UHGV virus genome: UHGV-0311442
DNA length: 64,000 nucleotides
Reading direction: 5' to 3' (one strand)
From: a virus
The notes under the pieces were generated by a model. That model worked only from the letters and a program-made list of their open reading frames with translations. It made no database searches and was not told where the DNA came from. The position numbers and the translations under genes were made by a program. Every line of letters begins with the position of its first letter. Within the stretch, counting starts at the first letter, position 1. Below, one piece after another: positions 1-64,000 of this stretch.

Positions 1-2689
1 AGTTAATTGCACCCCAAACCATGTCTTGCGTCAGTTCGAACTTACGGTTACTGCCCGGTGCGTTATTGTAGTTACGCATCGCTCTGACCATCGCAGTATA
101 GATGTGGTAGGCAATCCTCTGATTTCCTAAGAACATCATTTCATCGCCGTTAATCTCTGGTAAAGAGTGGTCAGTTTGTAACAGTTCGTTAGAACGTTCC
201 AACAAGCCAATAAAGGTTTCCGGTTCACCCATTTTCCTGAGGATACGTGCGTGCATGTCGTCAACAAACGCGGACCGCATCTGTTTCAGCTCGTTGATGT
301 ACCGTGGTGTTAGGCCATCTGCATCACGTAATAAGTTCAGGTAAATGTCTTCACGGTCTGCTTCTGATTCGGTATAAGCAACCAGGTGTTTGAGATAGCG
401 ATCCAAACCATGCAGAATCATCTTCTGCTGATCGTTATCGCATGTAACTAAAAGTTTACAGTCTTGCAGTCGAATAATACTGTCGTAGGCATTCTTATCA
501 ACACGCTGCCCTGCGGGAACCAACTCGTACTGGATACCGAAATGTTTCAACATTCCCTGGAGTCCAAGGTAGAACGAGAAGATAAAACCAAGCGACAAAG
601 ATTTACCCATCAAAGACAGCTCGGTCATTTCGCGAGGCACTTTCTGGTTATTAAAGCCCAGTACCTCTGCGATAGTTCCCACCGGTTCAACTTTGTTTCC
701 GTTCACACCGTAAAGCATGGATTTGTCATCCATTGCCAGGATTGTTTCACTACGCGGACGTTTCGCCACTGGCAAAAGTTTGGCAGCATCGGCGTCTCTG
801 AGTTGTTCGTCGTTAAAGAAGTTAACGGCTTCTTTGTAGTCGAAGTTCCACATATAGCCGTTCGCATTAAAGCTGGCAATACGACGTGCAATCTCCGTAT
901 ACTGACGCGGCAGATGTTGCGTAGGATCGAACACATTTGCTAAACGTGCATCGGTGACTTCGGTGTTTGTCGGGTCAACAGCACGTGTGATAATCGCGTT
1001 GGTTAACCAACGACCGTAATCGTTCGCGACCTTATCACTACGACGGACAAAGTTTTTACCGTAAGCGGTAGTCAGTGCGACAGTATCCGGTGCAACCTTA
1101 CGAATCGGTAAGTCCACACGTTGCCGACGCATGGTGTATTCGACACCATTAGCTACCCAAGTACCGTCCTCGGTCAAGCCTGGGATAGAGAAGCGAACGG
1201 TTGTTGGCTCACCACCGACTGGCTGAACACGTAAAGTGTGGTGCTCGATAGTTCCTGTAACAGAAACTTCTTTTTCCACCGTGTGGTTGTGAACCGCCAG
1301 ACCCAAACGTTGCGAACTGGCGACCGCCGCCAGCACGTCTTTGGTCATCATGGTCTGGTTGTATTGTTTCACCATCTGGTCGGTGACGTTCTCGGCCCAC
1401 CCTTCGTCGGTAACAAGTCGCTGAACCTTTTTCGGCTCGGCTTTAACGACGACATCTTTCTCGTGAACAGTAAGCGCTTCCCCGTAGGTTTCTTTCGGGT
1501 TATACGGGTTAGGTAGCTGAACGAAACGTTTAGACGATTCTGACAGGAACTGATATGCTTTAGAACTTAAGCGGCCCGCTTCAGCTAAGCGTTGTGCTTC
1601 CTGTTTAATAATCTCGTCATGTGGGATGACTTTCTCGACAACAATTGTCGTCGGTTTGACGTCTTCCTTCGGTTCTTCAATAACGACGTCTTCTTTTTCA
1701 TCGAAGGCGTTATCGGATTCCACCACAGCGTCATTAACAACGTCGTCATCGTCGACAACATCAACGGTTTCTTCTTCGACGTCTTTAAGGAAAACACGCT
1801 CGTCGCCTTCAGGCGTTAGGAATTCCGCTTCGTACGCGTTAGACGGTGCTTGTGTCATTACACGCACCAGCGTACGGTAGAACATCCTGGCCATTTGGTC
1901 GTCACTTAAACGACCGCCGGACGACTTACGCATTTTCTCTACAACACCCATGTTCATGGACGTAAAGCCCGTGTTGTGGGTGAAGATAAAGTTCATTCGT
2001 GACAGCTGAGTTAAATCCATTCCCGCGAATAAGGAATCGGATTGTTTTCCATAAGCCCAAGCAAACAATTCTAATAACCACAGCAAGTTGAAGTCCTGGA
2101 ACTTCTCAATCTTGCTCTTAACACGGTCGTTATAGGTTGTTTGAAACTTCTGGAACGAAGGCAATGTCGAACCCAGTTCAATAACGAAATAGTTCTGACG
2201 CATGTATTCTTGCGTGTCGTATTTGAACTGGTTAATCATCAATAGTTGGATGTTACGCAATCTATCGTACCAGGCTAACTGGGTGTCAGGATAGTAGTAG
2301 TGCGACAACATCGGTGTGTAGTTCTCGATCAGGAGAACTTTTAAGTCTTTGCGAACCAGATCGTCTGAGGTAAGACGACGCATCGGGCGGTTTGCACGGT
2401 GGTAAGCAAAGATAGCACGTTCTTGCCCCTGAACAGGTTTGTTGCGCGGATGACCGCTAATACCGTCTTCCGGTAATTTAAAGTGGTGACGAACCTGTGC
2501 AGGTTTTTCTAACGGTTGAATAATCTCGAGTGTTGCAGGTGGCGCTAATACCACCTGGTCGAGATCAATGACATGGAGTACAGAACCACGTGGTATCTGT
2601 AGCTTCTCGAGCGGGATAATCCTCGGATTACCAAACTCGTCAGTTTTACGCACCGAGAAGCGTTGGTTAAACTGTTTAATGAGCAGCAT
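1..2689 (-). CDS. Multisubunit RNA polymerase beta-like subunit, N-terminal-fragment type (phiKZ-lineage virion RNAP). The first 896 codons are in the window and the ORF runs off the left edge.
   Basis: Absent from the supplied track because it is edge-truncated. Hand translation of the minus strand from the ATG at 2689 (MLLIKQFNQRF...) stays open to position 1. It contains GTWVANGVEYTMRRQRVDLPI, which resembles the bacterial beta segment GTFIINGTERVIVSQL. The gene lies immediately downstream of the beta-prime fragment gene. Confidence 0.55.
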   Translation of the reverse strand, partial: MLLIKQFNQRFSVRKTDEFGNPRIIPLEKLQIPRGSVLHVIDLDQVVLAPPATLEIIQPLEKPAQVRHHFKLPEDGISGHPRNKPVQGQERAIFAYHRANRPMRRLTSDDLVRKDLKVLLIENYTPMLSHYYYPDTQLAWYDRLRNIQLLMINQFKYDTQEYMRQNYFVIELGSTLPSFQKFQTTYNDRVKSKIEKFQDFNLLWLLELFAWAYGKQSDSLFAGMDLTQLSRMNFIFTHNTGFTSMNMGVVEKMRKSSGGRLSDDQMARMFYRTLVRVMTQAPSNAYEAEFLTPEGDERVFLKDVEEETVDVVDDDDVVNDAVVESDNAFDEKEDVVIEEPKEDVKPTTIVVEKVIPHDEIIKQEAQRLAEAGRLSSKAYQFLSESSKRFVQLPNPYNPKETYGEALTVHEKDVVVKAEPKKVQRLVTDEGWAENVTDQMVKQYNQTMMTKDVLAAVASSQRLGLAVHNHTVEKEVSVTGTIEHHTLRVQPVGGEPTTVRFSIPGLTEDGTWVANGVEYTMRRQRVDLPIRKVAPDTVALTTAYGKNFVRRSDKVANDYGRWLTNAIITRAVDPTNTEVTDARLANVFDPTQHLPRQYTEIARRIASFNANGYMWNFDYKEAVNFFNDEQLRDADAAKLLPVAKRPRSETILAMDDKSMLYGVNGNKVEPVGTIAEVLGFNNQKVPREMTELSLMGKSLSLGFIFSFYLGLQGMLKHFGIQYELVPAGQRVDKNAYDSIIRLQDCKLLVTCDNDQQKMILHGLDRYLKHLVAYTESEADREDIYLNLLRDADGLTPRYINELKQMRSAFVDDMHARILRKMGEPETFIGLLERSNELLQTDHSLPEINGDEMMFLGNQRIAYHIYTAMVRAMRNYNNAPGSNRKFELTQDMVWGAIN

Positions 2690-2698
2690 TGCTTAGCC

Positions 2699-4318
2699 TT
2701 ATGGGTTCTTTAATAACGCTTGCGTTGCACGTTTAATCACGTTGTTGATAGGATTGATTTTAAAGTTCCCATCAGAATCGAACCAGTAGTTTTTCGAGTG
2801 TATCCAATTCCGGTTTTCCTCGAGCGCTTCCTGGGACATAGGCGCGTTAAACGACCCGGTATCGCCGTCGTAGTCACCCCCTAAGCCACCTAGACGTGAG
2901 GGGTGTGGTGCCATAGACTCAACGAAGGTAGGAACCGACCGGTCAGGGTAGCTGATAGCCCCTCGGGGTTTTTCAGTTTCCCAGTCATCTTCCAGTTCTT
3001 TTAAGTATAAAGATGACGTGGTGGTCTCCAATCTTATGGTCGATGAATACGTCGAGCCTCGGCCTGTAACGGGATAACGTGTAACGAAACCGAAATAATC
3101 GTTCCAAAGTTCGTAGCCCGACAAATAAAGCAATTCGACGAGCGTCATACCGTGGACGAATTTTCGGTCAAACGTTTTAGGAAGTTCTTCAATATCGTAG
3201 AACACCTTAAAATGTTTGGTGTCTTGGTAAACCAACGCAACGTAGTGGGTGTCGTCCAACATAATCGGTTGATGGCGAAGCTCGCGAGCTTCCATTCGGT
3301 TGATTAAGGATTCAATCCCATCGTCGGTGGTAAAGGTGTCGTATACACGACCACCTACTTCCAAGAATTCACGTTTAAGGGTTTTGGTGTTTACGCCGTA
3401 AAGGTTGCCGTCACCAGCACGGATGTTACCGAGGTAACGTTCACGTATCTGGTATTGGGCGACAGGGAGTAATGCTTTTAAACCCTGGTATAAACCAATT
3501 TTGGTGTCGGTGGGACGAATAGCGTCTTCACGACCCATGCACTTAGACCCCGTCGAGAACGAGGACAGTACGTTACGTGTCCCGTTCATTAATTTACGAG
3601 ACGTCACTTTACGACGTTGGAAACCCCCTTTACCGTCTTGGATGTTAAAGAAATACATCCAGATATCGTTGAAGGTTTGTTGCAGCTTCCAGCGTACGGG
3701 GTTAGTTAATTCAACACGGGTTGCTCGGTCAGGGATCGCTCTGGCGAGTGATACCAACCGACGATACATCCCGCCGATTTCTTCTTCCTGCTCTCTACCA
3801 TCTTGTCGAATTACTAAATCGCGTAAACCCGCGGGTAACACGAGAACGTATCGACTAAGACTAACGGGACGGAATTTCAAAAAGAAATCCACGGTTTCGT
3901 CACGTTGTAGGGACTCGTTACGCTTAGGTTTTAAATCGTTATAGTGACTGAGGAAGAAGTTAAAACCGGTATCTGCGCCTGGGTCTCCCGGCAAGGCCGG
4001 TTCGAAATCTTTTTCTTTTTCGCTCCACGTTGCGTAGCGTTTTCCAGAACAAATTTCTTCGTAGAGTTGTTTGAGTTGGAATAACGCCAAACACACCGTC
4101 GGCGAAATGATATCGAGTTTAATATCGATATAAGAGAAAGTAGAGTCTCGCGCTTCACTCCCCGTGAGTCCAAATATCTCTGTAGAGTAAAGACCTTCGG
4201 GGTGAAAGTTTTTTGTTAACCCCTGGAAAGTATCCGTGGTCGTGACGGGTCGTAATCGCGACACAAGAGACTTGTTTACATTGAGCAGATAAAAGTCAAC
4301 CCAATTAAGTTTATTCAC
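2699..4318 (-). CDS. Multisubunit RNA polymerase beta-prime subunit, N-terminal fragment (split beta-prime)
   Basis: Track ORF of 539 aa with a GTG start 7 nt after AGGAG. By-eye matches to bacterial beta-prime: VLVLPAGLRDLV (cf. VLPVxPPxLRP), GKGGFQRRKVTSRKLMNGTRNVLS (cf. [21 protein letters not shown]) and GGDYDGDTGSFNAP (cf. NADFDGDQMAVHVP; nt ~2858-2880). The protein ends about 50 aa after the DxDGD motif. Confidence 0.85.
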   Translation of the reverse strand: MNKLNWVDFYLLNVNKSLVSRLRPVTTTDTFQGLTKNFHPEGLYSTEIFGLTGSEARDSTFSYIDIKLDIISPTVCLALFQLKQLYEEICSGKRYATWSEKEKDFEPALPGDPGADTGFNFFLSHYNDLKPKRNESLQRDETVDFFLKFRPVSLSRYVLVLPAGLRDLVIRQDGREQEEEIGGMYRRLVSLARAIPDRATRVELTNPVRWKLQQTFNDIWMYFFNIQDGKGGFQRRKVTSRKLMNGTRNVLSSFSTGSKCMGREDAIRPTDTKIGLYQGLKALLPVAQYQIRERYLGNIRAGDGNLYGVNTKTLKREFLEVGGRVYDTFTTDDGIESLINRMEARELRHQPIMLDDTHYVALVYQDTKHFKVFYDIEELPKTFDRKFVHGMTLVELLYLSGYELWNDYFGFVTRYPVTGRGSTYSSTIRLETTTSSLYLKELEDDWETEKPRGAISYPDRSVPTFVESMAPHPSRLGGLGGDYDGDTGSFNAPMSQEALEENRNWIHSKNYWFDSDGNFKINPINNVIKRATQALLKNP

Positions 4319-4347
4319 GCTAAATCTCCTGATACGGATTAAACGTT

Positions 4348-7300
4348 ATGGCTAAAAAAGGTAAAGATGATTTCGATGAAATCGATCTTGATAACATGGA
4401 CGACTGGGACGATTTTGATGAGCCCCCTCGTCAACAAGACCAATCGCGTAACCCGGTCATGGACACATTTCGTGCTGCCCGTAAGTCGGCGTTGTCGACT
4501 ATCTGGCCCGAAAACAAACGTGATCAGGTTATTTTAAAAGGGATGCCTAAACCTGCGGCAGAAGCCTACGAAGGCTATCAAAACGTTAAAGCTGCAGGTC
4601 AAGACATTCTGGCCCATACGAAAGACGAGATTGAAAAGACGTCTCGCGTCGTCAAGATGCAAGCGAGACAGTTAGGTCCAACACTGAAACGGTATTTACC
4701 GGAATCCGTAACACGGAAAATCGACAAGTGGGCACGTAACGATCAAATCGACTATGGGAATTACGATCCTAAACAAGCGATGATGGATCGTGAGCTGGAC
4801 AGCGTGTTCTCAGGCGCACCGCAAACAGCGGACCAGCAACGTGAGGCGCAAGAGGGGATGGTTGAAGACCGCTTGCGCGACACGATTAAGGACATGAAGT
4901 CCGACGCACTGTTCCAGACCGTAATCGGTATTGCAAAAGACGTCAACTTAACGACTAGCCTAAGTCGTGGCGTGTTGTTGAATGTTCAGCGTAAGCAGTT
5001 AGAGCTGCAATATCGGACGCTGTTTGCTTTGCAGGATATTGCGAAACTCAAACAAGACGAGTTTGCACGCAACACCCCGGCATTAGAAGCCATCGTTAAG
5101 AACACGGCACTACCCGACTACGCGAAGGAAGAGTTTTCTGAAATTCGTTGGGCTAATGTAAAACGTAAAGCTGCGGAGTGGATGAACCCCTTACACTACG
5201 CAGATAATTTCATTGGCCAGATTCGCGAAAACGCGAAGAAGAAAATCTCGAACATCTTTAGTGATGGTCGTGGGATTCTAGAACAAGTTCTAGGGATGGC
5301 TCAGGAAGATGACTTTGACATGTCGGACAGCTCATCGTTGTCTCCTGACCGTCGTAACACAAACTCGCGCAATAAAGCGGCAGGTTTTGCAGGTGGTTGG
5401 TTAGCAAAACGTCTCCTACAACCACAGATCGAGCGACTTCAGAACTGGACGCGTGGCGAGCTAGAGAAAAACCCAGAAGTCATGAAACGCCTACAGTTGG
5501 CGAAGTATGGCTTTGGAAATTTGTCGTCTATTTCTAACTCGGCAATAGCGGGAGAAACAAGCGGCCCGTTAGCTGATCTGTTTCGACTAATGCACGATTT
5601 GGGGCTAGTTAACCCGCTACGTCGCGAAACGTTAGCATTAGACGATCGCTCTGCGGAATCTCTTTCTGCTGCGGCGAAGTTCGATCGTAAAGCTTACCTT
5701 AGTATCACAGAAGTTATTCCGACGTTACTGTCCGAGATTAACAAATCTATTCGTCGTGGGTATGGCGAACACCACGATCAGGTTTATGACTTGACCACGC
5801 GTGGTATGGTCGATCGTAAGGTTATTGGCAATCGTGTACGTAAGGCCGTTGCTAATGACGATCAGCGCAAACGTTTACAGACGTACATCAACGACACTGT
5901 CGACTTTATCGATAAAGATAAAACGCTTGATAGGAAAACACGTCAAGCGTTAGCGGACTACATCGAGTCTCGTGCCTCAGAAGGGAAAGCGTTCGATGTA
6001 GGGTCTTTATTGAAAGACCCGATGCACATGTATCGTTACATGAACGCAAACGCTGTGGAAGCGATTCAGGGTGTTTTAGAAGCCCGTTCTGCGGAACTGG
6101 TTGGTGGACACCATGAACTGAGTAACGCGATTTCAAACAAAATCGCCGCTATCCAGTCAACGATTCGCGCACGACAGGACACTGTTGATGCTGCGTCTGT
6201 GATTTACGGCGAGAATGCACTTCGTGATTCCGGTATTTTTAAATACGATGCGAAGAAAGACATTTTCGAGGTCGATAAGGACATTAACGATCCCTATACG
6301 TTATTTAATGACCTGTCGATGGGTAAGACCCGCTCTGGACGTTCGTTAACCCGTGAGCAAGAGATTCAGCGTAAATTGCAAAACGGTTCTGCGCTGGGTG
6401 ATTACTTGCGACGGATGGGTGCAGGCGCAGAGCCGAGCTTTGAAGACAAAGAACTGTCCAATGTACGTGGCGGTGGAAAAGGAGGTCGTGGTCGCGGTTT
6501 AAGCGCACGCCAACTCGCTGCGGTACTTTATGGAGAGAAATCCACTAACTTTGTTGAACTGTTAAGCAGTCGTCCAGACACGAACGCCGGGTTGGAACAG
6601 CAATTCGACCGTTTGATTGATGCTGTACGTAAACAGCCCGAATCTAGCATCGTGCAAGACATCCTCAAACACGTTAAGAACATGGATGAGGAAGGTATTC
6701 TTCTAGCCAGTTTAGGCGGTAGTCGTGATGACGGTGACGAACCTGAAAGTTCGGGTGAATCAGGCCGTAAACGTCGTCGTAAGCGCAAACGTATTGTACT
6801 AGGCGAGACAGGTTTGTTACGTCGCTGGGCTGGGGTGCTTTGGGATACCGGTTCTGGTGTAGGACGGTTTGGTAAGAATCTGTTCCTACGTGGGAAAGAT
6901 CGCCTACAAGCATTAGGTGGTTTTATTCGTGGGAAATTCTCAGGCGGTTCCTCCGAAGGTCCTGGCGTATTTAGCCGACTGAAAGGGTTAGTAACTGGTA
7001 CATTATCGACGGGTTGGAATTCTGCTGTAGCTTTCGGTAAAGGCGTTTTAGGCGTTCGCGACATCTACGATGAACGTGGTAACGTCGTATTACAAGGAAG
7101 TCGTTTAGAAGCTGGGGAATATTACCAGGCTGACCCGAAAACTGAGAAGCTGATTCAACTTAAAACTCTCGACGATATTAAACTGGGACGTGACATCGTC
7201 GACGAAGCGGGTAATTTAATCTTAGCTGCTGCTGATTTGGCTGCCGCAGGTAAACTGCGTTTCTACAAAGGCGGTAAAGTTCAAGCGCTTTTCCAGTACA

Positions 7301-10300
7301 TTTCTGGGAAGGCAGGAACGGCGGTAAACAAAGCTGTGACTTTACCGAAGAAACTTCTGGGTTTCATTTCGCCTAAAGCGGCTTCGTTGTTCGAGAAAGC
7401 ACGCGAGTGGTTAAATGAGGTTCCAGAGGGTGCAGAGAAAACCCGTTTACAAAGCATGATTTCCCGCGTAACGGGAATGCCAGCTCGTCTGTGGAACAAT
7501 GCAAAACGTGGGTTTGAGAAGCTCAAAGAGTTGGCTTCTGATAATCCGTTGACACGTTGGTGGCAGAACCGTAAGGAAGGGGGTTCTGGTGGTGGGTTTA
7601 GTGTGTTCTCATGGTCGAATGGCCGTAAAACTAACCACATCTTAATCCGTATCTACAAACTCCTTAACCGGAGATTGCCAGGTGAACCTGAAGATGACAC
7701 CTGGACAGAACAGATGGAGCGGAATACGGGGGCCAGTTCAGTTAAAGGATTATTCCAACGTGCTAAGGACATACGCGAAGGGTTCCGTGAACATTTTCAA
7801 GGGTTCCGGGATTGGCGTGGTCGGATGCGTGACAGAATGTCCCGTTACCGTAGTGCGGTAGGTGGTCGTCTTTCTCGTTGGGGTGGTGCAGCACGTGATT
7901 GGTTTGACCGTTTCCGTGGTCGTGCAAGCGATATGGTCGATACCTTCCGTGATCCGCGTTACGACATTGGAACACGTTATCGAATGGAGAGTCGTTTAGC
8001 AGGACGCGATGACGACGTTGCTGAGTTTTATCGTCAACACATCTACGCAAGAGGCAAGGTGTCTAAAACACGTATCATCGATGCGGCAAAAGAAGACTTG
8101 GATACCGTAACGGATAGCGCTGGACGTGTGATTAATAAAGGGAAACAGAAAGCCCGTAGCGTTGGGTCGGTTTTACTGGAACGCCTGAACCGAATGGTTA
8201 ATCTTCAGGAAATGTCGTGGTTTAATACCATGCGTGATTCTGCGGAAAAAGCAGGTGCTTCGGATGGTTTGTTAAGAACCATGTTCAGTAAGTTCGGTCA
8301 ACGTAACAAGCCACCTGCCAGTGATGAAAAACGCGATTACTTCCAGTTCTTCCGACGCCGTCGTCGCTCTAAGGAAGAGGAAAAGGCTAAGAAAGAGGCT
8401 GAGAAGAAAGGCGGTAAACGTGGGGTAATGGATTTCCTTAAAGGACTGCCGTTGGTAGGGCCGATTGTGAGTATTTTAGGCACAGTGGGTTCAATCTTAG
8501 GTAAAGTCGCAAAATGGGGAATCTTTAAGCCGGTTGGGTTTGCAGGTAAAGCGTTGTGGAACGTTGGTAAGTTTGCTGTGACCCGTTTGGCTGTTCCTGC
8601 GGTGAGTGCTGTCGCGACGGCAGCATCTGCAGTGGTAACTGCGGTTGGCTGGCCGATTATCGGTTTGGTCGCTGCAGGCGCTGCGCTGTCTTGGTTTGCG
8701 TATAAAACTGCAACCCGTGTGAATGCTCAGTATCTGGATAACATGCGATTGGCACAGTACGGATTTAGAGATCACGATGAGTGGTCTTCCGACGATGGCG
8801 CAAAAGCACGTTATTTAGAAGACAACTTGAAACCGTACATCTCTTATACAGAGAATGGCCAAGCACAGTTGCGTGGTTTGTCCGGTGACGACGTGAAGAA
8901 ACTGGCCGAAGGGTTTGGTACTAACGTAGAAGACAAAGGCGAAATGCTGGCGTTTACTGCGTTTATGTTACAACGTTTTGTGCCGATCTATTTACGTTGG
9001 ATTACGGCACTGAAATCCATGGATAATGATATCGCGTTAGCAGATGTCGGTAATCCTGCGAAAGTGTCGAAAGCGGACATGCTTACCATCTTTAACAAAA
9101 TGAAGATGACAAAAGATGCGCCTGCTTTTAAATCACTGACAGACCCCCGTAAAGTTAACCAAGGCTGGTTCTCTAAAGCGTGGGATTTCGTGACCTTCAC
9201 ACCGGCAGAATTTTTGTCAGGTGAAGAAGTTGTCGAAGCACAAGATCGTGTTTTCCGGTCTATCAACATGCGCCGTGACGATAAGCGTAAGGAAACAACT
9301 GGAGCCGGTGCTGTGCCTGAAGGACATAAAGTTGCTTCTGTGGCAGAATCTTCGCAGGTACTCGCGAAGAACGATACCGAGCGTAACGAAACTGTTGCTA
9401 AAGCTGAGGGTTGGGAAGACGGTACTGAACAGGTTCAAATTCAAGTTGACTGGAGAGCATTACCTGAGAAGAAAGATTTGGACGCGATGGAATCCGTCCG
9501 TTGGAAATCTTACGGTGTGAAATCTGTTAATGAGACAACACGTACCCTCTTTAGGTTGCTTGAGAAAGAAGTGTTGAAAGACACGGATATCAAAAATTGC
9601 ATTTATAAGGGCGATTGGAAGAAAGCAATTTCTGCGATTGCGCCTGATGCAATTGGTGGCCCAAAAGAGGAGCGTTACAAGAACTGGTTCTATAATCGAT
9701 TCTTACCTGTATTCATGACCTACGTTTATGGTGTAAAACGCTACGTACCTCATGCAGATCCGTTGGATTTGAAACTCACAGGGGGTTTCCTCTATGAGCT
9801 GGCACTGATGATGCGTGGTGCTTACAACATGAAAGGGGGTATCCGTCAGTCTGTGTGGGAAATCGCATTTAACCCGTTAGGAGGCGATGCGAATACCGAT
9901 GCAGGTTCAGTGAGGGAAGAATTAGCAACGCTGAAAGAGTTGTCTAAAGAACCCGATCTGGCTGTAAGGAACATGCTCAAAGAAACACCGAGCACACCTA
10001 AGCGTATGACATGGAAATCGCCAGCGACAAACTCCAGTGTCCATCAGACGAATGAAGATAACAAAGAGCGTTATAAGGGAATTAACAGCTATGGCGAAGC
10101 TTCAAACGACGGATACTTACCGAAAGGTGGTCAGTCCTACGGTACGCCAGGTGACTTATCACAAGTTGTTGGCGATATGGGTATAGGGAACTATGCGAAG
10201 TATTCCACTGGACAATCTGGCATCACCCTCGGTGAGTTACAAGACGGTGATTACAAATCGTTAGTGACTAAATACCCAAGGGAAATGCTTGGCAAACCGA

Positions 10301-11514
10301 TGCAGTCAAATACTGAAGCCATCAAGTCATTGATTATTGACGCGGCAAACATGGTGGGTGTTCCACCATCTGTTGCGATTGCAATGGCACAAGCAGAATC
10401 TGGCTTACAGTATGGCAACTATCCTGGCGCATCCTCTGGTAGACCGAGAAGTAATAAGATGTCTGCCGCTGGCCTGTTCCAATTTACCAATGGCACTTGG
10501 AATGGGGTTATGAAGCAGTACGCCCGAAGATACGGTATTCCACAAACCGACCAGTTCGACCCGTGGGCTAACGCAATCTTAGGTGTTAACTTCATTAGAG
10601 ACAACATCAAGACCGCACAAAAGGATCTGGGTGGAATTGCCCCACCTCCGGCAGTAGCGTACCTATACCACTTCTTAGGCCCAGGTGGTGGTGCTGAGTT
10701 CCTTAAAGCCTGGAAAACCAATCCTAACGGGTCGCCCGACAAAGTGAAGTACATCACACCTGCCGTTCTTAACGGTAATGAAGGTGTTTTCTATATCATG
10801 AACGGGAAGAAACGCGTTAGGATGCGTACGATCGGTGAGGTTGTCGAGGAACTGAACCGCCGTATGGGTGCGGTTGGAACCAACGAGATTGCAGCAAATC
10901 CTGCGTCTGCGAAAAACATGACGAAAGGGTTATCACCAGTTCCATCGTCTCCTGCAATTGCTGCTGGCGCAGCTAACGATCCGTCTATTGCTGGTCCGGC
11001 AGATAACCTGCCAGCCGCGAACGAGGCGAATCGTGACTCCGCTTTAGCAGACAAAGGTGCGATGGGCGCTGAAGATATTAAAGCTGCAACGGGTGGTGGT
11101 CCGGCTGTGCCGAGTCCTGGCGGTGACGTCACGCCAAGTGATGCGTCTGTCGTTGTTGAAACGGTGGGTCAAAATGCGCGTGCTGACGGTCTGGGCGAAG
11201 AGGAAGTTGCCAAAGTAAAAGAAGGTGCTAGACAGCAAATGGAGAAATCCGCACGTCCTGCACCAACGGTAACGTCTGATGCACAGACTACACCAACAGT
11301 GAACAGTGGTGATCCGATCAGCGTACAGCAGCTGGCGGTTGCAAAAGAGTCTGCGGGCTATCTGAGAGAGATTGTAACAATTCTTCGTCAGAGACCACAG
11401 GCTATGCAGCCATCCCCAGCGACCTCGGCAGCTTCTGCTCCGGGTTCAGCATCACGTAACATCGCGGTTGAACAACCTGCCCGCCAACTCGACGTTGGTC
11501 GTAAACGGGCGTAA
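4348..11514 (+). CDS. Giant virion/tail-associated protein with a lytic transglycosylase (SLT) domain; phiKZ gp181-like cell-wall-degrading or tape-measure-like protein
   Basis: Track ORF of 2388 aa. SLT motifs AIAMAQAESGLQYG...AAGLFQFTNGTWNGVMKQY...AVAYLYHFLGPGG lie at nt ~10300-10760, with the putative catalytic Glu codon at 10396-10398. A cluster of hydrophobic helices lies at nt ~8440-8710. Polybasic and Arg-rich tracts and an Ala/Pro/Gly-rich C-terminal tail are present. A terminator follows at 11523-11551. Confidence 0.8.
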   Translation: MAKKGKDDFDEIDLDNMDDWDDFDEPPRQQDQSRNPVMDTFRAARKSALSTIWPENKRDQVILKGMPKPAAEAYEGYQNVKAAGQDILAHTKDEIEKTSRVVKMQARQLGPTLKRYLPESVTRKIDKWARNDQIDYGNYDPKQAMMDRELDSVFSGAPQTADQQREAQEGMVEDRLRDTIKDMKSDALFQTVIGIAKDVNLTTSLSRGVLLNVQRKQLELQYRTLFALQDIAKLKQDEFARNTPALEAIVKNTALPDYAKEEFSEIRWANVKRKAAEWMNPLHYADNFIGQIRENAKKKISNIFSDGRGILEQVLGMAQEDDFDMSDSSSLSPDRRNTNSRNKAAGFAGGWLAKRLLQPQIERLQNWTRGELEKNPEVMKRLQLAKYGFGNLSSISNSAIAGETSGPLADLFRLMHDLGLVNPLRRETLALDDRSAESLSAAAKFDRKAYLSITEVIPTLLSEINKSIRRGYGEHHDQVYDLTTRGMVDRKVIGNRVRKAVANDDQRKRLQTYINDTVDFIDKDKTLDRKTRQALADYIESRASEGKAFDVGSLLKDPMHMYRYMNANAVEAIQGVLEARSAELVGGHHELSNAISNKIAAIQSTIRARQDTVDAASVIYGENALRDSGIFKYDAKKDIFEVDKDINDPYTLFNDLSMGKTRSGRSLTREQEIQRKLQNGSALGDYLRRMGAGAEPSFEDKELSNVRGGGKGGRGRGLSARQLAAVLYGEKSTNFVELLSSRPDTNAGLEQQFDRLIDAVRKQPESSIVQDILKHVKNMDEEGILLASLGGSRDDGDEPESSGESGRKRRRKRKRIVLGETGLLRRWAGVLWDTGSGVGRFGKNLFLRGKDRLQALGGFIRGKFSGGSSEGPGVFSRLKGLVTGTLSTGWNSAVAFGKGVLGVRDIYDERGNVVLQGSRLEAGEYYQADPKTEKLIQLKTLDDIKLGRDIVDEAGNLILAAADLAAAGKLRFYKGGKVQALFQYISGKAGTAVNKAVTLPKKLLGFISPKAASLFEKAREWLNEVPEGAEKTRLQSMISRVTGMPARLWNNAKRGFEKLKELASDNPLTRWWQNRKEGGSGGGFSVFSWSNGRKTNHILIRIYKLLNRRLPGEPEDDTWTEQMERNTGASSVKGLFQRAKDIREGFREHFQGFRDWRGRMRDRMSRYRSAVGGRLSRWGGAARDWFDRFRGRASDMVDTFRDPRYDIGTRYRMESRLAGRDDDVAEFYRQHIYARGKVSKTRIIDAAKEDLDTVTDSAGRVINKGKQKARSVGSVLLERLNRMVNLQEMSWFNTMRDSAEKAGASDGLLRTMFSKFGQRNKPPASDEKRDYFQFFRRRRRSKEEEKAKKEAEKKGGKRGVMDFLKGLPLVGPIVSILGTVGSILGKVAKWGIFKPVGFAGKALWNVGKFAVTRLAVPAVSAVATAASAVVTAVGWPIIGLVAAGAALSWFAYKTATRVNAQYLDNMRLAQYGFRDHDEWSSDDGAKARYLEDNLKPYISYTENGQAQLRGLSGDDVKKLAEGFGTNVEDKGEMLAFTAFMLQRFVPIYLRWITALKSMDNDIALADVGNPAKVSKADMLTIFNKMKMTKDAPAFKSLTDPRKVNQGWFSKAWDFVTFTPAEFLSGEEVVEAQDRVFRSINMRRDDKRKETTGAGAVPEGHKVASVAESSQVLAKNDTERNETVAKAEGWEDGTEQVQIQVDWRALPEKKDLDAMESVRWKSYGVKSVNETTRTLFRLLEKEVLKDTDIKNCIYKGDWKKAISAIAPDAIGGPKEERYKNWFYNRFLPVFMTYVYGVKRYVPHADPLDLKLTGGFLYELALMMRGAYNMKGGIRQSVWEIAFNPLGGDANTDAGSVREELATLKELSKEPDLAVRNMLKETPSTPKRMTWKSPATNSSVHQTNEDNKERYKGINSYGEASNDGYLPKGGQSYGTPGDLSQVVGDMGIGNYAKYSTGQSGITLGELQDGDYKSLVTKYPREMLGKPMQSNTEAIKSLIIDAANMVGVPPSVAIAMAQAESGLQYGNYPGASSGRPRSNKMSAAGLFQFTNGTWNGVMKQYARRYGIPQTDQFDPWANAILGVNFIRDNIKTAQKDLGGIAPPPAVAYLYHFLGPGGGAEFLKAWKTNPNGSPDKVKYITPAVLNGNEGVFYIMNGKKRVRMRTIGEVVEELNRRMGAVGTNEIAANPASAKNMTKGLSPVPSSPAIAAGAANDPSIAGPADNLPAANEANRDSALADKGAMGAEDIKAATGGGPAVPSPGGDVTPSDASVVVETVGQNARADGLGEEEVAKVKEGARQQMEKSARPAPTVTSDAQTTPTVNSGDPISVQQLAVAKESAGYLREIVTILRQRPQAMQPSPATSAASAPGSASRNIAVEQPARQLDVGRKRA

Positions 11515-11522
11515 CAGTAATC

Positions 11523-11551
11523 GGGGGTAGTTACCTACCCCCTACTTTTTT
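11523..11551 (+). terminator. Rho-independent terminator after the giant SLT protein gene
   Basis: Stem gggggtag/ctaccccc with loop ttac, followed by tacTTTTTT. Confidence 0.75.
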
Positions 11552-11562
11552 AGAGGTATAAA

Positions 11563-13734
11563 GTGGACGCTAGAACAGCTAACGACTCAAGCTGGGTCAA
11601 AAGCCTCTTTAACGGCGTGTTGGATGGCCGAGATGAACGTTTCCTGGCCTTGCGACGCTACTCCAACGGTATGTTATCGTTCGAGGACACCACGTTAGGT
11701 GGCAGTAAAGCGATTAACACACCGCCCCAATTTACATGGTTTGCAGATCCGCCATCGACTGGCGCATTTGCACAACCCGACAACCCGAGAGCCGAAACCA
11801 AAACATTCTCTAATAACCGAGAAACAGGTTCGTATAAACTCGGTACTTATTTCTACGAAAGTATTAATCAGAATTCGTTTTATGTTCACTGTCGGTTCGG
11901 TAAACCGAAATATCTGGGTATGGCCGCATTCTTTGCGAACATGTACGACTCCAACCTAGCGTACTTGGCCCGCACTGGTGACTATCCAGGTATGATGAGA
12001 ACGATGGTTTCGTATTTAGGTGCAGCCGCAATATGGGCCACTGTAGGCACCGTTGCTTTTGCAGTTATTCTCATCACGCCACGAATTCTAAAAGCGGTGT
12101 TGAACAAACAAACATCGCGTTACTATTACGTCAAGCCAACGATGCATTTGTATTTACGTGCCGTGCAAAACATTCTAAACACGCAACTCATTTATCGTCG
12201 TTTGGTTCCCACAGGCGTGCTCGGTAATTTCAAACTACAAGAAAATACCGATGATGGTACAAATTCATACAGCAATGATAAACAAGACTGGTATGCTTCG
12301 TTACCTACTATCTGGAAAGATAACGGGGAGTTTGACGTCTACCGAATGATAAACCGCTATCAAACATTAGCGAATTATCAGACCAAAGCCATAGAGCAAA
12401 TGCGCGTTGAAAGCGGTGGGGACGAAGAAGCATTTGCAAGAAAACTACGTGCGTTTTATAACGAAGGGATGTACTCCAAACGCGTTATTAATGATGCGGG
12501 TAGTTTCGAAGTTTCATTGCATGACTTAGAAACGGTTGCTCAAAAAGACAACGCTTATAAAGCGCCTTTTGAAAATATTAACGATCAAGAGTCTAAGTTG
12601 GTTGAAGGGATCACTGGCACACTGACCGCTGGCGGTACCGCAGATGAAATCGATGCGAACACAAAGAAACTTCGAGAATCGATGGCAGCAAACATGGCTG
12701 CTGCGGAAAAGGCTGAAAACGAAATCGGTGGTGAGGATGTCCCTGATATAGCTAAGATACAAGAATGGGCAGATGCGGGTTCTAAAGAAAACGTAGGGAC
12801 CTTCTTTAAAGATTTCGTCGAAATGGGTAAAAACTATATCGATGGTATTAAGGAAAATGCGCTTTCTGAAATCCGTAACGGCTCACAATGGGTGTCGTGG
12901 CGTATCGACGCTAAAGACACGGTTTCTCGTTCGTTCTCCAACTCTACAAAAGAGCCAGAGATTTCAGGCACCGTTAACTCGTTAACCGCGAAAGCACGTT
13001 CGTTAGAGGTCAACCTTTCCGGCGGTCAAACGGGTTTCAGCGCCGTAGATGCTTTAGTTTCCGGGATTAAGTCCGCGATGCGTGGCGTTGCCGACACCTT
13101 ACATTTGACAGGGATCATGTCGTTGTACAACTCTTCGGTAATTGACTTTCCGGAGGTGTGGGATAGTTCGGATGCATCGGGAGATGACATTACGTTAACG
13201 ATACCGTTACGTTGTTGGTCTGGCAACGACTTGGATATCTTCCAAGACTTGCTCGTTCCACTGTCATTCTGGATCGCTGCGGTTTGTCCGCTGGCTACAG
13301 GTAAACAATCTTTTACTCACCCGTTCTATTTAGAGTGTTACTCACAAGGACGCTTTTCTTTCCGTAATGCGATGGTGACGTCAATGTCACTGCAATTCGG
13401 TGTGGGTGGTTTAGGTTGGCGGCCAGGTGATTCCGTTCCGCTGTCTTGCGACATCTCTGTTACTATTCGTGACTTGACTCGCGTTATGTACATGCCCATT
13501 GTTACCGACACAGGTGTGTGGGATGATGATAACAAATTCAGTGAATTTATGGCGTGTTTAGGTGGTGCTACGTTGTACGAGCGTACTAACGGTATTGCAC
13601 GTGCCAAGATTAATGCGAGCATCTGGGCACAAAACTGGGCATCTGCGTGGTCACAGGGTAGTTTTATTAACTCGGCACTGGATGTTATCCCAGCACGCCA
13701 GATCGCGAACATCTTCTTGCCGCAAGCACGTTAA
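11563..13734 (+). CDS. Hypothetical protein, probably a virion component
   Basis: Track ORF of 723 aa with a GTG start 6 nt after GAGG. One hydrophobic stretch (YLGAAAIWATVGTVAFAVILI). No family recognised. It is co-oriented with the giant virion protein gene. Confidence 0.6.
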   Translation: MDARTANDSSWVKSLFNGVLDGRDERFLALRRYSNGMLSFEDTTLGGSKAINTPPQFTWFADPPSTGAFAQPDNPRAETKTFSNNRETGSYKLGTYFYESINQNSFYVHCRFGKPKYLGMAAFFANMYDSNLAYLARTGDYPGMMRTMVSYLGAAAIWATVGTVAFAVILITPRILKAVLNKQTSRYYYVKPTMHLYLRAVQNILNTQLIYRRLVPTGVLGNFKLQENTDDGTNSYSNDKQDWYASLPTIWKDNGEFDVYRMINRYQTLANYQTKAIEQMRVESGGDEEAFARKLRAFYNEGMYSKRVINDAGSFEVSLHDLETVAQKDNAYKAPFENINDQESKLVEGITGTLTAGGTADEIDANTKKLRESMAANMAAAEKAENEIGGEDVPDIAKIQEWADAGSKENVGTFFKDFVEMGKNYIDGIKENALSEIRNGSQWVSWRIDAKDTVSRSFSNSTKEPEISGTVNSLTAKARSLEVNLSGGQTGFSAVDALVSGIKSAMRGVADTLHLTGIMSLYNSSVIDFPEVWDSSDASGDDITLTIPLRCWSGNDLDIFQDLLVPLSFWIAAVCPLATGKQSFTHPFYLECYSQGRFSFRNAMVTSMSLQFGVGGLGWRPGDSVPLSCDISVTIRDLTRVMYMPIVTDTGVWDDDNKFSEFMACLGGATLYERTNGIARAKINASIWAQNWASAWSQGSFINSALDVIPARQIANIFLPQAR

Positions 13735-13750
13735 TGTTTGAGAGGAAATA

Positions 13751-14314
13751 ATGGCTAATACGCTATTAGGTAAATCAGGAAAACAACTGGTTTATGAGTT
13801 ATTAGTAAAAAAGAATCCTGGTTTGGTAGAGAAAGGTATTACAATCGATAAGTTGAATTTTGGCACACCGTCACATATTCCTGCGGTAGAAACACCAGAA
13901 ACTCAATTTACGCGATTAAATACCCAACTTAGCGTCCAGGGAATTATTGAACAGAAAACGTTTGGTAAAATTGACGTTATTTATCGTCGGTTGGATTTAG
14001 AGCACCTCTTAGGTGACTTTGTAGTTTCTGTTGCGGGTATTAATGCGGCTACGGTATCTGAGGTACTACAGCTTTTTCGCACTAAGTACAATTTGCAGAT
14101 TACCGACGATGAAGTTGAGAACCCAACAGCTGCACCAGACAGCAAAGATAAAACCATCATTATCATGAATGGGAGATCTTTGGCGTGGACAGGTCGGCTG
14201 GAGGTGTACTTAACAGAGCTGCCGTCCGACGGTAAGGATATTTCGAAGTTGATTAAAGTCACCGAACTTGACGGCTTGACGTATATCTCTTCTGGAATTG
14301 TTCCAGGCGCTTAA
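13751..14314 (+). CDS. Hypothetical protein
   Basis: Track ORF of 187 aa with an ATG after GAGAGG. It ends at a bidirectional terminator. Confidence 0.6.
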   Translation: MANTLLGKSGKQLVYELLVKKNPGLVEKGITIDKLNFGTPSHIPAVETPETQFTRLNTQLSVQGIIEQKTFGKIDVIYRRLDLEHLLGDFVVSVAGINAATVSEVLQLFRTKYNLQITDDEVENPTAAPDSKDKTIIIMNGRSLAWTGRLEVYLTELPSDGKDISKLIKVTELDGLTYISSGIVPGA

Positions 14315-14340
14315 AAAAAGAAAAAAAAATAAGAAAGTTA

Positions 14341-14378
14341 ACCTACCTCCGAAAGGAGGTAGGTGCTTTTATTTATTT
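14341..14378. terminator. Bidirectional hairpin terminator between convergent genes
   Basis: Stem acctacctcc/ggaggtaggt with loop gaaa. A T-rich run lies downstream (gcttttatttattt) and a long A-run lies upstream (14313-14330). Confidence 0.75.
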
Positions 14379-15203
14379 CGCCAAGTCTGCTTCTTTTACA
14401 AAGATGCCGTCGGCGTTCAGGTAACCTTTACGGTCTTTGATTTCGTGCCACGCCAAAGAGAAACAATGGCGAATGTTAAGACGGTAGTAAAGAGCCAGTT
14501 TTGCAAGACGGTGCAAAGCCCAACTTAACGTAACGGTGTCCAGTTCAGTACATAAGAACGCAGTAGCGAAGATTTCAGTAGCCTCTAAATACAACTGGTG
14601 TGGATATTTGGTATCGTTTAAACGTTCTTCAACGTCAGCGACATCGTCTACCTGCAACTGTAAACCGTGATCGATGACTTCACCGGTTGACATTCCGCAA
14701 GTCTCTCTGTCTTTATCCAGTTCCAGGATGTTTACCAGAACCACCAATGCATCCCCGATACCGTCCATGATCAGTTCAGGTTTGTTTTTACTGATACCTG
14801 TTGCGATTTCACCAAACTCTTCAAAGAACTTCGTGATTTGTGTTTCCACTTTACCGTTGTCGAGGATACCACGTTCCTTAGACCAACCTTTAACACGCTC
14901 TACACAGTTCTCGATAGAATAGACCGGAACCGCTACGGTGTGCATTACCGTACCGTTAAATTCGGCACCTGTAAGTTTAAGCGGCGCTTCAATCGTTTCA
15001 ATATCCAGTTCCTGATTGCCGGTGTGGCGTTTACCTTCTACACGAACACGGTTAGTACCAGGATTTACTCCGATGGTGTAGATAGCATCAAACTGAATCG
15101 CTTTCTCGTCCATAGCGCGTAGTTGTGTGTTAACTTCTTCCAGGAAGTTACCTGGGTTAAGAACGATGTTGTAGATAGCGTTGATGTTAAAACGTTCGCC
15201 CAT
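14373..15203 (-). CDS. MazG-like nucleoside triphosphate pyrophosphohydrolase domain protein with an extra N-terminal ~100-aa domain
   Basis: Track ORF of 276 aa. The C-terminal two thirds show the all-alpha NTP-PPase pattern: KFFEEFGEIATGI...IMDGIGDALVVLVNI...AWHEIKDRKGYLNADGIFVK. Confidence 0.6.
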   Translation of the reverse strand: MGERFNINAIYNIVLNPGNFLEEVNTQLRAMDEKAIQFDAIYTIGVNPGTNRVRVEGKRHTGNQELDIETIEAPLKLTGAEFNGTVMHTVAVPVYSIENCVERVKGWSKERGILDNGKVETQITKFFEEFGEIATGISKNKPELIMDGIGDALVVLVNILELDKDRETCGMSTGEVIDHGLQLQVDDVADVEERLNDTKYPHQLYLEATEIFATAFLCTELDTVTLSWALHRLAKLALYYRLNIRHCFSLAWHEIKDRKGYLNADGIFVKEADLAK

Positions 15204-15228
15204 TTTAAATCTCCTAACAAAAAAATAA

Positions 15229-15260
15229 TAAAGTAAAAAAGGGTGCTTGCATAAGCACCC
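15229..15260 (-). terminator. Rho-independent terminator (minus strand)
   Basis: Stem gggtgctt/aagcaccc with loop gcat. The minus strand continues with a T-run (plus-strand A-run at 15229-15240). Confidence 0.7.
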
Positions 15261-15269
15261 CAGGAACTG

Positions 15270-15632
15270 TTAAATTTTGCAAGCCCCGCCTGAGCAGTTA
15301 TCGTCTTCCGTGGTCGGGTCGGCTCCCTTCTCTACGGTTGCTTCCGGGTCTAAGCCAGGGATTGCAAATTCGTCAGTTTCTTTAACGGTTTCTACTTTAA
15401 CTTCTTCGGTCATTTTAGTTCCCAATTTTCTTACAAAGGAGTTAGCAATTTCGATTTTAAGATTGGCAAAAGGTGATAGTAGCATTGCCAACCGTGGTAG
15501 ACTTGGCGGTGCCTCTTTATATTGTACAACGCGCACCTTCGACCTACCAGGACCCTTACGTACACGGTTGTAGCCAATAAAATATACAGTACCTGTAAAG
15601 TATCTCAGGCTGTGAAAGCGTGGTTTCTTCAT
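15270..15632 (-). CDS. Hypothetical small protein with a basic N-terminal half and an acidic C-terminal half ending CSGGACKI
   Basis: Track ORF of 120 aa. The ATG overlaps the stop of the upstream small ORF (ATGA) and follows AAGGAAG. An internal Met (MTEEVKV...) is an alternative start. Confidence 0.45.
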   Translation of the reverse strand: MKKPRFHSLRYFTGTVYFIGYNRVRKGPGRSKVRVVQYKEAPPSLPRLAMLLSPFANLKIEIANSFVRKLGTKMTEEVKVETVKETDEFAIPGLDPEATVEKGADPTTEDDNCSGGACKI

Positions 15633-15802
15633 CGCACTTCCTTTTCGAACGGGTTAGTTTCAAGGAACTTGGAATAATCAAGTTGGATTACTTGGAAACG
15701 TTTACGCCCTTTGTTCGGCCCTTTACAATAACGTGTGTTAAAAGTACGGAACTTCTTCGGCTCGAAATACGCTATTGTGAAATTAAGAACATCGTCCAAC
15801 AT
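15629..15802 (-). CDS. Small basic hypothetical protein (57 aa), below the track size cutoff
   Basis: Hand translation: MLDDVLNFTIAYFEPKKFRTFNTRYCKGPNKGRKRFQVIQLDYSKFLETNPFEKEVR. The ATG is preceded by AAGGAAAATTT. It shares a KGPxxGRxK...V.Q motif with the next gene. Confidence 0.4.
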   Translation of the reverse strand: MLDDVLNFTIAYFEPKKFRTFNTRYCKGPNKGRKRFQVIQLDYSKFLETNPFEKEVR

Positions 15803-15821
15803 AAATTTTCCTTATCGTTAA

Positions 15822-16268
15822 CTAACCCATTAAATGTATTACAACGTCTTTAGTTACTGAGTTTGCTAGTAAGCGGAAAAACTTCATGTAACGGAACATG
15901 CTAAAGAAAACCCCAGCGTCGTCTACAATGACAAGACTGTATTTTTCTTTTTCTGTACCCATCTGATAACCAATGATTTGCGTGATATTCTCAGGCAAGT
16001 CTTCGAGACCCAAACGGAATAGCACATCGTCCTCTAAGAACCCTTTTGGGTTAACGAATAACACTTTCCCTTTATGGTTCTTAGCTAACTCGACACCGAA
16101 GTCTGTAAGTCCTGTCTGCCTGCCTGTACCGTAGCGGATAGTACGAAATTCAGATAAGGCATTGGGACCATAACGATCGGTAAACGGATTATCTTTAGAA
16201 TCCAGATCGGTTAAACCTTTTGATAATTCTTCTACTACGATGTTATAGTTAACATGAGTTTTAGACAT
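15822..16268 (-). CDS. Hypothetical protein
   Basis: Track ORF of 148 aa with an ATG after AAAGGAAC. GTGRQTGLT and SLVIVDDAG vaguely recall Walker A and B motifs but lack GK[ST], so no function is called. Confidence 0.6.
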   Translation of the reverse strand: MSKTHVNYNIVVEELSKGLTDLDSKDNPFTDRYGPNALSEFRTIRYGTGRQTGLTDFGVELAKNHKGKVLFVNPKGFLEDDVLFRLGLEDLPENITQIIGYQMGTEKEKYSLVIVDDAGVFFSMFRYMKFFRLLANSVTKDVVIHLMG

Positions 16269-16297
16269 TTTATCGTTCCTTTTAGTTAAGTGGTAGT

Positions 16298-17332
16298 TTA
16301 CACCGCGACAGGCATGGCGATGTGCGGGTGTGATTGGTAACCGACTACTTCAAAGTCCTCGTATTTGTAGTCGAAGATAGATTCGGGTTTACGTTTAATA
16401 ACCAATTTAGGTAACGGGTACGGCTCACGAGTCAGCTGGAGTTTTATTTGATCGAGGTGGTTCAGATATAAATGCACATCGACTCCACTATAAACTAACT
16501 CATCGGGAACCATATTCAATTGTTGGGCAACCATATGAGTTAGCAGAGCGTATGACGCGATGTTGAACGGTTTTCCTAATGCGACATCGTTGCTCCGCAT
16601 CATGTAAAAACATGAAAGCTTACGGCGTGGAATACCTTCACGATCTAAAGTTTCATGAAGACGTTCTTCATCATCAATATCTTCGTGATTAATAAGTGGT
16701 GCGTTCGCAAATTTTTCCGGTTCATTTGCTTCGTACCAATCCAGTCGCTCAAGCAGTGTCATTTCCGTTGTGTAGAATTGGAAATAGTTGTGGCATGGGT
16801 TAAGTGCCATATCGTCCAGGTCACCTACATTCCAGGCACTAACAATAATACGTCGGGAGTCAGGGTCTTCACGAAGTTGCTGGATAACTTTGCTGATCTG
16901 GTCATGTGCTTTCTCATAGACCAAATACGTCGTACCATCTTCCTTCATATTCCCAATATACTTGTAACCCCGCTGCATTAGTTGTTGTGTACGTCTTACG
17001 TCATGACACTCCACAACTTTACAGTCACGCCATTCGCGCCACTGTTTACCATAAACTGGTCCTAAGTTCCCCTCTTCGTCACTCCATTCGTTCCAAATTT
17101 TTACCCCGTTCTCTTGCAGGTACTTCACGTTAGTGTCACCATTTAAGAACCACAGCAGTTCATGAATGATACTTTTCAGGTGAACCTTTTTCGTAGTAAC
17201 TAATGGGAAACCTTCTTTTAGGTCGAAACGTAGTTGGCGACCAAATACAGAAAGTGTCCCTACGCCTGTACGGTCTTTCTTGACAACACCGTTATCCAGA
17301 ATGTCTTGCATTAATGCTAAATACTGTTTCAT
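16298..17332 (-). CDS. thyA: Thymidylate synthase (ThyA family) with two insertions
   Basis: Track ORF of 344 aa. Near-identical blocks to E. coli ThyA: [60 protein letters not shown] (catalytic Cys), [41 protein letters not shown]. Confidence 0.93.
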
Positions 17333-17640
17333 TAGATTTTGTCCTTTTCGAGTTCAGTTAAAATTTCAAACAGGTCTGCGTTGGATTGCAGTACGATTTC
17401 ACTGCCTTCTGCTACAACGGTAATTGAAGGCTTCTTACCACGTAGTAAGAACTCCCAACGCATTGTTCTTACGTGGCTGTCAAGTAACTGTTTTAATTTG
17501 TGGTTAACTTCAACTTCCAATTTGCCCAGTAACTGTGGTGTAATGCTTTCACCTGAGTTTTTGTTATAAAGTGTACGCACTAAAGAACGTAAAGAATAGC
17601 CAATGCACTGCGAAATTGCCCAACCCGAATAGTTTTCCAT
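17332..17640 (-). CDS. Hypothetical protein
   Basis: Track ORF of 102 aa. Its stop overlaps the thyA start (TAATG), giving operon packing. Confidence 0.6.
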
Positions 17641-17641
17641 G

Positions 17642-18187
17642 TTAATCCTTCAAAATGTCTTTAAGTTTTAGTTTTGTATAGAACGGAGAACTACTTAGTT
17701 CTTCTGTCCAACTTATACGTCCGTTCTGTAGAACCCGGTCGAAGATTAGGCCGTTCATCTTTACAATTCTGGCCAATTGATAAAAGAGCGTCGCGAGATG
17801 TAGACGCCGCTCCATTTGTGCGCGAGCGGTACAACTTCGTACCGCTTTGATAGCAAGTACCGCTTCTGGCATCAACGTAACCGCGATTGACTCAGGATGT
17901 TCGTTTTTCCATTTCTTAATGGCTAGTAGTCGGTGTAGCGATTTTTCAAGGGGACGTAAATCCCCGTTATTCATCACGTAAACTAGAGCAGCAATATCCC
18001 ACAAGGCGATACCCACCGCTTTAGCAACAAACAACCCGTCGTGTGTTGTCGTGGACTCACAGACTTTGCCAATACTTCCATAAACACGTGCAGTCCATGC
18101 GTCTGTCTGTTCGCCAGGTTTTATACCCGCGTTATCCAGAAAGTGTTTAAATGCATTAACGTGATCAGTTAACTGTATTTGTTTCAT
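17642..18187 (-). CDS. Hypothetical protein
   Basis: Track ORF of 181 aa, tightly packed in the minus-strand operon. No motif recognised. Confidence 0.6.
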   Translation of the reverse strand: MKQIQLTDHVNAFKHFLDNAGIKPGEQTDAWTARVYGSIGKVCESTTTHDGLFVAKAVGIALWDIAALVYVMNNGDLRPLEKSLHRLLAIKKWKNEHPESIAVTLMPEAVLAIKAVRSCTARAQMERRLHLATLFYQLARIVKMNGLIFDRVLQNGRISWTEELSSSPFYTKLKLKDILKD

Positions 18188-18201
18188 TTCCGATACCCGA
18201 T

Positions 18202-18750
18202 TTAGTCACGAGACTTTATTTTAAGGTACGCAACCGCAGCTCCCATGATTGCAATACCGGCACCCCAACCTATCTTTTCTACTACAGTCAAATCAGACCA
18301 TTTCTTCTCTTCCGTAGTAGACGAGTCAGTATTCGCTGAGAAGGCTTGTGCCCTCATGCGTTCCGTCTCAACATTGTTACGTTCGGCTTCGTCTTCTACC
18401 TGTTTCAACAACGCTTCGCGGTTTAGGTACTTGGCGTTTATCTCCGCAGCTCTGGCATTCATTTCCGCAGCCTTTTGACGTTTCCGTTCTTCAATTTTCC
18501 TAATCAGATCTTCTAAATAGAGCCTCGTTTCTTCCACAGCCTGCTCATAGACGTCTATGCGATCGGGAAGAACTCTCCTGTGGTTGGATTTGTTGCGAAC
18601 GGAGGCAATCATGTGGAGTTTCCGTTCGTATTTTGGTTCGAGAAGATAGGCTATGCTTTTGGTCTTCTCATGAAGTCCGCGACCAGTACCGCCGAGTTTT
18701 TCCACAAGTTCTTCTACAGAAATTGCAAGATCGAGAATATATCCACGCAT
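18202..18750 (-). CDS. Hypothetical coiled-coil protein with a C-terminal membrane anchor
   Basis: Track ORF 18202..18801 begins with TTG. I prefer the ATG at 18750 (MRGYILD...), which lies 8 nt after GGAG. The middle is Lys/Glu/Arg-rich and helical, and the C-terminus is hydrophobic (IGWGAGIAIMGAAVAYL). Confidence 0.55.
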   Translation of the reverse strand: MRGYILDLAISVEELVEKLGGTGRGLHEKTKSIAYLLEPKYERKLHMIASVRNKSNHRRVLPDRIDVYEQAVEETRLYLEDLIRKIEERKRQKAAEMNARAAEINAKYLNREALLKQVEDEAERNNVETERMRAQAFSANTDSSTTEEKKWSDLTVVEKIGWGAGIAIMGAAVAYLKIKSRD

Positions 18751-18810
18751 AATTGTTTCTCCGCTTAAACGTAGTCTTGGGAGACATAAGTCTGTTCCCA
18801 ACTGTAAAAA

Positions 18811-19164
18811 TCATTTCAACAAAACAAGATGAATTTGGTATTCGTCATCCGCAGGAGAAGAATAATCGCCGGTTTCAGGAAACGATAAATCCCCTAGTAG
18901 ACTGTGGAAGGATAATCCGTGTACAGCTTCAACTTTTCGTACAAGCGGAAAACCTGTTCTTTTAATCCAATTGTAATCGACAAACAAAACACCACCAGGA
19001 CTTCCCGAGCCTGACCATACGCGAATATCCACAGTCTTTCCTGAGAAGTTGGCAAGAACGGTGCGTAGTTTTAATAGCACACCGCGTGTGAGGGGTACTT
19101 CAATAACAGATTCAGGGAATCTAAAACCGAATCCGTTGGGAGTATTAAAGAACTGAGCTTGCAT
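18811..19164 (-). CDS. Hypothetical protein
   Basis: Track ORF of 117 aa with an ATG after CTAAAGGAG. It is the first gene after terminator 19185-19224. Confidence 0.55.
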   Translation of the reverse strand: MQAQFFNTPNGFGFRFPESVIEVPLTRGVLLKLRTVLANFSGKTVDIRVWSGSGSPGGVLFVDYNWIKRTGFPLVRKVEAVHGLSFHSLLGDLSFPETGDYSSPADDEYQIHLVLLK

Positions 19165-19184
19165 GGTAAATTCTCCTTTAGGGT

Positions 19185-19224
19185 AAAAAATGAAAATACC
19201 CTACTCCTGTCTAGGAGTAGGGTA
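19185..19224 (-). terminator. Rho-independent terminator (minus strand), CCCTACTCC hairpin family
   Basis: Stem taccctactcct/aggagtagggta with loop gtct. The minus strand continues ttttcatttttt. Confidence 0.75.
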
Positions 19225-19228
19225 GGTG

Positions 19229-19888
19229 TTACATACGGGTAACTGAATCCCAGTAATCGCGAAGATATTCTTGATCCTCAGGATCTTTCGGTGTAGCCGG
19301 AATGTGGCCGTCAAACTCAAACGGAATTACAGACAGAACATCCGCAATCTCGTAACGCTCGACTTCCAGTTCAACTTTCACCCAGTCACCGACGCTGGTA
19401 CTACTACGCATCTCGGTGAGGAGATCGTTAAAGTCACCCGAAACTTCAATTGCGGGGTGTCCGGTGGTGATACTGAAAATATCAATATCCCAATGCTTAG
19501 CACCTTTATCGGCTAATTCGCCCGGTTCTAAGTGGATACGCTTCACCAGGTGCGCCAAATAACCGTCCTTGTAAAAAGAGAGTGCAGAACTAATACCGAT
19601 ATCCGAATTCTCTTCAACCTTTCCGTCCAGGAATTTACGCTTAAGCGTTAGCTGTGCTGTACCGTCTTCTTTAATACGGATACGGCGACGCCCGCCTTCT
19701 ATCGGCATGAGGATGTCCATGAACATCTTAGTGGACTGTGCGTGTAGCCAATCCCATCCCGCTTGCGTAGGTTTAACCCAGACGCAATATTCCTTTTCCA
19801 CTTCGCGTTTAATGGATTCGCCCGCAACGCGAATAACCTCTTCTTCCTGCGCTTTTTCCAATTGCGCAAGGGTATCGAATAATCCCAT
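19229..19888 (-). CDS. CYTH-like (triphosphate tunnel metalloenzyme-like) protein
   Basis: Track ORF of 219 aa. By-eye CYTH pattern: N-terminal ExExK (REVEKEY, nt ~19783-19806), RRRIRIKEDGTAQLTLKRK, KHWDIDIF, and C-terminal alternating Glu strand WVKVELEVE (cf. E. coli YgiF EIELKF...LRIRG...MTMK...ELELEL). The start overlaps the stop of the upstream gene (TAATG). Confidence 0.45.
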   Translation of the reverse strand: MGLFDTLAQLEKAQEEEVIRVAGESIKREVEKEYCVWVKPTQAGWDWLHAQSTKMFMDILMPIEGGRRRIRIKEDGTAQLTLKRKFLDGKVEENSDIGISSALSFYKDGYLAHLVKRIHLEPGELADKGAKHWDIDIFSITTGHPAIEVSGDFNDLLTEMRSSTSVGDWVKVELEVERYEIADVLSVIPFEFDGHIPATPKDPEDQEYLRDYWDSVTRM

Positions 19889-20709
19889 TAGATTAATCCC
19901 ATACTTTCACTGACGCTCGTAATGTCGAACGTTGTGTCGTTAAAGTCGATGTTTTCTACAATAGAAACCACCAGATTAGGAAGCCATTCCGAATGGGGTG
20001 GTGTAATAACCCGGCCGTTCATAACGTAGTAATGCAAGAACGGTAATCCCATCGAATGGCAGTACGATAACACATTACCTAAGCAGCTTCCGTCAAACTT
20101 CAAGAGTCGGAGCTTACGCAATAATGCGTTTTGAAATGCACCGTTCGCGTAATTGCTAAACTCGCCAGGCCGATAATCCGTGCCCCCGTAGATACTCGCC
20201 TTTAATCGACGACCGTGTTGTATACATTCAGCCCCAGTCAGGGTGCGTAATAAACGGATGTCAGGATATTCAGTTTCCAAACGACCCAACGCGTTTATTC
20301 CGTAGCCCTTGTAGAACAGATAGTCTACGATCCTTAAATAATGATAGTAGCCTTCTAACGTTAAAAACTGACCATGTATCGTGTCGAATTTCGCACCGTT
20401 AGGTTGCGCGTAGAAGTTACTGATCATTTTCCCTACGGTAGTACGACCGTTAGAGTAAAGGTTAAGATGGTTGATACCATCGGTAAAAGGGAGTTTTTCG
20501 GGTAACGCACAAACGTAGCCTAAACGACGAAGGTATAGGACATAAACAAAGCGCTCATCAGGAGTAAGCACGATGTTTGACGCGTTAACGTATCCATTAG
20601 GATTATTTCGCCCAGGTTGATAACCCAGCGTTAATGCCAGAGCGTGATTGTCTTCGCCCTGACTTTTGATCTTCTTTAATACGGAACGCAGTAATTGTGG
20701 TTCGGACAT
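19888..20709 (-). CDS. NADAR (YbiA/DUF1768)-like domain protein with an ~85-aa N-terminal extension
   Basis: The track ORF starts at a TTG at 20730. I prefer the ATG at 20709 (MSEPQLL...), 6 nt after AAGAGG and clear of the upstream stop. LNLYSNGRTTVGKMISNFYAQPNGAKFDTIHGQFLTLEGYYHYLRI aligns by eye with E. coli YbiA INFYSTSDDYGDFSNFAAWPIKVDGKTWPTSEHYFQAQKF. Confidence 0.5.
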   Translation of the reverse strand: MSEPQLLRSVLKKIKSQGEDNHALALTLGYQPGRNNPNGYVNASNIVLTPDERFVYVLYLRRLGYVCALPEKLPFTDGINHLNLYSNGRTTVGKMISNFYAQPNGAKFDTIHGQFLTLEGYYHYLRIVDYLFYKGYGINALGRLETEYPDIRLLRTLTGAECIQHGRRLKASIYGGTDYRPGEFSNYANGAFQNALLRKLRLLKFDGSCLGNVLSYCHSMGLPFLHYYVMNGRVITPPHSEWLPNLVVSIVENIDFNDTTFDITSVSESMGLI

Positions 20710-20719
20710 AACCGGCCTC

Positions 20720-21994
20720 TTAAATAGCAAAATAGTCTTCCACGATTTTATCGGTAGACTGGTAACTTACACTGCCCGCAGCAATCACGTAATTACGTTT
20801 CTCAGTGGTCAGTAGCGCCTGAATCGCATTTACGCCTGCATAGGTGTAAAGTTTAAGTTCAGTCATTTCCGGCGTGATGTTTTTCGCTTTGTCCCACTTT
20901 GCATCTAATCCTTTAAATAGCGTTAATAGACGAGTACCATACGTTTTGAAACTGACACCAGGTTCAACCCGTAGGTTAGCCATGAGGTTCTGGATAACGG
21001 TGGCTGCGATCTGGGTCCCTTGTCCCGGTTGCAGTTTATCCAGATAGTATTCCGTTGAATCGAGATTACCTGTCGCTGCCGCCTGAATCATCAACTCGCC
21101 GTACAGTACCTCTTTCGCTTGTGCATCAGTAATCGCTTGAAGCATCGGCTCAATTTTAGCCGGTAAACCATAACTGTTCAGTTTGGTAGATAGGCCATAA
21201 ATCAGCGCTGAAGAGGTATTAATGTCTAACGTGGAGAAACTGTCGCTGCCTTTAAAGCTGTTAATCAGGTTATCGATGGCTAAGAAGTCGTCTAAGTCTT
21301 TGTAGCTGTCGAAAGTATGTTGTACGTCATCAACGATCGAGGTGATTTGATAACGCATACTGTTGACTTCAGACATAAACCCGTTGACTTCTTGGCTAAC
21401 TTCCGAGGGGAGTTTAGCCAGTTGCCCAGCAATGTTCATCGTCCCTTCGAGACGTTTTTTCACCGAGTTAAAGTCAGTACCGATACCTGATAAAACAGAG
21501 TCGGTTAAGCTGCCGATGCTGTCCCACCCTTTACCTAACAGCTTCCCCATTCCACCTGGACTTAGGTAGTCTAACGCCTTTAGACCATCTTCATCCTTTT
21601 TCTTAAAGGGTTCAGAAACGTCACGCTTTTGTGGGTCGAGGACAGGAAGCGTTTCTTTGGTGTTAGATGCAAAACCGGGAACCTTTTGTCCTGGCGACAC
21701 CCCCGAGGCTGAACTCCCCGCAGTCTTAGTTCCCCCAACACTGGCGGTATCACTACCGCCAAAAAGGTTACCAATTTTGCTGGTCAGCTCGTTACCACCG
21801 CTAAGCAGTTTGTTGAATGTTTCACCAGCACGTTCTGATAATCGGTTGACGTTATCGACCGTGTTCTTAATACCACGCTCCGCATTTTCCACCGTTGTTT
21901 GTACGCGGTTTGCGGCGTTCTTTGCCGTATTAACGGAATTATCGATTGCCGACTGACCTTTATTTATCTGACTGGTTATTTGGTCGATTTTCAT
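20720..21994 (-). CDS. Hypothetical protein with a repetitive helical N-terminus
   Basis: Track ORF 20720..22021 starts with TTG. The ATG at 21994 (MKIDQITSQ...) lies 6 nt after GGAG. The N-terminus has repeated N/V/A-rich helical segments (NSVNTAKNAANRVQTTVENAERGIKNTVDNVNRL). Confidence 0.55.
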   Translation of the reverse strand: MKIDQITSQINKGQSAIDNSVNTAKNAANRVQTTVENAERGIKNTVDNVNRLSERAGETFNKLLSGGNELTSKIGNLFGGSDTASVGGTKTAGSSASGVSPGQKVPGFASNTKETLPVLDPQKRDVSEPFKKKDEDGLKALDYLSPGGMGKLLGKGWDSIGSLTDSVLSGIGTDFNSVKKRLEGTMNIAGQLAKLPSEVSQEVNGFMSEVNSMRYQITSIVDDVQHTFDSYKDLDDFLAIDNLINSFKGSDSFSTLDINTSSALIYGLSTKLNSYGLPAKIEPMLQAITDAQAKEVLYGELMIQAAATGNLDSTEYYLDKLQPGQGTQIAATVIQNLMANLRVEPGVSFKTYGTRLLTLFKGLDAKWDKAKNITPEMTELKLYTYAGVNAIQALLTTEKRNYVIAAGSVSYQSTDKIVEDYFAI

Positions 21995-22805
21995 TCTGGT
22001 CTCCAATTTGGTATTCGTCAAGGTTTACCGTGACCTGAACTTCGTAGATTTTATTGTCTTTCTGACGCCTTAAAGTCAAAAGGATTTCGAAACTACGAAC
22101 ATCAATTGCCTTGAGTACCCTCATAAACCATTTCCAGGAAAACTTCTTTTTTAACCTTAGATTGTGCTGCATGTTGTGTCGCAAATCATTTCGTTTCGAC
22201 GGTGTTTGCTCACAGTTAGCAGGATCGTTAACGAAGTTTGTGGAAAGACGGTACCACCAGTCCGCATTCATTTTCATGTTTGCGAAGATAGTCCAAGTTA
22301 ACCGAGATAACGGATGTACCATCATCTTTGCGGTCTCACCACAGTTCTGGAAATAACGGTTCAGTTGCGCAGTTGCAGACTCTTTAGGTCGTTCGTCGTT
22401 ATCTTCGAACAAATCCCGAGCGAGATCTTCACGCACGCGTGTGGTAATTTCAGATACGGTTTTTGTTTTGAAGTGTCCTCGGTAAGTGGTTACACAAATC
22501 CGCAGTGTCTCCACTCCGGTAATCACCAACCCTTCTGTAAAACCTCGCCAGGTAAGATCGACAGGTAGTGCAGGGATGTTACCTGAACTCAGCTTCGTGG
22601 AGATACGTTGTATTCGATCGTCCATCGTTGCTTTTGAACGTGTTTTAAATTCTGGAGACAGAATATGTTTGGCGACGGCGAGTTTATAATCCGAAGGCTT
22701 CCATCCGATCAATTCTTTATAATTCCAATATAGTGTTTGAAGTGGTCCGCCTGCACGTTCGTCTTCAGCGTCCACGACCACACTTACTTTTTTGCTATCC
22801 ATCAC
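21960..22805 (-). CDS. Hypothetical protein
   Basis: Track ORF of 281 aa with an ATG-ATG start after AAGGTG. Its 3' end overlaps the next gene by ~35 nt. Confidence 0.55.
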   Translation of the reverse strand: MMDSKKVSVVVDAEDERAGGPLQTLYWNYKELIGWKPSDYKLAVAKHILSPEFKTRSKATMDDRIQRISTKLSSGNIPALPVDLTWRGFTEGLVITGVETLRICVTTYRGHFKTKTVSEITTRVREDLARDLFEDNDERPKESATAQLNRYFQNCGETAKMMVHPLSRLTWTIFANMKMNADWWYRLSTNFVNDPANCEQTPSKRNDLRHNMQHNLRLKKKFSWKWFMRVLKAIDVRSFEILLTLRRQKDNKIYEVQVTVNLDEYQIGDQNENRPNNQSDK

Positions 22806-22835
22806 ATCACCTTGTTACAAGGGGTTACTGGTTTA

Positions 22836-23384
22836 TTAAATAGGACGTTCTAAAAGGTAGTGTTCAATCAACGTTTCCAACTCCCGGAATAAATGCGCAG
22901 TTTGATTTACCAGCGCTTTGTCTTCGTCGGACTCCGGTTTAAGGAACGCCGATTCATAGGGTTGAATTAGCGCGAGTAATTTACCCAGCTTATAAGCGGC
23001 AACCTCAGGACTGGACGTCCCAAAATAAGTGTCTAGCCATCGGTATTCCGCCAAGTCGTTTCGTTTATTTAAAGCGTCAGGTAATGGTAGCCATTCGATT
23101 GAACTCCTGTTAATTGCTCGTTGGTATTCATTAATGAGAAATGCCAAACGTTGATAAACGAGATCAATGTTATTAATACGCAATTCGAGGAAACCGCGAA
23201 GGCTGGGACGAAAGGGTTCTTCATTTATGTTTAAAGGCAACGTAAGCAATTGTAAGCCGGTAAAGACTCTGACATAGGGGTTGTGGGTGTTCTTATGGAA
23301 CTCCTGCTTCAGAGACTCTCTGAGGGCTTTTAAACGATTATTCTCTAACCGTTGTTTAAAACGAGTTATTATTCCTGTTAACAT
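22836..23384 (-). CDS. Hypothetical protein
   Basis: Track ORF of 182 aa. The ATG lies 28 nt downstream of promoter-like motif AGATATTATC, with an AGGAG SD. Confidence 0.6.
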   Translation of the reverse strand: MLTGIITRFKQRLENNRLKALRESLKQEFHKNTHNPYVRVFTGLQLLTLPLNINEEPFRPSLRGFLELRINNIDLVYQRLAFLINEYQRAINRSSIEWLPLPDALNKRNDLAEYRWLDTYFGTSSPEVAAYKLGKLLALIQPYESAFLKPESDEDKALVNQTAHLFRELETLIEHYLLERPI

Positions 23385-23404
23385 AATTCACTCCTAAAGA
23401 ATGT

Positions 23405-23429
23405 CTCACGTAGATAATATCTGTCTGAC
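23405..23429 (-). promoter_or_regulatory. Promoter-like motif, class B (minus orientation: GTCAGACAGATATTATCTACGTGAG)
   Basis: The AGATATTATC core sits exactly 28 nt upstream of the ATG at 23384, the same core and spacing as at 32521-32545. It lies in a divergent intergenic region. Confidence 0.45.
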
Positions 23430-23455
23430 TTCTTTTTGAAATTGAGGTAGTAAGA

Positions 23456-23920
23456 ATGGCTGACGAAGAAGTGAAATATCAGGCGTTTGATGGAGATGTG
23501 GACGACGAAGAATCGCTTCTCCGCCAAACGCAACAAGCCCGTGTACGGATTGTGAATCTCATCTTAGACGATCCACAAGCACACAAAGACTTGAAAACGG
23601 TAGACCGGTTAGGGTCTTTGCTTAACGACGTTGATAAACAAATCATTTCCAAACGTCGCGTCGCCGCTGCACAGAAAAACAGCGAAGCTAACCAAGATTT
23701 GGCGAATGCACTTAATAGCATCCTCATGCAACGTGGCAACATCAAAATACGTCGTCACGATGAGGAAATCGAAGAAACCCAGGGCTACCAGCCCCCCGTT
23801 CCTGTTATTCCTGATGTTGAAGTAACAGAAGGGGAGCTGGCACCAGTAGGTGAACAAATCGATGTTAAGTCCATTATGACGGCGGCGTTTGCACGTCCTG
23901 AGCAGGGCGAGCAAGACTAA
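23456..23920 (+). CDS. Hypothetical acidic protein
   Basis: Track ORF of 154 aa with an ATG after GAGGTAG. Its 3' end overlaps the convergent gene 23874..24596 by 47 nt. Confidence 0.55.
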   Translation: MADEEVKYQAFDGDVDDEESLLRQTQQARVRIVNLILDDPQAHKDLKTVDRLGSLLNDVDKQIISKRRVAAAQKNSEANQDLANALNSILMQRGNIKIRRHDEEIEETQGYQPPVPVIPDVEVTEGELAPVGEQIDVKSIMTAAFARPEQGEQD

Positions 23921-24596
23921 ATAAAGCGGCATCTCGTGGGTCGACACCGACCCACTCTGCCATAAACCGGATATGTTCCTTAAACGGGTTAACCCCGTCT
24001 TGTTTGATTTGTTCAACCAACACTCCGGTCAGTTCTGGTGTGAGCATGGCAGGGTGTGTGATGGTAAAGCTCGGAATCGGTTTTTTCAAGTGTGTGGCGT
24101 TAAGCTTAATCCACTCGAACCAATCGTACATTATCCAGCAATCCCACGCCAATGACAATCTCCCCGGTGTGAGATCTTCTAACGACCAAGACACTAATTC
24201 AACTTGTACGTTATTGTAGTACATCCGAAACAGATTCAAAAAGGCTTGAAGTTCTTCGCCCGTTAAATCCGTATAAGGCCACGTATTGATGGTCAGAGTG
24301 GGTTTTTCAATTGGCGAATGCATTTCGATTTCAAGCAACATACACTCGAATTCGTTTTTCATTGTTGCCAATAATTCAGTAGGCTGCGCATTAATCAACG
24401 CGCGCTTATCCCGCTTCCGCCACTCTTCATCCCATTTTTCAAATCCAAGTACGCCAGCCCAAGCTTCTGTATAGCGACGACGATAAACGTCGTAGTCTAG
24501 CAATGTTAAGCTTTCAGGCTTAACGGCTTTTACCCAACCTAAACGCGTATCAAATAACGTATCAATATCGATTAAGAAACGCCGAGATAATCTCAT
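23874..24596 (-). CDS. Hypothetical protein
   Basis: Track ORF of 240 aa. Its start overlaps the upstream stop (ATGA). Confidence 0.6.
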   Translation of the reverse strand: MRLSRRFLIDIDTLFDTRLGWVKAVKPESLTLLDYDVYRRRYTEAWAGVLGFEKWDEEWRKRDKRALINAQPTELLATMKNEFECMLLEIEMHSPIEKPTLTINTWPYTDLTGEELQAFLNLFRMYYNNVQVELVSWSLEDLTPGRLSLAWDCWIMYDWFEWIKLNATHLKKPIPSFTITHPAMLTPELTGVLVEQIKQDGVNPFKEHIRFMAEWVGVDPRDAALFSLARPAQDVQTPPS

Positions 24597-25261
24597 GACG
24601 GATGGCCTATGTTGTTACCGATATGCATCGCTTTTAGGTACGCCGACCACGTACGCGTTGCTTTAGAACTCGTTCGCTCCGCCCCAGGCAAATCAATACG
24701 CCCTTTACCGGTTTGGCGCAACGATTGATAGAAAGCACGTTGTAGTGCGTCGTTACCACCACGCGCCCACAAGAACTCTTTCAGTGTCCAGTCGTGACCA
24801 TCGGAGTACATGATGTATGCCTCTGGGAAGGACACCCCGGATGCTTTAGAAGGTCCGACGACTTGACCGGAGAGTTTATCGCGAACTTTGTCGTTTTTCG
24901 CAACCGCCATTTTCTTTTCTTGCATCTGTGTCTGACGACGGACAGGCAAGCGTAAGACTAAGTGAGGGTAACGAGTACGGTGATAGACACCCGTTTTTGG
25001 TTCTGTTAGCCAGAGTCGTTGTTCCAGGTTTACCCCGAGAATTTTGCACACCTCGATATTGCGCAGGTGGTCAATTTCGACTTTACTTCCCACCGGGTTG
25101 TAAATAGGTAAACCGTTACGAAGTCGGTTAAACTGTTCGTCGGTCATTCGTGCGAAGGCTTTCTTCGCGGCTTCGGCATTAATGCCAGAAGGGTCTACCA
25201 ACTTTAAGATTTGTAAGGCGTAGGCTTCCGCCTTTTTACGCCGTGCTGGTTCGAGTTTCAT
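24593..25261 (-). CDS. Hypothetical protein
   Basis: Track ORF of 222 aa with an ATG start, in operon packing. Confidence 0.6.
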   Translation of the reverse strand: MKLEPARRKKAEAYALQILKLVDPSGINAEAAKKAFARMTDEQFNRLRNGLPIYNPVGSKVEIDHLRNIEVCKILGVNLEQRLWLTEPKTGVYHRTRYPHLVLRLPVRRQTQMQEKKMAVAKNDKVRDKLSGQVVGPSKASGVSFPEAYIMYSDGHDWTLKEFLWARGGNDALQRAFYQSLRQTGKGRIDLPGAERTSSKATRTWSAYLKAMHIGNNIGHPS

Positions 25262-25535
25262 TGTCTACCGCCTTACGTAAATTGGATAACGTTTCTGCTT
25301 CAAGCAGGTCAATCCAGTAGCTAATAGCTTCCGTGTTTTCAGGAAGTTCGGAACGTACTGGCGCATACCCGTAACGCACTAATAGATTCGAGTAATACTC
25401 AGCGACCTTTAAACAAAAAGATTCCAGATCGGGAAACGGAAGAGTGAAGGCTTCACGAAATTCGGCCGCTGTTTCTAAATTAACACTTGCCAATCCTTCA
25501 CTTAAGCGTTCCACAATCTCCGTTTGATAACGCAT
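25236..25535 (-). CDS. Hypothetical protein
   Basis: Track ORF of 99 aa with an ATG after CTAAGGAG. It overlaps the next gene by 26 nt. Confidence 0.5.
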   Translation of the reverse strand: MRYQTEIVERLSEGLASVNLETAAEFREAFTLPFPDLESFCLKVAEYYSNLLVRYGYAPVRSELPENTEAISYWIDLLEAETLSNLRKAVDNETRTSTA

Positions 25536-25549
25536 GATGACTCCTTAGG

Positions 25550-25573
25550 TCGGGTAGGGTAATCCCTACCCGA
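25550..25573. other. Intercistronic hairpin (tcgggtaggg/ccctacccga)
   Basis: 10-bp stem with loop taat, between the UvsX-like gene and the next minus-strand gene. The T-run (tatttatttcttttt) lies on the plus-strand side only. Confidence 0.5.
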
Positions 25574-25579
25574 GCCTAT

Positions 25580-27076
25580 TTATTTCTTTTTCGTCAGGAA
25601 CTTCGGTTCTAGCCCATCGACAGCCATACCCAGAATAGTACGTGCAGTCAATGTACGTTTACCACCTTTGGTTTCCTGGTCTTTAAACATCCAGTATTCT
25701 ACCGTGTTGTCCAGAATTTCATTCCAGTCCCACTTCTCGTCAATCATTTTGTAAATCTCACCCATGCTGAGATGATACTTCATTTCAAGACGATGGTAGT
25801 TGTTTTGCATATAAGCAATTGCCGCCGTGATCTCTAAAGCGCGACGTAAGCGTGCGTTATCAGAAATCATATCACGGATCGTCGTGCGTTGGAATTTCAC
25901 ACCAGGTAGAATGTCCAGTTCTTTGATGGAACCGCCACTACCGCTTGATGTGAAACCAAAGTCTGACTTCTTCAGCGTGTCACTTAAATAGTGCCACAGG
26001 CTCAGGTGATATAACAGACCCATTTCCTGAGAGAAGATCATCTGAAATTTCACACCGGTGTGACCACCCTTCGCACGATACTGGGTAAAGGTGATAATCT
26101 TCAAGTCGTTTACCGACGCATTCATCGCTTTAGAACGTGACGTCGGATAAAGTTCTTCGTTAACACCCGTCTGCGCGTTATAGCTCTGGTCTTTTTTCAG
26201 CTCCCCTGATTTCGTCGCGACGATAAAAGAGTTTGTTAAAAAGCTAAGCTGACGGCGAGGAATACCTGCGAATTTTAAATCGTCGTTGGCATCGTCAAGA
26301 ATTTTCGCATTTGCTTTTTGTGCCTGACGACCACCTGCCATCGCTTTCCCAGAGTCATCGGCCATCTGTGCCACGAAGCCCATGTAAAAACCACCGCGTG
26401 CAAACGCAGACGGCCAGCGGCTCATCATATTCGATTTTTGCAACGCGTCGTGGGCGTTCAGGATGTTCTGATCAGAATCCCCAATATCCGTTTTTGCGTG
26501 CTTGTCTTCCAGCGAACTGGAATGCCACTCTGACAGGGAGTCGATAGAATAAAGCCAGGGGTCCAGGATTTCTTTTAACTTACGACGAACCGGATCGGGG
26601 AACGGTGTTACGCGGGTTTTACCAGACATATACTGTTTGAAGCGTTTTTCAACTTCATCACGAATATAATCACTGTAATACTGTTCCCCAGGCATTACGT
26701 CAGAACCGACCAGGTTATAACGACCTTCGTGGATAAGCTCCAGTACGGATGTTCCGTCGTCGATACCGTTGGCGTTCATGGCAGAGATGTACCCAGTTTC
26801 TAAACGATCGAGGGCAGCGGACACTTCTGTATCGTACTTAGAACCCCACTCTGCTTTATAACGTTGCAGGATTTGGAAGATACAGAAATCTAACAAGGTG
26901 GATTTAAAGGTGTTACCGCGACCTGCGAAACCCATGATGTGGGCAAAACCACCGTTAAGGTAGTACAAACCATCTTCACCTTTTTCGTAGTTACCTAAGG
27001 CATGATCCATGATGGTGTAAACGTTAAAACGTGGACGAATTACTTCACCGATAACTTGCTTAGTTGGGCCTGCCAT
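25580..27076 (-). CDS. UvsX/RecA-like recombination ATPase
   Basis: Track ORF of 498 aa. Walker A variant GFAGRGNTFKSTLL (cf. T4 UvsX LAGPSKSFKSNFGL), then YDTEVS (cf. YDSEFG) and the Walker B-like LYSIDSLSEW (cf. VVFIDSLGNL). Confidence 0.6.
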   Translation of the reverse strand: MAGPTKQVIGEVIRPRFNVYTIMDHALGNYEKGEDGLYYLNGGFAHIMGFAGRGNTFKSTLLDFCIFQILQRYKAEWGSKYDTEVSAALDRLETGYISAMNANGIDDGTSVLELIHEGRYNLVGSDVMPGEQYYSDYIRDEVEKRFKQYMSGKTRVTPFPDPVRRKLKEILDPWLYSIDSLSEWHSSSLEDKHAKTDIGDSDQNILNAHDALQKSNMMSRWPSAFARGGFYMGFVAQMADDSGKAMAGGRQAQKANAKILDDANDDLKFAGIPRRQLSFLTNSFIVATKSGELKKDQSYNAQTGVNEELYPTSRSKAMNASVNDLKIITFTQYRAKGGHTGVKFQMIFSQEMGLLYHLSLWHYLSDTLKKSDFGFTSSGSGGSIKELDILPGVKFQRTTIRDMISDNARLRRALEITAAIAYMQNNYHRLEMKYHLSMGEIYKMIDEKWDWNEILDNTVEYWMFKDQETKGGKRTLTARTILGMAVDGLEPKFLTKKK

Positions 27077-27091
27077 TTAGCGCTCCGATAA

Positions 27092-27391
27092 TTAACGATT
27101 CTTGGTCGGAAGAAGGAGACGGCGGTTGTGCCAGAATTCAAAGTAGGTTTCTACCCACTCAGTAACTTCTTCCGCATTTTCAGGATAAGGGTTTTCAATA
27201 GACTCGAAACGGCGTTTGTTACGCTCGTCAATTTCCAGTTCCATAACACGTTTACCGCTCGGGCACGACGTTACGCTCAAGACTTTTCCAACTTGAATAG
27301 GCTTACCGTTCTGACCTTTTTTAACTGGGGACAGATAAATTTCCGGTTCTAAACGCGGTGTGGTGTTTCGAGTCAGTAATTTGATTTTCAT
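27092..27391 (-). CDS. Hypothetical protein
   Basis: Track ORF of 99 aa with an ATG start. It is the first gene of the minus-strand unit after the divergent region 27392-27489. Confidence 0.55.
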   Translation of the reverse strand: MKIKLLTRNTTPRLEPEIYLSPVKKGQNGKPIQVGKVLSVTSCPSGKRVMELEIDERNKRRFESIENPYPENAEEVTEWVETYFEFWHNRRLLLPTKNR

Positions 27392-27454
27392 CGAGCTTTA
27401 CCTTTATGGAAGAGTCTCGGTCATAAGGTTTGGGTGAACTGTAAAAAGACTTTA

Positions 27455-27479
27455 CTATGTAACCCTGACTTATAATCCG
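27455..27479 (-). promoter_or_regulatory. Weak variant of the class B promoter-like motif (minus orientation: CGGATTATAAGTCAGGGTTACATAG)
   Basis: Resembles AGATATTATCCAGGTGTAAC at 32521-32545 but the core differs. It lies upstream of the minus-strand gene starting at 27391. Confidence 0.25.
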
Positions 27480-27489
27480 AGGTTTTAGA

Positions 27490-28245
27490 ATGAATGTAAA
27501 TCCACTTGCAGCGTTATCTAGCTTCGCCGCTAAAGCGTCTGCAATCTTACCGAAAGGGTTTAGCGGCCCTCAACAAGAGATTGCATTAACCACTTATGAC
27601 GAGATGTCGGACGTTTCCAAGTGGATGCAACAAGAAAAATTCCTACACTTTGCGGGAATGTTGGTTATCGTTCCACCAGGGTTTAATACCTACGTGATGG
27701 ATCATTTGAACCGCTTAGAATCTGTATGGAGTTCACTACAAAACATCTATACGGGTATTCTGCTACCGGTCGATAAACAACTTTCGGCCCTTACACATGA
27801 TGTGGGGGTACTGTCATTACCGATTGGTTTCCGTTACAAAAACGTTAATTTGCCGTTACGTAATGTTAACCCGAAAGACCTGGTTAACTTATTAGCGAAA
27901 TCGTACACTAATAACGTTATTGACCAGCGACCAATTGAGAAGACGTACCACAGCGCGTCTGAGATTGACGTTGCGTTCAATCGTGCTAAAGCCCTGAACG
28001 TTGAAATCACAAAACGTCTACGGACGAACATCGACAAGTCAATCGAGTCCATTCGCACTACGTCAGAAATCTTGTCCGAACAAAACATTCATCCGAATGT
28101 AGCAAAAGAACTGACGATGATGTTAGATTTTGCATCCGATTGGGTGGAGCTGTTTGGTTTGTTCATGAAACAGGTTAACGAGTTAATCGAATGTCTGAAC
28201 GTTACTGCCGAACGCTTAAAAGCGCTTAAGGCAAACAAAAAATAA
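27490..28245 (+). CDS. Hypothetical protein
   Basis: Track ORF of 251 aa with an ATG after GAGG. It ends at a bidirectional terminator. Confidence 0.6.
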   Translation: MNVNPLAALSSFAAKASAILPKGFSGPQQEIALTTYDEMSDVSKWMQQEKFLHFAGMLVIVPPGFNTYVMDHLNRLESVWSSLQNIYTGILLPVDKQLSALTHDVGVLSLPIGFRYKNVNLPLRNVNPKDLVNLLAKSYTNNVIDQRPIEKTYHSASEIDVAFNRAKALNVEITKRLRTNIDKSIESIRTTSEILSEQNIHPNVAKELTMMLDFASDWVELFGLFMKQVNELIECLNVTAERLKALKANKK

Positions 28246-28255
28246 AAAAGTAAAG

Positions 28256-28290
28256 TTACCCCTAGACCACACGGTCTAGGGGTAAACTAT
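28256..28290. terminator. Bidirectional hairpin terminator between convergent genes
   Basis: 13-bp stem ttacccctagacc/ggtctaggggtaa with loop acac. An A-run lies upstream and a T-rich run downstream. Confidence 0.75.
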
Positions 28291-29190
28291 TTATTTCCCA
28301 CGATAAAATCCAGAAATGTAACTCGGCGCTATCCATCGCCATTCGCGCCAGCGCATTTCTGACATTTTACCACACCATACACGCTTCCAATGCGCACGAC
28401 GGATATGTGCGGCGCAATAAATCGCCAAACAAACCTCGTGTCCTTCCTTGCGTTGCTGCTCTATATCTTCCCATTGTACCGGACTTACGTCTAAAACGAC
28501 TGCTTCACTACGTGGGCGAATTTCTGTATCAGGAACATAACGAATGGACCTTCCGCGAAATTCTTTTTTCTCGCGCTCAGTTCGTTTAATTCGTGATGAA
28601 AGATATAACCCGATGTAGACGGCGTCGAGTAGTCGCTGATTCTCCTTAACCGAAGTAAGGAGCGGCTTTAACTCCACGAAATCATCATTACTTTTATCGA
28701 TCGTGTAAATCTCAAACTCCATGTATACCGACTCGTCATGTTCTTCGCATGACATCACAAAGAGAACTTCTTCACCTTCGTAAAGACGTCTTCCGATAAA
28801 TAACGTGATCGGACATTCGTCGAGATTTACGGTAACCGAGAAAGTAAATGAAGGGATGGTTTCTATCCAGAAGTACGGGATATTTTTTAGTCTCTCAGTT
28901 TTTGCTAAGAGTGCCATCAGTTCTTCATCCGAGATGATTTCAACAGCAGCGTATTGCCATCCTAGTCCCAGGGACTGCTTAATCAGTCTGGGAATCTGTT
29001 CGGTAACGCCATACTCACGATAGGTCGGATCTTTAACTGGCATAAACGTTACAGGTATTTGACGTTTATGCTCGTTAATGAACCGAATAAAGCGGCACTG
29101 ATCCAATCCGTGAATTGTTTGGTGTGCCTTTTCTATCTGTTCGCTCATGCGTCTTAGCGCTTTCCCGTAAAGTCTATTATTCGTTGTCAT
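28291..29190 (-). CDS. Hypothetical protein; paralog of 29216..30142 with a conserved basic/Trp-rich C-terminus
   Basis: The track ORF extends to 29286. I prefer the ATG at 29190 (MTTNNRLYGK...) after TTTAGGAGC, which removes the overlap with the upstream gene. The C-terminus is AAHIRRAHWKRVWCGK...WRWIAPSYISGFY. Confidence 0.6.
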   Translation of the reverse strand: MTTNNRLYGKALRRMSEQIEKAHQTIHGLDQCRFIRFINEHKRQIPVTFMPVKDPTYREYGVTEQIPRLIKQSLGLGWQYAAVEIISDEELMALLAKTERLKNIPYFWIETIPSFTFSVTVNLDECPITLFIGRRLYEGEEVLFVMSCEEHDESVYMEFEIYTIDKSNDDFVELKPLLTSVKENQRLLDAVYIGLYLSSRIKRTEREKKEFRGRSIRYVPDTEIRPRSEAVVLDVSPVQWEDIEQQRKEGHEVCLAIYCAAHIRRAHWKRVWCGKMSEMRWREWRWIAPSYISGFYRGK

Positions 29191-29215
29191 TTTAATGCTC
29201 CTAAACACTTTTAGC

Positions 29216-30142
29216 TTAATTGTGGGGTACGTAGCCACGGACAAATGTCGGTGGAATCCAGTAAAGTTTTCTCTTCCTTTCACCATTTCTAGGACCGACC
29301 CAATATCTGCGCCAGTGCGCGCGACGAATATGTGCGGCCTTGGCGTGTTTGATACCTTCCATGGTTTTCAAGTCAGTGTTAAACCCTTTTAGATAATTCA
29401 CTTGTCCTGGCGTGATATCTATCTTAACATCGCGTTCACGAGGTTTAACGTCGTAACTAATACTACCGTTCTTTTTGATTTCCTTGAACTTAATATCATT
29501 AAAAGACTCCCTGTAATTAGGCGGGATTAGCGTACAGAGAAATATCAACGATATGGCGGTTTTGGCCAGTGATAGCCATAACGTCTTCTCTTGTTCGGTC
29601 TGTACGCCAGTTGTATAATCGATTTCAACAAGCCCGTTTCCAACACTACATATCTCTAACGAGCAGGTGGCGATCGTGGTAACGCCTTCTGTTAACCCGT
29701 AATCAGTATTTGTAGCAATTATAATAAACCTTCTATTCCCATTTTTTCGATAACCGAGAAAGAAAGTCTCATCTTCTTTACCTACATCGATTGCTACAGT
29801 CCAAGTAGGTATAAAGTCTAACCACTCTTCAGGGAATTTACTGGGCATCTCAGTCTCGAAAACAAGTTCTCTAAGTGCTCGATTGGATATTAAGGAAGCG
29901 CCCCCGTATAGCCATCCAATTGCCAATGTTTGTGCGTGAAGGGAACGGGGATCTTTGAGACCTAACTCAGCGTCGTATGGTATAAAGGCATTAGTTAAAT
30001 GCTTACGATTCTTTTTTATCCATTTCGAGACGGGATTTTCTTTTGTTTGATTTTCTTCCATGACATTTTCTAGATGCTGACTCCCCATTTGTCTAAGGCA
30101 GTCTTTAATACCTTTTACTTTTTTACTTTTGTACAAATACAT
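29216..30142 (-). CDS. Hypothetical protein; paralog of 28291..29190
   Basis: Track ORF of 308 aa. The C-terminus AAHIRRAHWRRYWVGPRNGERKRKLYWIPPTFVRGY and internal blocks (LAIGWLYGGASLIS, FIPTWTVAIDVG) match the downstream paralog. Confidence 0.6.
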   Translation of the reverse strand: MYLYKSKKVKGIKDCLRQMGSQHLENVMEENQTKENPVSKWIKKNRKHLTNAFIPYDAELGLKDPRSLHAQTLAIGWLYGGASLISNRALRELVFETEMPSKFPEEWLDFIPTWTVAIDVGKEDETFFLGYRKNGNRRFIIIATNTDYGLTEGVTTIATCSLEICSVGNGLVEIDYTTGVQTEQEKTLWLSLAKTAISLIFLCTLIPPNYRESFNDIKFKEIKKNGSISYDVKPRERDVKIDITPGQVNYLKGFNTDLKTMEGIKHAKAAHIRRAHWRRYWVGPRNGERKRKLYWIPPTFVRGYVPHN

Positions 30143-30164
30143 GGTATATTCTCCTAAAATGGTT

Positions 30165-30196
30165 AAAAATAAAGTTACCCTAGCCGAAGCTAGGGT
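30165..30196 (-). terminator. Rho-independent terminator (minus strand)
   Basis: Stem accctagc/gctagggt with loop cgaa. The minus strand continues aactttattttt. Confidence 0.7.
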
Positions 30197-30201
30197 GTCT
30201 A

Positions 30202-30690
30202 TTAGTCGATTTTGACGTAATCAGGATAATTAGCTTTTAGCCACTCCCACAGGTGCAGCGCGAGCATACCCTGGTCGTAACTAATGATTTCCACAATACC
30301 GTGTGAGTGTGCTTCATTACTCCAAATTTGACTATAGAAACGACGCCACTCACCTTCTGCATAAGGTAGCACAGTTCCTGGGATAAAACCGTTGTGGTAT
30401 TCGTTAATTAGCGATTGTAAAGTTTCAATGCGGATTCCGTATAATCGGCTATCGATGAACGATTTTGTAATCCCACCAAAGAAACCAACAAAGAAATTAT
30501 CCAGATTCATCATAAGTCTGGATCTGTAATTACCTACAATGTAGTCGGCGGCTGCCGCAGCCATCCACGGAGTATCGACGACTCTTGGCGTCAGTTTATC
30601 GTGGATTGTTGTACGTACACGGACGGTGTGGTTAAGAAATTCATGAATCATGTCGGAGTTTTTCAAAGCGATTATCTGATTTAAGTTCAT
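30202..30690 (-). CDS. Hypothetical protein
   Basis: Track ORF of 162 aa with an ATG start, 1 nt after the upstream stop. Confidence 0.6.
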   Translation of the reverse strand: MNLNQIIALKNSDMIHEFLNHTVRVRTTIHDKLTPRVVDTPWMAAAAADYIVGNYRSRLMMNLDNFFVGFFGGITKSFIDSRLYGIRIETLQSLINEYHNGFIPGTVLPYAEGEWRRFYSQIWSNEAHSHGIVEIISYDQGMLALHLWEWLKANYPDYVKID

Positions 30691-30691
30691 T

Positions 30692-31216
30692 TTATTGTCC
30701 TAATATTGGGGTGAGTCTGTCTGCGGTGTTTAACAACGCTTTTGTAATTTCGTAGTCGGTTTCTTTCAGGATGGCGATACAAACGGTGATGTAAACTTCG
30801 ATTGCTAACATGATTTCTTGTTCGGACAGCAACGGTTCGGTACCGCCAATCCCGTAACGCTGCGCCGCATACTCAATTTCAAGTTTCAAACGTTTCCATA
30901 ATGCCTTGTCGTCGGTTAAACGTGCACAGGCACGATCAAAACGTCTTTTATAAACGCCGATCTTGTGGTCAATTTCACGACGCAGTTGGTCGGCTGCTAC
31001 GCCATCATCAAGAGTGATGGTGACATTGTCAACTAAACAGTAATGCACTGTGTGTCGTAAGTTGTGTAATGTGGCGACAGTAACGACCCGCTCCTGATGG
31101 TCGCTAAAGCCGTGAGCACCACAGAGCTTGCGTGCAACCGCGCCAGAGATTTTCTCCTCTAGCGCTATCGGTGTGGCAATGGTTGTTTTCTTACGAAGCT
31201 GAATTAAAATATCCAC
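30692..31216 (-). CDS. Hypothetical protein
   Basis: Track ORF of 174 aa with a GTG start 7 nt after AAAGGAG. Confidence 0.6.
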   Translation of the reverse strand: MDILIQLRKKTTIATPIALEEKISGAVARKLCGAHGFSDHQERVVTVATLHNLRHTVHYCLVDNVTITLDDGVAADQLRREIDHKIGVYKRRFDRACARLTDDKALWKRLKLEIEYAAQRYGIGGTEPLLSEQEIMLAIEVYITVCIAILKETDYEITKALLNTADRLTPILGQ

Positions 31217-31218
31217 GA

Positions 31219-31761
31219 TTATACTCCTTTAGGTTGACCGTATTTTGATGACAGGTAGATGAGCTCAGCATGGCAGACTTTCTCAACTAACCCGAGTGTC
31301 TCAAGGAAAATATCCCGGATACGGGACATTGTTTCGTTGGTAAGAATATCGCTCCAACACGTTGTGTCTATTATATCCGTCGTTGAAGATTGTCGCTGCA
31401 ATATGGCGACATATACCTCGTCGAGGGTATCTGGAGCATTATTCTGTAAGTAATGCGCGGCATGTAGAAAGGCTTTCTCAAGAATCAGGTGAATATCCGT
31501 ATCAGGATCAGTTACCCGCACTAAATGTGGGTATGTCATGGCCGAATGGATTTTTCGTTCTAACTGTTCAATGAGATTATTCACCATCGCTTCTGAATCC
31601 AGGATAGTAATTTCGGCCCCACTGTGTTCTTCAGAAATCTTGTTCTCATGTACTGCTATCGCGTCGTGCAGTTCAAACGCAACGCGGCTACGCATCTCAC
31701 TTAACAGTTTGTTTAATTTACCCCGTGACTCGCTGAGTGAGAAATCGATAAGTATTTTCAT
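31219..31761 (-). CDS. Hypothetical protein
   Basis: The track ORF starts at a GTG at 31791 and would overlap the upstream gene. The ATG at 31761 (MKILIDF...) directly follows the upstream stop. The start is uncertain. Confidence 0.5.
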   Translation of the reverse strand: MKILIDFSLSESRGKLNKLLSEMRSRVAFELHDAIAVHENKISEEHSGAEITILDSEAMVNNLIEQLERKIHSAMTYPHLVRVTDPDTDIHLILEKAFLHAAHYLQNNAPDTLDEVYVAILQRQSSTTDIIDTTCWSDILTNETMSRIRDIFLETLGLVEKVCHAELIYLSSKYGQPKGV

Positions 31762-31762
31762 G

Positions 31763-32500
31763 TTAATAGCCCTGATAAATGATGTCGTCACGGTCTTTAC
31801 GTAACTGGCAGTATGTTACGTCAGCACCGTTAGGGATTTGTACGCCAGCGTCTTCAAGATAAATAACACCAGTCTGATTACAGAAATAAAAAGACCACAA
31901 GTACGGATTGCCTTGACAACTGTTTTCACGATGATCGAAGGGCCAATAACCGCGATACAATTCGTCGTAATCGCCGCGCTCGATACCAAAAGCAATCATT
32001 TCTTTTTCCCACAATCTGCTTTCGGCGTCGTAAATCGAAAACCAGAAACCGACGAGGTTCTTTGTCCGTTTAACGTTCATTAAGTCGTTATAAATGGGGA
32101 AGAGTGCTTTATTGAAACTTTCTAACATCTCTGGAGAGAGTAGAAAGTTCACGTAGTATTCTAGCCATTGATAAACGGCTTCCCAGACATCTTCAGAAGA
32201 GAAATGCTCGAATACGGCGTCATCACAATCGTAGTTATCGAAGACCCCTGAGAGATCTATTATGACGTCGCGAAGGTCAAAGTTTCGGTTGGTATTGACA
32301 GCCTCAATAACTTCGGAGATAAGACGAGTAAAGACGTTTGTGCAGGCAGTCTGTGCGGTATAAAAGAATTCTCCTTGTGCGGTTGACCACTTCGGGTCCT
32401 TCAAATGTTCATTGAAGTATTGTGGCCAAATTTTATAAAAGATTCCCTCGAACAACGAGGGATTGATACGTTGTAATTGAGGGACATAAACTTTTAGCAT
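31763..32500 (-). CDS. Hypothetical protein
   Basis: Track ORF of 245 aa. The ATG lies 28 nt downstream of AGATATTATC, with a TGGAG SD. Confidence 0.6.
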   Translation of the reverse strand: MLKVYVPQLQRINPSLFEGIFYKIWPQYFNEHLKDPKWSTAQGEFFYTAQTACTNVFTRLISEVIEAVNTNRNFDLRDVIIDLSGVFDNYDCDDAVFEHFSSEDVWEAVYQWLEYYVNFLLSPEMLESFNKALFPIYNDLMNVKRTKNLVGFWFSIYDAESRLWEKEMIAFGIERGDYDELYRGYWPFDHRENSCQGNPYLWSFYFCNQTGVIYLEDAGVQIPNGADVTYCQLRKDRDDIIYQGY

Positions 32501-32520
32501 TTTAATAACTCCAATGGTGT

Positions 32521-32545
32521 TACACCTGGATAATATCTATCTAAG
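32521..32545 (-). promoter_or_regulatory. Promoter-like motif, class B (minus orientation: CTTAGATAGATATTATCCAGGTGTA)
   Basis: The AGATATTATC core sits exactly 28 nt upstream of the ATG at 32500. The TAG stop of the upstream gene forms the 5' end of the motif. Confidence 0.45.
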
Positions 32546-33205
32546 AATATTTTTAGCGAAAAAAGGATCGACTGTAAACTCCTTCACCTGTGAGTCATAA
32601 CCCGAATGTATTTGATCGCTACTGAGCAAATACTGGTCTAAATCGTGCGGAAGAATCCAAGAATCGCCTTGCTTAAAAATACCATAATCTGCTGTTCCTG
32701 CGGAAAAAATGATTTCCTCTGGAAACGAATAGATGTGGCGTAAGGCAAGATCGGATGGCTTTAACACGATTAATCGAACGGGATGTTGACTGACTGCCTC
32801 TTTAATAAACTGTTCACGATTAAACCAAATTATTTTTTCGGGGTAAGTTTCGAATTCAGCCCATGTCCGCGTGATAACTAATTTGGAAATCTTTCTCAAT
32901 TCTTCAGAATGCTCTGCGTAGCCAATACACTCCTTGCGTACTTCATGATTTTCTACCGATGCTGTGAATTTTTGGAATAGGTGTTGTTGGAAAAAGCCGT
33001 TCTCCGGGATATCACAACCCGCGTTGTATAGTGCAATGATCTCCCACAACAACGAAAGAGAAAACACAAATGCTAACTTTTCCACCACTTCCCAATCTTC
33101 GGAGTAAGGGGCTTTAAAGCCCCAATACTGCCGTGCGTTATACATAAAGTGAGTTTGTAAAAACCGGGGGGCTTTTGACAAGACCTCACTATAAACGATC
33201 AGCAT
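32537..33205 (-). CDS. Hypothetical protein
   Basis: Track ORF of 222 aa. The ATG overlaps the 3' end of the RNase H gene by 7 nt. Confidence 0.6.
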   Translation of the reverse strand: MLIVYSEVLSKAPRFLQTHFMYNARQYWGFKAPYSEDWEVVEKLAFVFSLSLLWEIIALYNAGCDIPENGFFQQHLFQKFTASVENHEVRKECIGYAEHSEELRKISKLVITRTWAEFETYPEKIIWFNREQFIKEAVSQHPVRLIVLKPSDLALRHIYSFPEEIIFSAGTADYGIFKQGDSWILPHDLDQYLLSSDQIHSGYDSQVKEFTVDPFFAKNILR

Positions 33206-34719
33206 TCAAGCTCCTTATCCGTCAGTATTCGTTTGTTTGAATAATAGCCGCACCACAACCCATGATATTTTTCCCCGATATAAACCAACGCATATTCGAT
33301 ATACTGCCGTTCTGGACGCCGTACCGCCACGTAGAAACGCCCTTCTGGTTCTTTCATACGGTTGATTTCCGTACGCGTCGGTATGTCGATACCACGAGTA
33401 AGGATAGTTTTAACCTTGTTTTTGCTACCAGGGATATGGATAGTTACGTCAAAACCTTTATCTACATTACGATAAAAGTCTTTCTTCGGCTTACCCTTCT
33501 CATCGTAAAGCAGGTCAGTAATGTCGTTCATTACGACTGAGTTTTTCCCCTCCATGGCATCGCGTAACCAACCTGCAAGCTCATCACGAATCGTAATGCA
33601 GCGATAAGACAATAACGCGGGACGAAGAATTCGTGTAATCGAAAGATCTTCAAACATCCATAGGTTTTTGTCTTCGCTAAAATGCATCCGATCGACAGGA
33701 ATACCGTTAGCTGCGGCTTCTGCGAACTTCTTACGTTTTACGAATAAGTTAAAAACAACGGCGATGGGATCAAACTGACGTAAACGGGGCACCCCTTCCC
33801 ATGCTTTCGCAGAGTGGGTATTTACCAACTCGTATACGTTGTTCCATGGTTCTTTGGTAAACATTACGCAGAATTGTGCGTCTGGAATGTACTTACCAAC
33901 GAAGACGATATCGTCCTTCTGTTTTGCATGGTTCCCACCGAACATGTAATAAAGTTTATTACCGTTAACTGTAACCGTGGGATGCGGTTCGTTCACCATC
34001 GGGTAACAGAACTTCGTAACACAGATATCGGGAAAAGCAGACAAATTGACACCTTCACCAACAACTTCTGGTTGCTGTTCTTCCTCAGGCATCTCGTCTT
34101 TTGACCAATACGGTGTATAGTCTAGCCCCTCACCTCGAGCCGAGATACTTGAACCTTTCCGTGCTAACTCGTCGGCACGCTCGTTTCCATAACGCCCTGA
34201 GTGACCTTTAATTTTAAGGACACGAACGCCTTTCCCTTCTTTCTTTAACCGCTGTTTAACCTCCCACATCCGTTGGATTAATTCCAAATTCGCAATGGGT
34301 GTGCCGTCCGCACGACGCCAGCCGCGTGCTGCCCAACCATCAATCCAATCGTTATACGTGTTGACAACGTAAGATGCGTCGATATAGATAACATAGTTTT
34401 TGGCAACGAAAGGGGCGTGTTCGAAGACGGTCAGGAAAGCCACGAGTTCTGCAACGTCGGAGTGTGACATTTTTGGTACAGGCACAACACCGTCAATAAA
34501 CTCCACGGTTTCTGGTAAAGGTGGAAGTTTTTCATCCTTGTTTATCTGGCGGTATCCTGACGTCGTAATCCCCTCGGGAATAGAGGGATGGCGGTAAACC
34601 CGACCATCCTCAATCGTTTCACGATTAAATAAGTATCCATGAATCCCCGCTCCTGTACCGAGCGGGGAGGTCAAATGGCTACCATCCGTGTAAATTACTG
34701 CAACATCAACGTTCTTCAT
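33199..34719 (-). CDS. RNase HI domain protein fused to a ~300-aa C-terminal domain of unknown function
   Basis: Track ORF of 506 aa. The N-terminal ~200 aa carry RNase HI motifs: VIYTDGS, AELVAFL, IYIDASYVVNTYNDWIDGWAARGW, KIKGHSGRYGNERADELARKG. The remaining ~300 aa match nothing I recognise. Confidence 0.75.
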   Translation of the reverse strand: MKNVDVAVIYTDGSHLTSPLGTGAGIHGYLFNRETIEDGRVYRHPSIPEGITTSGYRQINKDEKLPPLPETVEFIDGVVPVPKMSHSDVAELVAFLTVFEHAPFVAKNYVIYIDASYVVNTYNDWIDGWAARGWRRADGTPIANLELIQRMWEVKQRLKKEGKGVRVLKIKGHSGRYGNERADELARKGSSISARGEGLDYTPYWSKDEMPEEEQQPEVVGEGVNLSAFPDICVTKFCYPMVNEPHPTVTVNGNKLYYMFGGNHAKQKDDIVFVGKYIPDAQFCVMFTKEPWNNVYELVNTHSAKAWEGVPRLRQFDPIAVVFNLFVKRKKFAEAAANGIPVDRMHFSEDKNLWMFEDLSITRILRPALLSYRCITIRDELAGWLRDAMEGKNSVVMNDITDLLYDEKGKPKKDFYRNVDKGFDVTIHIPGSKNKVKTILTRGIDIPTRTEINRMKEPEGRFYVAVRRPERQYIEYALVYIGEKYHGLWCGYYSNKRILTDKELEC

Positions 34720-34721
34720 TC

Positions 34722-35456
34722 TTAATCCCTGGTTAATTGATCACGAATCTGCGGCGCAACATACTCGCCAGTTTTCAGTTCTTCGTGACAGGCTTTGGCG
34801 CGTTCAAACCCGTATTGGCGGGTGACCAAAGCGAGGTGATAAATACGTGCCGTAGTGTAGGCTTCTTTTGCTGCATCCCACATTGCGTGGTGCTCAAAAG
34901 CGGGCTTACCGCGCGTCCAATAAACTTGCTCTACCGTTAAGTCGGGTTCGAAACCAAACGCAAAAGCTAAACGCTCTGCGGTACGATCGCTATCTAACGC
35001 GCTAAATTTACGGAACTTCCCTGGCGGGATATCGCATTGTGCGAATGCGTTCATGAAAACCGGCGCATCGAAGTCGGGACCGCGCATGGTAATAACAAAC
35101 TCATGCTTTGCGGTGATCTCTCCGAGCCATTTTTGCATCGCCCACAGCGCGTCTGGCAATGCTGTTGTTCCACCCCAGGCTTCTTCATACGCTTCACGAG
35201 ATGGTGCGTATTCGGGTTCACCTTTACCTTCCCACCAACCAACGGTTTGTGGGTCTTCGTGGAAAATGGCTTTTGCTTTAGGATCGTTAGGATCAATACG
35301 GATGTATGAAGAACCGACCATTTTCAAGGTAGGGACGTCAAAAGCCACTAAACCTGCACTCAACAGATAAGCATCAGGACGTAACGATTTGGTTTCTGCA
35401 TCAGCACCAATAACCAGTGTCGGTGTGTACGGGGTGACAATTTTTGGGTAGGTCAT
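34722..35456 (-). CDS. DEDDh-type 3'-5' exonuclease (Rv2179c-like/DnaQ-like fold)
   Basis: Track ORF of 244 aa. Motifs: VIGADAETKSL (DxE), MRGPDFDAPVFMNAF, HHAMWDAAKEAY (H-x4-D). Confidence 0.6.
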   Translation of the reverse strand: MTYPKIVTPYTPTLVIGADAETKSLRPDAYLLSAGLVAFDVPTLKMVGSSYIRIDPNDPKAKAIFHEDPQTVGWWEGKGEPEYAPSREAYEEAWGGTTALPDALWAMQKWLGEITAKHEFVITMRGPDFDAPVFMNAFAQCDIPPGKFRKFSALDSDRTAERLAFAFGFEPDLTVEQVYWTRGKPAFEHHAMWDAAKEAYTTARIYHLALVTRQYGFERAKACHEELKTGEYVAPQIRDQLTRD

Positions 35457-35500
35457 GTTGAATTCTCCTGTTAGTCTACATTAAAATAGTCGTAAACGTT

Positions 35501-35542
35501 AAAAAGAAAGACCCTCCTGTACCACGAAAGGGTACAGGAGGG
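35501..35542 (-). terminator. Rho-independent terminator (minus strand)
   Basis: 12-bp stem ccctcctgtacc/ggtacaggaggg. The minus strand continues tctttcttttt. Confidence 0.75.
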
Positions 35543-35546
35543 AGTG

Positions 35547-36002
35547 TCAGTACAAACACGATGTCAAGTATTGGTTATACGAATCGAGCAGTGTCTGACG
35601 GTCGGAACGGTAATTCCACAACAAATTATTGAGTTTACGCGATAAATCACGGCTAATCTCTTGGGGCGTTAAAGAACTTTCATCAAGAGATAAGCGTTCA
35701 GGTACAACATGTAACTTCGGTAACTCATAACGTTCACAAAGTGGAGCCAGCATTGGTGGGCTCCAGCCACGTTTAACGGCTTGTTGGTTTAAATTTCGGG
35801 TGTAGACATAAACGTAGTAAGCATAGGTGTTGACATCCGCAACATACTCACGCATTGCATTATTGTCAATTTTCCAATTCACCATTATTGGCGGTGTAGG
35901 AGGAAGTTCCAGTGGCCTATAAGCTGGACGTTTAACTTCGTCGCCGTAGCTATTACTCACCAACCCCACGAACACCATCATGATGAATAACAGCATTTTC
36001 AT
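35547..36002 (-). CDS. Secreted (signal-peptide) protein with a Pro-rich mature N-terminus
   Basis: The track ORF starts at a TTG at 36005. The ATG at 36002 (MKMLLFIMMVFVGLVSNSYG/DEV) lies 6 nt after AAGGAG. There is no lipobox Cys. Confidence 0.55.
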   Translation of the reverse strand: MKMLLFIMMVFVGLVSNSYGDEVKRPAYRPLELPPTPPIMVNWKIDNNAMREYVADVNTYAYYVYVYTRNLNQQAVKRGWSPPMLAPLCERYELPKLHVVPERLSLDESSLTPQEISRDLSRKLNNLLWNYRSDRQTLLDSYNQYLTSCLY

Positions 36003-36005
36003 CAA

Positions 36006-36509
36006 TCACTCCTTAGAAGACGTTAGCGTCTTTATGATCTCCTGTCGAAAACTGTTCGCATTTAAATTGCCAACAGGTCTCGCCGAAGCCTCTTTACGTT
36101 GTTCTGGTGTTGAAGCTGGATTAACAGGAGTTTCTGGTTTTGTCGAAGACAGATCCTTCGCCGTACCGCTCGCTTTCGATGAATTAAACGTGCTTTCATA
36201 TGGCGGTTTCTGGCCGAGGCAAACGAAGAGCCTGTCGTATAACTTCCCATTATCTTCTTTTAGTTTATCTCGATCTTGTTTCATCTCTTGGTAAGACTGC
36301 GACATATAAGTGTCATGAGACTGCACTGCAACGAGCGCGTGAAACTGTTGTACATAGGCGTAGGAGACGAAGCCAGAATACGACAACAAGATCGTGATGA
36401 TTAAAGTCATTATCTTGCTTGCTCTTGATACGTTTTCTCCTTCTCCTGGTTTAAATGCTTCCATTAACATCTGAAGGAAGAACGGAAGCACTTTAAAAAA
36501 TGAACCCAT
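36006..36509 (-). CDS. Membrane protein with a TM segment followed by a coiled-coil-like region
   Basis: Track ORF of 167 aa. The hydrophobic segment IMTLIITILLSYSGFVSYAYV is followed by QEMKQDRDKLKEDNGKLYDRL. The gene directly abuts the downstream signal-peptide gene. Confidence 0.55.
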   Translation of the reverse strand: MGSFFKVLPFFLQMLMEAFKPGEGENVSRASKIMTLIITILLSYSGFVSYAYVQQFHALVAVQSHDTYMSQSYQEMKQDRDKLKEDNGKLYDRLFVCLGQKPPYESTFNSSKASGTAKDLSSTKPETPVNPASTPEQRKEASARPVGNLNANSFRQEIIKTLTSSKE

Positions 36510-36534
36510 TGCTCACCTCGGAGTATTTTTAATT

Positions 36535-37908
36535 ATGTTAGACTTACAAGGTTTTATTCAGATACCGGCACTGTTTGACAATCAGGACGGCGTCACCGCT
36601 CCGGTGGGCGAGCTGTCGGATTTGACACTCTCGTACGCGAAGAGTAAACAGACGTTTACTAAAACCAATTTGCAAGTTCAATTGGTGACTTTTACGTCTA
36701 AACGAGAAAAACAGACGGTTGTTGTGCCAGCCGAGTTTTCTGATCATATTCTAACCGTTTCTCAATGGATTTACCAGCAAGCCATCTTGGGGAATCTGAG
36801 AAATGACGAACTCGAATTCCAGCGCCTGTTATTAGGCCAATTCCAATCAACCATTTCTGGTGTTCAGTCTGGTGCGATGATACAGACGAACAGTAACTGG
36901 TTCCCACGTTGGGTGAGCTGGAAATATGAAGTAACGGCAGATCAAGTACAAGATGACACTGATGTAGATAATCAGATCATTGTTTGGTTCTCGGATGAAG
37001 ACTTCGATCAAGATTACACAGGGTTCGAAATCGAAGTACAGATGCCGATTTCACCAATCGACACATTTTTGTCGACCAAGTCAGTCGTTGAAAAGGCGAT
37101 GGAAGGGTTTAACCTTACCGAACACCATAAGAAAATCAATGAGTTAATGGCAGGGTTTCCTTACACCGCTATCCAAACCAACTACTATACTTGGCACGAT
37201 CAAGAAAACTACGAGTCCACCCTAGTTGTCCCAATGTCGGTTATTATTTACGGACGTGCGGGGAAAAACCCAACGAAAATAAAGCAGGCGTTGCGAGAAC
37301 ATATTCTCGCTAATTCCAGCTTTACTGTCCCTGTCGGGGTAAAAGTATTTCCCGAGATTTTCACTACCACGAAATTTACAATTGTTCCCGGATGGAAAAT
37401 TCGTGGAATACCCAATGAGGAAGATGTGGCGGCGCTTTATTCCCCCATCCTTCCATATGATTTCTGGGTCAAAGCTATCAGTCGGTTTGGAGAATGGGCA
37501 GACCTGACGGTAGCAGAAAGAAATACTAAAACGATCAGTAAACCTACAACAGACGTAACTGACTTACCAACAGTTTATAAATCATTAAACTGTGTTGTAA
37601 TCAGTGGGCCGGAAAACGATACACGGAAAGCGACCTTACACGAAACTATCCCGGATTATGCGTTAATTGCGACGACTAACCCTGATATTGCGCGTATGTC
37701 GAAAACAACGACCGAATGGTTGGCGTTATTCTTCCAGGCACTTATTGCTGCGGAAGAATACCACCCGTATCAAACCAGCTTAGATGTTGTAAAACTGGTC
37801 GATGAGGCCGACCCTGATAACTACTTCTGGGTGTTTGAATACGACAACGTAGAATATCGTATCCTGTCTCGGAAAGCGAAATGGTACACCGAGTTAGACG
37901 AGGAGTAA
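36535..37908 (+). CDS. Hypothetical protein (possibly structural)
   Basis: Track ORF of 457 aa with an ATG start. Its start is only 25 nt from the divergent start at 36509. Confidence 0.6.
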   Translation: MLDLQGFIQIPALFDNQDGVTAPVGELSDLTLSYAKSKQTFTKTNLQVQLVTFTSKREKQTVVVPAEFSDHILTVSQWIYQQAILGNLRNDELEFQRLLLGQFQSTISGVQSGAMIQTNSNWFPRWVSWKYEVTADQVQDDTDVDNQIIVWFSDEDFDQDYTGFEIEVQMPISPIDTFLSTKSVVEKAMEGFNLTEHHKKINELMAGFPYTAIQTNYYTWHDQENYESTLVVPMSVIIYGRAGKNPTKIKQALREHILANSSFTVPVGVKVFPEIFTTTKFTIVPGWKIRGIPNEEDVAALYSPILPYDFWVKAISRFGEWADLTVAERNTKTISKPTTDVTDLPTVYKSLNCVVISGPENDTRKATLHETIPDYALIATTNPDIARMSKTTTEWLALFFQALIAAEEYHPYQTSLDVVKLVDEADPDNYFWVFEYDNVEYRILSRKAKWYTELDEE

Positions 37909-37911
37909 TGA

Positions 37912-38535
37912 ATGGCTACGCGTTTACCACTCCAGGTACCGGTCAACACCACGGGACTGTTCAAAGTAAAAACACCATTTACTTTGGCCGAGACGGTCAT
38001 TTATACGGTAGAAGCGTCACGTACCTTCCCAGATTTAGTACGTCAGAATATTGACGTTTATAACTCGTATTACCAGCCAGTAGGGCTAGGACGTGAAGAA
38101 TATTTAGCAGATGCGAATGTTAGTGCGTCGATTCTGACATTTAAATCTCGGGACGGTCAAGTTGTATATATACCTGACACCTACCTGGAATCATACCCAG
38201 GTTTATCCGGGATCACGTATCAACGAAATGTGTTAGTGGTAGATTTGGCACTGGTACCGGATTACGTGAAAGTGTCGTCTATAACAAAAGACGTTTCAGA
38301 TATTCTCACGCATACACTAGGGATTGAGCCGAAAGTTGAAATTACAACACTCGAGTATGAGGGGAAGGTAACGGAGGAACAACACTTGCAGATGGAAGCG
38401 GCACGAAAAAATAAAATTCGTGAATCTATTCCATTAGGTGAGAAAGTTGCTGCGTTGACAGAAGAGAACAAAAAATTAAAAGAGTTAAACAACCAAATGT
38501 TAGAGATTCTTAAAGCTAACGGGTTAGTTAATTAA
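37912..38535 (+). CDS. Hypothetical protein with a C-terminal coiled coil
   Basis: Track ORF of 207 aa with an ATG after GAGGAG. It ends at a bidirectional terminator. Confidence 0.6.
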   Translation: MATRLPLQVPVNTTGLFKVKTPFTLAETVIYTVEASRTFPDLVRQNIDVYNSYYQPVGLGREEYLADANVSASILTFKSRDGQVVYIPDTYLESYPGLSGITYQRNVLVVDLALVPDYVKVSSITKDVSDILTHTLGIEPKVEITTLEYEGKVTEEQHLQMEAARKNKIRESIPLGEKVAALTEENKKLKELNNQMLEILKANGLVN

Positions 38536-38577
38536 AAAAGATTACCCTACTCCTTCGGGAGTAGGGTAGCTTTTATT
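38534..38577. terminator. Bidirectional hairpin terminator, CCCTACTCC family
   Basis: Stem taccctactcc/ggagtagggta with loop ttcg. An A-run lies upstream and gcttttatttt downstream. Confidence 0.8.
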
Positions 38578-39129
38578 TTAAATGTCGACTTCTAGTTTAC
38601 GGTAATCGATGACGCCTTGAGCAATCATAGCAGCAACATCGTTCCAAGTACGAAAAATGAAGTAAACGGTATCCCCGTTTAAATAGATATTGGATTCTTT
38701 ATCCGGGAAATCATCTTCACTGAGGTAGTAGTAGGGTTTGTCGAATGGGAAGTCACGTTCATCAGAGGAACCAAGTACCGCATAACGATTGCCACAATCA
38801 AACAGAATCTTCCAACCAGACATTTCACTATTAGCGTCAATACGATCGTCGATTTCAACGGTAATAGGAGAATGATCAAGAAAGCTGATTGTAACCTCCC
38901 CGTTATGTTGTCGTTTGAATCGATGAATATCTGTAGGCACAATTTCAGATGCTGCTATAAGGGAATAAAGTTGCGTTACGGTGATCTTTTTGTAAACACT
39001 ATCGCCATCCCACAAACGATCAAATAAGAAATTAGCCAGGAAATTTATATCCTTTAAACGTGAACGGAAAACAGAGCCACGACGAATACCGTAAGCCAGA
39101 TGAGTTAAATATTCAGACGATGGAAACAT
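38578..39129 (-). CDS. Hypothetical protein; paralog of the N-terminal part of 39192..40124
   Basis: Track ORF of 183 aa. MFPSSEYLTHLAYGIRR... and NGDTVYFIFRTWNDVAAMI correspond to MTFPSEVIYELANTLRR... and NGGVVYFILSNWSHVSYVL. Confidence 0.6.
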   Translation of the reverse strand: MFPSSEYLTHLAYGIRRGSVFRSRLKDINFLANFLFDRLWDGDSVYKKITVTQLYSLIAASEIVPTDIHRFKRQHNGEVTISFLDHSPITVEIDDRIDANSEMSGWKILFDCGNRYAVLGSSDERDFPFDKPYYYLSEDDFPDKESNIYLNGDTVYFIFRTWNDVAAMIAQGVIDYRKLEVDI

Positions 39130-39147
39130 TTTAATACTCCTAAGGTG

Positions 39148-39184
39148 GAAAAAAGAATTAACCCTACTCCCGGAGGAGTAGGGG
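39148..39184 (-). terminator. Rho-independent terminator (minus strand), CCCTACTCC family
   Basis: Stem ccctactcc/ggagtaggg with loop cgga. The minus strand continues ttaattctttttt. Confidence 0.75.
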
Positions 39185-39191
39185 ATTTAAA

Positions 39192-40124
39192 TTACTTTTT
39201 GGTTTGACCCAGGTTTTCAAGAACCAGCTCACGAATGTACTTCTGAGTACGTTTCTTCGGTGGTAAAGCCATAAGGGTGTCAACGATTCCCTGGCCGCCG
39301 ATAACCTTGCTGACGAGTTGTTGAACTTGGAAGAGTTCTGCTTCTTCGTCGCTAATTTCGTTAGCTTGGTCTTTCTGACACAATGCTTCTACCAGGTCAG
39401 CTACGGATATTTCATTTTCGTCACCAGGGAAATCCAGGTTTAACGATTCGAAAACATCACGCTTAACGAGCACAGATTTCAGATCATCGTAGTTTTCACA
39501 AACGGCGACTTCTGTGCCAGGTACCGTTTCTTCTTCGTCTTGATCTTCATTCTCAGCGGAGAGGTAACTTACTTCTGTTGCGTGGAATGTTGCGTCAGCT
39601 TTTCTCAGGACGTAGCTCACATGCGACCAATTGCTCAGGATGAAGTAGACAACACCCCCATTTAATCCGATATTGCCCTGGCGAAGTTCGAGAGCAATTT
39701 CCAGGCGGCGTGAAATCTGCCCCAAGTCAAAGAAAGACTCGTCGCGTGCCGCAACAACTTCGTACTGATTCACCCCTTGTTCTACAACAACGAACCAGTT
39801 ATCCGGGAGAGGATACGGGTTGCGCATGAAAGAAAGTTCGTTCCCTACGCCTGGGTCAACAGTAACGGATGTATGGCGCATTCCCATGGAGAAGTTGAAC
39901 GTATCCCCATTTAGAACCGCAATTGCACCGTCAATCGGAAGAATTTTGGTGGTACGATCAATAGAGAAAATCTCTTTCTGCGCAATTGAAGGCTGATTAC
40001 TGCCTAGGAAATGGTTACGCAGAAAAGCAGCGGTTGGGCCTAAGCTGGCTTGCAGTATATGGTAGTTATAACGACGACGCAGCGTGTTAGCCAGTTCGTA
40101 AATTACTTCAGATGGAAAAGTCAT
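39192..40124 (-). CDS. Hypothetical protein; paralog of 38578..39129 with an acidic C-terminal extension
   Basis: Track ORF of 310 aa with an ATG after AAAGAGGAC. Confidence 0.6.
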   Translation of the reverse strand: MTFPSEVIYELANTLRRRYNYHILQASLGPTAAFLRNHFLGSNQPSIAQKEIFSIDRTTKILPIDGAIAVLNGDTFNFSMGMRHTSVTVDPGVGNELSFMRNPYPLPDNWFVVVEQGVNQYEVVAARDESFFDLGQISRRLEIALELRQGNIGLNGGVVYFILSNWSHVSYVLRKADATFHATEVSYLSAENEDQDEEETVPGTEVAVCENYDDLKSVLVKRDVFESLNLDFPGDENEISVADLVEALCQKDQANEISDEEAELFQVQQLVSKVIGGQGIVDTLMALPPKKRTQKYIRELVLENLGQTKK

Positions 40125-40177
40125 TTTAATAGTCCTCTTTTAGGTTTGTTCAAATCAACTAAGGGTTATGTAAAAAG

Positions 40178-40657
40178 TTAAAATAATGGCAAGTTACGCC
40201 ATTGCCCTACCGAGTAAAAAGCTTTTGGATGTTTACGGATATACGCTTTCGCTTCTTCTGGCAACCAACGATCGCCTACCAGTTTTTGTTGTGCAACAAT
40301 TACCGCCATCAACAAATACGGATTTTTCGCACCGGGGAACTTTGCATTGGTTTCTAGCGCAATATCCAACATTGACGACCAGCCCAATAATTTATGTTGC
40401 GCCGGTAAACGTTCTTCAATATACATCAGCCATTTCATGATTTGTTTAGGCTTATACGGACAGGTATAATTCGCCCAACAGACCATGACGAACTTAATAG
40501 CCTTCGCAATCACCCATACAGGGACAGTCACGAAAAGGCAGAAAATGGCCAACTGCGAGGCGGGCGCTTCGACAAAAGTAATCGCCACAAGGACCATAAA
40601 CAATTCAAGTACCACAAACCAAAAACGCGTTGGATAACGCCAAATGAATTTTATCAT
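40178..40657 (-). CDS. Membrane protein (two N-terminal TM helices plus a soluble C-terminal domain)
   Basis: Track ORF of 159 aa. The hydrophobic segments are FWFVVLELFMVLVAITFV and LAIFCLFVTVPVWVIAKAIKFVMV. Confidence 0.6.
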   Translation of the reverse strand: MIKFIWRYPTRFWFVVLELFMVLVAITFVEAPASQLAIFCLFVTVPVWVIAKAIKFVMVCWANYTCPYKPKQIMKWLMYIEERLPAQHKLLGWSSMLDIALETNAKFPGAKNPYLLMAVIVAQQKLVGDRWLPEEAKAYIRKHPKAFYSVGQWRNLPLF

Positions 40658-40677
40658 AACTCTGTTCCTTTAGGGAA

Positions 40678-40719
40678 TGAAAATAAAAGTACCCCTTACT
40701 CCGTATAGGGTAAGGGGTA
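40678..40719 (-). terminator. Rho-independent terminator (minus strand)
   Basis: Stem tacccctta...taaggggta. The minus strand continues cttttattttc. Confidence 0.65.
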
Positions 40720-40723
40720 GAGG

Positions 40724-41233
40724 TTAGAAGAACGGCTGGTTTGGAATGACAGCGTACTCTAAAATGAACATGTGTTCTGGGGCGTCTTCTTTACGCCAGA
40801 CTTTGTGCGTCGTCACAAGTTTTTCCAGAATCGTTAAAAAACTACGCTGGCAGTATGTGTTTTCACCAAGCAGTAGATTTTGAAGTTCTACAGTAGCGTC
40901 CATATACGCCTGTTTAAAGACTAAACTACGATTATACTGTCCGGTAAAATTCCAAAGCAAGACTTTCCCTTCTTCGGTTTCTTTTACCGTTGGCCGTAAA
41001 CCACAAATCCACAACAAGGCAAGGTTGACGTTCCAGTCAAACTCTAAACCTTCTTCTTCGTCATCACCGAATGCTGTGGGTAAAGCATCGTAAAATTCGT
41101 GTTTCTCTGCGAATTCTTCATCTGACTTAATCTCGTCTTCGATGCTGCTTCGGACGATACTGTAAACGTCTTTCGCGGTCAATTGTGCGGCTTTTGTAAT
41201 GCCTTTATACCAATCGGTTACTACGATGCTCAA
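40724..41233 (-). CDS. Hypothetical protein
   Basis: Track ORF of 169 aa with a TTG start 7 nt after GAGGAG. It overlaps the stop of the SLT gene. Confidence 0.55.
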   Translation of the reverse strand: MSIVVTDWYKGITKAAQLTAKDVYSIVRSSIEDEIKSDEEFAEKHEFYDALPTAFGDDEEEGLEFDWNVNLALLWICGLRPTVKETEEGKVLLWNFTGQYNRSLVFKQAYMDATVELQNLLLGENTYCQRSFLTILEKLVTTHKVWRKEDAPEHMFILEYAVIPNQPFF

Positions 41234-41928
41234 AGGGTAACTCCTCTATTGATTGGAAAACTCGTGTTTATCGTATCCCAAATTTTACTAACTTCCGCCA
41301 ATTGAATCTGACGTGGTGTTTTCTTCGCAAACGCAAGCTGACGTGGGGCCGAGCCCACAACAACAGGCACATCGATTTTCGCGCTATAGAACGCGGCGTC
41401 TTTCATAAAGCCTGCCATTTCTCGTTGTGCTGCTCGAGATTTGCTTTTGATTCGCGTGTGAGCGCCACTTTCACCCCAGTGGTAAGCTAACGCAACTTCA
41501 GCCATGGTGGGCTTGCGTTTGAGTCGTTTGGTTAACCCCTTTTCAAGATGTTTAACATACGCGGCAGCCAGCAAAACAGCATTACGCGGATTATACAAAT
41601 CGGCGTTCTGACTAAGACCTAATTCTTTTCCATAAAGCCTTAGCAGATTACGCTTGGTACTTGGAAGCATCTGTACCAGGCTGTGTGCTCGTGAGCTTTT
41701 GTTGTAAGCCTTGGGATCAAAACGCGATTCACGATAAATCAGCGTAATCATCAGCTTAGGATCAACGCCTTGCTTTCGAGAGATTTCCACAATTAACGGG
41801 CTGACTTTTTCGAACCGATGTTGGATTTGTGTAAACTCACGCTGATGCTTAGATTGCGGCGTTGATGTTGACGCCTGTGCGTTAAACGCGAAAAGTGTTA
41901 CCAGTAAAAGAAAGAAGATACGAAACAT
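41230..41928 (-). CDS. Secreted lytic transglycosylase (SLT domain); candidate signal-peptide endolysin
   Basis: The track ORF starts at 41955. The ATG at 41928 after TGGAG gives MFRIFFLLLVTLFAFNAQA/ST, a Sec-type signal. SLT motifs: LIYRESRFDPKAYNKSSRAHSLVQMLPST, LYNPRNAVLLAAAYVKHL, ALAYHWGESG. Confidence 0.75.
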   Translation of the reverse strand: MFRIFFLLLVTLFAFNAQASTSTPQSKHQREFTQIQHRFEKVSPLIVEISRKQGVDPKLMITLIYRESRFDPKAYNKSSRAHSLVQMLPSTKRNLLRLYGKELGLSQNADLYNPRNAVLLAAAYVKHLEKGLTKRLKRKPTMAEVALAYHWGESGAHTRIKSKSRAAQREMAGFMKDAAFYSAKIDVPVVVGSAPRQLAFAKKTPRQIQLAEVSKIWDTINTSFPINRGVTL

Positions 41929-42010
41929 TTTGTTTCTCCAGTTGGATTTATACATTTCCGTATTCCGTAAGACGAAATGACGGCGCGGACAGCTAATACT
42001 CCTTTGTTGT

Positions 42011-42035
42011 GTGCCCTAATGATAATATCTATTTA
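42011..42035 (-). promoter_or_regulatory. Promoter-like motif, class B (minus orientation: TAAATAGATATTATCATTAGGGCAC)
   Basis: Same TAGATATTATC core as 32521-32545, again beginning with the TAG stop of the upstream gene. It lies upstream of the SLT gene. Confidence 0.4.
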
Positions 42036-42526
42036 AAAGAGTTTGGAATTAATGACTCTGCTTCTCGGTACAGCTTATCGGGTAAGTATAACGTGTAGTG
42101 TTGTCTCCTCGGTTCAAGTTTTTTGTAAAGCCACAAAAAGATTTCTTGTCTTTCCCAGGAATCTAACCACCCATTTGCCATCCCCAGTGGAGGGATAGCA
42201 ACGCTGGTATCCAGTTCCTCAACACAATCTGCTAATGCGGTAATGCCCGCAGTAACATAAGAAACCTGGGACTTTAAACGCCAATGTGTTTTCGTTGGGA
42301 GCAAGATGCACTTTTCATCAGGGTAAACGTAAACGCTTCCAATCTTAATTTCGTCTTCGCGACACCGCTTACGGTAATCTTGATAAAGGTTGGGGTAGCG
42401 TTCACGGCACGCCAGTGCAATACCGCGACCCATCGCTCCTACGCAGTTAATGGTAACGACTTTATAGTCTTCGGGCGCATTAAAAAGATCGTTACCAATT
42501 TCAGATTCTTTACGTACCGTTAACAT
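42029..42526 (-). CDS. Macrodomain protein, DarG/TARG1-like class (ADP-ribose hydrolase-like)
   Basis: The track ORF starts at a TTG at 42589. The ATG at 42526 (MLTVRKE...) is preferred but uncertain. VVTINCVGAMGRGIALACRERYPNLYQDYRKRC...LLPTKTHWRLKS...VAIPPLGMANGWLDSW matches by eye the DarG-type pattern NTVGVMGKGIALQFK..FP..Y..Y...C...NFPTKxHWRxxS...SxAxPxLGCGxGGLxW. Confidence 0.7.
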   Translation of the reverse strand: MLTVRKESEIGNDLFNAPEDYKVVTINCVGAMGRGIALACRERYPNLYQDYRKRCREDEIKIGSVYVYPDEKCILLPTKTHWRLKSQVSYVTAGITALADCVEELDTSVAIPPLGMANGWLDSWERQEIFLWLYKKLEPRRQHYTLYLPDKLYREAESLIPNSFK

Positions 42527-42613
42527 AACGAAACGCCCGGAGTTGATGTGTAGTATTAAAACGTGTACCGCCGATTGATAACTCGACAAGTATAGCGATA
42601 TATGTTTTACCCA

Positions 42614-42982
42614 TTAGCGATTTTTCGTAATCCATTGTTTGACCGCCGCTTCTAAACCTTCGTGTTGTAAGCCCAGGCGTTGCATAGTCAGCGCCAAGTT
42701 GAGCGTGTGCACAACCTGTTCACGGAACTGATGATCGTTCATGCGGTCCCAGACCTTCTCTACCGAAATATTGTGTTTCCAGAGCAAATAAGCTTCGCGA
42801 CACGATGCGCGACGAACCAAGCTGGGTTTAACAAAAGGCAACTCGATTTCAGGCAAGTAACCTAAAAGCTTAACTAGCGGCGTTACCTGCGTCTTACCGA
42901 AGTCACCGCACTGATAACAAATTTGTAGAATATCAATTTCATTCAACGGTATACCGTAAATTGATGGGTTCTCTGTGAACAT
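42614..42982 (-). CDS. Hypothetical protein
   Basis: Track ORF of 122 aa with an ATG 8 nt after GAGGAG. Its start lies inside the 3' end of the upstream ORF (44-nt overlap). Confidence 0.5.
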   Translation of the reverse strand: MFTENPSIYGIPLNEIDILQICYQCGDFGKTQVTPLVKLLGYLPEIELPFVKPSLVRRASCREAYLLWKHNISVEKVWDRMNDHQFREQVVHTLNLALTMQRLGLQHEGLEAAVKQWITKNR

Positions 42983-43184
42983 TCATATTCTCCTCAGGCT
43001 CGAAATGTGTTTCGGGTGGCAACGTCCCTAAAGCCCCTTGGATACAAGCTGTCAGCGTAGGTTTGCCGAAACAGACCTTACCTATTGTCCCCACATTGGG
43101 ATGCTGTAAGAACGCTTTTGCACGTTCGTATTCCTTCCAACAAATACTCGTATCCAAACCACCCACTCCGTACGATTTTAACAT
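42939..43184 (-). CDS. Hypothetical small protein
   Basis: Track ORF of 81 aa. The ATG lies 4 nt after the long inverted repeat 43189-43241, whose arm contains the only SD-like sequence (AAGAGAG). Confidence 0.45.
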   Translation of the reverse strand: MLKSYGVGGLDTSICWKEYERAKAFLQHPNVGTIGKVCFGKPTLTACIQGALGTLPPETHFEPEENMNVHREPINLRYTVE

Positions 43185-43188
43185 AATT

Positions 43189-43241
43189 AGCTCTCTTGAC
43201 GTAAATTTCTCACACTCATAGTGAGGTACGTCAAGAGAGCT
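43189..43241. repeat. Perfect 15-bp inverted repeat (agctctcttgacgta / tacgtcaagagagct) with a 23-nt spacer containing an inner ctcac/gtgag stem
   Basis: Read directly from the sequence. It lies between the GNAT stop (43251) and the ATG at 43184. The T-run is on the plus-strand side only. Confidence 0.8.
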
Positions 43242-43250
43242 TGATTGTTT

Positions 43251-43694
43251 TTAGAATGTTTTGCTAAAATCGACCCACTCACGATCGTGCGAGTAAACCG
43301 CCTGATAGCCGCGTCGGATGAAATACTCTTTTGCTTCTTTACATTTCGCATACATGCCAGTAACAATCTCGCCGAAAACTTCATCAGCTGCAATTGCTTT
43401 GAAAATCTCTTTCATTACACCCCGTTGACGGTAGTCTGGGAGCACGTATACTGAACGTATCTTAAGTGAACCGTTACGATTCCGATAACTACAGTATCCT
43501 ACCGCGACGTCATCCTGATACACCAGAACTATGCAGTTACCTTCGATCAGTTGCCGAGCTTTTAATTTCGGTACCGACGTTTTGATTTTCAGTAACGTGG
43601 CCTGGTGGTCTAAGTAACGGTAGTGCAGTTTGAGTAAATCGGCAGCTTGTCGCTCACCGACTTTAGAAGATGCGTTCAACAAATAAATTTCCAT
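43251..43694 (-). CDS. GNAT-family N-acetyltransferase
   Basis: The track ORF starts at a TTG at 43700. The ATG at 43694 lies 8 nt after TAAGGT. Acetyl-CoA motif A-like: IRSVYVLPDYRQRGVMKEIFKAI. The beta-strand pattern VAVGYCSYR precedes it. Confidence 0.6.
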   Translation of the reverse strand: MEIYLLNASSKVGERQAADLLKLHYRYLDHQATLLKIKTSVPKLKARQLIEGNCIVLVYQDDVAVGYCSYRNRNGSLKIRSVYVLPDYRQRGVMKEIFKAIAADEVFGEIVTGMYAKCKEAKEYFIRRGYQAVYSHDREWVDFSKTF

Positions 43695-43725
43695 TTGCAA
43701 ACCTTAGAGACGCAAAAAAGTAAAA

Positions 43726-43854
43726 TTAAAACCAACGCGCGATGACGAAAGCCGCAGCGGCTAATATGGCTGTGGTGATTATTAACCCACCCCATGAAAG
43801 TTCCGCGTCGTATAGTGCGGATATCGCTACATTCGTAGCGTTTATCGTGGTCAT
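43726..43854 (-). CDS. Tiny hydrophobic protein (42 aa), below the track cutoff
   Basis: Hand translation: MTTINATNVAISALYDAELSWGGLIITTAILAAAAFVIARWF. The ATG is preceded by GGAGCAGAAA. Confidence 0.4.
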   Translation of the reverse strand: MTTINATNVAISALYDAELSWGGLIITTAILAAAAFVIARWF

Positions 43855-43911
43855 TTTCTGCTCCTATCAATACCCTCACACCGGAGGGTATCTTCTGGAT
43901 TATTTGGGTGG

Positions 43912-44010
43912 TTAATCTTCGAACGCCCAACGGTGTCGTTTAATCAGCCAGTTTAAACCTTTACCAATTAACCACAACGAGCCAAGTGTTAACAGAACCC
44001 CTACAACCAT
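43912..44010 (-). CDS. Tiny hydrophobic protein (32 aa), below the track cutoff
   Basis: Hand translation: MVVGVLLTLGSLWLIGKGLNWLIKRHRWAFED. The ATG is preceded by AGGAGAGGGAAT. Confidence 0.35.
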   Translation of the reverse strand: MVVGVLLTLGSLWLIGKGLNWLIKRHRWAFED

Positions 44011-44020
44011 ATTCCCTCTC

Positions 44021-44200
44021 CTAATTCCGCCATTCGCATTCGCGTTGACGCCAAATTGAACCCCACGATAGTTTAATCAGATAAGATGAAACTACCCATA
44101 AAATCATCACCACACAAAACATGACATAAAGAACCGCTAGAATGGACATGAAGCCAAACCCTGCCGCATCCACAATACGACGGAACCAATCAGTTTGCAT
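44021..44200 (-). CDS. Small membrane protein (59 aa from the ATG)
   Basis: Track ORF 44021..44206 (TTG); an ATG lies at 44200. The hydrophobic core is AAGFGFMSILAVLYVMFCVVMILWVVSSYL. Its start overlaps the stop of the Rad50-like gene. Confidence 0.45.
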   Translation of the reverse strand: MQTDWFRRIVDAAGFGFMSILAVLYVMFCVVMILWVVSSYLIKLSWGSIWRQRECEWRN

Positions 44201-46694
44201 AAACAATTTTTACTCCTTCGTTATACACCGCAGGCAATGTCACCCCTTCCGGTTCGATGACACAGTACGATGCTTCATTAAGTTTAGAATGAACCTCGGC
44301 TTCGTGGGAGACTACCAACAGTTGTGAAAATTCTCCTGAGTTTGCTAACGTTTTAATAAAGCCGACCAGGTTGTTACGGTGCTCCTCATCCATGCCCTCC
44401 GAAGGTTCATCCAAAAGCAACGGAAACTGATGCAACTTCAGCGCTTTGTACGCAGTCAGTCTGAACATCAGATTAAATATCGCACGCTGCGCCTTTGACC
44501 CTTTACGCACGTCAGGAACAGGCTCAGGATGCGTTTTTAGCTGGACAGGAAAAGTATAATCCAAATCGCCGTCAGTGAGATCACAAGGCATAACACGCAT
44601 GGGGTACGTCCAGACCTGTTCGATATAACGCGTCATTAACTCTGTGATTCTAACGATAGCGTTGTAAAAATACTTTCTAAGTACACCCTTTTCTGGCGAG
44701 AAGGCTTGAATCATCAGTTTGTTATTGAACTGCTGGGCTTGTAAGTCAGCAAGTTCGCGTTCCAAACTGTTGAGCTGGTTCAATTCATTTTCCATCTGAC
44801 GATAACGTTCGCGTGCGGTTGTAAAAGCATCCAGCTTCCCTTCTCGTGTACGTAAGAGTTCCTCGACGACCGTATTTGTCAACGTAACCTTAACGTCACT
44901 CTCTAACCGTTCGAATAACGCACTGAAATCATCTACAGCACGTTTAACATTCACTAGATAGGTAAGTGTCGTGTTAGCCAGTTCGTGCTCTCTACGACGC
45001 ATTGAGAGCATCTCTGTGGCTTTACCTAATCGCGACTGTTGGAAGGCGATCTTTTGTTGTAAAGCACCATCGACGTTACCAACGGCCGCTACGGCATCCT
45101 GCCATTCTTTTTCCGCCTTCACTAACCGTTGTCTGGTTTCATGGTACTCAATAGCAGAGTACAACTCACCGTCAAACGCTGCGCATAGACTCCCGAACTG
45201 CTCGCGAGACTCTGTGAAAACGTTACGTTCTTGCAAACGCTTAAAGAACATACTCAAAACAGGGTCCTTTGAATACGTCAGTACAATCTCACGAACCTGC
45301 CGCATATAAGTTACATCAGATTCTAATTCAACACGATCGCGTAATAAGGTCTCTAACTGCGTTTGCAGTTCCGTGCGCTGCTGTTGCTGTCCACGAATCG
45401 AAGACTCAAGTTCAGGCAAAGAACGCGTAACGCCTGGTCGAAACTTAAACCGACACTGCGGACAATCCACTTCCGCTGTTTCTAAGTAGTGGTTACGTTC
45501 GTGATTTAAATTCTGTAAAACGTTCTCCACTCGCTGGAGTCTATCCCGCAACCCGGCGGTTTTTTGATCCATCACCAGAAGCCGTTCTTCCAAAACATTG
45601 AGTTTTTCGGTCGAATGAATTGCGTCCAGCGTTGTTCCTAACCGTTGTCCCCAAACACGCGCGTCGGTAGCCGCACGAAGTTGGTCTAAATTGACGTTAT
45701 CGTTAAATAGACCCGGAAAGAGATGTTCAGTGTCCCATTTGGTAAGTAACTCACGTAAACGTGCCAGCGTATTCTTGAGACCTTCGTGATTCCGCATCAG
45801 GTAGTCCTGTCGTGTCGACTCATCCATCAATAACGACAAGTCTTTATTCAACATCGATACCTCTGTTTCAGTAGACACGACAGCTTCGCGGGCGGTCGCC
45901 TCGTTTTGTCGTGCGACCTGTATCTGTTCATCAGTAGGCAGACCACCACGATGTTGTAATATTGCGTCGATGGTTGGACCCAAGCTGTTTAATGACGCTT
46001 GGATTGTTTCGATGGTGACGCCGCGATTTAATCCTGGCAACTGTTCGATTTCTCGGTTCAGTTCACGTAAATCCGATTCCAAACCTTTTAATCTCGTCGC
46101 TAACTGCTGCCGTTCTTCCTCGTTCTCAATAACACGCGTCCGTAATTCGGCGATCTTACGGCTGGTGATTTCAATACCCCCATTTAAGGCAGTAAGGTTT
46201 TTACGTAAACGTTGATAAAACCCTAACGCGTAAGTGAGGTCAGAGGTGCTTAAACGGTAAAACCACTTGCGACGTAATTCGGTTCCCGCATCGGTTAACA
46301 AGACCTCACCATTTAATAGTTCTTTAATTTCTTTCGTAATACCCGTGATTTCTTCAACACGGGAGTTGTAGACTTTCGCATTACCTTGCTCGACGATCTT
46401 TGCCCCCGTGGTCAGGTTCTCAATATCACAAACCAAAGAGTTGCCTTTACGGGCAACTTTGAATCGATAGCGTTGATCGCCGACTAAACAGTAATTCGTG
46501 TAAGAACCGCCGTCCCTGAATTCAGTTTTAGCTGGTGCTAAGGGTAAGAACACAGACAGTAGACTGGTTTTCCCGCAGCCGTTCCCACCCAGGATAATTG
46601 TTGTTGGAGACTGGATAGTGAAATCGAAGGTTTCAATTTCATGTAACCCCATCCCCGTAAAACCTTTGAGTATAATGCGTTCAACTTTTAGCAT
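44190..46694 (-). CDS. Rad50/SbcC-like (T4 gp46-like) SMC-type ATPase
   Basis: The track ORF extends to 46769. The ATG at 46694 (MLKVERIILKGF...) lies after GGAGGTGGGT. Walker A is GGNGCGKTSLL (nt ~46565-46595). A long heptad-rich middle contains a CPQC hook-like motif (nt ~45453-45464). C-terminal FPLLLDEPSEGMD (Walker B) and LLVVSHE follow. Confidence 0.7.
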   Translation of the reverse strand: MLKVERIILKGFTGMGLHEIETFDFTIQSPTTIILGGNGCGKTSLLSVFLPLAPAKTEFRDGGSYTNYCLVGDQRYRFKVARKGNSLVCDIENLTTGAKIVEQGNAKVYNSRVEEITGITKEIKELLNGEVLLTDAGTELRRKWFYRLSTSDLTYALGFYQRLRKNLTALNGGIEITSRKIAELRTRVIENEEERQQLATRLKGLESDLRELNREIEQLPGLNRGVTIETIQASLNSLGPTIDAILQHRGGLPTDEQIQVARQNEATAREAVVSTETEVSMLNKDLSLLMDESTRQDYLMRNHEGLKNTLARLRELLTKWDTEHLFPGLFNDNVNLDQLRAATDARVWGQRLGTTLDAIHSTEKLNVLEERLLVMDQKTAGLRDRLQRVENVLQNLNHERNHYLETAEVDCPQCRFKFRPGVTRSLPELESSIRGQQQQRTELQTQLETLLRDRVELESDVTYMRQVREIVLTYSKDPVLSMFFKRLQERNVFTESREQFGSLCAAFDGELYSAIEYHETRQRLVKAEKEWQDAVAAVGNVDGALQQKIAFQQSRLGKATEMLSMRRREHELANTTLTYLVNVKRAVDDFSALFERLESDVKVTLTNTVVEELLRTREGKLDAFTTARERYRQMENELNQLNSLERELADLQAQQFNNKLMIQAFSPEKGVLRKYFYNAIVRITELMTRYIEQVWTYPMRVMPCDLTDGDLDYTFPVQLKTHPEPVPDVRKGSKAQRAIFNLMFRLTAYKALKLHQFPLLLDEPSEGMDEEHRNNLVGFIKTLANSGEFSQLLVVSHEAEVHSKLNEASYCVIEPEGVTLPAVYNEGVKIVYAN

Positions 46695-46772
46695 ACCCAC
46701 CTCCATAAAGACGGAGTGTGGTGTAAAAAGAAAAAAATAAAGAAAGGGAGAACCCGAAGGTTCTCCCAAACG

Positions 46773-47381
46773 TTATTTGGTGTACAGGTGATAACCCATT
46801 GAAGTCCAATAATCGACGTTCTTCGTGTTTTCTACCCAAACCTGTCCCGCCTTTGTGGCTAAGACTTCCATTGTCAATGTACAGATCAGATTTGTTACCG
46901 GGATACAATTTCCAGGTGTAACATCATCCAGATAAACCGGATATAAAAACGGCGATTTAATGGATTGGTACGGGTAAGAATAGTGGCTACCGACCTTCCA
47001 CCCTTCTTCTACAGGACAGAGATTAAAAGTGCGTGTTTCAGGAACTGCGTTTTCAGAGATCCAGTTAACAACATCGGCTTTAATTCGATCGTGGTCGATA
47101 TAGTAGAACACAACACGTTGTGGGATACTTGTGGTACCAGCCGGGTCTAAAGCCTCCAACGCCTTAAAAGGCGACGTTAACAATGTTGTACTGTTCTCAA
47201 GCGCGTAAACCAACTTTTCGTAAGCAGTCGGTGTTTTACGTTTAAAATATTCCCGTAAGCGAGGGTATGCCAGGAAGCCCTCTACTTCTTCTTCCATTAA
47301 GTCAATGAATAAAGGCGTATGCGAAAAGCGTTCTGCATTTTGCATCGCTTCAAGAAAACGAACTAATGTAATTTCGTTCAT
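46773..47381 (-). CDS. Hypothetical protein
   Basis: Track ORF of 202 aa with an ATG after AAAGGAAAG. No phosphoesterase (Mre11/SbcD) motifs are seen. Confidence 0.6.
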   Translation of the reverse strand: MNEITLVRFLEAMQNAERFSHTPLFIDLMEEEVEGFLAYPRLREYFKRKTPTAYEKLVYALENSTTLLTSPFKALEALDPAGTTSIPQRVVFYYIDHDRIKADVVNWISENAVPETRTFNLCPVEEGWKVGSHYSYPYQSIKSPFLYPVYLDDVTPGNCIPVTNLICTLTMEVLATKAGQVWVENTKNVDYWTSMGYHLYTK

Positions 47382-47401
47382 CTGGTCTTTCCTTTTAGAT
47401 C

Positions 47402-47429
47402 AAAAAAAGAAGCCCCGAGTAAACGGGGC
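47402..47429 (-). terminator. Rho-independent terminator (minus strand)
   Basis: Stem gccccg/cggggc. The minus strand continues ttcttttttt. Confidence 0.7.
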
Positions 47430-47437
47430 CGGGCTAA

Positions 47438-47914
47438 TTACAGCCCTAAGTGCGTGAGTGATAAAATAGGTTGTGTTTCACCTTTAATCGTCGCGAAGGA
47501 ACGATACATTTCTGCGTTACTTGAAAAAACTTCGTTAGCAACGATACATTCACCCGTCTCTAAAGAAAGGAGATAAATGTAGTCGCTCCATACGCTTTGT
47601 ACCAACACCCACTCAAGTGCGGTATCATTTTCGCGTGTTGTTCGCAGGTGGTGAAAGTAAGGACGGATTGCATCAACTGCCGCATTAAAACGACGGTGAT
47701 AAATTCGGGTTAAATCAAAGGTCCAGATTGTTTCCAGGTCGACTGGATGTAGTGTGCGCACCGTTTCGATAATTGTCGACTGATCATTAAGGCGCGAGGC
47801 TTCGGCGATACGCAGCAGTTTCCAGGCCACCGTTAAGTTGTGGCGAATTTGTTCAGGTTTAGCCGACAGGTCATGATGAAATTGCGCAGCTTGGTAAACG
47901 TTAGATAATTGCAT
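47438..47914 (-). CDS. Hypothetical protein
   Basis: Track ORF of 158 aa with an ATG after CCTAAAGGAGTATTAAA. Confidence 0.6.
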   Translation of the reverse strand: MQLSNVYQAAQFHHDLSAKPEQIRHNLTVAWKLLRIAEASRLNDQSTIIETVRTLHPVDLETIWTFDLTRIYHRRFNAAVDAIRPYFHHLRTTRENDTALEWVLVQSVWSDYIYLLSLETGECIVANEVFSSNAEMYRSFATIKGETQPILSLTHLGL

Positions 47915-47943
47915 TTTAATACTCCTTTAGGTAAACATGTCGT

Positions 47944-47970
47944 AAAAAGGACCCCGGACGTACCGGGGTC
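47944..47970 (-). terminator. Rho-independent terminator (minus strand)
   Basis: Stem gaccccgg/ccggggtc with loop acgta. The minus strand continues cttttt. Confidence 0.7.
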
Positions 47971-47980
47971 AAGACTACAC

Positions 47981-48370
47981 TCAATGATCTAATTCAATAG
48001 CACCAGCCATCTTGCCCCGTTCTTCGATAACAATCAGATAACGGTCGCGAGATTTGCTTTTAGCGAGAGTTAAGACAACAGTAGGGTCGCATGTTTTCGT
48101 GGTGATAGGAAGAACCTCTCTTTCGACGGAATCGAGCAGAAAGTAATAACCTGCGGGACACATTGTGCCACCGTCAGCTTTTACCAGAATATAGCGCCCG
48201 TCTGCGCCGACTTCTTGGCAGATTGTTTCACCGACTTCGCAAACTTCAAACCCCGGAGGATTGTACTGATAATCGGTATTGTTGTTTGGGGTTAGCAGTA
48301 AATCGTTAACTTGAGTAGATGCTGCTACACTCAGGGAGAAGAAGAATGCTAAAACGCAGACGAGACGCAT
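47981..48370 (-). CDS. Secreted small Cys-containing protein; paralog of 48381..48791
   Basis: Track ORF of 129 aa with signal-like MRLVCVLAFFFSLSVAAS. There are four Cys. CEVGETICQ...RYILVKADGGTMC corresponds to CTEIDGLYCQ...RYVFIVEQGGAWC in the neighbour. Confidence 0.6.
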   Translation of the reverse strand: MRLVCVLAFFFSLSVAASTQVNDLLLTPNNNTDYQYNPPGFEVCEVGETICQEVGADGRYILVKADGGTMCPAGYYFLLDSVEREVLPITTKTCDPTVVLTLAKSKSRDRYLIVIEERGKMAGAIELDH

Positions 48371-48380
48371 GAGTTACTCC

Positions 48381-48791
48381 TTAAATTTTAAGTTTATCCA
48401 TAGCTACAACGATAGGTTTTTCCGAAGTGTCTAATATCCCTACCATTGGCACACCATCTACGACTTCGAAGAATGGTTTGTTATTACCAGAGCATAGACG
48501 TTTGTCGTTGTATTCGAGACGTTGGGCCTTCCACGTTTCGAGGTTGAGTACAGACATTGGGCTGTCGTAGCACCAGGCACCACCTTGCTCAACGATGAAT
48601 ACGTATCTGCTACCTTTGTATTTAAACAGACTCTTCGCCTGACAGTACAACCCGTCAATTTCCGTACAATAGAAATCATCGGTGCTATTGACGTATTTAA
48701 TATTGTCTGGCAACTGAATCGTCTTTGCTGTAGCGTTGACAGAGAACAGAACAGCCATTGCAATGAGAAGAGTGTTGATGATAGTTTTCAT
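48381..48791 (-). CDS. Secreted small Cys-containing protein; paralog of 47981..48370
   Basis: Track ORF of 136 aa with signal-like MKTIINTLLIAMAVLFSVNATA/KT. It shares the four-Cys pattern with the neighbour. Confidence 0.6.
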   Translation of the reverse strand: MKTIINTLLIAMAVLFSVNATAKTIQLPDNIKYVNSTDDFYCTEIDGLYCQAKSLFKYKGSRYVFIVEQGGAWCYDSPMSVLNLETWKAQRLEYNDKRLCSGNNKPFFEVVDGVPMVGILDTSEKPIVVAMDKLKI

Positions 48792-48802
48792 GATAAAAGT
48801 CC

Positions 48803-49288
48803 TTAGTATTTAGATTGTTCTACGTATTTCTTAACCAGGTAAGCGAATTCAGCAACACCGATATCACCGAACCAAATCAGGTAACCGGGGTCGATGTTGT
48901 AGTAATAGCCGACGAGTTTCTTGGTGTGTGGGTTGTATAGCGTTACGATGTATTCCCAACCACAAGCGTTAGCTTTACAACCGCCGCTTTCAATCCAGAT
49001 TTTGTTGTTGATATTTACCGGATACATGTTACCGCCAGGGCCATCCATGTAACCTTTAGAGCCGAACATACCATCCAGTCCCACAGGGTCTAGTGTTTTA
49101 TCAACAACGGCTTTAAACGACTTATCGGTATCGTACAAGTCGTTGATGTTTGGGCACGCATTTGGCTGACCTTCCCAAGCGTTTCCATCGCAGGTAAGCA
49201 ATTCGTCTACGGAGGCCGCATCTACAGTTGGCGTGGCACCGATAAACAAGAAAACCAGAAAGAACATCAGTGTATGTAAACGTTTCAT
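48803..49288 (-). CDS. Secreted protein, Ivy-like (inhibitor of lysozyme / lytic transglycosylase family) candidate
   Basis: Track ORF of 161 aa with signal MKRLHTLMFFLVFLFIGATPTVDA/AS. IWIESGGCKANACGWEYIVTLYNPHTKKLVGYYYNID...LIWFGDIG aligns by eye with E. coli Ivy YQVMSACKPHDCGSQRIAVMWSEKSNQMTGLFSTID...LTWLNVND. The loop His is replaced (CKANAC; nt ~48959-48985). Confidence 0.4.
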   Translation of the reverse strand: MKRLHTLMFFLVFLFIGATPTVDAASVDELLTCDGNAWEGQPNACPNINDLYDTDKSFKAVVDKTLDPVGLDGMFGSKGYMDGPGGNMYPVNINNKIWIESGGCKANACGWEYIVTLYNPHTKKLVGYYYNIDPGYLIWFGDIGVAEFAYLVKKYVEQSKY

Positions 49289-49306
49289 TGTAACTACTCC
49301 TTTAGA

Positions 49307-49699
49307 TTATTCGGCAGGACGATTTAAGGTAACGCGTCCGATTAATTCGGCGTTGTGAAAGAAGTCCACAGCGGTATAATTACCAACGGATAATGGGTGA
49401 ATACTAACTGACATTACTTTCGGTTGTTCGCAAGCAATATCGGTTAGACGTTGGTAGACTTGCGCACGGGTGTCAGCAATGAGTAACCCCGTACACGCTT
49501 CACCACGCACTAAACGATAAACTTGCAGTTTACCGAAACTGCGCATTAACGTAGGCGTCTCATCCGGGTTGATAATCGGTGAGTCAGGAGCCGGTTCGTA
49601 ATAGCGGACATCCGAATCACCGAAAGCATAAGTGCCAGTAATTCCGACCGCACAGAAAATAATGATAGTATAAAGTATAGTTCTGATATTCATTTTCAC
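49307..49699 (-). CDS. Secreted or membrane-anchored small protein
   Basis: Track ORF of 130 aa (GTG at 49699; alternative ATG at 49693). The N-terminus IRTILYTIIIFCAVGITGTYA/FG is hydrophobic and signal-like. Confidence 0.55.
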   Translation of the reverse strand: MKMNIRTILYTIIIFCAVGITGTYAFGDSDVRYYEPAPDSPIINPDETPTLMRSFGKLQVYRLVRGEACTGLLIADTRAQVYQRLTDIACEQPKVMSVSIHPLSVGNYTAVDFFHNAELIGRVTLNRPAE

Positions 49700-49721
49700 G
49701 CACTCTAAAAAAGATTAATAG

Positions 49722-50183
49722 TTATTTGTTAGGACGGGTGTGCCCACAGTTTTGGAAGAAAGTTTCAGATAAACGATCGCCTTCTACGGTAAAGTTAGCG
49801 GCATCGTTACCATTGATACTCACACTGAAAGTTTTGGCATTACCGATAGCATTAACGAAAGCAACCCAAGCGTGTTCTGCCTTGTCACTACCGTCCACGG
49901 TAGGGATGTTATAGGTTTTGCCGTTTACGACAATATCCATCGTGTTATCTTCAGCGTTAGTTGCACCTACGGGTTCCCCGTAATACCAAACCATGCGACC
50001 GTAAAATTTGCGATTCGCAGTTTCAGTGTCACAGTTGATAGACAGTCCGTTTCCGGCGGTGTCTTCAATTTCGTAAACTGCCTGGCCAGGGTTTTGTATT
50101 TGTTCCCAGCTGTTGATAGCGGCGTGTGCAGTATTGAAACCGATTACGAAAAGGGCGATTAAAAAGGAAGTGAAGATTTTCAT
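49722..50183 (-). CDS. Secreted small protein
   Basis: Track ORF of 153 aa with signal MKIFTSFLIALFVIGFNTAHA/AI and an ATG after ATAAAGGAGC. It is the first gene after promoter-like motif 50231-50257. Confidence 0.6.
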   Translation of the reverse strand: MKIFTSFLIALFVIGFNTAHAAINSWEQIQNPGQAVYEIEDTAGNGLSINCDTETANRKFYGRMVWYYGEPVGATNAEDNTMDIVVNGKTYNIPTVDGSDKAEHAWVAFVNAIGNAKTFSVSINGNDAANFTVEGDRLSETFFQNCGHTRPNK

Positions 50184-50230
50184 TGTTTTGCTCCTTTATG
50201 GCGTTAATGTATAAAGAGTTAATCGTAACT

Positions 50231-50257
50231 CTCACCTAAGTAATATATATCTGAAAT
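50231..50257 (-). promoter_or_regulatory. Promoter-like motif, class A (minus orientation: ATTTCAGATATATATTACTTAGGTGAG)
   Basis: Near-identical to 54517-54543. It lies directly downstream (minus sense) of terminator 50276-50308 and ~50 nt upstream of the ATG at 50183. The upstream flank is AT-rich. Confidence 0.5.
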
Positions 50258-50275
50258 TATTTTTAATATTAACGA

Positions 50276-50308
50276 ACAAAAAATAAAAGGTGGGGGTAAA
50301 CCCCCACC
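50276..50308 (-). terminator. Rho-independent terminator (minus strand)
   Basis: Stem ggtggggg/cccccacc with loop taaa. The minus strand continues ttttatttttt. Confidence 0.8.
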
Positions 50309-50312
50309 GATG

Positions 50313-50891
50313 TTATACATCGAACCGGTACTGCCGGGAGTTAATGAGGAACTCGGTATTCAGCTCAATCCATTCGAGTAAATCACCCAACGGTAATCGG
50401 TTTGGGTTTTCTAACTCAATAGACGCTACCGGATAAGAGTTTACTAATTCCGTAATTGCCTCAATACCCTCTTGCGTTCCGTCGTCTTCTAAGGTGATTG
50501 TAAACGGCATATCGGTACGATCCGCATTAGGATTGTACAAACTGACTTTCGTTGCTTGGACAAACGCAGTCAGGTCGTCACGTATAATGCGTGTATCAGG
50601 CGCTAGAACTACCCAGAGATGTTGTCCTGGCTGGAGTTTACGTTTTGCGTAGTTTAAGAACGGGTTAGCCGGTAAGCTTTCCAAACCACTGCAAATGTTC
50701 CGTAAATGAATCCCTCGTGGGTCTTTATAGTCCACGCTGAAGATTCCTACCGGTTCCTTCGCTGCCTGTTTTATCAGAAAGACCAATACCGTGTCCGCTC
50801 TTTCTGGTAAGGAAAGCTCTATTCCCTCAAGCTCCCCATCGACGAGGTTTTCCAACCAAACGTCTTTTCGCATTTCTATTAATCGGTACAC
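50313..50891 (-). CDS. Hypothetical protein
   Basis: Track ORF of 192 aa with a GTG start after GTGAGGTGG. It lacks the C-terminal GW...QLLF module of the four upstream genes. Confidence 0.55.
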   Translation of the reverse strand: MYRLIEMRKDVWLENLVDGELEGIELSLPERADTVLVFLIKQAAKEPVGIFSVDYKDPRGIHLRNICSGLESLPANPFLNYAKRKLQPGQHLWVVLAPDTRIIRDDLTAFVQATKVSLYNPNADRTDMPFTITLEDDGTQEGIEAITELVNSYPVASIELENPNRLPLGDLLEWIELNTEFLINSRQYRFDV

Positions 50892-50903
50892 GGTACCACC
50901 TCA

Positions 50904-51677
50904 CTATTGATTAAGTTTTACATCGGCAATAAACAGCAATTGTTTACCATGTTGCTGCACTTCTTTCCAACCTAGTTTCATAGCAGCGTCAACAACATCT
51001 AACATGCTGTAACGGGACATCAACGCGGTTGATTTTGTTCCTGACATTAAATAAAGCGGCTCATTAGGGCAACGGTCTCGAGCATCAGGAAGTTCTCGAA
51101 TAACCGCTGAGCCTTCGGGTGCGGTAACAACGTGAATCACGGTAAATGGTCTCTTATGCGTTAAATAGATACGAAATCCAACGTGTTCAGATTCATGAAA
51201 GATTTTCTTCACAACCACATCTTTTAGTGTTGTCTGAACATCATCCCCAGGTAATATCGTGGATTCACGAGAAACGAAACAACGACTATTTTCAATCGTG
51301 GAGAAATAATTACGTATCGGCAAACTGGCGTTATGATCGCGCAGTTTTTTGCTCAATAGATCGAAGTTCAGTTCTTTAACTTTTTCTAACCACTCTTTGG
51401 CTTGTTGAATGTAATAACTACCAACAGCGCGATAAGTTAATACCTTACCTGTGCTCACTTTCCAAAGCTTGATGCTTAGTGAATTTGGCTTATAGCGACG
51501 ATACTCACCCTGCGTATGGTTGATGCGCTCGTAACGCTCTACATCATCAACTGGTGCAGATTCGACCGATTGTAATTGCAGCGTACGATCTAATCTATCG
51601 GCAAATAGTAGTGATGATAGCGGGCCTTCGATCATATACGGTTCGGTTTTAAAGATATCGTCTAAATGGACTTTCAT
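50904..51677 (-). CDS. Member of the tandem paralog family (C-terminal GW...QLLF module)
   Basis: Track ORF of 257 aa. The N-terminus MKVHLDDIFKTE corresponds to MKELLDDIFTNT of 53511..54248. The C-terminus is LGWKEVQQHGKQLLFIADV. Confidence 0.6.
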   Translation of the reverse strand: MKVHLDDIFKTEPYMIEGPLSSLLFADRLDRTLQLQSVESAPVDDVERYERINHTQGEYRRYKPNSLSIKLWKVSTGKVLTYRAVGSYYIQQAKEWLEKVKELNFDLLSKKLRDHNASLPIRNYFSTIENSRCFVSRESTILPGDDVQTTLKDVVVKKIFHESEHVGFRIYLTHKRPFTVIHVVTAPEGSAVIRELPDARDRCPNEPLYLMSGTKSTALMSRYSMLDVVDAAMKLGWKEVQQHGKQLLFIADVKLNQ

Positions 51678-51692
51678 TTCTATTTCCTTCTT

Positions 51693-51718
51693 AACAAAAG
51701 CCGCGACTAAAGCGCGGC
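51693..51718 (-). terminator. Hairpin terminator (minus strand), weaker
   Basis: Stem gccgcg/cgcggc. The minus strand continues ttttgtt. Confidence 0.55.
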
Positions 51719-51744
51719 AGTTAGAGAAAGTGTAGTTTCACTTA

Positions 51745-52896
51745 TTAAAGGTCAGCAACAAACAGCAGCTGACTGCCGTACGGTTCGACAGATTTCCAAC
51801 CGTAATCTTTACCGATCGTCGTTAGATGGCCGGTATTTAACTTTTTGTCAACCATCCGCAGACGCATCATTAGCGTATTGGATTCTGCCGCATCGAGTAA
51901 CAACGCAGGTTCTTTTTCAGTGCGGTCATCCGCTTTCGGGAAGAAACTGTAATACTGACTTTTGGGCAGTTCGATTGTCAACGTATAGTTTTTCTTTGTA
52001 ATGAATAACGCCATCCCTTCGAAATTACAATCGAAACGATATTCCCAACCCGCCTCGGCTAAAACGTCTTTTAGCATTTCCATGACTTTAAGCTGGTTAA
52101 CGCTAGGCAGTCGGTAAGCTGCAAGGTTACTTGGAAATATGCGTATACCGTCGACGACACTATCGGTGGTTTCGTCAATAAGTTCAGGATAACGTTGCGA
52201 GAAAATATGATCGCTCTTGCTTTTCTCTTCGATGTCACGAATGAATTGGGCTATTTCGTCTCTTAAGCCAGACACTTGATTTTCTCCTTCGACTTCAATA
52301 ATCTGGTGGGGTTCGCCGCTAATTAAAATGTGGTAAACGATGTCGTCGGTAGAACGGTAAGTGAGTTTGATAGCTTTATCACTTAACATTTCGTAGCGGA
52401 AGAAACTTTCGTACCAAGTTGACCCGAAATCGTTTCGTGTAAGTTCCTGCTCAACTTTGATGGTTTTTGCTTCAAAACCAATTAACCCACTTAATAACGC
52501 GTGTTCTGGTTTAGTTAAAATGTTCGCACCGTGAAAGGGCACTTTCTCAAGCTGAAAACATAAATTACTGACTTTACCACTTGGGAAGACCTTAAACATA
52601 ATCTTCCGGCTGCTACTCTTTTCCCTAACAACGAGTTTACGGTAATTTAGTCCACAATTTGTGTAAACCGCGAACTTGTAACCTTCAATTTCTTCATCGT
52701 AAGTACAGACATCGACAGGTGCGATAATCTCATTGTATTCAGTAAGTACACAGCAGCCCAAGTTATAACCAAACAACTCACGTTGTAATGAAGATTCGAT
52801 GGTTAAGCTTGGTAGTGACCAAGTCCGATTATAGCATCTGTCCATCAGTTCTTTTAGGATCTTGGCATGTCCTGGCTTAGAAATAATATTTCGCAT
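51745..52896 (-). CDS. Member of the tandem paralog family; carries two copies of the GW...LF module
   Basis: Track ORF of 383 aa. The C-terminus is YGWKSVEPYGSQLLFVADL, and an internal copy reads AGWEYRFDCNFEGMALFITK. Confidence 0.6.
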   Translation of the reverse strand: MRNIISKPGHAKILKELMDRCYNRTWSLPSLTIESSLQRELFGYNLGCCVLTEYNEIIAPVDVCTYDEEIEGYKFAVYTNCGLNYRKLVVREKSSSRKIMFKVFPSGKVSNLCFQLEKVPFHGANILTKPEHALLSGLIGFEAKTIKVEQELTRNDFGSTWYESFFRYEMLSDKAIKLTYRSTDDIVYHILISGEPHQIIEVEGENQVSGLRDEIAQFIRDIEEKSKSDHIFSQRYPELIDETTDSVVDGIRIFPSNLAAYRLPSVNQLKVMEMLKDVLAEAGWEYRFDCNFEGMALFITKKNYTLTIELPKSQYYSFFPKADDRTEKEPALLLDAAESNTLMMRLRMVDKKLNTGHLTTIGKDYGWKSVEPYGSQLLFVADL

Positions 52897-52926
52897 TTTT
52901 ACTCTCCTTTAGGGTTTTTTTGTTAC

Positions 52927-53481
52927 TTAAGCAGGGTAAGCTAAAAACAACAACTGCTGGCCGAGTTTACGTACAGTATACCAACCGTGGGCTTTAGCGA
53001 CCGCGATCAACGTTTCCCAGTCATCAACATCACACTGCTCATTCCGAAGTCTTGTAAAGAGTGCCTCGGCTTCGCTTTGGTTTAATAACTTACCTGGGTT
53101 GTCTGGGGTGCAGTCAGTAGGGGTTGGAAAGAAAGTATACTGACGCGCTAGGAGAAAATCGACCAGATACTTGGTATTTTCTTTATAAACCAGCGTGGAA
53201 GACTTTCCTTCGTGGAAGAAGCTGCCTGTTTTCCAAGCGCTATCCCCCAGTAAGCTCTGAAGGTAATCTGTAAAGCCCGTTCTGAAAGGGATATGGTTTT
53301 TACGTGTGATGTTACGACGCAGCGGGGTTTCCTCTACAGCTTGTACACCCACCCCTACTATCATCGCACCTGGCTGAATAATGCTATTGGTCAGTACGGT
53401 ATAAGGACGGACAAAGAAATGTTCGCCTACGCCTTTTTCAAGGGTTTGGATAATTTCATTTTTCAGTTCAGTTTGAAACAT
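52927..53481 (-). CDS. Member of the tandem paralog family
   Basis: Track ORF of 184 aa. The C-terminus is HGWYTVRKLGQQLLFLAYPA. Confidence 0.6.
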   Translation of the reverse strand: MFQTELKNEIIQTLEKGVGEHFFVRPYTVLTNSIIQPGAMIVGVGVQAVEETPLRRNITRKNHIPFRTGFTDYLQSLLGDSAWKTGSFFHEGKSSTLVYKENTKYLVDFLLARQYTFFPTPTDCTPDNPGKLLNQSEAEALFTRLRNEQCDVDDWETLIAVAKAHGWYTVRKLGQQLLFLAYPA

Positions 53482-53510
53482 GGTATATTCTCCTTTTTCG
53501 GTTTTCTTAA

Positions 53511-54248
53511 TTACGCGGTTTTAATTAACAGCAGATAGTCCTTCGTAATCTCAGCACAACCCCACCCTCTCATCGCGGCGATTTTACGAAGATCAATTTT
53601 CTCGTGATATCTCAATAAGGGATCGCCTGAGTTAATCTCAACCAGGTGTGTGGCTTTAGAAATCGTTTCTACATCAGGGATCTGTTTTGCTAAGTCGGAT
53701 GCAATTAACTCGATGATACGGTATCCCTCTAACACAGAAACATAGATGCGCAAACCATATAGCGTGCCTTCGTCTTCTAATGGACAAAGATCGATGCCGG
53801 GTCCAAGCAGTGATAACTCGACGTTATCGGGAAGGTTTTCTGCATTTCGGAGTAACCCTATCCCATTTCTAAACAGAGGGAAGTAAGAGAATAGTGGTGG
53901 TAAAGCCCAACCGTTCCCAATAAGCACATCAGCGATACTCGTAGGTGTGTTCGCAAGAAGACGAATGTGGTCAGCCACAACTTCAAGTTCGGCGTCACTG
54001 ATCAACTTATAGATTAACATGACACTGGTTTCGGTATTAATAACAAAGAAGACGCGGTTGGCGTAACTGCCTATCACGTATTCGTCAATCATACAGTCGA
54101 TAACGTCACTGTCTGGATAATCTTCAGGTTTAATTGTTCCAGCATCGATTAACTTAGCAGGTTGCGATTGTTTTATTAGTTCGTTAACCACCGTAGAAGA
54201 AAGTTCTAAACTGGTGTTGGTAAAGATATCGTCTAATAATTCTTTCAT
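53511..54248 (-). CDS. Member of the tandem paralog family (most divergent C-terminus)
   Basis: Track ORF of 245 aa. The C-terminus is RGWGCAEITKDYLLLIKTA, and the N-terminus matches 50904..51677. Confidence 0.6.
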   Translation of the reverse strand: MKELLDDIFTNTSLELSSTVVNELIKQSQPAKLIDAGTIKPEDYPDSDVIDCMIDEYVIGSYANRVFFVINTETSVMLIYKLISDAELEVVADHIRLLANTPTSIADVLIGNGWALPPLFSYFPLFRNGIGLLRNAENLPDNVELSLLGPGIDLCPLEDEGTLYGLRIYVSVLEGYRIIELIASDLAKQIPDVETISKATHLVEINSGDPLLRYHEKIDLRKIAAMRGWGCAEITKDYLLLIKTA

Positions 54249-54344
54249 GATTTACTCGCTAATCCCAATGAAGGGAAGGCTATTATTATGGATTGTAAAA
54301 GAGGTATAAGGAAGTCACTACGTTCCTCTGGGAAGAGTATGTCG

Positions 54345-54382
54345 GTATACTCCGTATACCTCCGCTATTTATATCCGTATAC
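54345..54382. repeat. Three copies of C(C/G)GTATAC (palindromic GTATAC cores at 54345-50, 54354-59 and 54377-82)
   Basis: Read directly from the sequence, in the 319-bp non-coding region between divergent genes. Candidate operator array. Confidence 0.6.
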
Positions 54383-54388
54383 ATAATG

Positions 54389-54402
54389 CCCCCTACCCCC
54401 TA
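54389..54402. repeat. Tandem heptamer CCCCCTA x2
   Basis: Read directly from the sequence (ccccctaccccctacc). Confidence 0.7.
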
Positions 54403-54487
54403 CCGGTATCCCGAGTAGCAGAATAAAGGGACATAATGTAATTTTTAGTAACCTTTAACGAAAGGTACTAAAAGGGTAACGTGTCCG

Positions 54488-54516
54488 TAGGGACTGAACT
54501 GGTACTTCAGTCCCTA
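54488..54516 (-). other. 11-bp hairpin (tagggactgaa/ttcagtcccta) immediately downstream (minus sense) of promoter-like motif 54517-54543
   Basis: Read directly from the sequence. It would form the 5' end of a minus-strand transcript. Confidence 0.55.
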
Positions 54517-54543
54517 TTCACTTAAGTAAAATATATCTGAAAT
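54517..54543 (-). promoter_or_regulatory. Promoter-like motif, class A (minus orientation: ATTTCAGATATATTTTACTTAAGTGAA)
   Basis: Near-identical to 50231-50257. It points toward the paralog array but lies ~270 nt upstream of its first ATG (54248). Confidence 0.45.
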
Positions 54544-54568
54544 CAATTCCGATCTAAGGAACGTCCCG

Positions 54569-55534
54569 ATGGAGAAATCCAGTGTTGATTTTTTCTCAAT
54601 TGGTATCGTCGCGGAAGACAAACCCCGTGGTACAGATCGGGTAAAAGTGATACCAATTGAAACTAACTTTGCTAACCCTACCGTGGTGCAATCTGTTTCT
54701 TCAGCAACTGAAAAGACGCATGAAACGTCTGGTGCAACAGATAACCTAACCATTAAGACGGGTAACACGATAACAGCAAAGTGGTGGAAGTTTAACTCCA
54801 ACCGAATTAATTCCCCTGACGTTAAACGAGAAGACTACGTTATCTTGTTACGTTTGGGGAAAACCGATATTTATTTTTGGATTGATCTGAACTTCGCTAA
54901 CGTTAAGCGATTAGAAGATGCGGTTTATGCGTGGTCGGCTGACCCTGAAAACCAAATGGCGGATGACTTGTCCAATGCGTATGTGTTGAACGTTTCGACG
55001 ATTGACAAACATATCACGCTAAGAACAAGTATGGTGAATGGCGAGAAAGCGGCGTGGTTGTTTCAGTTTGATAATGCAAACGGTACGTGGCAGTGCGTTG
55101 ACCATAAAGGAAACAAGTATTACATTAACTCGGTTGAAGATGATCTCGGGTTTGAGAATGCGATGCTTTCAAAAGTGAACATCAACAAAGAAGATGCGTT
55201 CATTTATTCAAAGCGTTCTATTAACCTGGAAACGAAAACGATTAATGAAAAATGCGAAGTTCGCAATACAGAAGCAGCGAAATCCGTTACGTTTAAAACA
55301 CAAACCTGGTTAACGGAAGCGGGAAGTTCGACAACGTTTAAAACGCCGAACTTTAAACAAGAAGGGAAGGAAGCGATGTTCACCGGTAATTTGGAAATCG
55401 CTAAGAACTTCAAATACGGTGGTACGGGTGAAGGTGTGGGTGTCTTTACGGTTAAAGATGCTGTTATTTCCGGTATTACCTTTAGCGTTCACATTCACCA
55501 AGGTAAACATGGTCCGACATCACCTCCGCAATAA
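54569..55534 (+). CDS. Baseplate central spike / cell-puncturing protein (gpV/gp5 OB-fold-like)
   Basis: Track ORF of 321 aa. The N-terminus FFSIGIVAEDKPRGTDRVKVIPIE is OB-fold-like. The C-terminus VHIHQGKHGPTSPPQ resembles the HxH...G.T..P apex motif of P2 gpV/Mu gp45-type spikes. It neighbours tail-fibre genes. Confidence 0.45.
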   Translation: MEKSSVDFFSIGIVAEDKPRGTDRVKVIPIETNFANPTVVQSVSSATEKTHETSGATDNLTIKTGNTITAKWWKFNSNRINSPDVKREDYVILLRLGKTDIYFWIDLNFANVKRLEDAVYAWSADPENQMADDLSNAYVLNVSTIDKHITLRTSMVNGEKAAWLFQFDNANGTWQCVDHKGNKYYINSVEDDLGFENAMLSKVNINKEDAFIYSKRSINLETKTINEKCEVRNTEAAKSVTFKTQTWLTEAGSSTTFKTPNFKQEGKEAMFTGNLEIAKNFKYGGTGEGVGVFTVKDAVISGITFSVHIHQGKHGPTSPPQ

Positions 55535-55740
55535 TTCCCCTTTTTCTTACGTTGTTTTTATATATTGTGACCTGACGTTGGTAAAACTTTTTATCAACAC
55601 TTTTCTTAAACCCATCGTTTAGTTAAGCAGGCCACTTTTTTCGCGCACTCTACTCCTCCCTACGGGGAGGAGCTATCTTATGCTTCGGTTGTAACACACG
55701 TCGGTCTTAGACCACCTTCCTTTTGAAATGGAGAGCTGTT

Positions 55741-55950
55741 ATGTCTATTAAAGAGTTCTCTTCTGCTGAGCATATTCCAGAAGAGTTTAAGAAAATCGGT
55801 AACGTTAGCGCCTTCGGCGATACCGTTGATCATGTAACTGGTAAGCTGGCTGCTGAAGCCGAAAAAATTGGCGGCGACGCATTCAAAGTTATCGGTATTT
55901 CCGGCAACAACAAACTGCACGGTAACGCGATTGTCTACAAAAAAGACTAA
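55741..55950 (+). CDS. DUF1471 (YdgH/BhsA/McbA-like) small protein lacking a signal peptide
   Basis: The track ORF starts at a TTG at 55723. The ATG at 55741 follows GGAGAGCTGTT. KKIGNVSAFGDTVDHVTGKLAAEAEKIGGDAFKVIGISGNNKLHGNAIVYKK matches the enterobacterial BhsA/YhcN-family core pattern (IG.VS..G...S.......LA.KA...GA....I.S.......L.G.A..YK). Confidence 0.6.
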   Translation: MSIKEFSSAEHIPEEFKKIGNVSAFGDTVDHVTGKLAAEAEKIGGDAFKVIGISGNNKLHGNAIVYKKD

Positions 55951-55953
55951 GCG

Positions 55954-56010
55954 AAAAAAAAACGTGCTACTCCTACCCTCTAAGAGGGTAGGAGGTTACT
56001 TTATTTTTTT
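55954..56010. terminator. Bidirectional hairpin terminator
   Basis: 11-bp stem ctcctaccctc/gagggtaggag with loop taa. An A9 run lies upstream and tttattttttt downstream. Confidence 0.8.
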
Positions 56011-57263
56011 CGTGCTCTAAAGCGATGCATTTCTAAATACACTTTTTCCCAGGGACCGAATGGACCAACGATTGCTTGAGCATCGTTAATCTTCTTCTGA
56101 TTATACCACCGGGCTTCACGAAAGACGTAGTTTTGACTGTCGAATTCGGTGGTGTTAAATACCCACTCACCTTCCTCCCACGTAGGCCAATAACCTACCG
56201 TCTTACCAAATCGATTATTTAAGTACCCTAATGGTTTTTCAGAATCAGGATCGTTAGGGTCCTTGAGATAACAACGTCCCCAAACTGCGTTATGGGATAC
56301 ACCCACAACCTCTTCTTCTAAATACGGATTATCTACCGTAAAGATAAAAGAGGATTCGTGGAGTAAAAGTGCCTTTAATGTTTCGGGGTTGCGAATACGT
56401 TGGACATTAGTAGGTGTTGATAAATCCCCCACACCGATGGCGTCCCAGTCGTAATAGCGACGGGTTTCCAGAACGGTCCGTGCAAGATCAAAATTCGGTA
56501 AAGAAATCATGATAGCACGGTCGGAGAAATAACCGCCCGGGGGCAACCAACGTAACATCCCGCCTATGACGAAACCCACGGTTTTTCCCGTAATAGATTC
56601 GGGCAGCGATATCATTAACGTAGAGTAATAGTCGCGTGTAGTGTCGAGCTTGTTTAGGGTAAGGTTGGCAATGGGGTAAGTTTTAACATTCCCTAACTGA
56701 CCAAAAACCATACAACCAATATCTGGCGTACAGGCTCTCCGTACGATTTTACCGGCCCCGGGTAATCGCACACCTACGGTATCCGTCTGGTGTGGTACCC
56801 ACTGACCGTTGATGTTGTAGAGCACACTATTACGGTATTTGTCCTTCCACTTGTCCTCACAAACGACGACAACGTCATCAGCATCGTCTAAGCTGAAATC
56901 TTGACTGTGATGGTACCCCGGCGGACACAGATATGTCTCGACAGGCACATCGGCATTAATTGATTGGTAGTGTGCCCAACTGAATTCCAGTTTCGGCAAT
57001 CCGGCCTTTAGAGTGGGGATGACGTTTCCGGCTTTTTCATTTAACCAATCTTGTAAAGTGTCTGTTCGGTTTTGTAGTTCGGCAAGATGGTATTGACTGA
57101 CTAACGTATAGTCTTTACCAAGTGCACTTAAACCGATCTCAAAGGTGTGGTAGTCTGAACACAACGTATTTAAGGGTTGCGTGACATCGATGGCTCCCCA
57201 GGTACGGGACTCTCGAGAGAAGCCAAAAGCGCTGTCGGGCCGCACTTGATAAGCAGTAGTCAC
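56001..57263 (-). CDS. Hypothetical protein (possibly baseplate/tail-associated by context)
   Basis: Track ORF of 420 aa with a GTG start after GAGGAAAAG. It is divergent from the tail-fibre operon. Confidence 0.55.
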   Translation of the reverse strand: MTTAYQVRPDSAFGFSRESRTWGAIDVTQPLNTLCSDYHTFEIGLSALGKDYTLVSQYHLAELQNRTDTLQDWLNEKAGNVIPTLKAGLPKLEFSWAHYQSINADVPVETYLCPPGYHHSQDFSLDDADDVVVVCEDKWKDKYRNSVLYNINGQWVPHQTDTVGVRLPGAGKIVRRACTPDIGCMVFGQLGNVKTYPIANLTLNKLDTTRDYYSTLMISLPESITGKTVGFVIGGMLRWLPPGGYFSDRAIMISLPNFDLARTVLETRRYYDWDAIGVGDLSTPTNVQRIRNPETLKALLLHESSFIFTVDNPYLEEEVVGVSHNAVWGRCYLKDPNDPDSEKPLGYLNNRFGKTVGYWPTWEEGEWVFNTTEFDSQNYVFREARWYNQKKINDAQAIVGPFGPWEKVYLEMHRFRARKK

Positions 57264-57331
57264 AGCTCTTTTCCTCTATAGATTCAAGTCATAGTATGAA
57301 CTTCGACGCCCACGGACTATAGGAGTAGAGA

Positions 57332-60300
57332 ATGGCTGTCGTCCTAGACCCACACTTCAAAAAACCGGGGAATAAAATAACCGGTGAAGCGGTCGCCGTC
57401 TTTGGTACGAAATACCGAATGTTGGTACCTGCCCACGCCCCTTTTTTCACCACATCCCTGGTGGTCAAGAGCGGCGGCAAAACACTGACCATAGGCGACG
57501 ATTACGTTATTACGCACCCGTACGAGACCGGTATGTTGCGCACAGCCTATCTCATTCACGGGATGATTTGGATTGTTAATGACAAATACAAATCGAATTT
57601 TACGGTAGATTACCACGCCGTTGGTTGTGGTCAGGCTACCCAACAACAGATTACCGCAGAACGCGAACTCAATAAAGATAAATACCCGTCTGCGTGTCAG
57701 TGGGACACCGTCATCGGGGACGTTTACTTTCCACCGGTCGATATCCAGTTCGATTGGGAGAATTGGAAAGGTGAACTGGAATTAATGCAGGCTATTGCTG
57801 GATTAGGCGATTCGTTAGGGGAAGTCGTGAGTCGGCTTAACCCCATCGCACGCAATACCCTGGATTTAGAATACCGTGCTAATAGCAAGGTTATCACTTC
57901 CGAGCAGTATGCCGTATACGACAATAAAGGTGGCTTCACCTACAACACTGCCCGTCATCGTTATAGCTTGAGTTATAAAACTGCAACCTTTAACGACTAC
58001 GCCCTGTCAGTGAAACACAGAATTCCTGCTATTCTGCCAGACATGACGAAATTGAATCCAAACGAACAGATCGATTGGATGCTCTGTTATGCTAACGGCG
58101 GTGCAAGTATTCTACGGCTGCAGCTAAAACAGCGCAAAATCTCACTGGTCTTAACGGTCGCTATTGGTAGCGGTTCAACAAACTACGATTATACGTTAAT
58201 CAACGGCTTAACTGACGATGAGTTAAAAAACGATATCGATTTTAGTGTAACCCGACAACCCGGAAACGGTGTTTACGTCATCGTAGTAAAAACAAATAAA
58301 CAGACCATGGATTACACATTCAATGTCGATACGCCGCCTGATGAGTTCTCGGCAGGGTATTCGAAAACGGATGTTGCTAAATGGTTGAAGTTTAAAACGA
58401 ACATTAATTTAAACTGGTATGCGGCCGAAAACGATTATATTCAAATTCGTTCTTTACCCGGCGCACCAGAACCTGACATCGATAACGATGTTTACCAGTT
58501 AATAGTCAAATACCATCAGTTAGTTGAGCAGCTGTATCGTAACGCGCCTGCACACGAACACGTTACACGTAAGGACAACCCGCACACCGATACGTGGGGT
58601 CCGATCCGTGCGTTAGAGCTGAATGGTATTGCGACAGATGCCGCGTTAGCTTACGGGAAGACGAAACAGCAGTTAACGGATTATGTTAATGCTAAGTACC
58701 CAACACAAGCAACGTTAACCGCACAGAAAAAACTGCTTCGTGAATCGCCGAGCAAGAACGTTAACGGCACGATTACCACACTTCCGGGTTTTACTTCGTT
58801 CACGACGGAAGTTGATCCGGTCTCGATGTCGAAATACGTGAGTCCTTATTTTAGCGAAAGCTATGTTAGTAGTGGTCACAGATATCACGGCGCGCTTCGT
58901 TATACAGGAGCGAAAAGCGGTTTCAGTGCTAACTTTAATGCAGTGCCTGCCAACCTGCAAGATATTGACTTTATTGTTACTGGACGTAAAACAGCGTCTG
59001 GTAATGAAGCGGTCGGTAGGGTTGGTTTACGTTTCTACGAAAATCCTGGTAGTAACTCCGGTAAGTACGTAGAGATTACCGGTGAAGTCTGGTCCGGTAC
59101 TCTTACTATCGAACTGGCGTTGCACGGTTACGGTAGTCCGGTACCGGCAGTTCGGTATATTTCACAAGCTCCTAACCCGGCAATACCGGATGGGGATTTT
59201 ACGCTACGTTTTCAACTGAAGCGTACAGGGAATGTGTTTGACGTCGTTATTACCGTAAACAGTAAAACGTATAGCGGTAGGATTAACTTCAATAACATGG
59301 ACGCTGCGTTAGAAGCATTAGAGAATCAGCACCACTTTAAATCGCTGATCAATAATGTTGCCGACGCCGTTACCATTAGTTCGCAAAACAAAGGTAACAC
59401 GGTTACCATTAAGAAAGCACCGGATGTTGTTGACGAGACACGTTTAGGTGCCCAGTTTGTTGTTGATCCGAAATCCATCAAGTTTATTGGCCAAGGTTCA
59501 ACTGATGTTAACGTGGCTAACAACCCCGTAACGTTCCAAGCAGGTACTAACCAGCTTGTGCTATACCCCGATGACCGAGGATTGTTGTGGCGTGGTAAAA
59601 AACTCTTAGACCCCACCACCGTAGCCCCGTATCTGCCAGGCAATACCGCAGGTGGCACAGGTTTATTCTACGCAAGTTCGACAACAACGGTTACGATCAC
59701 CGGTAGCGGGATAAAAGCCTCGCCGTTCGTAGCGACCTTTATTCTTCCTACCGCGACCGATACAACAGCTCTGGCAGCTTGGCAGTTGACCGATGAGTTC
59801 GGTACCGCTGAAAACCTTGCAGCAACGCCAGCACTGATTGAAAAACTCGATGCGGAGTTCACCGGTAAGTTAGTTGCAGTTAAATCGTACATTAACGACA
59901 TGCAACTTACCAGCTCGGTTACTATCGATAAGATTACCTTTGGTTTAGGTAACGTTGCGAATACGCCTGATGTCGATTTACCGATTTCTACAGCACAACG
60001 TGCGGAGTTAGATAAATACTCGCCTAAAGTTCACCAACACCCGTTTACCGCTTTTGGTACAGGGAACGCAACCACAGCGCAACGTGGTCTGATTAAATTT
60101 GGTCTGGATGTGGATGATGCGACTTTAGCACTCGATGGGAGTGTGGTAATGGCGCAGACTTCCCAGATTGAAAAATTGGAGCGCGCTGTCAGCGGTGTTG
60201 ACTCGGAGGCACGTCTTGACATTATACGTTTTGGTGAGTCTGGTAACGACTTAATAGACGTTACGGTCAAAGACAAAATTCTGGTCACGCTTCCAGCTTC

Positions 60301-61654
60301 AACGTATTTTATCGGTGGTGAAACATACGACGTTCCGTTGATGACGATTAACGTCAGTGAACGTTTTCCGAAATTGAATACAGAAATCTACGCAGGGATT
60401 TTTGTTGATATTGTTGACAACAAAGCGAAGTATATTGTCCACGACAGCTACAGTCAGGCTGAAACGGATACCATGACGCGTGTAGGGTTGATTGGTGTTA
60501 ACGACATTTCTGAGGTGTTCGTTACGGAGATGCGTAATGTCACACGGTTGGGCGATTTCCGTGAACTGAAAGATCATAAAGCCGATGACAACGCACACAT
60601 TCAACGCTCCGCGTCACGTGCAGCGCTTGGGTTAGCTAACTTAACCGTAGGTGCGCCTTGCTGGGCTTCTGGACTCCAGGCAGTAGTACGCGGTGAAGCA
60701 GATTGGCGTTATGTTGTCGATGGGCAGTATAAAGCCTTAGACGGGGTGAAATACGACCAGCTCGCATCCAAGTGGATTTTTGACGCGAAAGGGGTAAGCG
60801 ATAACCTGCACGGGTTTATCCACAGCATGTTCCCAGCTTTTAAGAACGCAGGAATGCGGGTAAGTTGGGAAACAGAAAGTAACGCAAAAACCGGTACGGT
60901 GCTAGAAACTGTTTTAGGATGCTGGAAAAACACCGACGGCGAGTTTATGCGGTTGTCGTTACTTATCACTCGTGGTTATCGTTTAACTGACAGCAACGGT
61001 GAATATTGTTACGCAGGGTTCGGTTTGAACTTCGGTAGCGGGAAATCGGTAGTGTTAGGTTTCACACCAACGAAGCGTGTTACGCCTGCACCGTGGAATA
61101 CGTTACAACCTGACGTAACGTTTACCCACACCCGTGCTGCAAATAACGCAATAACGTTTAACGCAACATTGACCTTAGCGGGCACTACGTATACCATCGT
61201 GGTGTTTTTATCTGCGACTGATAAATACGTAAGTTGCACGGCAGCAGGGGGAGCTACGCAGAAAATCCCTCTAACTGACCGTTTAACTGGGTTCAATATC
61301 GCACCTATCGTTAACGATCCGTATACCCCTATTTACTACGGTTTAGGGGGACTTTATGAGGATGAAGTTCGTGCCAACATCCGTTCTACGGCAGATAGCG
61401 CAACCGCGAATAAAGTCTATGGTACGTTGTTAGACTATATTAGCAACTATTCCTCATTAAATCGTGTGCGCGTTATGGAATTGACCGGTGTCAGTTCAGA
61501 CCCCGAAACGCTTAATGCGTTAGTGGCAACTGAATTTAATAACAACCTGGCGGATTACGCTGCGTTACCGATACCTCCTTATCTTAACAAGGAGCGCGTA
61601 ATGTCGTTTATCGACACCAACAATAAAGTGCAGGCGGTAATCATTCGCGATTAA
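57332..61654 (+). CDS. Large tail fibre / baseplate-fibre protein
   Basis: Track ORF of 1440 aa with an ATG after AGGAG. Tail-fibre hallmarks: ITFGLGNVANTPDVDLPIS and ATTAQRGLIKFG (cf. the LGLGNVxNTxDxxKPVS and ATxxxxGxxxLA motifs common in myovirus fibres). The composition is beta-rich (T/N/G/V). Confidence 0.6.
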   Translation: MAVVLDPHFKKPGNKITGEAVAVFGTKYRMLVPAHAPFFTTSLVVKSGGKTLTIGDDYVITHPYETGMLRTAYLIHGMIWIVNDKYKSNFTVDYHAVGCGQATQQQITAERELNKDKYPSACQWDTVIGDVYFPPVDIQFDWENWKGELELMQAIAGLGDSLGEVVSRLNPIARNTLDLEYRANSKVITSEQYAVYDNKGGFTYNTARHRYSLSYKTATFNDYALSVKHRIPAILPDMTKLNPNEQIDWMLCYANGGASILRLQLKQRKISLVLTVAIGSGSTNYDYTLINGLTDDELKNDIDFSVTRQPGNGVYVIVVKTNKQTMDYTFNVDTPPDEFSAGYSKTDVAKWLKFKTNINLNWYAAENDYIQIRSLPGAPEPDIDNDVYQLIVKYHQLVEQLYRNAPAHEHVTRKDNPHTDTWGPIRALELNGIATDAALAYGKTKQQLTDYVNAKYPTQATLTAQKKLLRESPSKNVNGTITTLPGFTSFTTEVDPVSMSKYVSPYFSESYVSSGHRYHGALRYTGAKSGFSANFNAVPANLQDIDFIVTGRKTASGNEAVGRVGLRFYENPGSNSGKYVEITGEVWSGTLTIELALHGYGSPVPAVRYISQAPNPAIPDGDFTLRFQLKRTGNVFDVVITVNSKTYSGRINFNNMDAALEALENQHHFKSLINNVADAVTISSQNKGNTVTIKKAPDVVDETRLGAQFVVDPKSIKFIGQGSTDVNVANNPVTFQAGTNQLVLYPDDRGLLWRGKKLLDPTTVAPYLPGNTAGGTGLFYASSTTTVTITGSGIKASPFVATFILPTATDTTALAAWQLTDEFGTAENLAATPALIEKLDAEFTGKLVAVKSYINDMQLTSSVTIDKITFGLGNVANTPDVDLPISTAQRAELDKYSPKVHQHPFTAFGTGNATTAQRGLIKFGLDVDDATLALDGSVVMAQTSQIEKLERAVSGVDSEARLDIIRFGESGNDLIDVTVKDKILVTLPASTYFIGGETYDVPLMTINVSERFPKLNTEIYAGIFVDIVDNKAKYIVHDSYSQAETDTMTRVGLIGVNDISEVFVTEMRNVTRLGDFRELKDHKADDNAHIQRSASRAALGLANLTVGAPCWASGLQAVVRGEADWRYVVDGQYKALDGVKYDQLASKWIFDAKGVSDNLHGFIHSMFPAFKNAGMRVSWETESNAKTGTVLETVLGCWKNTDGEFMRLSLLITRGYRLTDSNGEYCYAGFGLNFGSGKSVVLGFTPTKRVTPAPWNTLQPDVTFTHTRAANNAITFNATLTLAGTTYTIVVFLSATDKYVSCTAAGGATQKIPLTDRLTGFNIAPIVNDPYTPIYYGLGGLYEDEVRANIRSTADSATANKVYGTLLDYISNYSSLNRVRVMELTGVSSDPETLNALVATEFNNNLADYAALPIPPYLNKERVMSFIDTNNKVQAVIIRD

Positions 61655-61667
61655 GGAGATTTTTTTG

Positions 61668-64000
61668 ATGAAAGCGTATCCTTACGATCCTCGGGGGACG
61701 AAAGCCGAGAATCACTTCTTAGAGGAGCGTATCATCGGGTCAGAAAATAACAACGATCGGGTGGTGATTTTAGACCATCGCCCGTTCTTTGAAGATTTAG
61801 TCGTCAGACAACCAGGTTCAACCACCCCACTGAGTCGTGGGGTGGACTACGAACTGCAATATCAGCTGACGGAACTGGATGACTCGGTAGCAGCCAACGT
61901 GTATTGTGGGGTACACCTTATCAACCCATCCATCAAAGGCATCGTAACCTTTGAAGGGCAAATGCTCGGCGGTACGTTCTACGACCCGTTTGTTGATATT
62001 CTCGATGAACTGGTGAAATATTTGAATAACCCAGTCAGTGCTGACTGGCTGTTATTAGACGGTAGACCATCGTTATATCCAGCGACGCCAGCAGCAACGT
62101 CCTGGGCGGATTTGCTGAACAAAAAATATTTAGCGTCGGCAGTTCACGATATTGAATTGAAAACCGACGACGCTAACCAGCTAATTAAAGACAAATTAGC
62201 TGAAGTTAAAGCGTTAGTGACTGCGTTGGGTAAAGAAATCGAAGCATTTAACTACCCGGCACATATCGCAGCGAAGAACCCGCACGAAACCACATCCGCG
62301 CAGATTAACGCGCATCCTGTTAACTTGAAAACACCCGACACCTTTATGGCGTACGGGTTAAAGTTGAAAGCACTGACGGATGAGCTGAAAGCGTTTCGTT
62401 TACCGCAGTCGGTTATCGATACGTATATCTCTCACTGGATTTCTTCGGAAGTGCGGGGCGTGTTTAACTGTACGGTGTCAGGAAACCGCGCACAGTTCCG
62501 TTCGAAAAACGGTGAGTCCGAAATCATTTTTGCCAACGATGGTTTTACGTTAAAATCCAACGGTTCTGTGGTGTTAGCGGTAGGGCATCTGGAAGGCACA
62601 GGTGCAGGACGCTATATCAACTGGCGTGCCGGTAAAAACACATTACGCATCGAGTCAACAGGCGATGCTTTAGGGATGAACAAACTCACCCTGAACGGTA
62701 ACCCGTTACTGACTACCACGGCGTTGATGGAATACCAACAAGATCCAGATGCGGGTTCTGGTGGCGGTGGCGACCCTGATGACTCGAAGGTGTACATTGA
62801 AGGTCGTAATGGGATTAGCTTTACCGGTAAAGGTTCTCGCGCCGACCCTATCGTGGGGACTATCGACCCAACAAAAGCGACAACCGCCGAAAAAGGCGTC
62901 GCTAAACTTAAAACAGGTAAAGGTACAGAAACGACTGGGGTTGCTGCAACACCGGCTTCGTTAGCACCATACTCGACCGACCTATCGGGGTATGTGGCTA
63001 AAACGACCATGATTAACGGTAAGCCGATGAACGACGGCTCCAGGACAATCACGAAAGCTGATCTGGGGTTAGGGCGAGCGGATAACACCGCAGACGTTGA
63101 CAAGCCGTTGTCTACCGAGTTAAATACGGCGCTTAGTGGTTTAGCGGATGCAGGTCACCACCACGATTGGTCGGAACTAGGCATTTATAAAGCCTCGCAA
63201 ACCGTTTACGGTATCGGTCGTTACGCAACTAACCAGAACGGTTTGGTTGAAAACCGTGCAGTGGTGCCGAACGTCTTAAAAGAACTTTCGGCGCGTTTAG
63301 ATGTGGTCGCCGCGGCGATTGCAAACGCGAAAGAAGGGTCGGTAACAGATTTCGCTGCGGTAAAAGGCGCAGACTGGCGCTTTAATAGCCAGGGTACGGC
63401 AATCTCCGTTCAAGATTTGAAATATTTCTATTTGCTGAACGGTGCGAAAGCTGATAGCGCCGTTACAGGTTCGATTGACCTGCAAACTACGCCGATGTTT
63501 AACTGGTTCTCACCGAACAACCAAATTGAGACGACCTGGCCTACGGGGAAAGTGAGTGCTGGTAAGGGCATTAGCTGGACAGGTATTGAAGAACCACCAC
63601 TAATGGGTTTCCAATCTGTTCCGGTAGGTAAAACTGCCTCACAGATGGGCGACCAGTCAGTTGTTACTGTGTTGGCCAAAACGCGGGTAAGAGCACGCCA
63701 GCCGAAGCTTTGGGTTTATGCCGCTGGAGGTGGCCCGGTTACAGTTTACATTAACGGTATCCAGGCAGCCACAGGCCAGTCTCCGCTCGTTGCAGTGTAC
63801 GAAACATCAGCGGACGTTGAAAACTACACCGTAGCGGTTAAAGCTGAGTGTAGCGACACGGCTAAATCCGCAGCGGTGCAATTCGAAATTTACGACGGTG
63901 ACTACCCCGTTTATTTCAGTGGCCCTGAAACGCACGTAGAGCTTCTCCAAGAGTTTGTTACAACACACGTAGGCATTCGTCATTATCTGTACGTTAACAT
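61668..64000 (+). CDS. Tail fibre protein (5' 777 codons; the ORF runs off the right edge)
   Basis: Absent from the track because it is edge-truncated. Hand translation from the ATG at 61668 (AAGGAG 9 nt upstream; MKAYPYDPRGTK...) is open to 64000. Motifs: ATTAEKGVAKLKTGKGTETTGVAATPASL (nt ~62873-62960) and ADLGLGRADNTADVDKPLS (nt ~63058-63115). Confidence 0.6.
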   Translation, partial: MKAYPYDPRGTKAENHFLEERIIGSENNNDRVVILDHRPFFEDLVVRQPGSTTPLSRGVDYELQYQLTELDDSVAANVYCGVHLINPSIKGIVTFEGQMLGGTFYDPFVDILDELVKYLNNPVSADWLLLDGRPSLYPATPAATSWADLLNKKYLASAVHDIELKTDDANQLIKDKLAEVKALVTALGKEIEAFNYPAHIAAKNPHETTSAQINAHPVNLKTPDTFMAYGLKLKALTDELKAFRLPQSVIDTYISHWISSEVRGVFNCTVSGNRAQFRSKNGESEIIFANDGFTLKSNGSVVLAVGHLEGTGAGRYINWRAGKNTLRIESTGDALGMNKLTLNGNPLLTTTALMEYQQDPDAGSGGGGDPDDSKVYIEGRNGISFTGKGSRADPIVGTIDPTKATTAEKGVAKLKTGKGTETTGVAATPASLAPYSTDLSGYVAKTTMINGKPMNDGSRTITKADLGLGRADNTADVDKPLSTELNTALSGLADAGHHHDWSELGIYKASQTVYGIGRYATNQNGLVENRAVVPNVLKELSARLDVVAAAIANAKEGSVTDFAAVKGADWRFNSQGTAISVQDLKYFYLLNGAKADSAVTGSIDLQTTPMFNWFSPNNQIETTWPTGKVSAGKGISWTGIEEPPLMGFQSVPVGKTASQMGDQSVVTVLAKTRVRARQPKLWVYAAGGGPVTVYINGIQAATGQSPLVAVYETSADVENYTVAVKAECSDTAKSAAVQFEIYDGDYPVYFSGPETHVELLQEFVTTHVGIRHYLYVN

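What the first reader, a model, noticed from the sequence alone, without database searches (positions are those of the whole stretch)
48803..49288. Ivy-like periplasmic inhibitor candidate with an altered active loop (CKANAC instead of CKPHDC)
After its signal peptide the 161-aa protein reads ...NKIWIESGGCKANACGWEYIVTLYNPHTKKLVGYYYNID...LIWFGDIG. By eye this lines up with the E. coli Ivy core ...YQVMSACKPHDCGSQRIAVMWSEKSNQMTGLFSTID...LTWLNVND.

Shared features are the disulfide-bounded 6-residue loop followed by Gly, a following beta-strand, a G-aromatic...ID turn, and the L(T/I)W strand. The His that Ivy inserts into the lysozyme active site is absent here, suggesting a different target.

From memory, Ivy homologs have been reported to inhibit lytic transglycosylases. 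That would make the phage's own SLT enzymes (4348..11514 and 41230..41928), or those of competing phages, plausible targets.
Basis: inference. Interest (0 to 1): 0.6.

Follow-up and report, generated by a model that had tools for sequence, protein, structure and literature searches.

The report
Phage-encoded Ivy-fold periplasmic inhibitor candidate
A giant E. coli phage carries a secreted, distant relative of the bacterial lysozyme inhibitor Ivy with a changed inhibitory loop, probably to block cell-wall-cutting enzymes in the periplasm; close copies sit unannotated in about 40% of E. coli genomes, where one has been linked to resistance to phage T7.

Summary
Window 48803..49288 (-) is an intact 161-aa ORF with a strong Shine-Dalgarno site, a Sec-type signal peptide and the loop C104-K-A-N-A-C109-G.

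The Ivy assignment holds on every test I could run:
- hhalign against an Ivy alignment: 91% probability, E 1e-6. Four neighbouring ORFs used as controls scored 0.2-0.9%.
- The family profile reaches proteins at E down to 9e-22 that themselves pass Pfam's Ivy cut-off (26 of 33).

It is a remote relative, not an ortholog. It gives no direct Pfam hit, and it scores 18.6 bits against a 180-bit NCBIfam cut-off.

The missing His is a derived feature that varies within this clade (N, H or D). Most wider relatives keep His.

The gene is the third of five secreted-protein genes in one predicted unit of a Seoulvirus-like jumbo phage, behind a phiKZ-type early-class promoter motif. Seoulviruses have an unrelated gene in this slot.

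Homologs occur in 2,333 of 5,426 complete E. coli genomes. A 2024 preprint called one (CKANTC loop) Ivy-like and found that knocking it down improves T7 plating.

The target is untested. I favour a Spackle-like block of virion-borne lytic transglycosylases.

The parts
48803..49288 (-). CDS of the 161-aa Ivy-superfamily protein (precursor)
49217..49288 (-). Signal peptide, aa 1-24 (MKRLHTLMFFLVFLFIGATPTVDA|A), Sec/SPase I type, no lipobox
   Evidence: Read directly from the sequence. Low pLDDT for residues 1-24 in both models. M1-L14 and A24-A25 are conserved in the clade. No predictor was run.
48962..48979 (-). Putative inhibitory loop C104-K-A-N-A-C109 between beta2 and beta3, aligned to Ivy CKPHDC
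   Evidence: Sequence. Register confirmed. C104, K105, C109, G110 and W111 are invariant in the clade, while positions 106-108 vary.
49154..49192 (-). Second conserved Cys pair C33...C45 in the N-terminal region (predicted extra disulfide, absent from canonical E. coli Ivy)
   Evidence: C33 and C45 are >=90% conserved across the 33-sequence superfamily alignment A4. The disulfide itself is inferred.
50233..50256 (-). Promoter-like site TTTCAGATATATATTACTTAGGTG, a perfect match to the extended phiKZ/OBP/201phi2-1-type AT-rich promoter consensus
   Evidence: Consensus taken from Table 2 of PMC7058600. Five sites with <=3 mismatches in the window against 0 in 100 shuffles. This stretch is also the only part of the region with nucleotide similarity to Seoulvirus intergenic DNA. 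The early-class assignment is by analogy (PMC11512511).
50289..50308 (-). Intrinsic terminator upstream of the unit (GGTGGGGG-TTTA-CCCCCACC plus T-run)
49722..50183 (-). Gene 1 of the unit: 153-aa secreted protein, homolog of E. coli K-12 YfjT (CP4-57 island)
   Evidence: BLASTP E 2e-15 to YfjT. phrog_3429.
49307..49699 (-). Gene 2 of the unit: 130-aa secreted protein (phrog_9424, a jumbo-phage family). A decayed copy lies next to the Ivy-like gene on E. coli islands.
48381..48791 (-). Gene 4 of the unit: 136-aa secreted protein (phrog_8968)
47981..48370 (-). Gene 5 of the unit: 129-aa secreted protein (phrog_5248), a weak paralog of gene 4
47950..47970 (-). Intrinsic terminator closing the five-gene unit
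4348..11514 (+). Candidate target 1: 2388-aa tail protein with a C-terminal SLT domain (aa 1995-2093, nt 10330-10626). Architecture resembles phiKZ gp181, the cell-puncturing virion lysin.
   Evidence: Pfam SLT. phrog_3201, category 'tail'. gp181 role from PMC5380687. The SLT-bearing C-terminal third is the most divergent part versus the relative (SLT domain 64% identity).
41230..41955 (-). Candidate target 2: small SLT protein with its own Sec-type signal peptide (MFRIFFLLLVTLFAFNAQA|S), so predicted to be periplasmic
   Evidence: Pfam SLT E 1e-14. N-terminus seen in the alignment. Promoter-like site with 3 mismatches at 42015-42038.

Best explanation
The gene encodes a Sec-exported, soluble periplasmic protein of the Ivy superfamily. 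It has a five-stranded sheet flanked by helices, and a disulfide-clamped six-residue loop (CKANAC) projects between strands 2 and 3.

By analogy with Ivy, I propose that the loop plugs the active-site cleft of an enzyme that cuts peptidoglycan glycan strands. I propose further that the enzyme is a lytic transglycosylase rather than a vertebrate C-type lysozyme. The reason is that both polar loop residues of Ivy (His and Asp/Asn) are replaced here.

In this Seoulvirus-like jumbo phage the gene is the third of five secreted-protein genes, transcribed from a promoter of the type used for early genes in phiKZ-like phages. The use I think most likely resembles T4 Spackle. Soon after infection the periplasm is loaded with an inhibitor of virion-borne wall-cutting enzymes. 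Those would be the gp181-like SLT tail protein of sibling or related phages, and enzymes such as T7 gp16. Later-arriving phages then cannot breach the wall or cause lysis from without.

A two-gene phage fragment (this gene plus its upstream neighbour) also entered E. coli CP4-type islands. There only the Ivy-like gene stayed intact, which fits its reuse as an anti-phage factor.

Shown: ORF, homology, fold, loop conservation and variability, operon anatomy, distribution.
Inferred: export, the disulfides, inhibition, target, timing, direction of transfer.

Graded confidence: Ivy-superfamily homology 0.97. Inhibitor of some muramidase or LT about 0.7. Virion-borne phage enzymes as the main target about 0.4. 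The confidence figure given for this explanation refers to the full, most specific statement.
For: Homology and fold:
- hhalign 91%, E 1.1e-6 over 83 columns; controls 0.2-0.9%.
- The family profile finds 56 relatives in 1.84 billion proteins. 26 of 33 aligned members hit Pfam Ivy.
- The 10 closest relatives all pass the 21-bit cut-off, and NCBI names several of them 'Ivy family c-type lysozyme inhibitor'.
- The query's only NCBIfam hit is Ivy.
- AF2 model pLDDT 89.1, pTM 0.79.

Loop:
- The framework C-K-x-x-x-C-G-W is invariant while the tip varies (A/S, N/H/D, A/T) within a clade that is about 65% identical. This is the pattern expected for a specificity-determining contact loop.

Context:
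- Terminator, perfect promoter motif, five signal-peptide genes, terminator.
- In phiKZ and 201phi2-1, this AT-rich promoter class drives early genes transcribed by the virion RNA polymerase (PMC11512511).
- Seoulvirus SPFM17 keeps the array but has an unrelated gene in this slot.

Target logic:
- The phage has a gp181-like tail SLT protein. Its SLT region has diverged between two related phages about as much as the Ivy-like protein has (64% vs 66%), whereas the small SLT domain is 88% conserved.
- Knocking down the CKANTC clade member Hypo_04657 in E. coli O121 raises T7 plating (bioRxiv 10.1101/2024.04.20.590424).
- T7 gp16 is a virion lytic transglycosylase (PMC5380687).
- T4 Spackle is a precedent for an early periplasmic inhibitor of a tail lysozyme (PMC7677548).

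Islands:
- The Ivy-like ORF is intact, while the adjacent phage-family gene has 2 stop codons or a frameshift.
- 2,333 of 5,426 E. coli genomes carry the clade.
Against: - No binding or inhibition data exist for any member of this clade.
- The Ivy His, which is central to lysozyme inhibition, is missing. The loop could therefore be non-inhibitory.
- E. coli Ivy is only a weak LT inhibitor in vitro, and no direct Ivy-MltA/B interaction was detected (PMC10139938).
- The CRISPRi phenotype in O121 could be a polar effect. It comes from a preprint, in a strain whose main T7 barrier is its surface polysaccharide. I matched Hypo_04657 to the clade only through its loop motif and the paper's description, not through its sequence.
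- The early-promoter assignment is by motif analogy. The bare TATATTAC 8-mer is not enriched (1 found vs 1.9 expected).
- The similar divergence of the Ivy-like protein and the large SLT domain rests on a single pair of genomes in a generally mosaic region.
- The gene's divergence is not exceptional (9th lowest identity of 59 genes). Its dN/dS of 0.20 indicates overall purifying selection.
Confidence: 0.4

Rival explanations
1. The protein controls the phage's own exported enzyme. It holds the small, Sec-exported SLT protein (41230..41955) in check in the periplasm, like an antidote or timer, so that wall remodelling or lysis happens only when wanted.
For: - The small SLT protein has a cleavable-looking signal peptide, so enzyme and inhibitor would share a compartment.
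- It is also preceded by a promoter-like site of the same class, with 3 mismatches.
- The independent phage Ivy in PHB10 sits just downstream of a lysis cassette with a GH24 endolysin.
Against: - The E. coli island copies occur without any SLT partner.
- The small SLT catalytic domain is 88% conserved between phages whose Ivy-like proteins are only 66% identical.
- The two genes lie 7 kb apart in different units.
- Seoulviruses encode homologs of the neighbouring genes without the Ivy-like gene.
Confidence: 0.2
2. The protein inhibits host lytic transglycosylases (Slt70, Mlt enzymes).
For: - Ivy-family proteins were proposed as physiological regulators of bacterial LTs. P. aeruginosa Ivyp1 and Ivyp2 inhibit MltB in vitro (Clarke 2010, cited in PMC10139938).
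- Ivy is strongly induced under LT stress.
- The predicted early expression would fit.
Against: - E. coli Ivy inhibits MltA and MltB only partially even at molar excess, and deleting ivy gave no phenotype under LT overexpression.
- This does not explain the anti-T7 knockdown phenotype of the chromosomal homolog.
- It does not explain the variability of the loop tip among alleles that all face the same conserved host enzymes.
Confidence: 0.12
3. The protein is a classical inhibitor of animal C-type lysozyme. It would be carried as a host-benefiting accessory gene for gut or urinary E. coli.
For: - It belongs to the Ivy superfamily.
- The carrier strains are animal-associated E. coli.
- Some chromosomal alleles keep the His (CKAHAC).
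Against: - The phage allele lacks both the His and the Asp of CKPHDC.
- It scores 18.6 bits against the 180-bit cut-off of the Ivy equivalog model.
- E. coli already has ivy and mliC.
- A virulent-type jumbo phage gains little from protecting its host against lysozyme for a single infection cycle.
Confidence: 0.06
4. The protein has the Ivy fold but is not an enzyme inhibitor. It could be a periplasmic binding or scaffold protein that acts on something else, such as an envelope protein, a receptor or a DNA-entry factor, together with the other four secreted proteins of the unit.
For: - The key catalytic-site-binding residues are replaced.
- The gene sits in a five-gene array of secreted proteins of unknown function. 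One is YfjT-like, and none of the others is Ivy-like.
- The slot holds an unrelated secreted protein in Seoulviruses, which suggests interchangeable accessory functions.
- Some superfamily relatives are fused to unrelated domains (caspase-like, DnaJ).
Against: - The disulfide loop framework (C-K-x3-C-G) is strictly conserved. The only known function of that loop is active-site insertion.
- The only phenotype reported for the clade involves phage infection, which is equally compatible with enzyme inhibition.
Confidence: 0.2

Closest known systems
Ivy, inhibitor of vertebrate lysozyme (E. coli YkfE/Ivy, PDB 1GPQ/1XS0; P. aeruginosa Ivy, 1UUZ/4PS6; Pfam PF08816; NCBIfam NF007443)
   Same: - Same topology, with a disulfide-clamped 6-residue loop between beta2 and beta3 followed by Gly.
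- Same register of the 'ID' turn and the 'L(T/I)W' strand.
- Signal peptide and similar size.
- Homology shown transitively.
   Different: - Only 14-23% identity, with no direct Pfam hit.
- Loop is CKANAC, not CKPHDC: the His and the Asp are both replaced.
- An extra conserved N-terminal Cys pair (C33/C45) and a longer N-terminal region.
- Invariant Trp after the loop Gly.
- Encoded by a jumbo phage and by mobile islands rather than at the ivy locus.
E. coli O121 Hypo_04657 (PHAGEPACK preprint, bioRxiv 10.1101/2024.04.20.590424)
   Same: - Apparently the same clade. It is described as Ivy-like with loop CKANTC, the motif found only in P0011, P0012, P0015 and P0137 among my hits, which are 58-61% identical to the query.
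- Same Ivy-fold assignment from AlphaFold.
   Different: - Chromosomal and island-borne rather than phage-borne.
- Annotated with an extra hydrophobic or helical extension.
- The authors proposed T7 lysozyme as the target. T7 lysozyme is an amidase that acts from the cytoplasm. I consider the periplasm-exposed gp16 transglycosylase more plausible, which is my inference.
- No phage homolog was reported there.
T4 Spackle (gp61.3)
   Same: Proposed mode of use: a small early protein, exported to the periplasm, that inhibits the virion-borne wall-cutting enzyme of later-arriving phages. This gives superinfection exclusion (PMC7677548).
   Different: - No sequence or fold relationship was detected. 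No Spackle structure appears among the PDB fold-search hits.
- Spackle binds around the cleft and acts allosterically, whereas Ivy-type inhibition is by loop insertion.
- Spackle's target is a lysozyme, not an SLT domain.
- The analogy is functional and untested here.
Unannotated Ivy homolog of Escherichia phage PHB10 (MK524177, QBJ00744.1)
   Same: Phage-encoded Ivy-family protein with a signal peptide. It is the only such hit in 50,697 phage records.
   Different: - It is a canonical Ivy: Pfam 71 bits, 37.5% identical to E. coli Ivy, His-containing loop CKPHSC.
- It is in a 57-kb phage, next to the lysis cassette.
- It represents an independent acquisition. The query clade has no tblastn match in any phage record.
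Other periplasmic lysozyme inhibitors (MliC/PliC, PliG, PliI)
   Same: Small secreted or lipid-anchored proteins of Gram-negative bacteria that insert a loop into a muramidase active site (PMC2267010, listed).
   Different: No PliC/MliC, PliG or PliI structure appears among the fold-search hits, where only Ivy scores above background. I did not compare sequences directly.

Membership tests
Ivy superfamily (Pfam PF08816) | Ivy fold: central antiparallel beta-sheet flanked by helices, superposable on 1GPQ/1XS0/1UUZ | tested here: met
   [not shown]
Ivy superfamily (Pfam PF08816) | Direct match to the family profile above the curated cut-off (21 bits) | tested here: not met
   No Pfam hit even at E<=10 for the query or its close E. 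coli homologs.
Ivy superfamily (Pfam PF08816) | Homology demonstrable by profile-profile or transitive search | tested here: met
   hhalign 91%, E 1.1e-6. The query profile reaches P0145-P0164 at E 9e-22 to 2e-9, and all 10 of these pass the Pfam Ivy cut-off at 22-37.7 bits. 26 of 33 members of A4 hit Ivy.
Ivy superfamily (Pfam PF08816) | Disulfide-bounded C-x4-C loop protruding between two strands | tested here: met
   C104 and C109 are invariant in the clade and >=90% conserved in the superfamily alignment. The model places the loop between E96-104 and E112-119. The disulfide bond itself was not measured.
Ivy orthologs (NCBIfam NF007443 equivalog; CKPHDC lysozyme inhibitors) | CKPHDC motif with the active-site-inserting His | tested here: not met
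   The loop is CKANAC. Clade alleles are CKANAC, CKAHAC, CKSNAC, CKSDAC and CKANTC. All canonical Ivy sequences in A3 read CKPH[D/N]C.
Ivy orthologs (NCBIfam NF007443 equivalog; CKPHDC lysozyme inhibitors) | Score above the equivalog cut-off (180 bits) | tested here: not met
   18.6 bits, E 1.3e-3. It is the only family hit.
Ivy orthologs (NCBIfam NF007443 equivalog; CKPHDC lysozyme inhibitors) | Periplasmic location via a cleavable signal peptide | tested here: inconclusive
   The N-terminus has n-, h- and c-regions and a VDA|A site, and residues 1-24 have low pLDDT. This was judged by inspection only; no predictor or experiment was used.
Ivy orthologs (NCBIfam NF007443 equivalog; CKPHDC lysozyme inhibitors) | Inhibition of C-type lysozyme (or of a lytic transglycosylase) | not testable with these tools
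   Needs purified protein and enzyme assays.
Spackle-like superinfection exclusion (functional class, T4 gp61.3) | Early expression and export to the periplasm | tested here: inconclusive
   Perfect match to the phiKZ-type AT-rich promoter consensus 50 nt upstream of the unit. The class is early in phiKZ and 201phi2-1. There are no transcript data for this phage.
Spackle-like superinfection exclusion (functional class, T4 gp61.3) | Homology or shared fold with Spackle | tested here: not met
   The model matches only Ivy in the PDB. Any resemblance is functional only.
Spackle-like superinfection exclusion (functional class, T4 gp61.3) | Binds and inhibits the virion-associated wall-degrading enzyme, and reduces secondary infection | not testable with these tools
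   The only indirect evidence is the T7 plating phenotype of a clade member and the presence of a gp181-like SLT tail protein.

The most novel reading that the evidence does not exclude
A jumbo-phage early operon loads the periplasm with a set of small secreted proteins. One of them is an Ivy-fold inhibitor retargeted from animal lysozyme to the lytic transglycosylases that phage virions use to cross the wall. That would be a second, structurally unrelated solution to the T4 Spackle problem. The gene was then captured by E. coli CP4-type islands, where it now acts as a widespread, unrecognised periplasmic anti-phage defence with allele-specific loop tips, present in about 40% of E. coli genomes.
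Probability: 0.3. Interest if true: 0.75.

Novelty: new variant of a known kind. Interest (0 to 1): 0.55.

Why it matters
If the proposed function is right, three things follow.
1. Phages and mobile islands would be using the Ivy scaffold in phage-phage and phage-host conflict. That gives Ivy-family proteins a role beyond defence against animal lysozyme, whose physiological relevance has long been debated because the inhibitor is periplasmic.
2. A gene annotated 'hypothetical' (and often mis-flagged as a pseudogene) in roughly 2,300 of 5,426 complete E. coli genomes would gain a testable function.
3. There would be a defence that acts at the cell-wall penetration step. That matters for phage therapy host range, and it offers natural protein inhibitors of lytic transglycosylases, which are drug-potentiation targets.

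If it is not right, this remains a clean case of remote homology that standard annotation misses.

Tried and rejected
- Direct Pfam, PHROG and PDB single-sequence searches gave nothing for Ivy. Only profile and structure methods worked.
- I suspected the four neighbouring secreted ORFs might also be Ivy-like. They are not (hhalign 0.2-0.9%).
- I suspected the 163-aa Seoulvirus protein in the same slot was a highly diverged Ivy. It is not (0.15-1.6%).
- I proposed that the phiKZ 8-mer TATATTAC marks an early promoter. The 8-mer is not enriched (1 found vs 1.9 expected). Only the 24-nt extended consensus is significant (5 vs 0).
- I first read the 66% identity to the relative as a unique divergence hotspot. 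Window-wide it is the 9th lowest of 59 genes, against a median of 85%. dS is saturated over a five-gene block. I therefore claim only that it belongs to the variable accessory fraction. dN/dS of 0.20 gives no evidence of gene-wide positive selection.
- I tested K-12 YfjT as the named homolog of the Ivy-like gene. It is unrelated (E 2.5), but it is homologous to the operon's first gene.
- BFVD viral structures gave no Ivy-fold hit using the first, moderate-confidence model.
- Abergel 2007 and Clarke 2010 are not in the held library. Statements about them come from papers that cite them.
- I did not retrieve the Hypo_04657 sequence. The link rests on the CKANTC motif and the paper's description.
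Full report
OBSERVATION
An AAGGAG Shine-Dalgarno site lies 8 nt upstream of the start, and the ORF begins 18 nt after the stop of the preceding gene. The N-terminus (MKRLHTLMFFLVFLFIGATPTVDA|AS) reads as a Sec/SPase I signal peptide with no lipobox. I judged this by inspection; both AF2 models have low confidence for residues 1-24. Nucleotides 48962..48979 encode C-K-A-N-A-C.

IS IT IVY-LIKE?
Single-sequence searches were negative. Pfam gave no hit even at E<=10, and PDB phmmer found no Ivy entry.

I checked my recalled E. coli Ivy sequence against the PDB, where it matches 1GPQ/1XS0 at E 5e-85. BLASTP of the query against it gave one 52-residue alignment (28 bits, pairwise E 2e-5) with the two Cys-x4-Cys-Gly loops in register.

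A profile of the query's 12 close homologs ranked Ivy 2nd and 3rd among 177,635 PDB sequences, in the same register, although E was only 1.2.

hhalign of that family against 21 enterobacterial Ivy sequences gave 91% probability (E 1.1e-6) over 83 columns. The match runs from the N-terminal helix through the loop to the L(I/T)W strand. The single query sequence gave 85%. Four neighbouring secreted ORFs, used as negative controls, gave 0.2-0.9%.

An exhaustive HMMER profile search of 1.84 billion representative proteins found 56 relatives. Of 33 aligned members, 26 hit Pfam Ivy on their own. The ten closest bridging proteins were reached at E 9e-22 to 2e-9, and all of them pass Pfam's curated 21-bit cut-off. 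NCBI names several of them 'Ivy family c-type lysozyme inhibitor', from Pectobacterium, Salmonella salamae and Chromobacteriaceae. The query's only NCBIfam hit among 18,950 models is the Ivy equivalog. Its score is 18.6 bits against a 180-bit cut-off, so it is a remote relative and not an ortholog.

STRUCTURE
- A first AF2 model from the shallow alignment (pLDDT 66) already had all eight top Foldseek PDB hits as Ivy chains, with probability 0.97-1.0 and target-normalised TM about 0.64. The next hit was noise at E 1.9.
- A second model from the 33-sequence alignment reached pLDDT 89.1 and pTM 0.79. It has helices 27-32, 48-54 and 56-69, strands 87-93, 96-104, 112-119, 124-131 and 136-140, and helix 145-159.

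That condition is not met.

THE LOOP
Across the wider relatives the loop is C-[EKQ]-x-H-[ND]-C, with His in 22 of 28 sequences. All canonical Ivy sequences read CKPH[D/N]C.

In the query's own clade, C-K-x-x-x-C-G-W is invariant but the tip varies:
- CKANAC: the phage, P0006, P0010
- CKAHAC: P0002, P0004, P0008
- CKSNAC: the related phage and others
- CKSDAC
- CKANTC

So loss of His is derived, and it is not universal within the clade. A second Cys pair (C33/C45) is conserved in at least 90% of this branch and is absent from E. coli Ivy.

WHAT CARRIES IT
The window comes from a jumbo phage with a multisubunit RNA polymerase. Its RNAP beta subunit is 85.8% identical to that of SPN3US-type Seoulviruses. 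Virion proteins, UvsX and ThyA are also present.

A 221.9-kb circular 'plasmid' of a urinary E. coli isolate (NZ_CP173450) is a syntenic relative. Median protein identity to it is 85%. The Ivy-like protein is 66% identical, the 9th lowest of 59 genes. Its dN is 0.29 and dN/dS is 0.20, and it lies at a mosaic boundary: dS is 0.2-0.6 upstream and 1.2-2.6 from this gene downstream.

OPERON
Reading the minus strand, the region contains, in order:
1. An intrinsic terminator (50308-50289).
2. TTTCAGATATATATTACTTAGGTG (50256-50233).
3. Five ORFs, each with a signal-peptide-like N-terminus (49722-50183, 49307-49699, the Ivy-like gene, 48381-48791, 47981-48370).
4. A second terminator (47970-47950).

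The 24-mer matches with 0 mismatches a consensus I assembled from the OBP, N1M2, 201phi2-1 and phiKZ promoters listed in PMC7058600. Five sites with 3 or fewer mismatches occur in the window, against none in 100 shuffles. All five lie upstream of minus-strand genes. In phiKZ and 201phi2-1 this AT-rich class drives early genes transcribed by the virion RNA polymerase (PMC11512511). The timing here is therefore inferred and was not measured.

Seoulvirus SPFM17 keeps the array, but a 163-aa ORF unrelated to Ivy occupies the slot. No GenBank phage record encodes a member of the query clade (tblastn at E<=1). BFVD has no Ivy-fold viral protein. One phage, PHB10, encodes an unannotated canonical Ivy (Pfam 71 bits, loop CKPHSC) just downstream of its lysis cassette. 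That is an independent acquisition.

BACTERIAL COPIES
The clade is present in 2,333 of 5,426 complete E. coli genomes, and 1,930 of those have at least 80% coverage. It is almost always chromosomal, with up to 4 copies per genome.

In the two loci I examined, the gene lies in CP4-type islands. DUF932, antirestriction, YeeS and YeeU/CbtA genes are on one side, and a patatin/RdcB/dynamin module is on the other. The ORF there is intact (160 aa), although PGAP flags it as a pseudogene. Directly upstream, at the same short spacing as in the phage, is a decayed copy of the phage-family gene 49307-49699. It has two in-frame stops in IAI39 and is frameshifted in FDAARGOS_1267. That neighbour belongs to a jumbo-phage family found in 53 phage records. 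This points to transfer of a two-gene fragment from phage to island, followed by retention of only the Ivy-like gene. The direction of transfer is my inference.

PRIOR ART
The PHAGEPACK preprint (bioRxiv 10.1101/2024.04.20.590424) describes E. coli O121 Hypo_04657 as Ivy-like, with CKANTC in place of CKPHDC. It reports that CRISPRi knockdown improves T7 plating. CKANTC occurs only in clade members P0011, P0012, P0015 and P0137 among my hits. The preprint reports no phage homolog. It is the only paper in the held library that combines 'Ivy-like' with 'phage'.

MECHANISM
Homology, fold, loop conservation, operon anatomy and distribution are shown. Everything else in this section is inferred.

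I propose loop-insertion inhibition of a glycan-strand-cleaving enzyme in the periplasm, most likely a lytic transglycosylase. I propose that it is used as T4 uses Spackle, an early periplasmic inhibitor of the tail lysozyme gp5 (PMC7677548).

Candidate targets:
- The 2388-aa protein, which belongs to phrog_3201 (category 'tail') and carries a C-terminal SLT domain. Its architecture resembles phiKZ gp181, the cell-puncturing lysin.
- For the bacterial copies, T7 gp16, a virion lytic transglycosylase (PMC5380687).

Between the two related phages, the SLT-bearing C-terminal third of the large protein is its most divergent part. The SLT domain is 64% identical, close to the Ivy-like protein's 66%. 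The small SLT's catalytic domain is 88% identical. This would fit co-variation, but it rests on a single pair of genomes.

The small SLT protein has its own Sec-type signal peptide. This keeps open the rival reading that the Ivy-like protein controls the phage's own exported enzyme.

Evidence against easy acceptance: E. coli Ivy is only a weak LT inhibitor in vitro (PMC10139938). The His is absent. The CRISPRi phenotype may be a polar effect. No member of the clade has been assayed.

VERDICT
The target remains open.

The protein is a diverged variant of a known family in a new setting: a jumbo-phage accessory operon and E. coli mobile islands. It has partial prior art for the bacterial copies. 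Interest: 0.55.

Noticed in passing
window 49722-50183 (-): The first gene of the secreted-protein unit is a homolog of E. coli K-12 YfjT (b2637, CP4-57 island): BLASTP E 2e-15, 27% identity over 135 aa. A second gene of this phage unit therefore also has relatives in CP4-type islands. YfjT has no known function.
   Followed up: partly
window 41230-41955 (-): The small SLT-domain protein carries a cleavable-looking Sec signal peptide (MFRIFFLLLVTLFAFNAQA|S). It would therefore be exported independently of a holin. A promoter-like site of the same class (3 mismatches) lies at 42015-42038.
   Followed up: partly
window 23407-23430, 32523-32546, 42015-42038, 50233-50256, 54519-54542 (all -): Five matches to the extended phiKZ/OBP-type AT-rich promoter consensus (0 expected by chance), each upstream of a minus-strand gene. 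The 50233-50256 stretch is also the only part of window 47400-51000 with nucleotide similarity to Seoulvirus intergenic DNA.
   Followed up: partly
L001/L005 (NZ_CP173450.1, whole record): A 221.9-kb circular 'plasmid' of a human urinary E. coli isolate is in fact a Seoulvirus-related jumbo-phage genome, syntenic with the window. Several other 221-225 kb contigs in E. coli and Salmonella assemblies carry the same Ivy-like allele. This suggests carriage or contamination by this phage group.
   Followed up: partly
L001 2735-3235; L002 and L003 11991-12479: PGAP flags the Ivy-like gene as 'pseudogene, missing N-terminus' in the phage relative and in the chromosomal islands. In every case the 160-161-aa ORF with its own Met and signal peptide is intact. 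The flag probably arises from longer reference models (223-227 aa) in which the upstream ORF reads through in frame into this gene.
   Followed up: yes
L007 3450-3863 (Escherichia phage PHB10, MK524177): An unannotated canonical Ivy homolog (Pfam 71 bits, loop CKPHSC, signal peptide) lies just downstream of the endolysin (GH24) cassette of a 57-kb coliphage. It is the only such case in 50,697 phage records.
   Followed up: partly
window 52927-53481, 53511-54248, 464-943: These are the most divergent genes between the window and its relative (47-50% protein identity against a median of 85%). Window ORF 30692-31216 has no counterpart at all in the stretches of the relative that I compared. The first two lie behind one of the promoter-like sites.
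   Followed up: no
window 47981-48370, 48381-48791; L004 3389-3880: Two of the secreted proteins of the unit and the Seoulvirus protein in the Ivy slot look like weak paralogs. The evidence is PHROG cross-hits, BLASTP E about 0.01-0.02, and a shared 'GG..C...Y(F/Y)(L/Y)L(L/V)D'-type motif that is also faintly similar to the K-12 lipoprotein YfjS (E 8e-4).
   Followed up: partly
proteins P0145, P0146, P0187, P0182, P0191 (relatives): Some Ivy-superfamily relatives are fused to other domains. P0145, P0146 and P0187 share a C-terminal domain, which gives a weak DUF7908 hit in P0146. One relative carries a caspase-like Peptidase_C14 domain, and one carries a DnaJ domain plus zinc ribbons. Some Salmonella members are labelled 'Prophage protein'.
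   Followed up: no
window 4348-11514 (+): In the 2388-aa tail protein the N-terminal 1,000 residues are 80-97% identical to the relative. The C-terminal third, which includes the SLT domain, is only 63-71% identical.
   Followed up: partly

What the first reader, a model, noticed from the sequence alone, without database searches (positions are those of the whole stretch)
50231..50257. Class A promoter-like motif: two near-identical 27-mers, TTTCAGATATAT(A/T)TTACTTA(G/A)GTGA
In minus orientation, 50257-50231 reads ATTTCAGATATATATTACTTAGGTGAG and 54543-54517 reads ATTTCAGATATATTTTACTTAAGTGAA. They differ at only three or four positions.

Both point into minus-strand accessory arrays (the secreted-protein operon and the paralog array). 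The first sits immediately after a strong terminator and has an AT-rich upstream flank.

The TATAT(A/T)TTAC core is reminiscent, from memory, of the AT-rich early promoters used by the virion RNAP of phiKZ-like phages. I cannot verify the published consensus here. If that is correct, these two arrays are immediate-early genes.
Basis: partly seen in the sequence, partly recalled or inferred. Interest (0 to 1): 0.6.

Follow-up and report, generated by a model that had tools for sequence, protein, structure and literature searches.

The report
Jumbo-phage early promoter plus 5' hairpin
The two near-identical 27-mers are copies of the early-gene promoter that phiKZ-like giant phages probably use with the RNA polymerase they inject; this 22-bp form is shared by Salmonella and Erwinia relatives and is nearly always followed by a small hairpin at the start of the transcript, so the finding is real but of an expected kind.

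Summary
Both 27-mers lie on the minus strand at the stated coordinates and differ at 3 positions; chance expectation is 0.

The window comes from an uncultivated jumbo phage of the SPN3US/Erskinevirus group and carries virion RNA polymerase genes. The motif core, TATATTAC-N6-G, matches the octamer upstream of phiKZ early genes, read directly from the phiKZ genome, and the published AR9/phiKZ rule that transcription starts 6 nt downstream.

The 22-mer CAGATATATWTTACYTARGTGA is the only DNA in 8 kb still alignable by megablast to cultured relatives. It is multi-copy (7 sites in SPN3US), intergenic, co-oriented with the next gene, and absent from 185,579 bacterial and archaeal genomes.

- 31 of 33 distinct sites have a 5' stem-loop starting within 5 nt of the predicted +1. 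It shows compensatory changes among orthologs and is not systematic at phiKZ early promoters.
- A sister class, AGATAGATATTATCT, has three more sites in the window. It lacks the hairpin and has shorter leaders.
- Genes are gained and lost directly behind the promoter.

No transcript ends were mapped, so early timing and the choice of polymerase are inferred. Verdict: a new member of a known kind, of moderate interest.

The parts
50289..50308 (-). Intrinsic terminator (8-bp G+C stem followed by a T run) that ends the upstream paralog array, directly 5' of promoter 1.
   Evidence: The stem shows compensatory variation in orthologs (GGTGGGGG/CCCCCACC versus GGTGGGG/CCCCACC, alignment A2).
50254..50276 (-). 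AT-rich upstream element of promoter 1 (TTCGTTAATATTAAAAATAATTT).
   Evidence: A similar ATTAAAAATAATTT-type stretch precedes most class A sites and the phiKZ sites. PMC8244752 describes a T-rich motif upstream of -19 in phiKZ.
50232..50253 (-). Class A promoter 1: CAGATATATATTACTTAGGTGA. The core TATATTAC is at 50247-50240 and the predicted +1 is the G at 50233.
   Evidence: It is invariant in 4 orthologous loci, and a fifth differs at one position (A2). It is the only segment of 8 kb that megablast aligns to cultured phages.
50214..50233 (-). 5'-terminal stem-loop of transcript 1 (GAGAGUUA-CGAU-UAACUCUU, 8 pairs, starting at +1).
   Evidence: dG -6.5 kcal/mol, z = -2.3. Stem conservation in orthologs: A2.
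50181..50196 (-). Ribosome-binding site (AAGGAG) and ATG of the first gene of the signal-peptide operon. The predicted 5' UTR is 50 nt.
47981..50183 (-). Five consecutive small genes with signal-peptide-like N-termini, driven by promoter 1. Terminator-like sites follow at 47970-47950, 47430-47411 and 46767-46746.
54518..54539 (-). Class A promoter 2: CAGATATATTTTACTTAAGTGA. The core TATTTTAC is at 54533-54526 and the predicted +1 is the G at 54519. It lies in a divergent intergenic region.
54488..54516 (-). 5' stem-loop of transcript 2 (11 bp, +4 to +32).
   Evidence: dG -17 kcal/mol, z = -7.1; 3 of 11 pairs carry compensatory double changes and 100% of cells are paired in 4 ortholog variants.
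54296..54451 (-). Conserved structured non-coding block inside the ~270-nt leader between promoter 2 and the ATG at 54248.
   Evidence: (leader z = -4.6). Two hairpins covary among the window, SPN3US and Asesino. No Rfam match.
50313..54248 (-). Five-gene array downstream of promoter 2, ending at the 50308-50289 terminator. Three of the genes are paralogs.
23406..23427 (-). Sister 'class B' promoter-like site CAGACAGATATTATCTACGTGA, upstream of ORF 22836-23384. Its reverse complement also scores, facing the divergent ORF 23456-23920.
32522..32543 (-). Class B site TAGATAGATATTATCCAGGTGT, upstream of ORF 31763-32500.
42014..42035 (-). Class B site TAAATAGATATTATCATTAGGG. By similar flanking sequence it corresponds to the SPN3US site at 174953.
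2..4318 (-). Two RNA polymerase beta/beta'-like genes: 2699-4318 (complete) and 2-2689 (cut by the window edge). They sit next to the giant tail-fibre gene, as do the two SPN3US RNAP genes at 212357-218194.
   Evidence: (phrog_2986 at 7e-234; phrog_3148 at E = 0). PMC5694885 lists gp240 and gp241 among the five virion RNAP subunits found by mass spectrometry. Matching those numbers to this gene pair is my inference from gene order and gp240's stated 59.6 kDa mass.

Best explanation
Both 27-mers are promoters of the phiKZ-type early class, the AT-rich promoters read by the multisubunit virion RNA polymerase (vRNAP) that these nucleus-forming jumbo phages package and inject.

Proposed mechanism:
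- The TATATTAC octamer acts as the -10-like recognition element, spanning about -14 to -7.
- An A/T-rich stretch lies upstream of it.
- Transcription starts at the G six nucleotides downstream: window 50233 for motif 1 and 54519 for motif 2.

In this enterobacterial lineage (SPN3US, Erskinevirus and the window's own uncultivated subclade) the conserved block is extended to 22 bp, from -20 to +2. It is coupled to a short stem-loop that begins at or within a few nucleotides of +1. That configuration is known to protect E. coli mRNAs from 5'-end-dependent decay.

Promoter 1 restarts transcription just after a terminator and drives an operon of five signal-peptide proteins. Promoter 2 fires away from a late baseplate gene, through a structured leader, into a paralog array.

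Shown here:
- Sequence identity of the core and spacing with phiKZ and AR9.
- Multi-copy, intergenic, co-oriented distribution.
- Conservation far above the flanking DNA.
- Hairpin statistics and covariation.
- RNA polymerase genes in the window whose SPN3US counterparts appear to be the virion subunits gp240/gp241 (that assignment is inferred from gene order and size).

Inferred, not shown:
- The exact +1.
- Early timing.
- The stabilising role of the hairpin.
For: 1. The core and spacing equal those of phiKZ early promoters read from the phiKZ genome: TATATTAC 7 plus versus 0 minus in 50 kb, all intergenic, all followed by N6-G. They also match the published AR9 consensus AAATATATATTAT-(6N)-G+1 and the phiKZ/phiR1-37 start rule (PMC5312081). 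PMC7598289 states that every RNAP-encoding jumbo phage has such a ~10-nt AT-rich motif centred near -10 upstream of early operons.

2. The window encodes RNA polymerase subunits in the same arrangement as the SPN3US pair that, by gene order and size, corresponds to the virion-packaged subunits gp240/gp241 (PMC5694885).

3. Conservation is extreme. Megablast of 8 kb against 50,697 phage records aligns only ~55-70 bp over motif 1 in every listed record. Blastn finds 323 places in 78 jumbo-phage records, up to 6 per genome, mostly with no annotated feature under the match.

4. The exact 22-mer occurs in 28 IMG/VR stretches and 0 times in 596 Gb of bacterial and archaeal genomes.

5. In complete SPN3US, all 7 sites with at most 3 mismatches (0 expected), and 22 of 23 plus-strand PWM hits, are intergenic or at a gene's last codons and co-oriented with the next gene.

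6. Motif 2 has no co-directional gene upstream, only a divergent baseplate gene. It must therefore start a transcript rather than process one.

7. The position is syntenic. A class A site precedes the orthologous secreted-protein operon in SPN3US (165686) and Asesino (L036:15315).

8. In 20 of 33 distinct sites the predicted hairpin starts exactly at the +1 given by the N6 rule. This is independent support for that start.
Against: - No transcript 5' ends, timing data or rifampicin or chloramphenicol data exist for this phage or, as far as I could find, for any SPN3US-like phage.
- No jumbo-phage vRNAP has been shown in vitro to read these sites.
- Genes that must be transcribed before the non-virion polymerase exists (the chimallin-like gene and RNAP subunit genes in SPN3US) are preceded by the sister class B motif, not class A. 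The two classes could therefore be read or timed differently.
- Only two class A sites occur in 64 kb.
- The primary papers giving the phiKZ logo and the bioinformatic motif survey could not be read.
Confidence: 0.85

Rival explanations
1. It is a real phage-specific promoter, but it is read by the non-virion polymerase or by vRNAP plus a newly made factor. That would make it a middle or delayed class rather than immediate-early.
For: SPN3US has two related motif classes. Class B (AGATAGATATTATCT), not class A, precedes the chimallin-like gene and RNAP-subunit genes that must be expressed first. Class A transcripts have a different architecture, with a hairpin and a leader of about 52 nt against about 30 nt.
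Against: Class A, not class B, carries the exact phiKZ early octamer and N6-G spacing. Published phiKZ middle promoters (a TACT motif centred about -22) and late promoters (TATG at +1) look different (PMC8244752, PMC7598289).
Confidence: 0.08
2. It is an RNA-level signal: an AU-rich single-stranded RNase E-type processing site anchored by the adjacent hairpin, inside read-through transcripts.
For: An AU-rich segment followed by a stem-loop resembles known RNase E site architecture (my own background knowledge). Several sites lie between co-directional genes.
Against: - Motif 2 has no co-directional upstream transcription unit.
- Motif 1 follows a strong terminator.
- Invariance of 22 nt across genera is far tighter than the loose specificity I recall for RNase E sites.
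- The same octamer in phiKZ is an experimentally defined promoter (PMC8244752, PMC5312081).
Confidence: 0.03
3. It is a host sigma-70 promoter, with TATATT as the -10 element and an AT-rich UP-like flank.
For: TATATT is 5/6 of TATAAT. Motif 1 has an AT-rich upstream flank and a 4/6 -35-like TTAATA at about the right distance.
Against: - The sigma-70 scan did not call either site.
- The invariant positions (CAGATA, TTAC, TTAGGTGA) are not the ones sigma-70 reads.
- The -35 region is not conserved between sites.
- The 22-mer is absent from 185,579 bacterial and archaeal genomes.
- phiKZ-type phages transcribe independently of host RNAP (PMC7598289).
Confidence: 0.03
4. Its primary role is as a recombination or mobile cassette boundary, like the PeSL elements of T4-type phages, with promoter activity secondary.
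For: Gene content changes exactly at the promoter and hairpin. L011 shares the promoter through +8 and then carries an extra ~420 bp before homology resumes. SPN3US, the window, L011 and Asesino have 0, 1, 2 and 1 (different) extra genes between the promoter and the conserved operon. A ~100-nt small ORF is present or absent just behind promoter 2. Motif 1 is a terminator-promoter composite.
Against: - There are no terminal inverted repeats or target duplications.
- Strict co-orientation and a fixed distance to start codons are promoter properties.
- Shuffling at repeated promoters is a by-product in the PeSL model too (PMC2839356, PMC4122927).
Confidence: 0.04

Closest known systems
phiKZ early (virion-RNAP) promoters
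   Same: Identical octamer TATATTAC. A G lies six nucleotides downstream, preceded by T. An A/T-rich region lies upstream, often with AGAT directly before the octamer. Sites are multi-copy, intergenic and co-oriented (PMC8244752, PMC7598289).
   Different: Here the invariant block is 22 bp (-20 to +2), including CAGATA and YTARGTGA. Transcripts nearly always begin with a stem-loop, which phiKZ early sites lack as a rule (mean z = -0.65, 7 sites). The lineage also has a second, related class B.
Bacillus phage AR9 early promoters, AAATATATATTAT-(6N)-G+1
   Same: ATATATTAY core and the identical 6N spacing to a G start site. Read by an injected multisubunit RNAP (PMC5312081).
   Different: AR9 has a uracil-containing genome and forms no nucleus. 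Its last core base is T rather than C, which makes it closer to the window's class B (GATATTATC).
PeSLs (promoter-early stem-loop cassettes) of T4-type phages
   Same: A terminator stem-loop and an early promoter form a repeated intergenic composite that flanks variable accessory ORFs. Insertions and deletions end at the repeats (PMC2839356, PMC4122927).
   Different: From my recollection of those papers (I saw only their titles and the start of their abstracts), PeSL promoters are sigma-70 early promoters read by host RNAP. Here the promoter is phage-RNAP specific, and the characteristic hairpin lies downstream of +1, in the RNA.
T7-group single-subunit RNAP promoters
   Same: A long (~23 bp), nearly invariant consensus spans the start site, with a conserved initial transcribed sequence. 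Some transcripts start with a stabilising 5' stem-loop (my own background knowledge).
   Different: The polymerase type is different, multisubunit beta/beta'-like, and the sequence is unrelated.
Coliphage N4 virion-RNAP hairpin promoters
   Same: An injected virion polymerase and a short hairpin associated with each early promoter.
   Different: From my own knowledge, N4 hairpins lie upstream of +1, form in DNA, and are themselves the recognition element, with conserved stem and loop features. Here the hairpin starts at +1, its sequence is free and only its pairing is kept.

Membership tests
phiKZ-type vRNAP early promoter | The phage encodes a virion-packaged multisubunit RNAP. | tested here: met
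   Window ORFs 2699-4318 and 2-2689 (minus strand) match RNAP beta-type PHROGs at 7e-234 and E = 0. They are arranged like the SPN3US pair at 212357-218194. By gene order and size that pair corresponds to the virion proteins gp240/gp241 (PMC5694885). Packaging in this phage itself was not shown.
phiKZ-type vRNAP early promoter | A ~10-nt highly conserved AT-rich element centred near -10. | tested here: met
   TATATTAC / TATTTTAC, identical or differing by one base from the phiKZ octamer. Description of the feature: PMC7598289.
phiKZ-type vRNAP early promoter | A conserved transcription start 6 nt downstream of the element. | tested here: inconclusive
   A G preceded by T is present at that position in both copies and in all 33 class A sites by pattern. 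The 5' hairpin starts exactly there in 20 of 33 sites. No 5' ends were mapped.
phiKZ-type vRNAP early promoter | Many copies per genome, intergenic, upstream of and co-oriented with operons. | tested here: met
   SPN3US has 7 class A and about 16 class B sites. Of 23, 22 are intergenic or at a gene's last codons and co-oriented with the next gene. All five window sites are on the coding strand of the next gene.
phiKZ-type vRNAP early promoter | Transcripts appear immediately after infection and are independent of host RNAP and of new protein synthesis. | not testable with these tools
   Needs time-resolved RNA-seq with rifampicin and chloramphenicol. I found no such data for SPN3US-like phages.
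PeSL (T4-type promoter-terminator cassette) | Composite of a terminator stem-loop and an early promoter, repeated in intergenic regions. | tested here: met
   Motif 1 lies directly after a terminator. Many class A sites in relatives follow a hairpin and T run. Motif 2 has no terminator.
PeSL (T4-type promoter-terminator cassette) | The promoter is a host sigma-70 early promoter. | tested here: not met
   No sigma-70 call at either site. The conserved positions are not sigma-70 elements. The core equals the phiKZ phage-RNAP promoter. That PeSL promoters are sigma-70 promoters is my recollection of PMC2839356, not read here.
PeSL (T4-type promoter-terminator cassette) | Insertion, deletion and replacement end-points coincide with the repeats. 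| tested here: met
   L011 versus the window diverge at +9 of promoter 1. The number of promoter-proximal genes varies among SPN3US, the window, L011 and Asesino.
N4-type hairpin promoter | A DNA hairpin upstream of +1 is the recognition element. | tested here: not met
   The hairpin lies at +1 to about +20/+32 and its sequence is variable. The N4 feature itself is from my own knowledge.

The most novel reading that the evidence does not exclude
Class A sites are more than strong copies of the early promoter. They would be a distinct, portable expression cassette: upstream terminator, 22-bp vRNAP promoter, a 5'-terminal stem-loop flush with +1, and a ~50-nt leader. This cassette would mark a separate immediate-early sub-regulon of accessory or host-directed genes in enterobacterial nucleus-forming phages.

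The hairpin would be needed for survival, or for handling or export, of the first transcripts made from the injected genome. The promoter-proximal slot would be the preferred landing site for new genes.

Class B, with no hairpin and a short leader, would serve the core early genes such as chimallin and the non-virion RNAP.
Probability: 0.3. Interest if true: 0.55.

Novelty: new member of a known kind. Interest (0 to 1): 0.35.

Why it matters
- **Annotation.** It gives a sequence-only way to mark the likely first-expressed genes of uncultivated nucleus-forming jumbo phages. In this window those are an operon of five secreted or periplasmic small proteins and a paralog array, both plausible host-takeover or exclusion functions.
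- **Biochemistry.** I found no paper in which a jumbo-phage virion RNAP was characterised on promoters in vitro. The 22-bp block, invariant across genera whose remaining DNA no longer aligns by megablast, defines a concrete template for such work.
- **Engineering.** The promoter-plus-hairpin module is a candidate part for engineering these phages. A consensus phiKZ early promoter has already been used this way (PMC12676376).
- **Testable questions.** The split into a hairpin class and a non-hairpin class, and the gene turnover directly behind the promoter, are hypotheses about early mRNA stability and about how accessory genes enter these genomes.

Tried and rejected
- **Known RNA families.** Rfam at gathering threshold on the whole window, Rfam at E-value threshold on 54150-54650, and ARAGORN found nothing meaningful. 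The only hit was U5 snRNA at 23 bits, E = 0.33.
- **Host promoter.** The sigma-70 scan called neither site, so I rejected a host promoter as the main reading.
- **Literal phiKZ consensus.** The string TATATTAC is not printed in any relevant paper held. Lavysh 2016 and Ceyssens 2014 are not held. No supplementary TSS tables are held for the two phiKZ TSS papers. I derived the phiKZ core from the phiKZ genome instead.
- **Leader block.** Blastn of the conserved leader block against cultured phages found nothing. Only a local low-word-size search, followed by extraction of the syntenic regions, recovered diverged homologs.
- **Temporal data.** A search for temporal proteomics or transcriptomics of SPN3US-like phages gave nothing usable.
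- **My own correction.** I first placed +1 at the G of GTGA. Aligning to AR9 and phiKZ puts it two bases further on, and I recomputed the hairpin statistics with that start (then).
- **Mobile element.** I rejected a transposon-like reading. There are no terminal repeats, and the 22-mer has no hits in bacterial or archaeal genomes, where about 0.5 would be expected by chance.

Full report
**1. Observation**

The minus strand reads ATTTCAGATATATATTACTTAGGTGAG at 50257-50231 and ATTTCAGATATATTTTACTTAAGTGAA at 54543-54517. The two differ at three positions. The degenerate 25-mer has only these two hits in the window, even with three mismatches allowed, and none in 100 shuffles.

Motif 1 follows a strong terminator (50308-50289) and an AT-rich stretch. 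The five genes behind it all start with signal-peptide-like N-termini. Three of the four genes behind motif 2 share a C-terminal domain.

Two details differ from that description. Motif 2 lies 26 nt from the start codon of a divergent baseplate-assembly gene (54569-55534, plus strand). About 270 nt with no convincing ORF separate it from the next long ORF.

**2. What genome this is**

PHROG matches show a phage:
- a baseplate protein
- virion structural proteins
- a 2388-aa tail fibre
- an SbcC-like nuclease
- a UvsX-like recombinase
- two RNA polymerase beta/beta'-type genes at 2699-4318 and 2-2689 (minus strand)

A conserved 420-aa protein is 80% identical to that of Erwinia phage Asesino/phiEaH2 and 77% identical to that of Salmonella phage SPN3US. 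Gene order matches SPN3US at 158-171 kb.

The two RNAP genes sit beside the giant tail-fibre gene, as does the SPN3US pair at 212357-218194. By gene order and size that pair corresponds to gp240/gp241. PMC5694885 lists gp240 and gp241 among the five virion RNAP subunits found in virions by mass spectrometry.

No cultured phage matches the DNA by megablast. Five uncultivated IMG/VR genomes are 80-98% identical.

**3. The motif is conserved far beyond its surroundings**

- Megablast of window 48000-56000 against 50,697 phage records gave matches in 33 records. In every listed record the match is ~55-70 bp over motif 1, at positions with no annotated feature.
- A more sensitive search found 323 places in 78 records, up to six per genome. 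These records are mainly SPN3US-like Salmonella phages and Erwinia jumbo phages, plus Cronobacter CR5 and Serratia PCH45.
- The exact pattern CAGATATATWTTACTTARGTGA occurs in 28 IMG/VR stretches from 13 contigs.
- Its slightly broader form occurs nowhere in one genome from each of 185,579 bacterial and archaeal species.
- In the orthologous alignment of motif 1, the terminator, the AT-rich stretch, the 22-mer and the stem of the following hairpin are conserved. The leader between the hairpin and the ribosome-binding site is the most variable part.

**4. Comparison with characterised promoters**

I could not read the primary phiKZ promoter paper, so I read the phiKZ genome directly. In its first 50 kb, TATATTAC occurs seven times on the plus strand and never on the minus strand. 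Each copy is intergenic and 42-80 nt upstream of a gene: PHIKZ005, 006, 010.1, 031, 036, 041.3 and 054, the nuclear shell gene. Each is followed by six bases and then G, usually TG.

The literature agrees with this reading:
- PMC8244752 reports the early promoter motif at a primary TSS of PHIKZ054.
- PMC5312081 gives the AR9 early consensus as AAATATATATTAT-(6N)-G+1. It also states that the phiKZ and phiR1-37 starts lie 6 nt downstream of the element.
- PMC7598289 states that such a ~10-nt AT-rich element centred near -10 can be found in every RNAP-encoding jumbo phage.

The window motifs, TATATTAC-TTAGGT-G and TATTTTAC-TTAAGT-G, fit exactly. This places +1 at 50233 and 54519.

**5. Genome-wide test in a complete relative**

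I assembled SPN3US from five fetched segments. Seven sites match the 22-mer with at most three mismatches, against 0 expected.

A position weight matrix recovers 23 plus-strand sites. By the annotation, 22 lie between genes or at a gene's last codons and point at the next gene. One is inside gp236. The only minus-strand hit is the mirror image of a partly palindromic site.

A class A site also sits upstream of the same secreted-protein operon in SPN3US (165686, before gp086) and in Asesino (L036:15315).

**6. Two classes**

The scan separated the sites into two groups.

| Feature | Class A | Class B |
|---|---|---|
| Consensus | CAGATATATATTACYTAGGTGA | AGATAGATATTATCT |
| Sites in SPN3US | 7 | about 16 |
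| Sites in the window | 2 | 3 |
| Mean folding z-score of first 32 nt | -2.7 to -2.9 | -0.4 |
| Median leader length | ~52 nt | ~30 nt |

The three class B sites in the window are at 23427-23406, 32543-32522 and 42035-42014, all on the minus strand. In SPN3US, class B precedes the chimallin-like gene and RNAP-subunit genes.

**7. The 5' stem-loop**

With +1 set by the N6 rule, I examined 33 distinct class A sites:
- 28 of 33 fold better than z = -1.5.
- In 20 of 33 the stem starts exactly at +1.
- In 31 of 33 it starts within 5 nt of +1.
- Stem sequences differ between sites (GAGAGUUA, GAGCAUUGA, GAGAUUGC, UAGGGACUGAA and others).

Among four orthologous variants of the motif 2 hairpin, three of 11 pairs carry compensatory double changes and all cells pair. 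Slid controls pair at 23-55%.

The seven phiKZ early sites examined show no systematic hairpin (mean z = -0.65).

From my own knowledge, a stem-loop with almost no unpaired 5' nucleotides is the arrangement that stabilises E. coli mRNAs against 5'-end-dependent RNase E and RppH attack. I take that as the most likely role, but it is an inference.

**8. Gene turnover behind the promoter**

Relative L011 shares promoter 1 through +8 and then carries about 420 bp of different sequence before homology resumes.

Between the promoter and the conserved gp086-type gene, the number of extra genes varies:
- SPN3US: none
- the window: one
- L011: two
- Asesino: one, a different gene

Behind promoter 2, four relatives have a ~100-nt segment with a small ORF that the window and L011 lack.

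This resembles the PeSL cassettes of T4-type phages (PMC2839356, PMC4122927), but with a phage-RNAP promoter.

**9. Rivals**

- **Processing site.** Disfavoured because motif 2 has no co-directional upstream gene and motif 1 follows a terminator.
- **Host sigma-70 promoter.** Disfavoured by the scan, by which positions are conserved, and by the absence of the 22-mer from bacterial genomes.
- **A later promoter class.** This is the most serious rival, because class B rather than class A precedes the genes that must come first. However, class A carries the exact phiKZ early core.

**10. Verdict**

It is a new member of a known kind.

Three secondary features may be new for this lineage: the obligatory 5' stem-loop, the split into classes A and B, and the promoter-proximal gene turnover. 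Timing, the exact start site and the identity of the polymerase remain untested.

Noticed in passing
window 54296-54451 (minus strand); SPN3US 161470-161550; L036:11740-11840; L037-L048 upstream of position 2501: A ~150-nt non-coding block in the leader behind promoter 2 is almost invariant in five relatives whose flanks differ by about 15%. The leader folds with z = -4.6 and there is no Rfam match. Diverged syntenic copies exist next to the baseplate gene in 12 lineages. Two hairpins covary: GGTATAC/GTATACC, GGTATCC/GGATACC and GGTGAC/GTCACC; and GAGGAA/TTCCTT versus GAGGAC/GTCCTC. The class A promoter lies upstream of this block only in the window's subclade. It may be an undescribed structured RNA or a regulatory region.
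   Followed up: partly
window 23406-23427, 32522-32543, 42014-42035 (minus strand): There is a second promoter-like family, AGATAGATATTATCT ('class B'), related to class A but without the 5' hairpin and with leaders of about 30 nt. In SPN3US it precedes the chimallin-like gene and RNAP-subunit genes.
   Followed up: partly
window 23407-23427, between ORF 22836-23384 (minus) and ORF 23456-23920 (plus): This class B site is partly palindromic (AGACAGATATTATCT...) and scores on both strands in a divergent intergenic region. The syntenic SPN3US site behaves the same way (191601 plus, 191621 minus). It may be bidirectional.
   Followed up: no
L011:9531-10034 versus window 50143-50228; L036:15315-17037: Genes are inserted or lost directly behind class A promoter 1. 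SPN3US has 0 extra genes, the window 1, L011 2, and Asesino 1 different 428-aa gene before the conserved gp086-type gene.
   Followed up: partly
A1 columns ~190-290 (L007, L010, L018, L020); absent at window ~54470: A small ORF (ATGTCTACTGAGAAGAAA..., with a ribosome-binding site) lies between the 5' hairpin and the conserved leader block in four relatives. It is cleanly deleted in the window and in L011.
   Followed up: no
window 47981-50183 (minus strand): Five consecutive small proteins (129-161 aa) all start with signal-peptide-like sequences. This looks like a predicted early operon of exported proteins. Three have orthologs in SPN3US (the gp086, gp084 and gp083 regions) and in Asesino.
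   Followed up: partly
L041-L046 and L048, the ~60 nt next to the baseplate gene start (alignment): In relatives that lack the class A insertion, the region just upstream of the baseplate gene keeps a conserved TCATAC/TCATAT...TTTTTTACG block. On the baseplate gene's strand this reads ...CGTAAAAAA...GTATGA. It contains TATG, the published phiKZ late-promoter core (PMC7598289).
   Followed up: no
whole window: No cultured phage is close enough at the DNA level for megablast to align anything beyond the motif in the 8 kb tested. The nearest genomes are five uncultivated IMG/VR contigs (80-98% identity). The window therefore probably represents a new species or genus beside Erskinevirus and Seoulvirus.
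   Followed up: partly

What the first reader, a model, noticed from the sequence alone, without database searches (positions are those of the whole stretch)
50904..54248. Array of four tandem paralogs with variable bodies and a conserved C-terminal GW...G.QLLF(I/V/L)A module
Four consecutive minus-strand genes (257, 383, 184 and 245 aa) end with related sequences:
- LGWKEVQQHGKQLLFIADV
- YGWKSVEPYGSQLLFVADL
- HGWYTVRKLGQQLLFLAYPA
- RGWGCAEITKDYLLLIKTA

The first and last members also share the N-terminus MK(V/E)(H/L)LDDIF. The 383-aa member contains a second internal copy of the module (AGWEYRFDCNFEGMALFITK). The bodies between these anchors are highly divergent in length and sequence.

A constant terminal module with a diversified body is the pattern of polymorphic effector, immunity or anti-defence families. 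The array sits downstream of the class A promoter-like motif and the unusual 319-bp leader. I recognise no family.
Basis: seen in the sequence. Interest (0 to 1): 0.65.

Follow-up and report, generated by a model that had tools for sequence, protein, structure and literature searches.

The report
Swappable accessory-gene array in jumbo phage
Four neighbouring genes of an uncultured ~225 kb jumbo phage belong to a small, uncharacterised, phage-only protein family that joins a constant ~70-residue tail domain to fast-changing, exchangeable front parts, a pattern expected of proteins that interact with the host, although their function is still unproven.

Summary
The four minus-strand ORFs (257, 383, 184 and 245 aa) and the quoted C-terminal strings are exactly as described. 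Three of them (A257, B383, C184) share a statistically solid domain. D245 is a much more diverged, probable member. The claimed internal second copy in B383 is only marginal. The bodies are not all unrelated: C184 equals the C-terminal half of B383, and A257 and D245 are weakly collinear.

The window is an SPN3US/CR5/Asesino-type jumbo phage. Those phages carry one such gene in the same slot, and SPN3US gp175 is absent from the 86-protein virion proteome. The domain occurs in only about 47 clusters among 1.84 billion proteins, and all traced members are from phages. It has no Pfam, NCBIfam or PADLOC match, and the models have no convincing fold match.

Within the lineage, D, C and the N-domain of B are exchanged as cassettes between otherwise 97-100% identical genomes. 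The exchanged region is bounded by an invariant 135-nt block and a domain boundary in B. An early-type promoter motif precedes the array.

Best reading: an early, non-virion, polymorphic host-interaction (probably counter-defence) locus. The polymorphism is shown; the function is inferred.

The parts
53511..54248 (-). D245: first gene of the array, the most polymorphic member and a probable diverged family member. Compact alpha/beta protein.
   Evidence: ORF. 83 clusters at 50-96% identity, at least 5 allele classes, minimum pairwise identity 40%. AF2 model pLDDT 87, pTM 0.83. No fold match. Weak full-length collinearity with A.
53514..53681 (-). C-terminal region of D245 (residues ~190-245) carrying vestiges of the family domain: IPD190-192, DP209-210, GW228-229, LLLI239-242.
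   Evidence: hhalign vs family profile P=6e-4, 0/200 shuffles reach it. D-family invariant residues fall on the motif positions. HMM E<0.1 for 6/82 alleles, none in the reversed control.
52927..53481 (-). C184: mid-domain plus C-terminal module. Equivalent to the C-terminal half of B383.
   Evidence: B-C hhalign P=1e-12 over 171 columns. Two deep allele types at about 45% identity.
52930..53145 (-). C-terminal family domain of C184 (last 72 aa).
   Evidence: HMM E=9e-34; alignments.
51745..52896 (-). B383: three-part protein. Variable N-domain (1-~205), mid-domain shared with C184 (~206-311), C-terminal module (312-383).
   Evidence: AF2 model pLDDT 76. Conservation profile. The recombination breakpoint lies at about codon 214.
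52282..52896 (-). N-domain of B383 (residues 1-205), part of the exchanged cassette.
   Evidence: L014 vs L015 DNA identity is 27-57% up to about codon 214, then 87-100%.
51748..51963 (-). C-terminal family domain of B383 (last 72 aa).
   Evidence: HMM E=1e-34. Predicted beta-alpha-alpha-beta-beta: E331-334, H336-349, H355-363, E367-373, E376-381.
50904..51677 (-). A257: the most conserved member and positional counterpart of SPN3US gp175, Asesino gp195 and CR5 gp165.
   Evidence: BLASTP to gp175 1e-11 and to gp195 2e-7. Synteny. 73-98% identity within the lineage.
50907..51122 (-). C-terminal family domain of A257 (last 72 aa).
   Evidence: HMM E=1e-28. Hits PHROGs 26772, 33648, 24489 and 18480.
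54523..54538 (-). Early-type promoter-like motif AGATATATTTTACTTA upstream of the array.
   Evidence: Only 2 matches in 64 kb, 0.1 expected. The same motif precedes the module gene in the CR5-like lineage and occurs in Asesino. It resembles the AR9 virion-RNAP early consensus AAATATATATTAT-(6N)-G (PMC5312081).
54300..54434 (-). Invariant 135-nt non-coding block in the leader; left boundary of the exchanged cassette.
   Evidence: 96-100% identical in all relatives, although the adjacent D is 45-96% identical. It is an identity island between L014 and L015. RNA fold z=-2.8. No Rfam family.
51700..51718 (-). Terminator-like hairpin in the B-A gap, separating a D-C-B unit from an A-E unit.
   Evidence: Pattern scan.
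50289..50308 (-). Strong terminator-like hairpin (GGTGGGGGTTTACCCCCACC + T-run) after E192, ending the A-E unit.
   Evidence: Pattern scan. It is followed by the second copy of the promoter motif at 50237-50252.
50313..50891 (-). E192: the gene that follows A257 after a 12-bp gap, in the SPN3US gp176 slot. Not a family member.
   Evidence: phrog_20879, E=3e-33. No module.

Best explanation
The array is a lineage-specific expansion (one gene to four) of a small phage-only protein family. The family's defining part is a ~70-residue C-terminal domain: [IL]PD..DR[ST].N[DE]P..L[LM]S, helix, variable linker, helix, GW..V...G.QLLF.

Shown here:
- A257, B383 and C184 carry this domain. D245 is a probable, strongly diverged member.
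- The genes occupy a conserved slot beside the baseplate genes of SPN3US/CR5/Asesino-type jumbo phages.
- They are real genes under purifying selection, but they replace amino acids 5-10 times faster than their neighbours.
- D, C and the N-domain of B are exchanged as independent cassettes between otherwise near-identical genomes. The exchanged stretch is bounded by an invariant 135-nt upstream block and a domain boundary in B.

Inferred:
- The proteins are made early, from a virion-RNA-polymerase-type promoter, and stay in the infected cell rather than in the virion.
- The constant domain supplies a shared activity. This is most likely docking to one conserved partner or self-association, because the domain also exists alone as a 72-100 aa protein.
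- The exchangeable bodies supply specificity for variable host factors.

The most likely role is therefore a polymorphic host-interaction or counter-defence locus kept diverse by selection from different hosts.
For: - Domain significance.
- Full domain definition from 45 clusters.
- Stand-alone 72-103 aa versions.
- All traced members are in phage contigs or jumbo phages.
- Same slot in other lineages, with a single copy there.
- Array order conserved in all relatives.
- dN/dS is 0.11-0.41 for the array against 0.02-0.09 for flanking genes.
- L014 vs L015: gp171-like 100%, baseplate 99%, A 100%, E 97%, but D 49%, C 45%, B 59%. Alleles assort independently across genomes.
- Breakpoints lie at the invariant block and at B codon ~214.
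- Bodies across the family form at least 14 unlinked groups, with mosaicism.
- SPN3US gp175 is absent from the 86-protein virion proteome that includes gp167-173.
- The early-type promoter motif occurs only twice in the window, flanking this operon, and is conserved in front of the CR5-type gene.
- The proteins have no hydrophobic N-termini, while the next genes downstream do.
Against: - There is no functional evidence. No similarity to any characterised anti-defence, toxin, immunity or regulatory protein by sequence or by fold.
- Gene-wide dN/dS is below 1, and no site-level test for positive selection was run.
- The hypervariability could reflect a recombination hot spot with relaxed constraint rather than host-driven selection.
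- Early timing rests on similarity of one motif to a promoter consensus from a distant jumbo phage (AR9). There are no expression data for this clade.
- Non-virion status is by proxy. SPN3US gp175 shares only the C-terminal domain with A257, so packaging of A-D themselves is untested.
- D245's membership is not rigorous.
Confidence: 0.5

Rival explanations
1. Tail-fibre or baseplate assembly chaperones, or accessory tail proteins, that co-evolve with the receptor-binding proteins encoded next door.
For: The array lies directly beside baseplate and fibre genes: gp171-like, the phrog_3216 baseplate protein and the 1440-aa fibre-like gene. Fibre chaperones are typically polymorphic and often absent from virions (own knowledge).
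Against: - There is no co-variation. L014 and L015 have 92-96% identical fibre proteins and 99-100% identical baseplate proteins, but D, C and B are 45-59% identical.
- The array is on the opposite strand, behind an early-type promoter motif.
- In Centimanus, PhiEaH1 and the stand-alone cases the domain gene sits in non-tail neighbourhoods.
- There is no Pfam hit to tail-assembly families.
Confidence: 0.08
2. Superinfection-exclusion or inter-phage competition factors: the variable bodies target competing phages rather than host defences.
For: The same evolutionary signature as the main model. The downstream neighbours are small secreted proteins, including YfjT-like ones, that could act at the envelope.
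Against: The array proteins have no signal peptides or membrane segments. Nothing distinguishes this model from counter-defence with the present data.
Confidence: 0.15
3. DNA- or RNA-binding regulators: the C-terminal domain is a winged-helix-like nucleic-acid-binding module and the bodies are variable sensor or effector parts.
For: The predicted element order is beta-alpha-alpha-beta-beta, with a helix ending in GW followed by a hairpin. One stand-alone member gives a sub-threshold hit to the TBPIP/Hop2 winged helix (E=0.009).
Against: - Only 1 of 23 members gives that hit, and there is no recurrent weak hit.
- The linker between the two helices varies from about 10 to 50 aa, which is unlike a helix-turn-helix.
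Confidence: 0.1
4. Packaged internal or ejection proteins, comparable to the polymorphic internal-protein loci of T4-type phages, delivered with the DNA to neutralise host nucleases.
For: It is a tandem polymorphic array with a constant terminal element. A and D also share an N-terminal MK..LDDIF. Jumbo phages of this group package many ejection proteins (PMC5694885).
Against: - SPN3US gp175 was not detected in virions, while low-abundance neighbours such as gp172 and gp173 were.
- The shared N-terminus of D is a confidently modelled helix inside a compact fold, not a free targeting peptide.
- No A-x-E type protease site lies near the N-termini (read from the sequence).
Confidence: 0.07
5. A neutral recombination hot spot of dispensable genes: the diversity reflects frequent illegitimate or homologous exchange and relaxed constraint, with no specific host-directed function.
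For: Recombination boundaries are sharp. dN/dS is higher than in the neighbours but below 1. Copy number varies from one to four between clades.
Against: - All four genes are intact in every relative examined.
- dN/dS of 0.1-0.4 shows continuing selection on each allele.
- The C-terminal domain is conserved across genera and in stand-alone form.
- The slot is retained across at least three genera.
Confidence: 0.1

Closest known systems
SPN3US gp175, Erwinia phage Asesino gp195 and Cronobacter phage CR5 gp165 (PHROGs 33648, 24489, 26772, 18480; all 'unknown function')
   Same: They have the same ~70-aa C-terminal domain. They occupy the same slot after the gp171-like, gp172-like and baseplate genes. 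Their bodies are unrelated or mosaic.
   Different: Those phages have a single copy. The window lineage has three clear copies plus one diverged copy, and it lacks the gp174/gp194 gene. None of these proteins has been characterised.
Internal-protein (IP) hypervariable loci of T4-type phages, for example IPI*, which blocks the GmrSD restriction enzyme (own knowledge, not tested here)
   Same: Both are tandem arrays of small, fast-diverging, strain-variable genes that share one short constant terminal element, in a large virulent myovirus. That locus has an arms-race role against host nucleases.
   Different: In T4 the constant element is an N-terminal capsid-targeting peptide that is cleaved off, and the proteins are packaged. 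Here it is a folded C-terminal domain that also exists alone, and the SPN3US counterpart is not in the virion.
Polymorphic toxin and immunity systems (Rhs, CDI; SUKH/SMI1 immunity proteins)
   Same: Both combine a constant module with swappable variable modules, with cassette-like exchange at domain boundaries.
   Different: The polarity is reversed, because here the constant part is C-terminal. There is no toxin, SUKH or immunity domain by Pfam, NCBIfam or PADLOC and no fold match. The context is phage cytoplasmic, with no secretion signals.
Phage anti-defence or accessory 'islands' of early genes
   Same: It is an early-type promoter island inside a structural region, made of small genes of unknown function that vary greatly between near-identical genomes. 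A stand-alone family member lies beside a DNA methyltransferase and a Bro-N gene.
   Different: No member matches a known anti-defence protein. A shared domain across the island's genes, with domain-level cassette boundaries, is not a usual feature.

Membership tests
gp175/gp195-type C-terminal domain family (PHROGs 26772, 33648, 24489, 18480) | About 70-aa domain with [IL]PD..DR[ST].N[DE]P..L[LM]S ... GW..V...G.QLLF at or near the C-terminus | tested here: met
   A257, B383 and C184 give HMM E 1e-28 to 1e-35. PHROG hits for A and B. They were recovered in the exhaustive profile search.
gp175/gp195-type C-terminal domain family (PHROGs 26772, 33648, 24489, 18480) | The same domain in D245 | tested here: inconclusive
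   E=4.5 against the narrow HMM. The last 24 residues match the family profile at P=6e-4, with 0/200 shuffles reaching the score. 6/82 alleles reach E<0.1 against none in the reversed control. The first half of the motif is present only as vestiges, with a ~9-residue insertion.
gp175/gp195-type C-terminal domain family (PHROGs 26772, 33648, 24489, 18480) | Syntenic slot downstream of the baseplate or spike gene, divergently oriented (SPN3US/CR5/Asesino clade) | tested here: met
gp175/gp195-type C-terminal domain family (PHROGs 26772, 33648, 24489, 18480) | Not a virion component | not testable with these tools
   Known only by proxy: SPN3US gp175 is absent from the 86 virion proteins. There is no proteome for this lineage.
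SUKH / SMI1-KNR4 immunity proteins | Match to SUKH-superfamily profiles or the SUKH alpha/beta fold | tested here: not met
Known anti-phage-defence or anti-defence protein families (PADLOC models) | Profile match | tested here: not met
   The only hit is a 13-bit chance-level match of B383 to DpdF.
T4-type internal proteins | Conserved N-terminal capsid-targeting peptide removed by the prohead protease, and presence in the head | tested here: not met
   The constant element is a C-terminal folded domain. The N-terminus of D is a confident helix within the fold. The SPN3US counterpart is not in the virion. Direct proteomics of this phage was not possible.
Tail-fibre assembly chaperones | Co-variation with the adjacent receptor-binding protein, or a profile match to tail-assembly families | tested here: not met
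   The fibre-like protein is 92-96% identical where D, C and B are 45-59% identical. No Pfam hit.
Winged-helix DNA-binding domains | Profile or fold match to wHTH families, with a tight helix-turn-helix | tested here: inconclusive

The most novel reading that the evidence does not exclude
The ~70-aa domain is a docking or adaptor module, so far seen only in phages and in sequenced genomes only in jumbo phages. It brings interchangeable specificity domains to one common hub. The locus would then be a purpose-built cassette system: the invariant 135-nt leader block and the conserved module-coding 3' ends serve as recombination anchors, which lets a phage population shuffle host-targeting heads onto a constant base. 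That would be a new, modular counter-defence architecture in nucleus-forming phages, built on a fold with no solved relative.
Probability: 0.25. Interest if true: 0.8.

Novelty: new variant of a known kind. Interest (0 to 1): 0.58.

Why it matters
- Jumbo, nucleus-forming phages are candidates for therapy and models for how phages evade host immunity, yet most of their early non-virion genes have no known function.
- This locus offers a defined, rare domain family (about 47 clusters in 1.84 billion proteins) with no solved or predicted structural relative.
- It occupies a conserved genomic slot with one to four copies.
- It shows unusually clean natural cassette exchange between near-identical genomes. 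That kind of variation points to the molecular interface between phage and host.
- The phage is present in many Salmonella, Shigella and E. coli isolate assemblies, so allele classes can be correlated directly with host genotype.
- SPN3US, which has an amber-mutant genetic system, carries a single-copy version suitable for knock-out tests.

Tried and rejected
- DNA-level search of the phage collection found nothing. tblastn with D245 and with B383 also found nothing.
- Pfam, NCBIfam and PADLOC gave no usable hits for any member or for stand-alone domains.
- A profile search of PDB sequences gave nothing below E=0.37.
- Foldseek against BFVD with the D245 model gave nothing. A few very weak sliding-clamp hits (TM <0.2) were judged to be noise.
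- The gp174/gp194 gene is not hidden in the 319-bp leader. There is no Rfam family and no tRNA there.
- Literature hits for 'SPN3US gp175' all refer to the phiKZ protease or to PhiPA3 RecA, not to this protein. No transcriptome for the SPN3US clade was found.
- The broad family alignment was too diverse for the search for related loci. The narrower one retrieved only the same lineage.
- The QLLF in the last strand resembles the bacterial beta-clamp-binding motif QL[SD]LF (own memory). It lies in a predicted buried beta-strand, so I rate this a low-probability lead and did not test it.
Full report
**What is there.** The four minus-strand ORFs exist exactly as described: A257 at 50904-51677, B383 at 51745-52896, C184 at 52927-53481 and D245 at 53511-54248. 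The quoted terminal strings are correct. Gaps between the genes are 29, 30 and 67 bp, and a fifth gene, E192 (50313-50891), follows A after 12 bp. The surrounding genes identify the window as a phiKZ-like jumbo phage of the SPN3US/Asesino/CR5 group. The 420-aa neighbour is 77-80% identical to SPN3US gp171 and Asesino gp191, and the 321-aa neighbour is a baseplate protein (phrog_3216). No phage in the collection matches at DNA level. Synteny shows that SPN3US has one gene (gp175, 412 aa), Asesino one (gp195, 223 aa) and CR5 one (gp165) where the window has four.

**Is the similarity real?**
- For A, B and C it clearly is. BLASTP E-values are 1e-5 to 1e-11 and profile-profile P-values are 3e-5 to 1e-12. 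An HMM of the module finds only these three among the window's ORFs, plus gp175 and gp195 in the SPN3US and Asesino loci (1,061 ORFs scanned in all).
The whole of C184 aligns with B383 211-381. The conserved unit is about 70 aa: [IL]PD..DR[ST].N[DE]P..L[LM]S, a helix, a linker of about 10-50 aa, a second helix, then GW..V...G.QLLF.
- D245 is different. It scores at noise level against the narrow HMM. Its last 24 residues do align in register with the broad family profile (P=6e-4, 0 of 200 column shuffles reach the score). A minority of D alleles reach E<0.1 while none of the reversed controls does. The residues invariant in the D family (IPD, DP, W, L.L) fall on the signature positions.
- A and D share MK..LDDIF and align collinearly over their full length, but weakly (P=1.8e-4). 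I regard D as a probable, strongly diverged member.
- The internal 'second copy' in B383 is marginal. Only helix+GW aligns, and 2 and 6 of 200 shuffles reach that score.

**Structure.**
- AlphaFold2 gave a usable multi-domain model for B383 (pLDDT 76) and a confident compact model for D245 (pLDDT 87, pTM 0.83).
- Both end in the same element order, beta-alpha-alpha-beta-beta. Their N-terminal ~185 residues also show the same order of 14 helices and strands. This suggests B is a D/A-like N-domain joined to a C-like mid-domain plus module. I could not superpose the models, so this is an inference.
- No Pfam, NCBIfam or PADLOC family matches, and a profile search of PDB sequences is empty. SUKH/SMI1 is therefore not supported.

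**Distribution.**
- An exhaustive profile search of 1.84 billion representative proteins found only 48 clusters, one of them a false positive.
- The domain is normally C-terminal in proteins of 120-412 aa. It also occurs alone as proteins of 72-103 aa, so it is an autonomous unit.
- Every traced member lies in a phage contig or a sequenced jumbo phage of 218-307 kb: SPN3US-like phages, Erwinia phages, CR5, the Klebsiella ~300 kb group, PhiEaH1 and Shewanella SXP01.
- Outside the window's lineage there is always a single copy.
- Outside the SPN3US/CR5/Asesino clade the gene lies in other neighbourhoods: a tRNA cluster, next to phoH, or beside a methyltransferase and a Bro-N gene.
- With the domain removed, the bodies fall into at least 14 BLAST-unlinked groups. 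In CR5-like phages they are mosaics of shared segments attached to an almost identical C-terminal domain.

**Evolution within the lineage.**
- The window's phage has many close relatives: ~225 kb contigs in Salmonella, Shigella and E. coli assemblies and in metagenomes. All carry D-C-B-A in the same order.
- The array proteins are 45-96% identical between genomes whose flanking structural proteins are 91-99% identical.
- dN/dS is 0.11-0.41 for the array against 0.02-0.09 for the flanks.
- D has at least five allele classes, with pairwise identity down to 40%.
- The clearest case is L014 vs L015. gp171-like is 100% identical, baseplate 99%, A 100%, E 97% and the fibre-like protein 92-96%, but D is 49%, C 45% and B 59%.
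- Alleles of D, C and B assort independently across genomes.
- Sliding DNA identity places the left boundary at an invariant 135-nt block in the leader. The right boundary is at about codon 214 of B, which is the predicted domain boundary. Local identity peaks sit at the module-coding 3' ends of D and C.
- This is domain-level cassette exchange, and it does not track the adjacent fibre gene.

**Expression and location.**
- SPN3US gp175 is absent from the 86-protein virion proteome, which does contain gp167-173, including low-abundance gp172 and gp173 (PMC5694885 Suppl. Table 1). This is evidence by proxy.
- The motif AGATATAT(A/T)TTACTTA occurs only twice in the 64-kb window, against 0.1 expected: once upstream of D and once just after E192's terminator.
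- The same motif precedes the module gene of CR5-like phages and occurs in Asesino. It resembles the virion-RNA-polymerase early consensus of jumbo phage AR9 (PMC5312081).
- Terminator-like hairpins lie in the B-A gap and after E192. This suggests two units, D-C-B and A-E.

**Interpretation.** The polymorphic architecture is shown. The function is inferred: early, intracellular, non-virion proteins in which a constant domain provides a shared activity and exchangeable bodies provide specificity. The most plausible target is variable host factors such as defence systems. The rivals are a tail-fibre chaperone role, superinfection exclusion, a nucleic-acid-binding regulator, packaged internal proteins, and a neutral recombination hot spot. 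Each is weighed in the report sections. The chaperone and internal-protein models are disfavoured by tests done here.

**Novelty.** The family is already clustered in PHROGs as 'unknown function', so the genes are not new as sequences. What appears to be undescribed:
- the domain definition;
- its rarity and its restriction to phages;
- the lack of any structural relative;
- the expansion to an array;
- the mapped cassette exchange with an invariant non-coding boundary.

I file it as a new variant of a known kind (hypervariable phage accessory or arms-race loci), with moderate to high interest.

Noticed in passing
window 54300-54434 (minus strand): A 135-nt non-coding block in the leader is 96-100% identical in all relatives, although neighbouring genes have dS of 0.1-1 and the adjacent D gene is 45-96% identical. 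It folds as two stem-loop domains (z=-2.8). It contains a GGTATAC-NNN-GTATACC hairpin with a variable loop and a GGTAGGGGGTAGGGGG run. There is no Rfam match. It could be a regulatory RNA, an operator or a recombination anchor.
   Followed up: partly
window ~54490-54516 (minus strand): Just downstream of the promoter-like motif there is a hairpin, AGGGACTGAAGTACCAGTTCAGTCCCT. Relatives show a compensatory change in it (GGGACTGAA/TTCAGTCCC vs GGGGCTGAA/TTCAGCCCC).
   Followed up: partly
window ~54476; L003 ~5140-5220, L004, L005, L006 (alignment A3): Relatives carry about 95 bp more here. The extra sequence encodes a conserved 25-26 aa micro-ORF (for example MSTEKKSGLDEVIVLFKRYNPAIPR) that diverges at nucleotide level but is kept at protein level. 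The window has lost most of it by deletion.
   Followed up: partly
window 54249-54568: The 105-aa gene found here in SPN3US (gp174) and Asesino (gp194) has no remnant in the window (tblastn).
   Followed up: yes
window 48803-50183 (minus strand): Three consecutive small proteins (161, 130 and 153 aa) have signal-peptide-like N-termini. Relatives' copies of the 153-aa one match Pfam YfjT (PF27224). They lie behind the second copy of the early-type promoter motif (50237-50252). Their number varies between relatives.
   Followed up: no
window 55723-55950 (+): The small gene between gp171-like and the baseplate gene corresponds to SPN3US gp172, a 7-kDa virion protein. In relatives it matches Pfam YdgH_BhsA-like (PF07338), a bacterial periplasmic stress-protein family.
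   Followed up: no
whole window; L003-L008, L014-L021: This ~225 kb jumbo-phage lineage appears on contigs in many assemblies labelled Salmonella enterica, Shigella flexneri or sonnei and E. coli, and in metagenomes. It has no DNA-level match in the 50,697-record phage collection, so it looks widespread but uncultured, possibly carried by isolates.
   Followed up: partly
window 57332-61654 (+): The 1440-aa fibre-like protein is itself mosaic between relatives (75-99% identity per 120-aa segment), but independently of the array alleles.
   Followed up: partly
P0043 (D245 homologue, 81% identity): One public record names this protein 'AAA domain protein'. Nothing here supports that name: there is no Pfam hit and the fold is unrelated.
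   Followed up: no
L024 7956-8696 (Erwinia phage PhiEaH1): In PhiEaH1 the family domain sits at the N-terminus (residues ~16-98) of a 246-aa protein next to phoH. This is the reverse of the usual C-terminal position. P0170 has the same arrangement.
   Followed up: no
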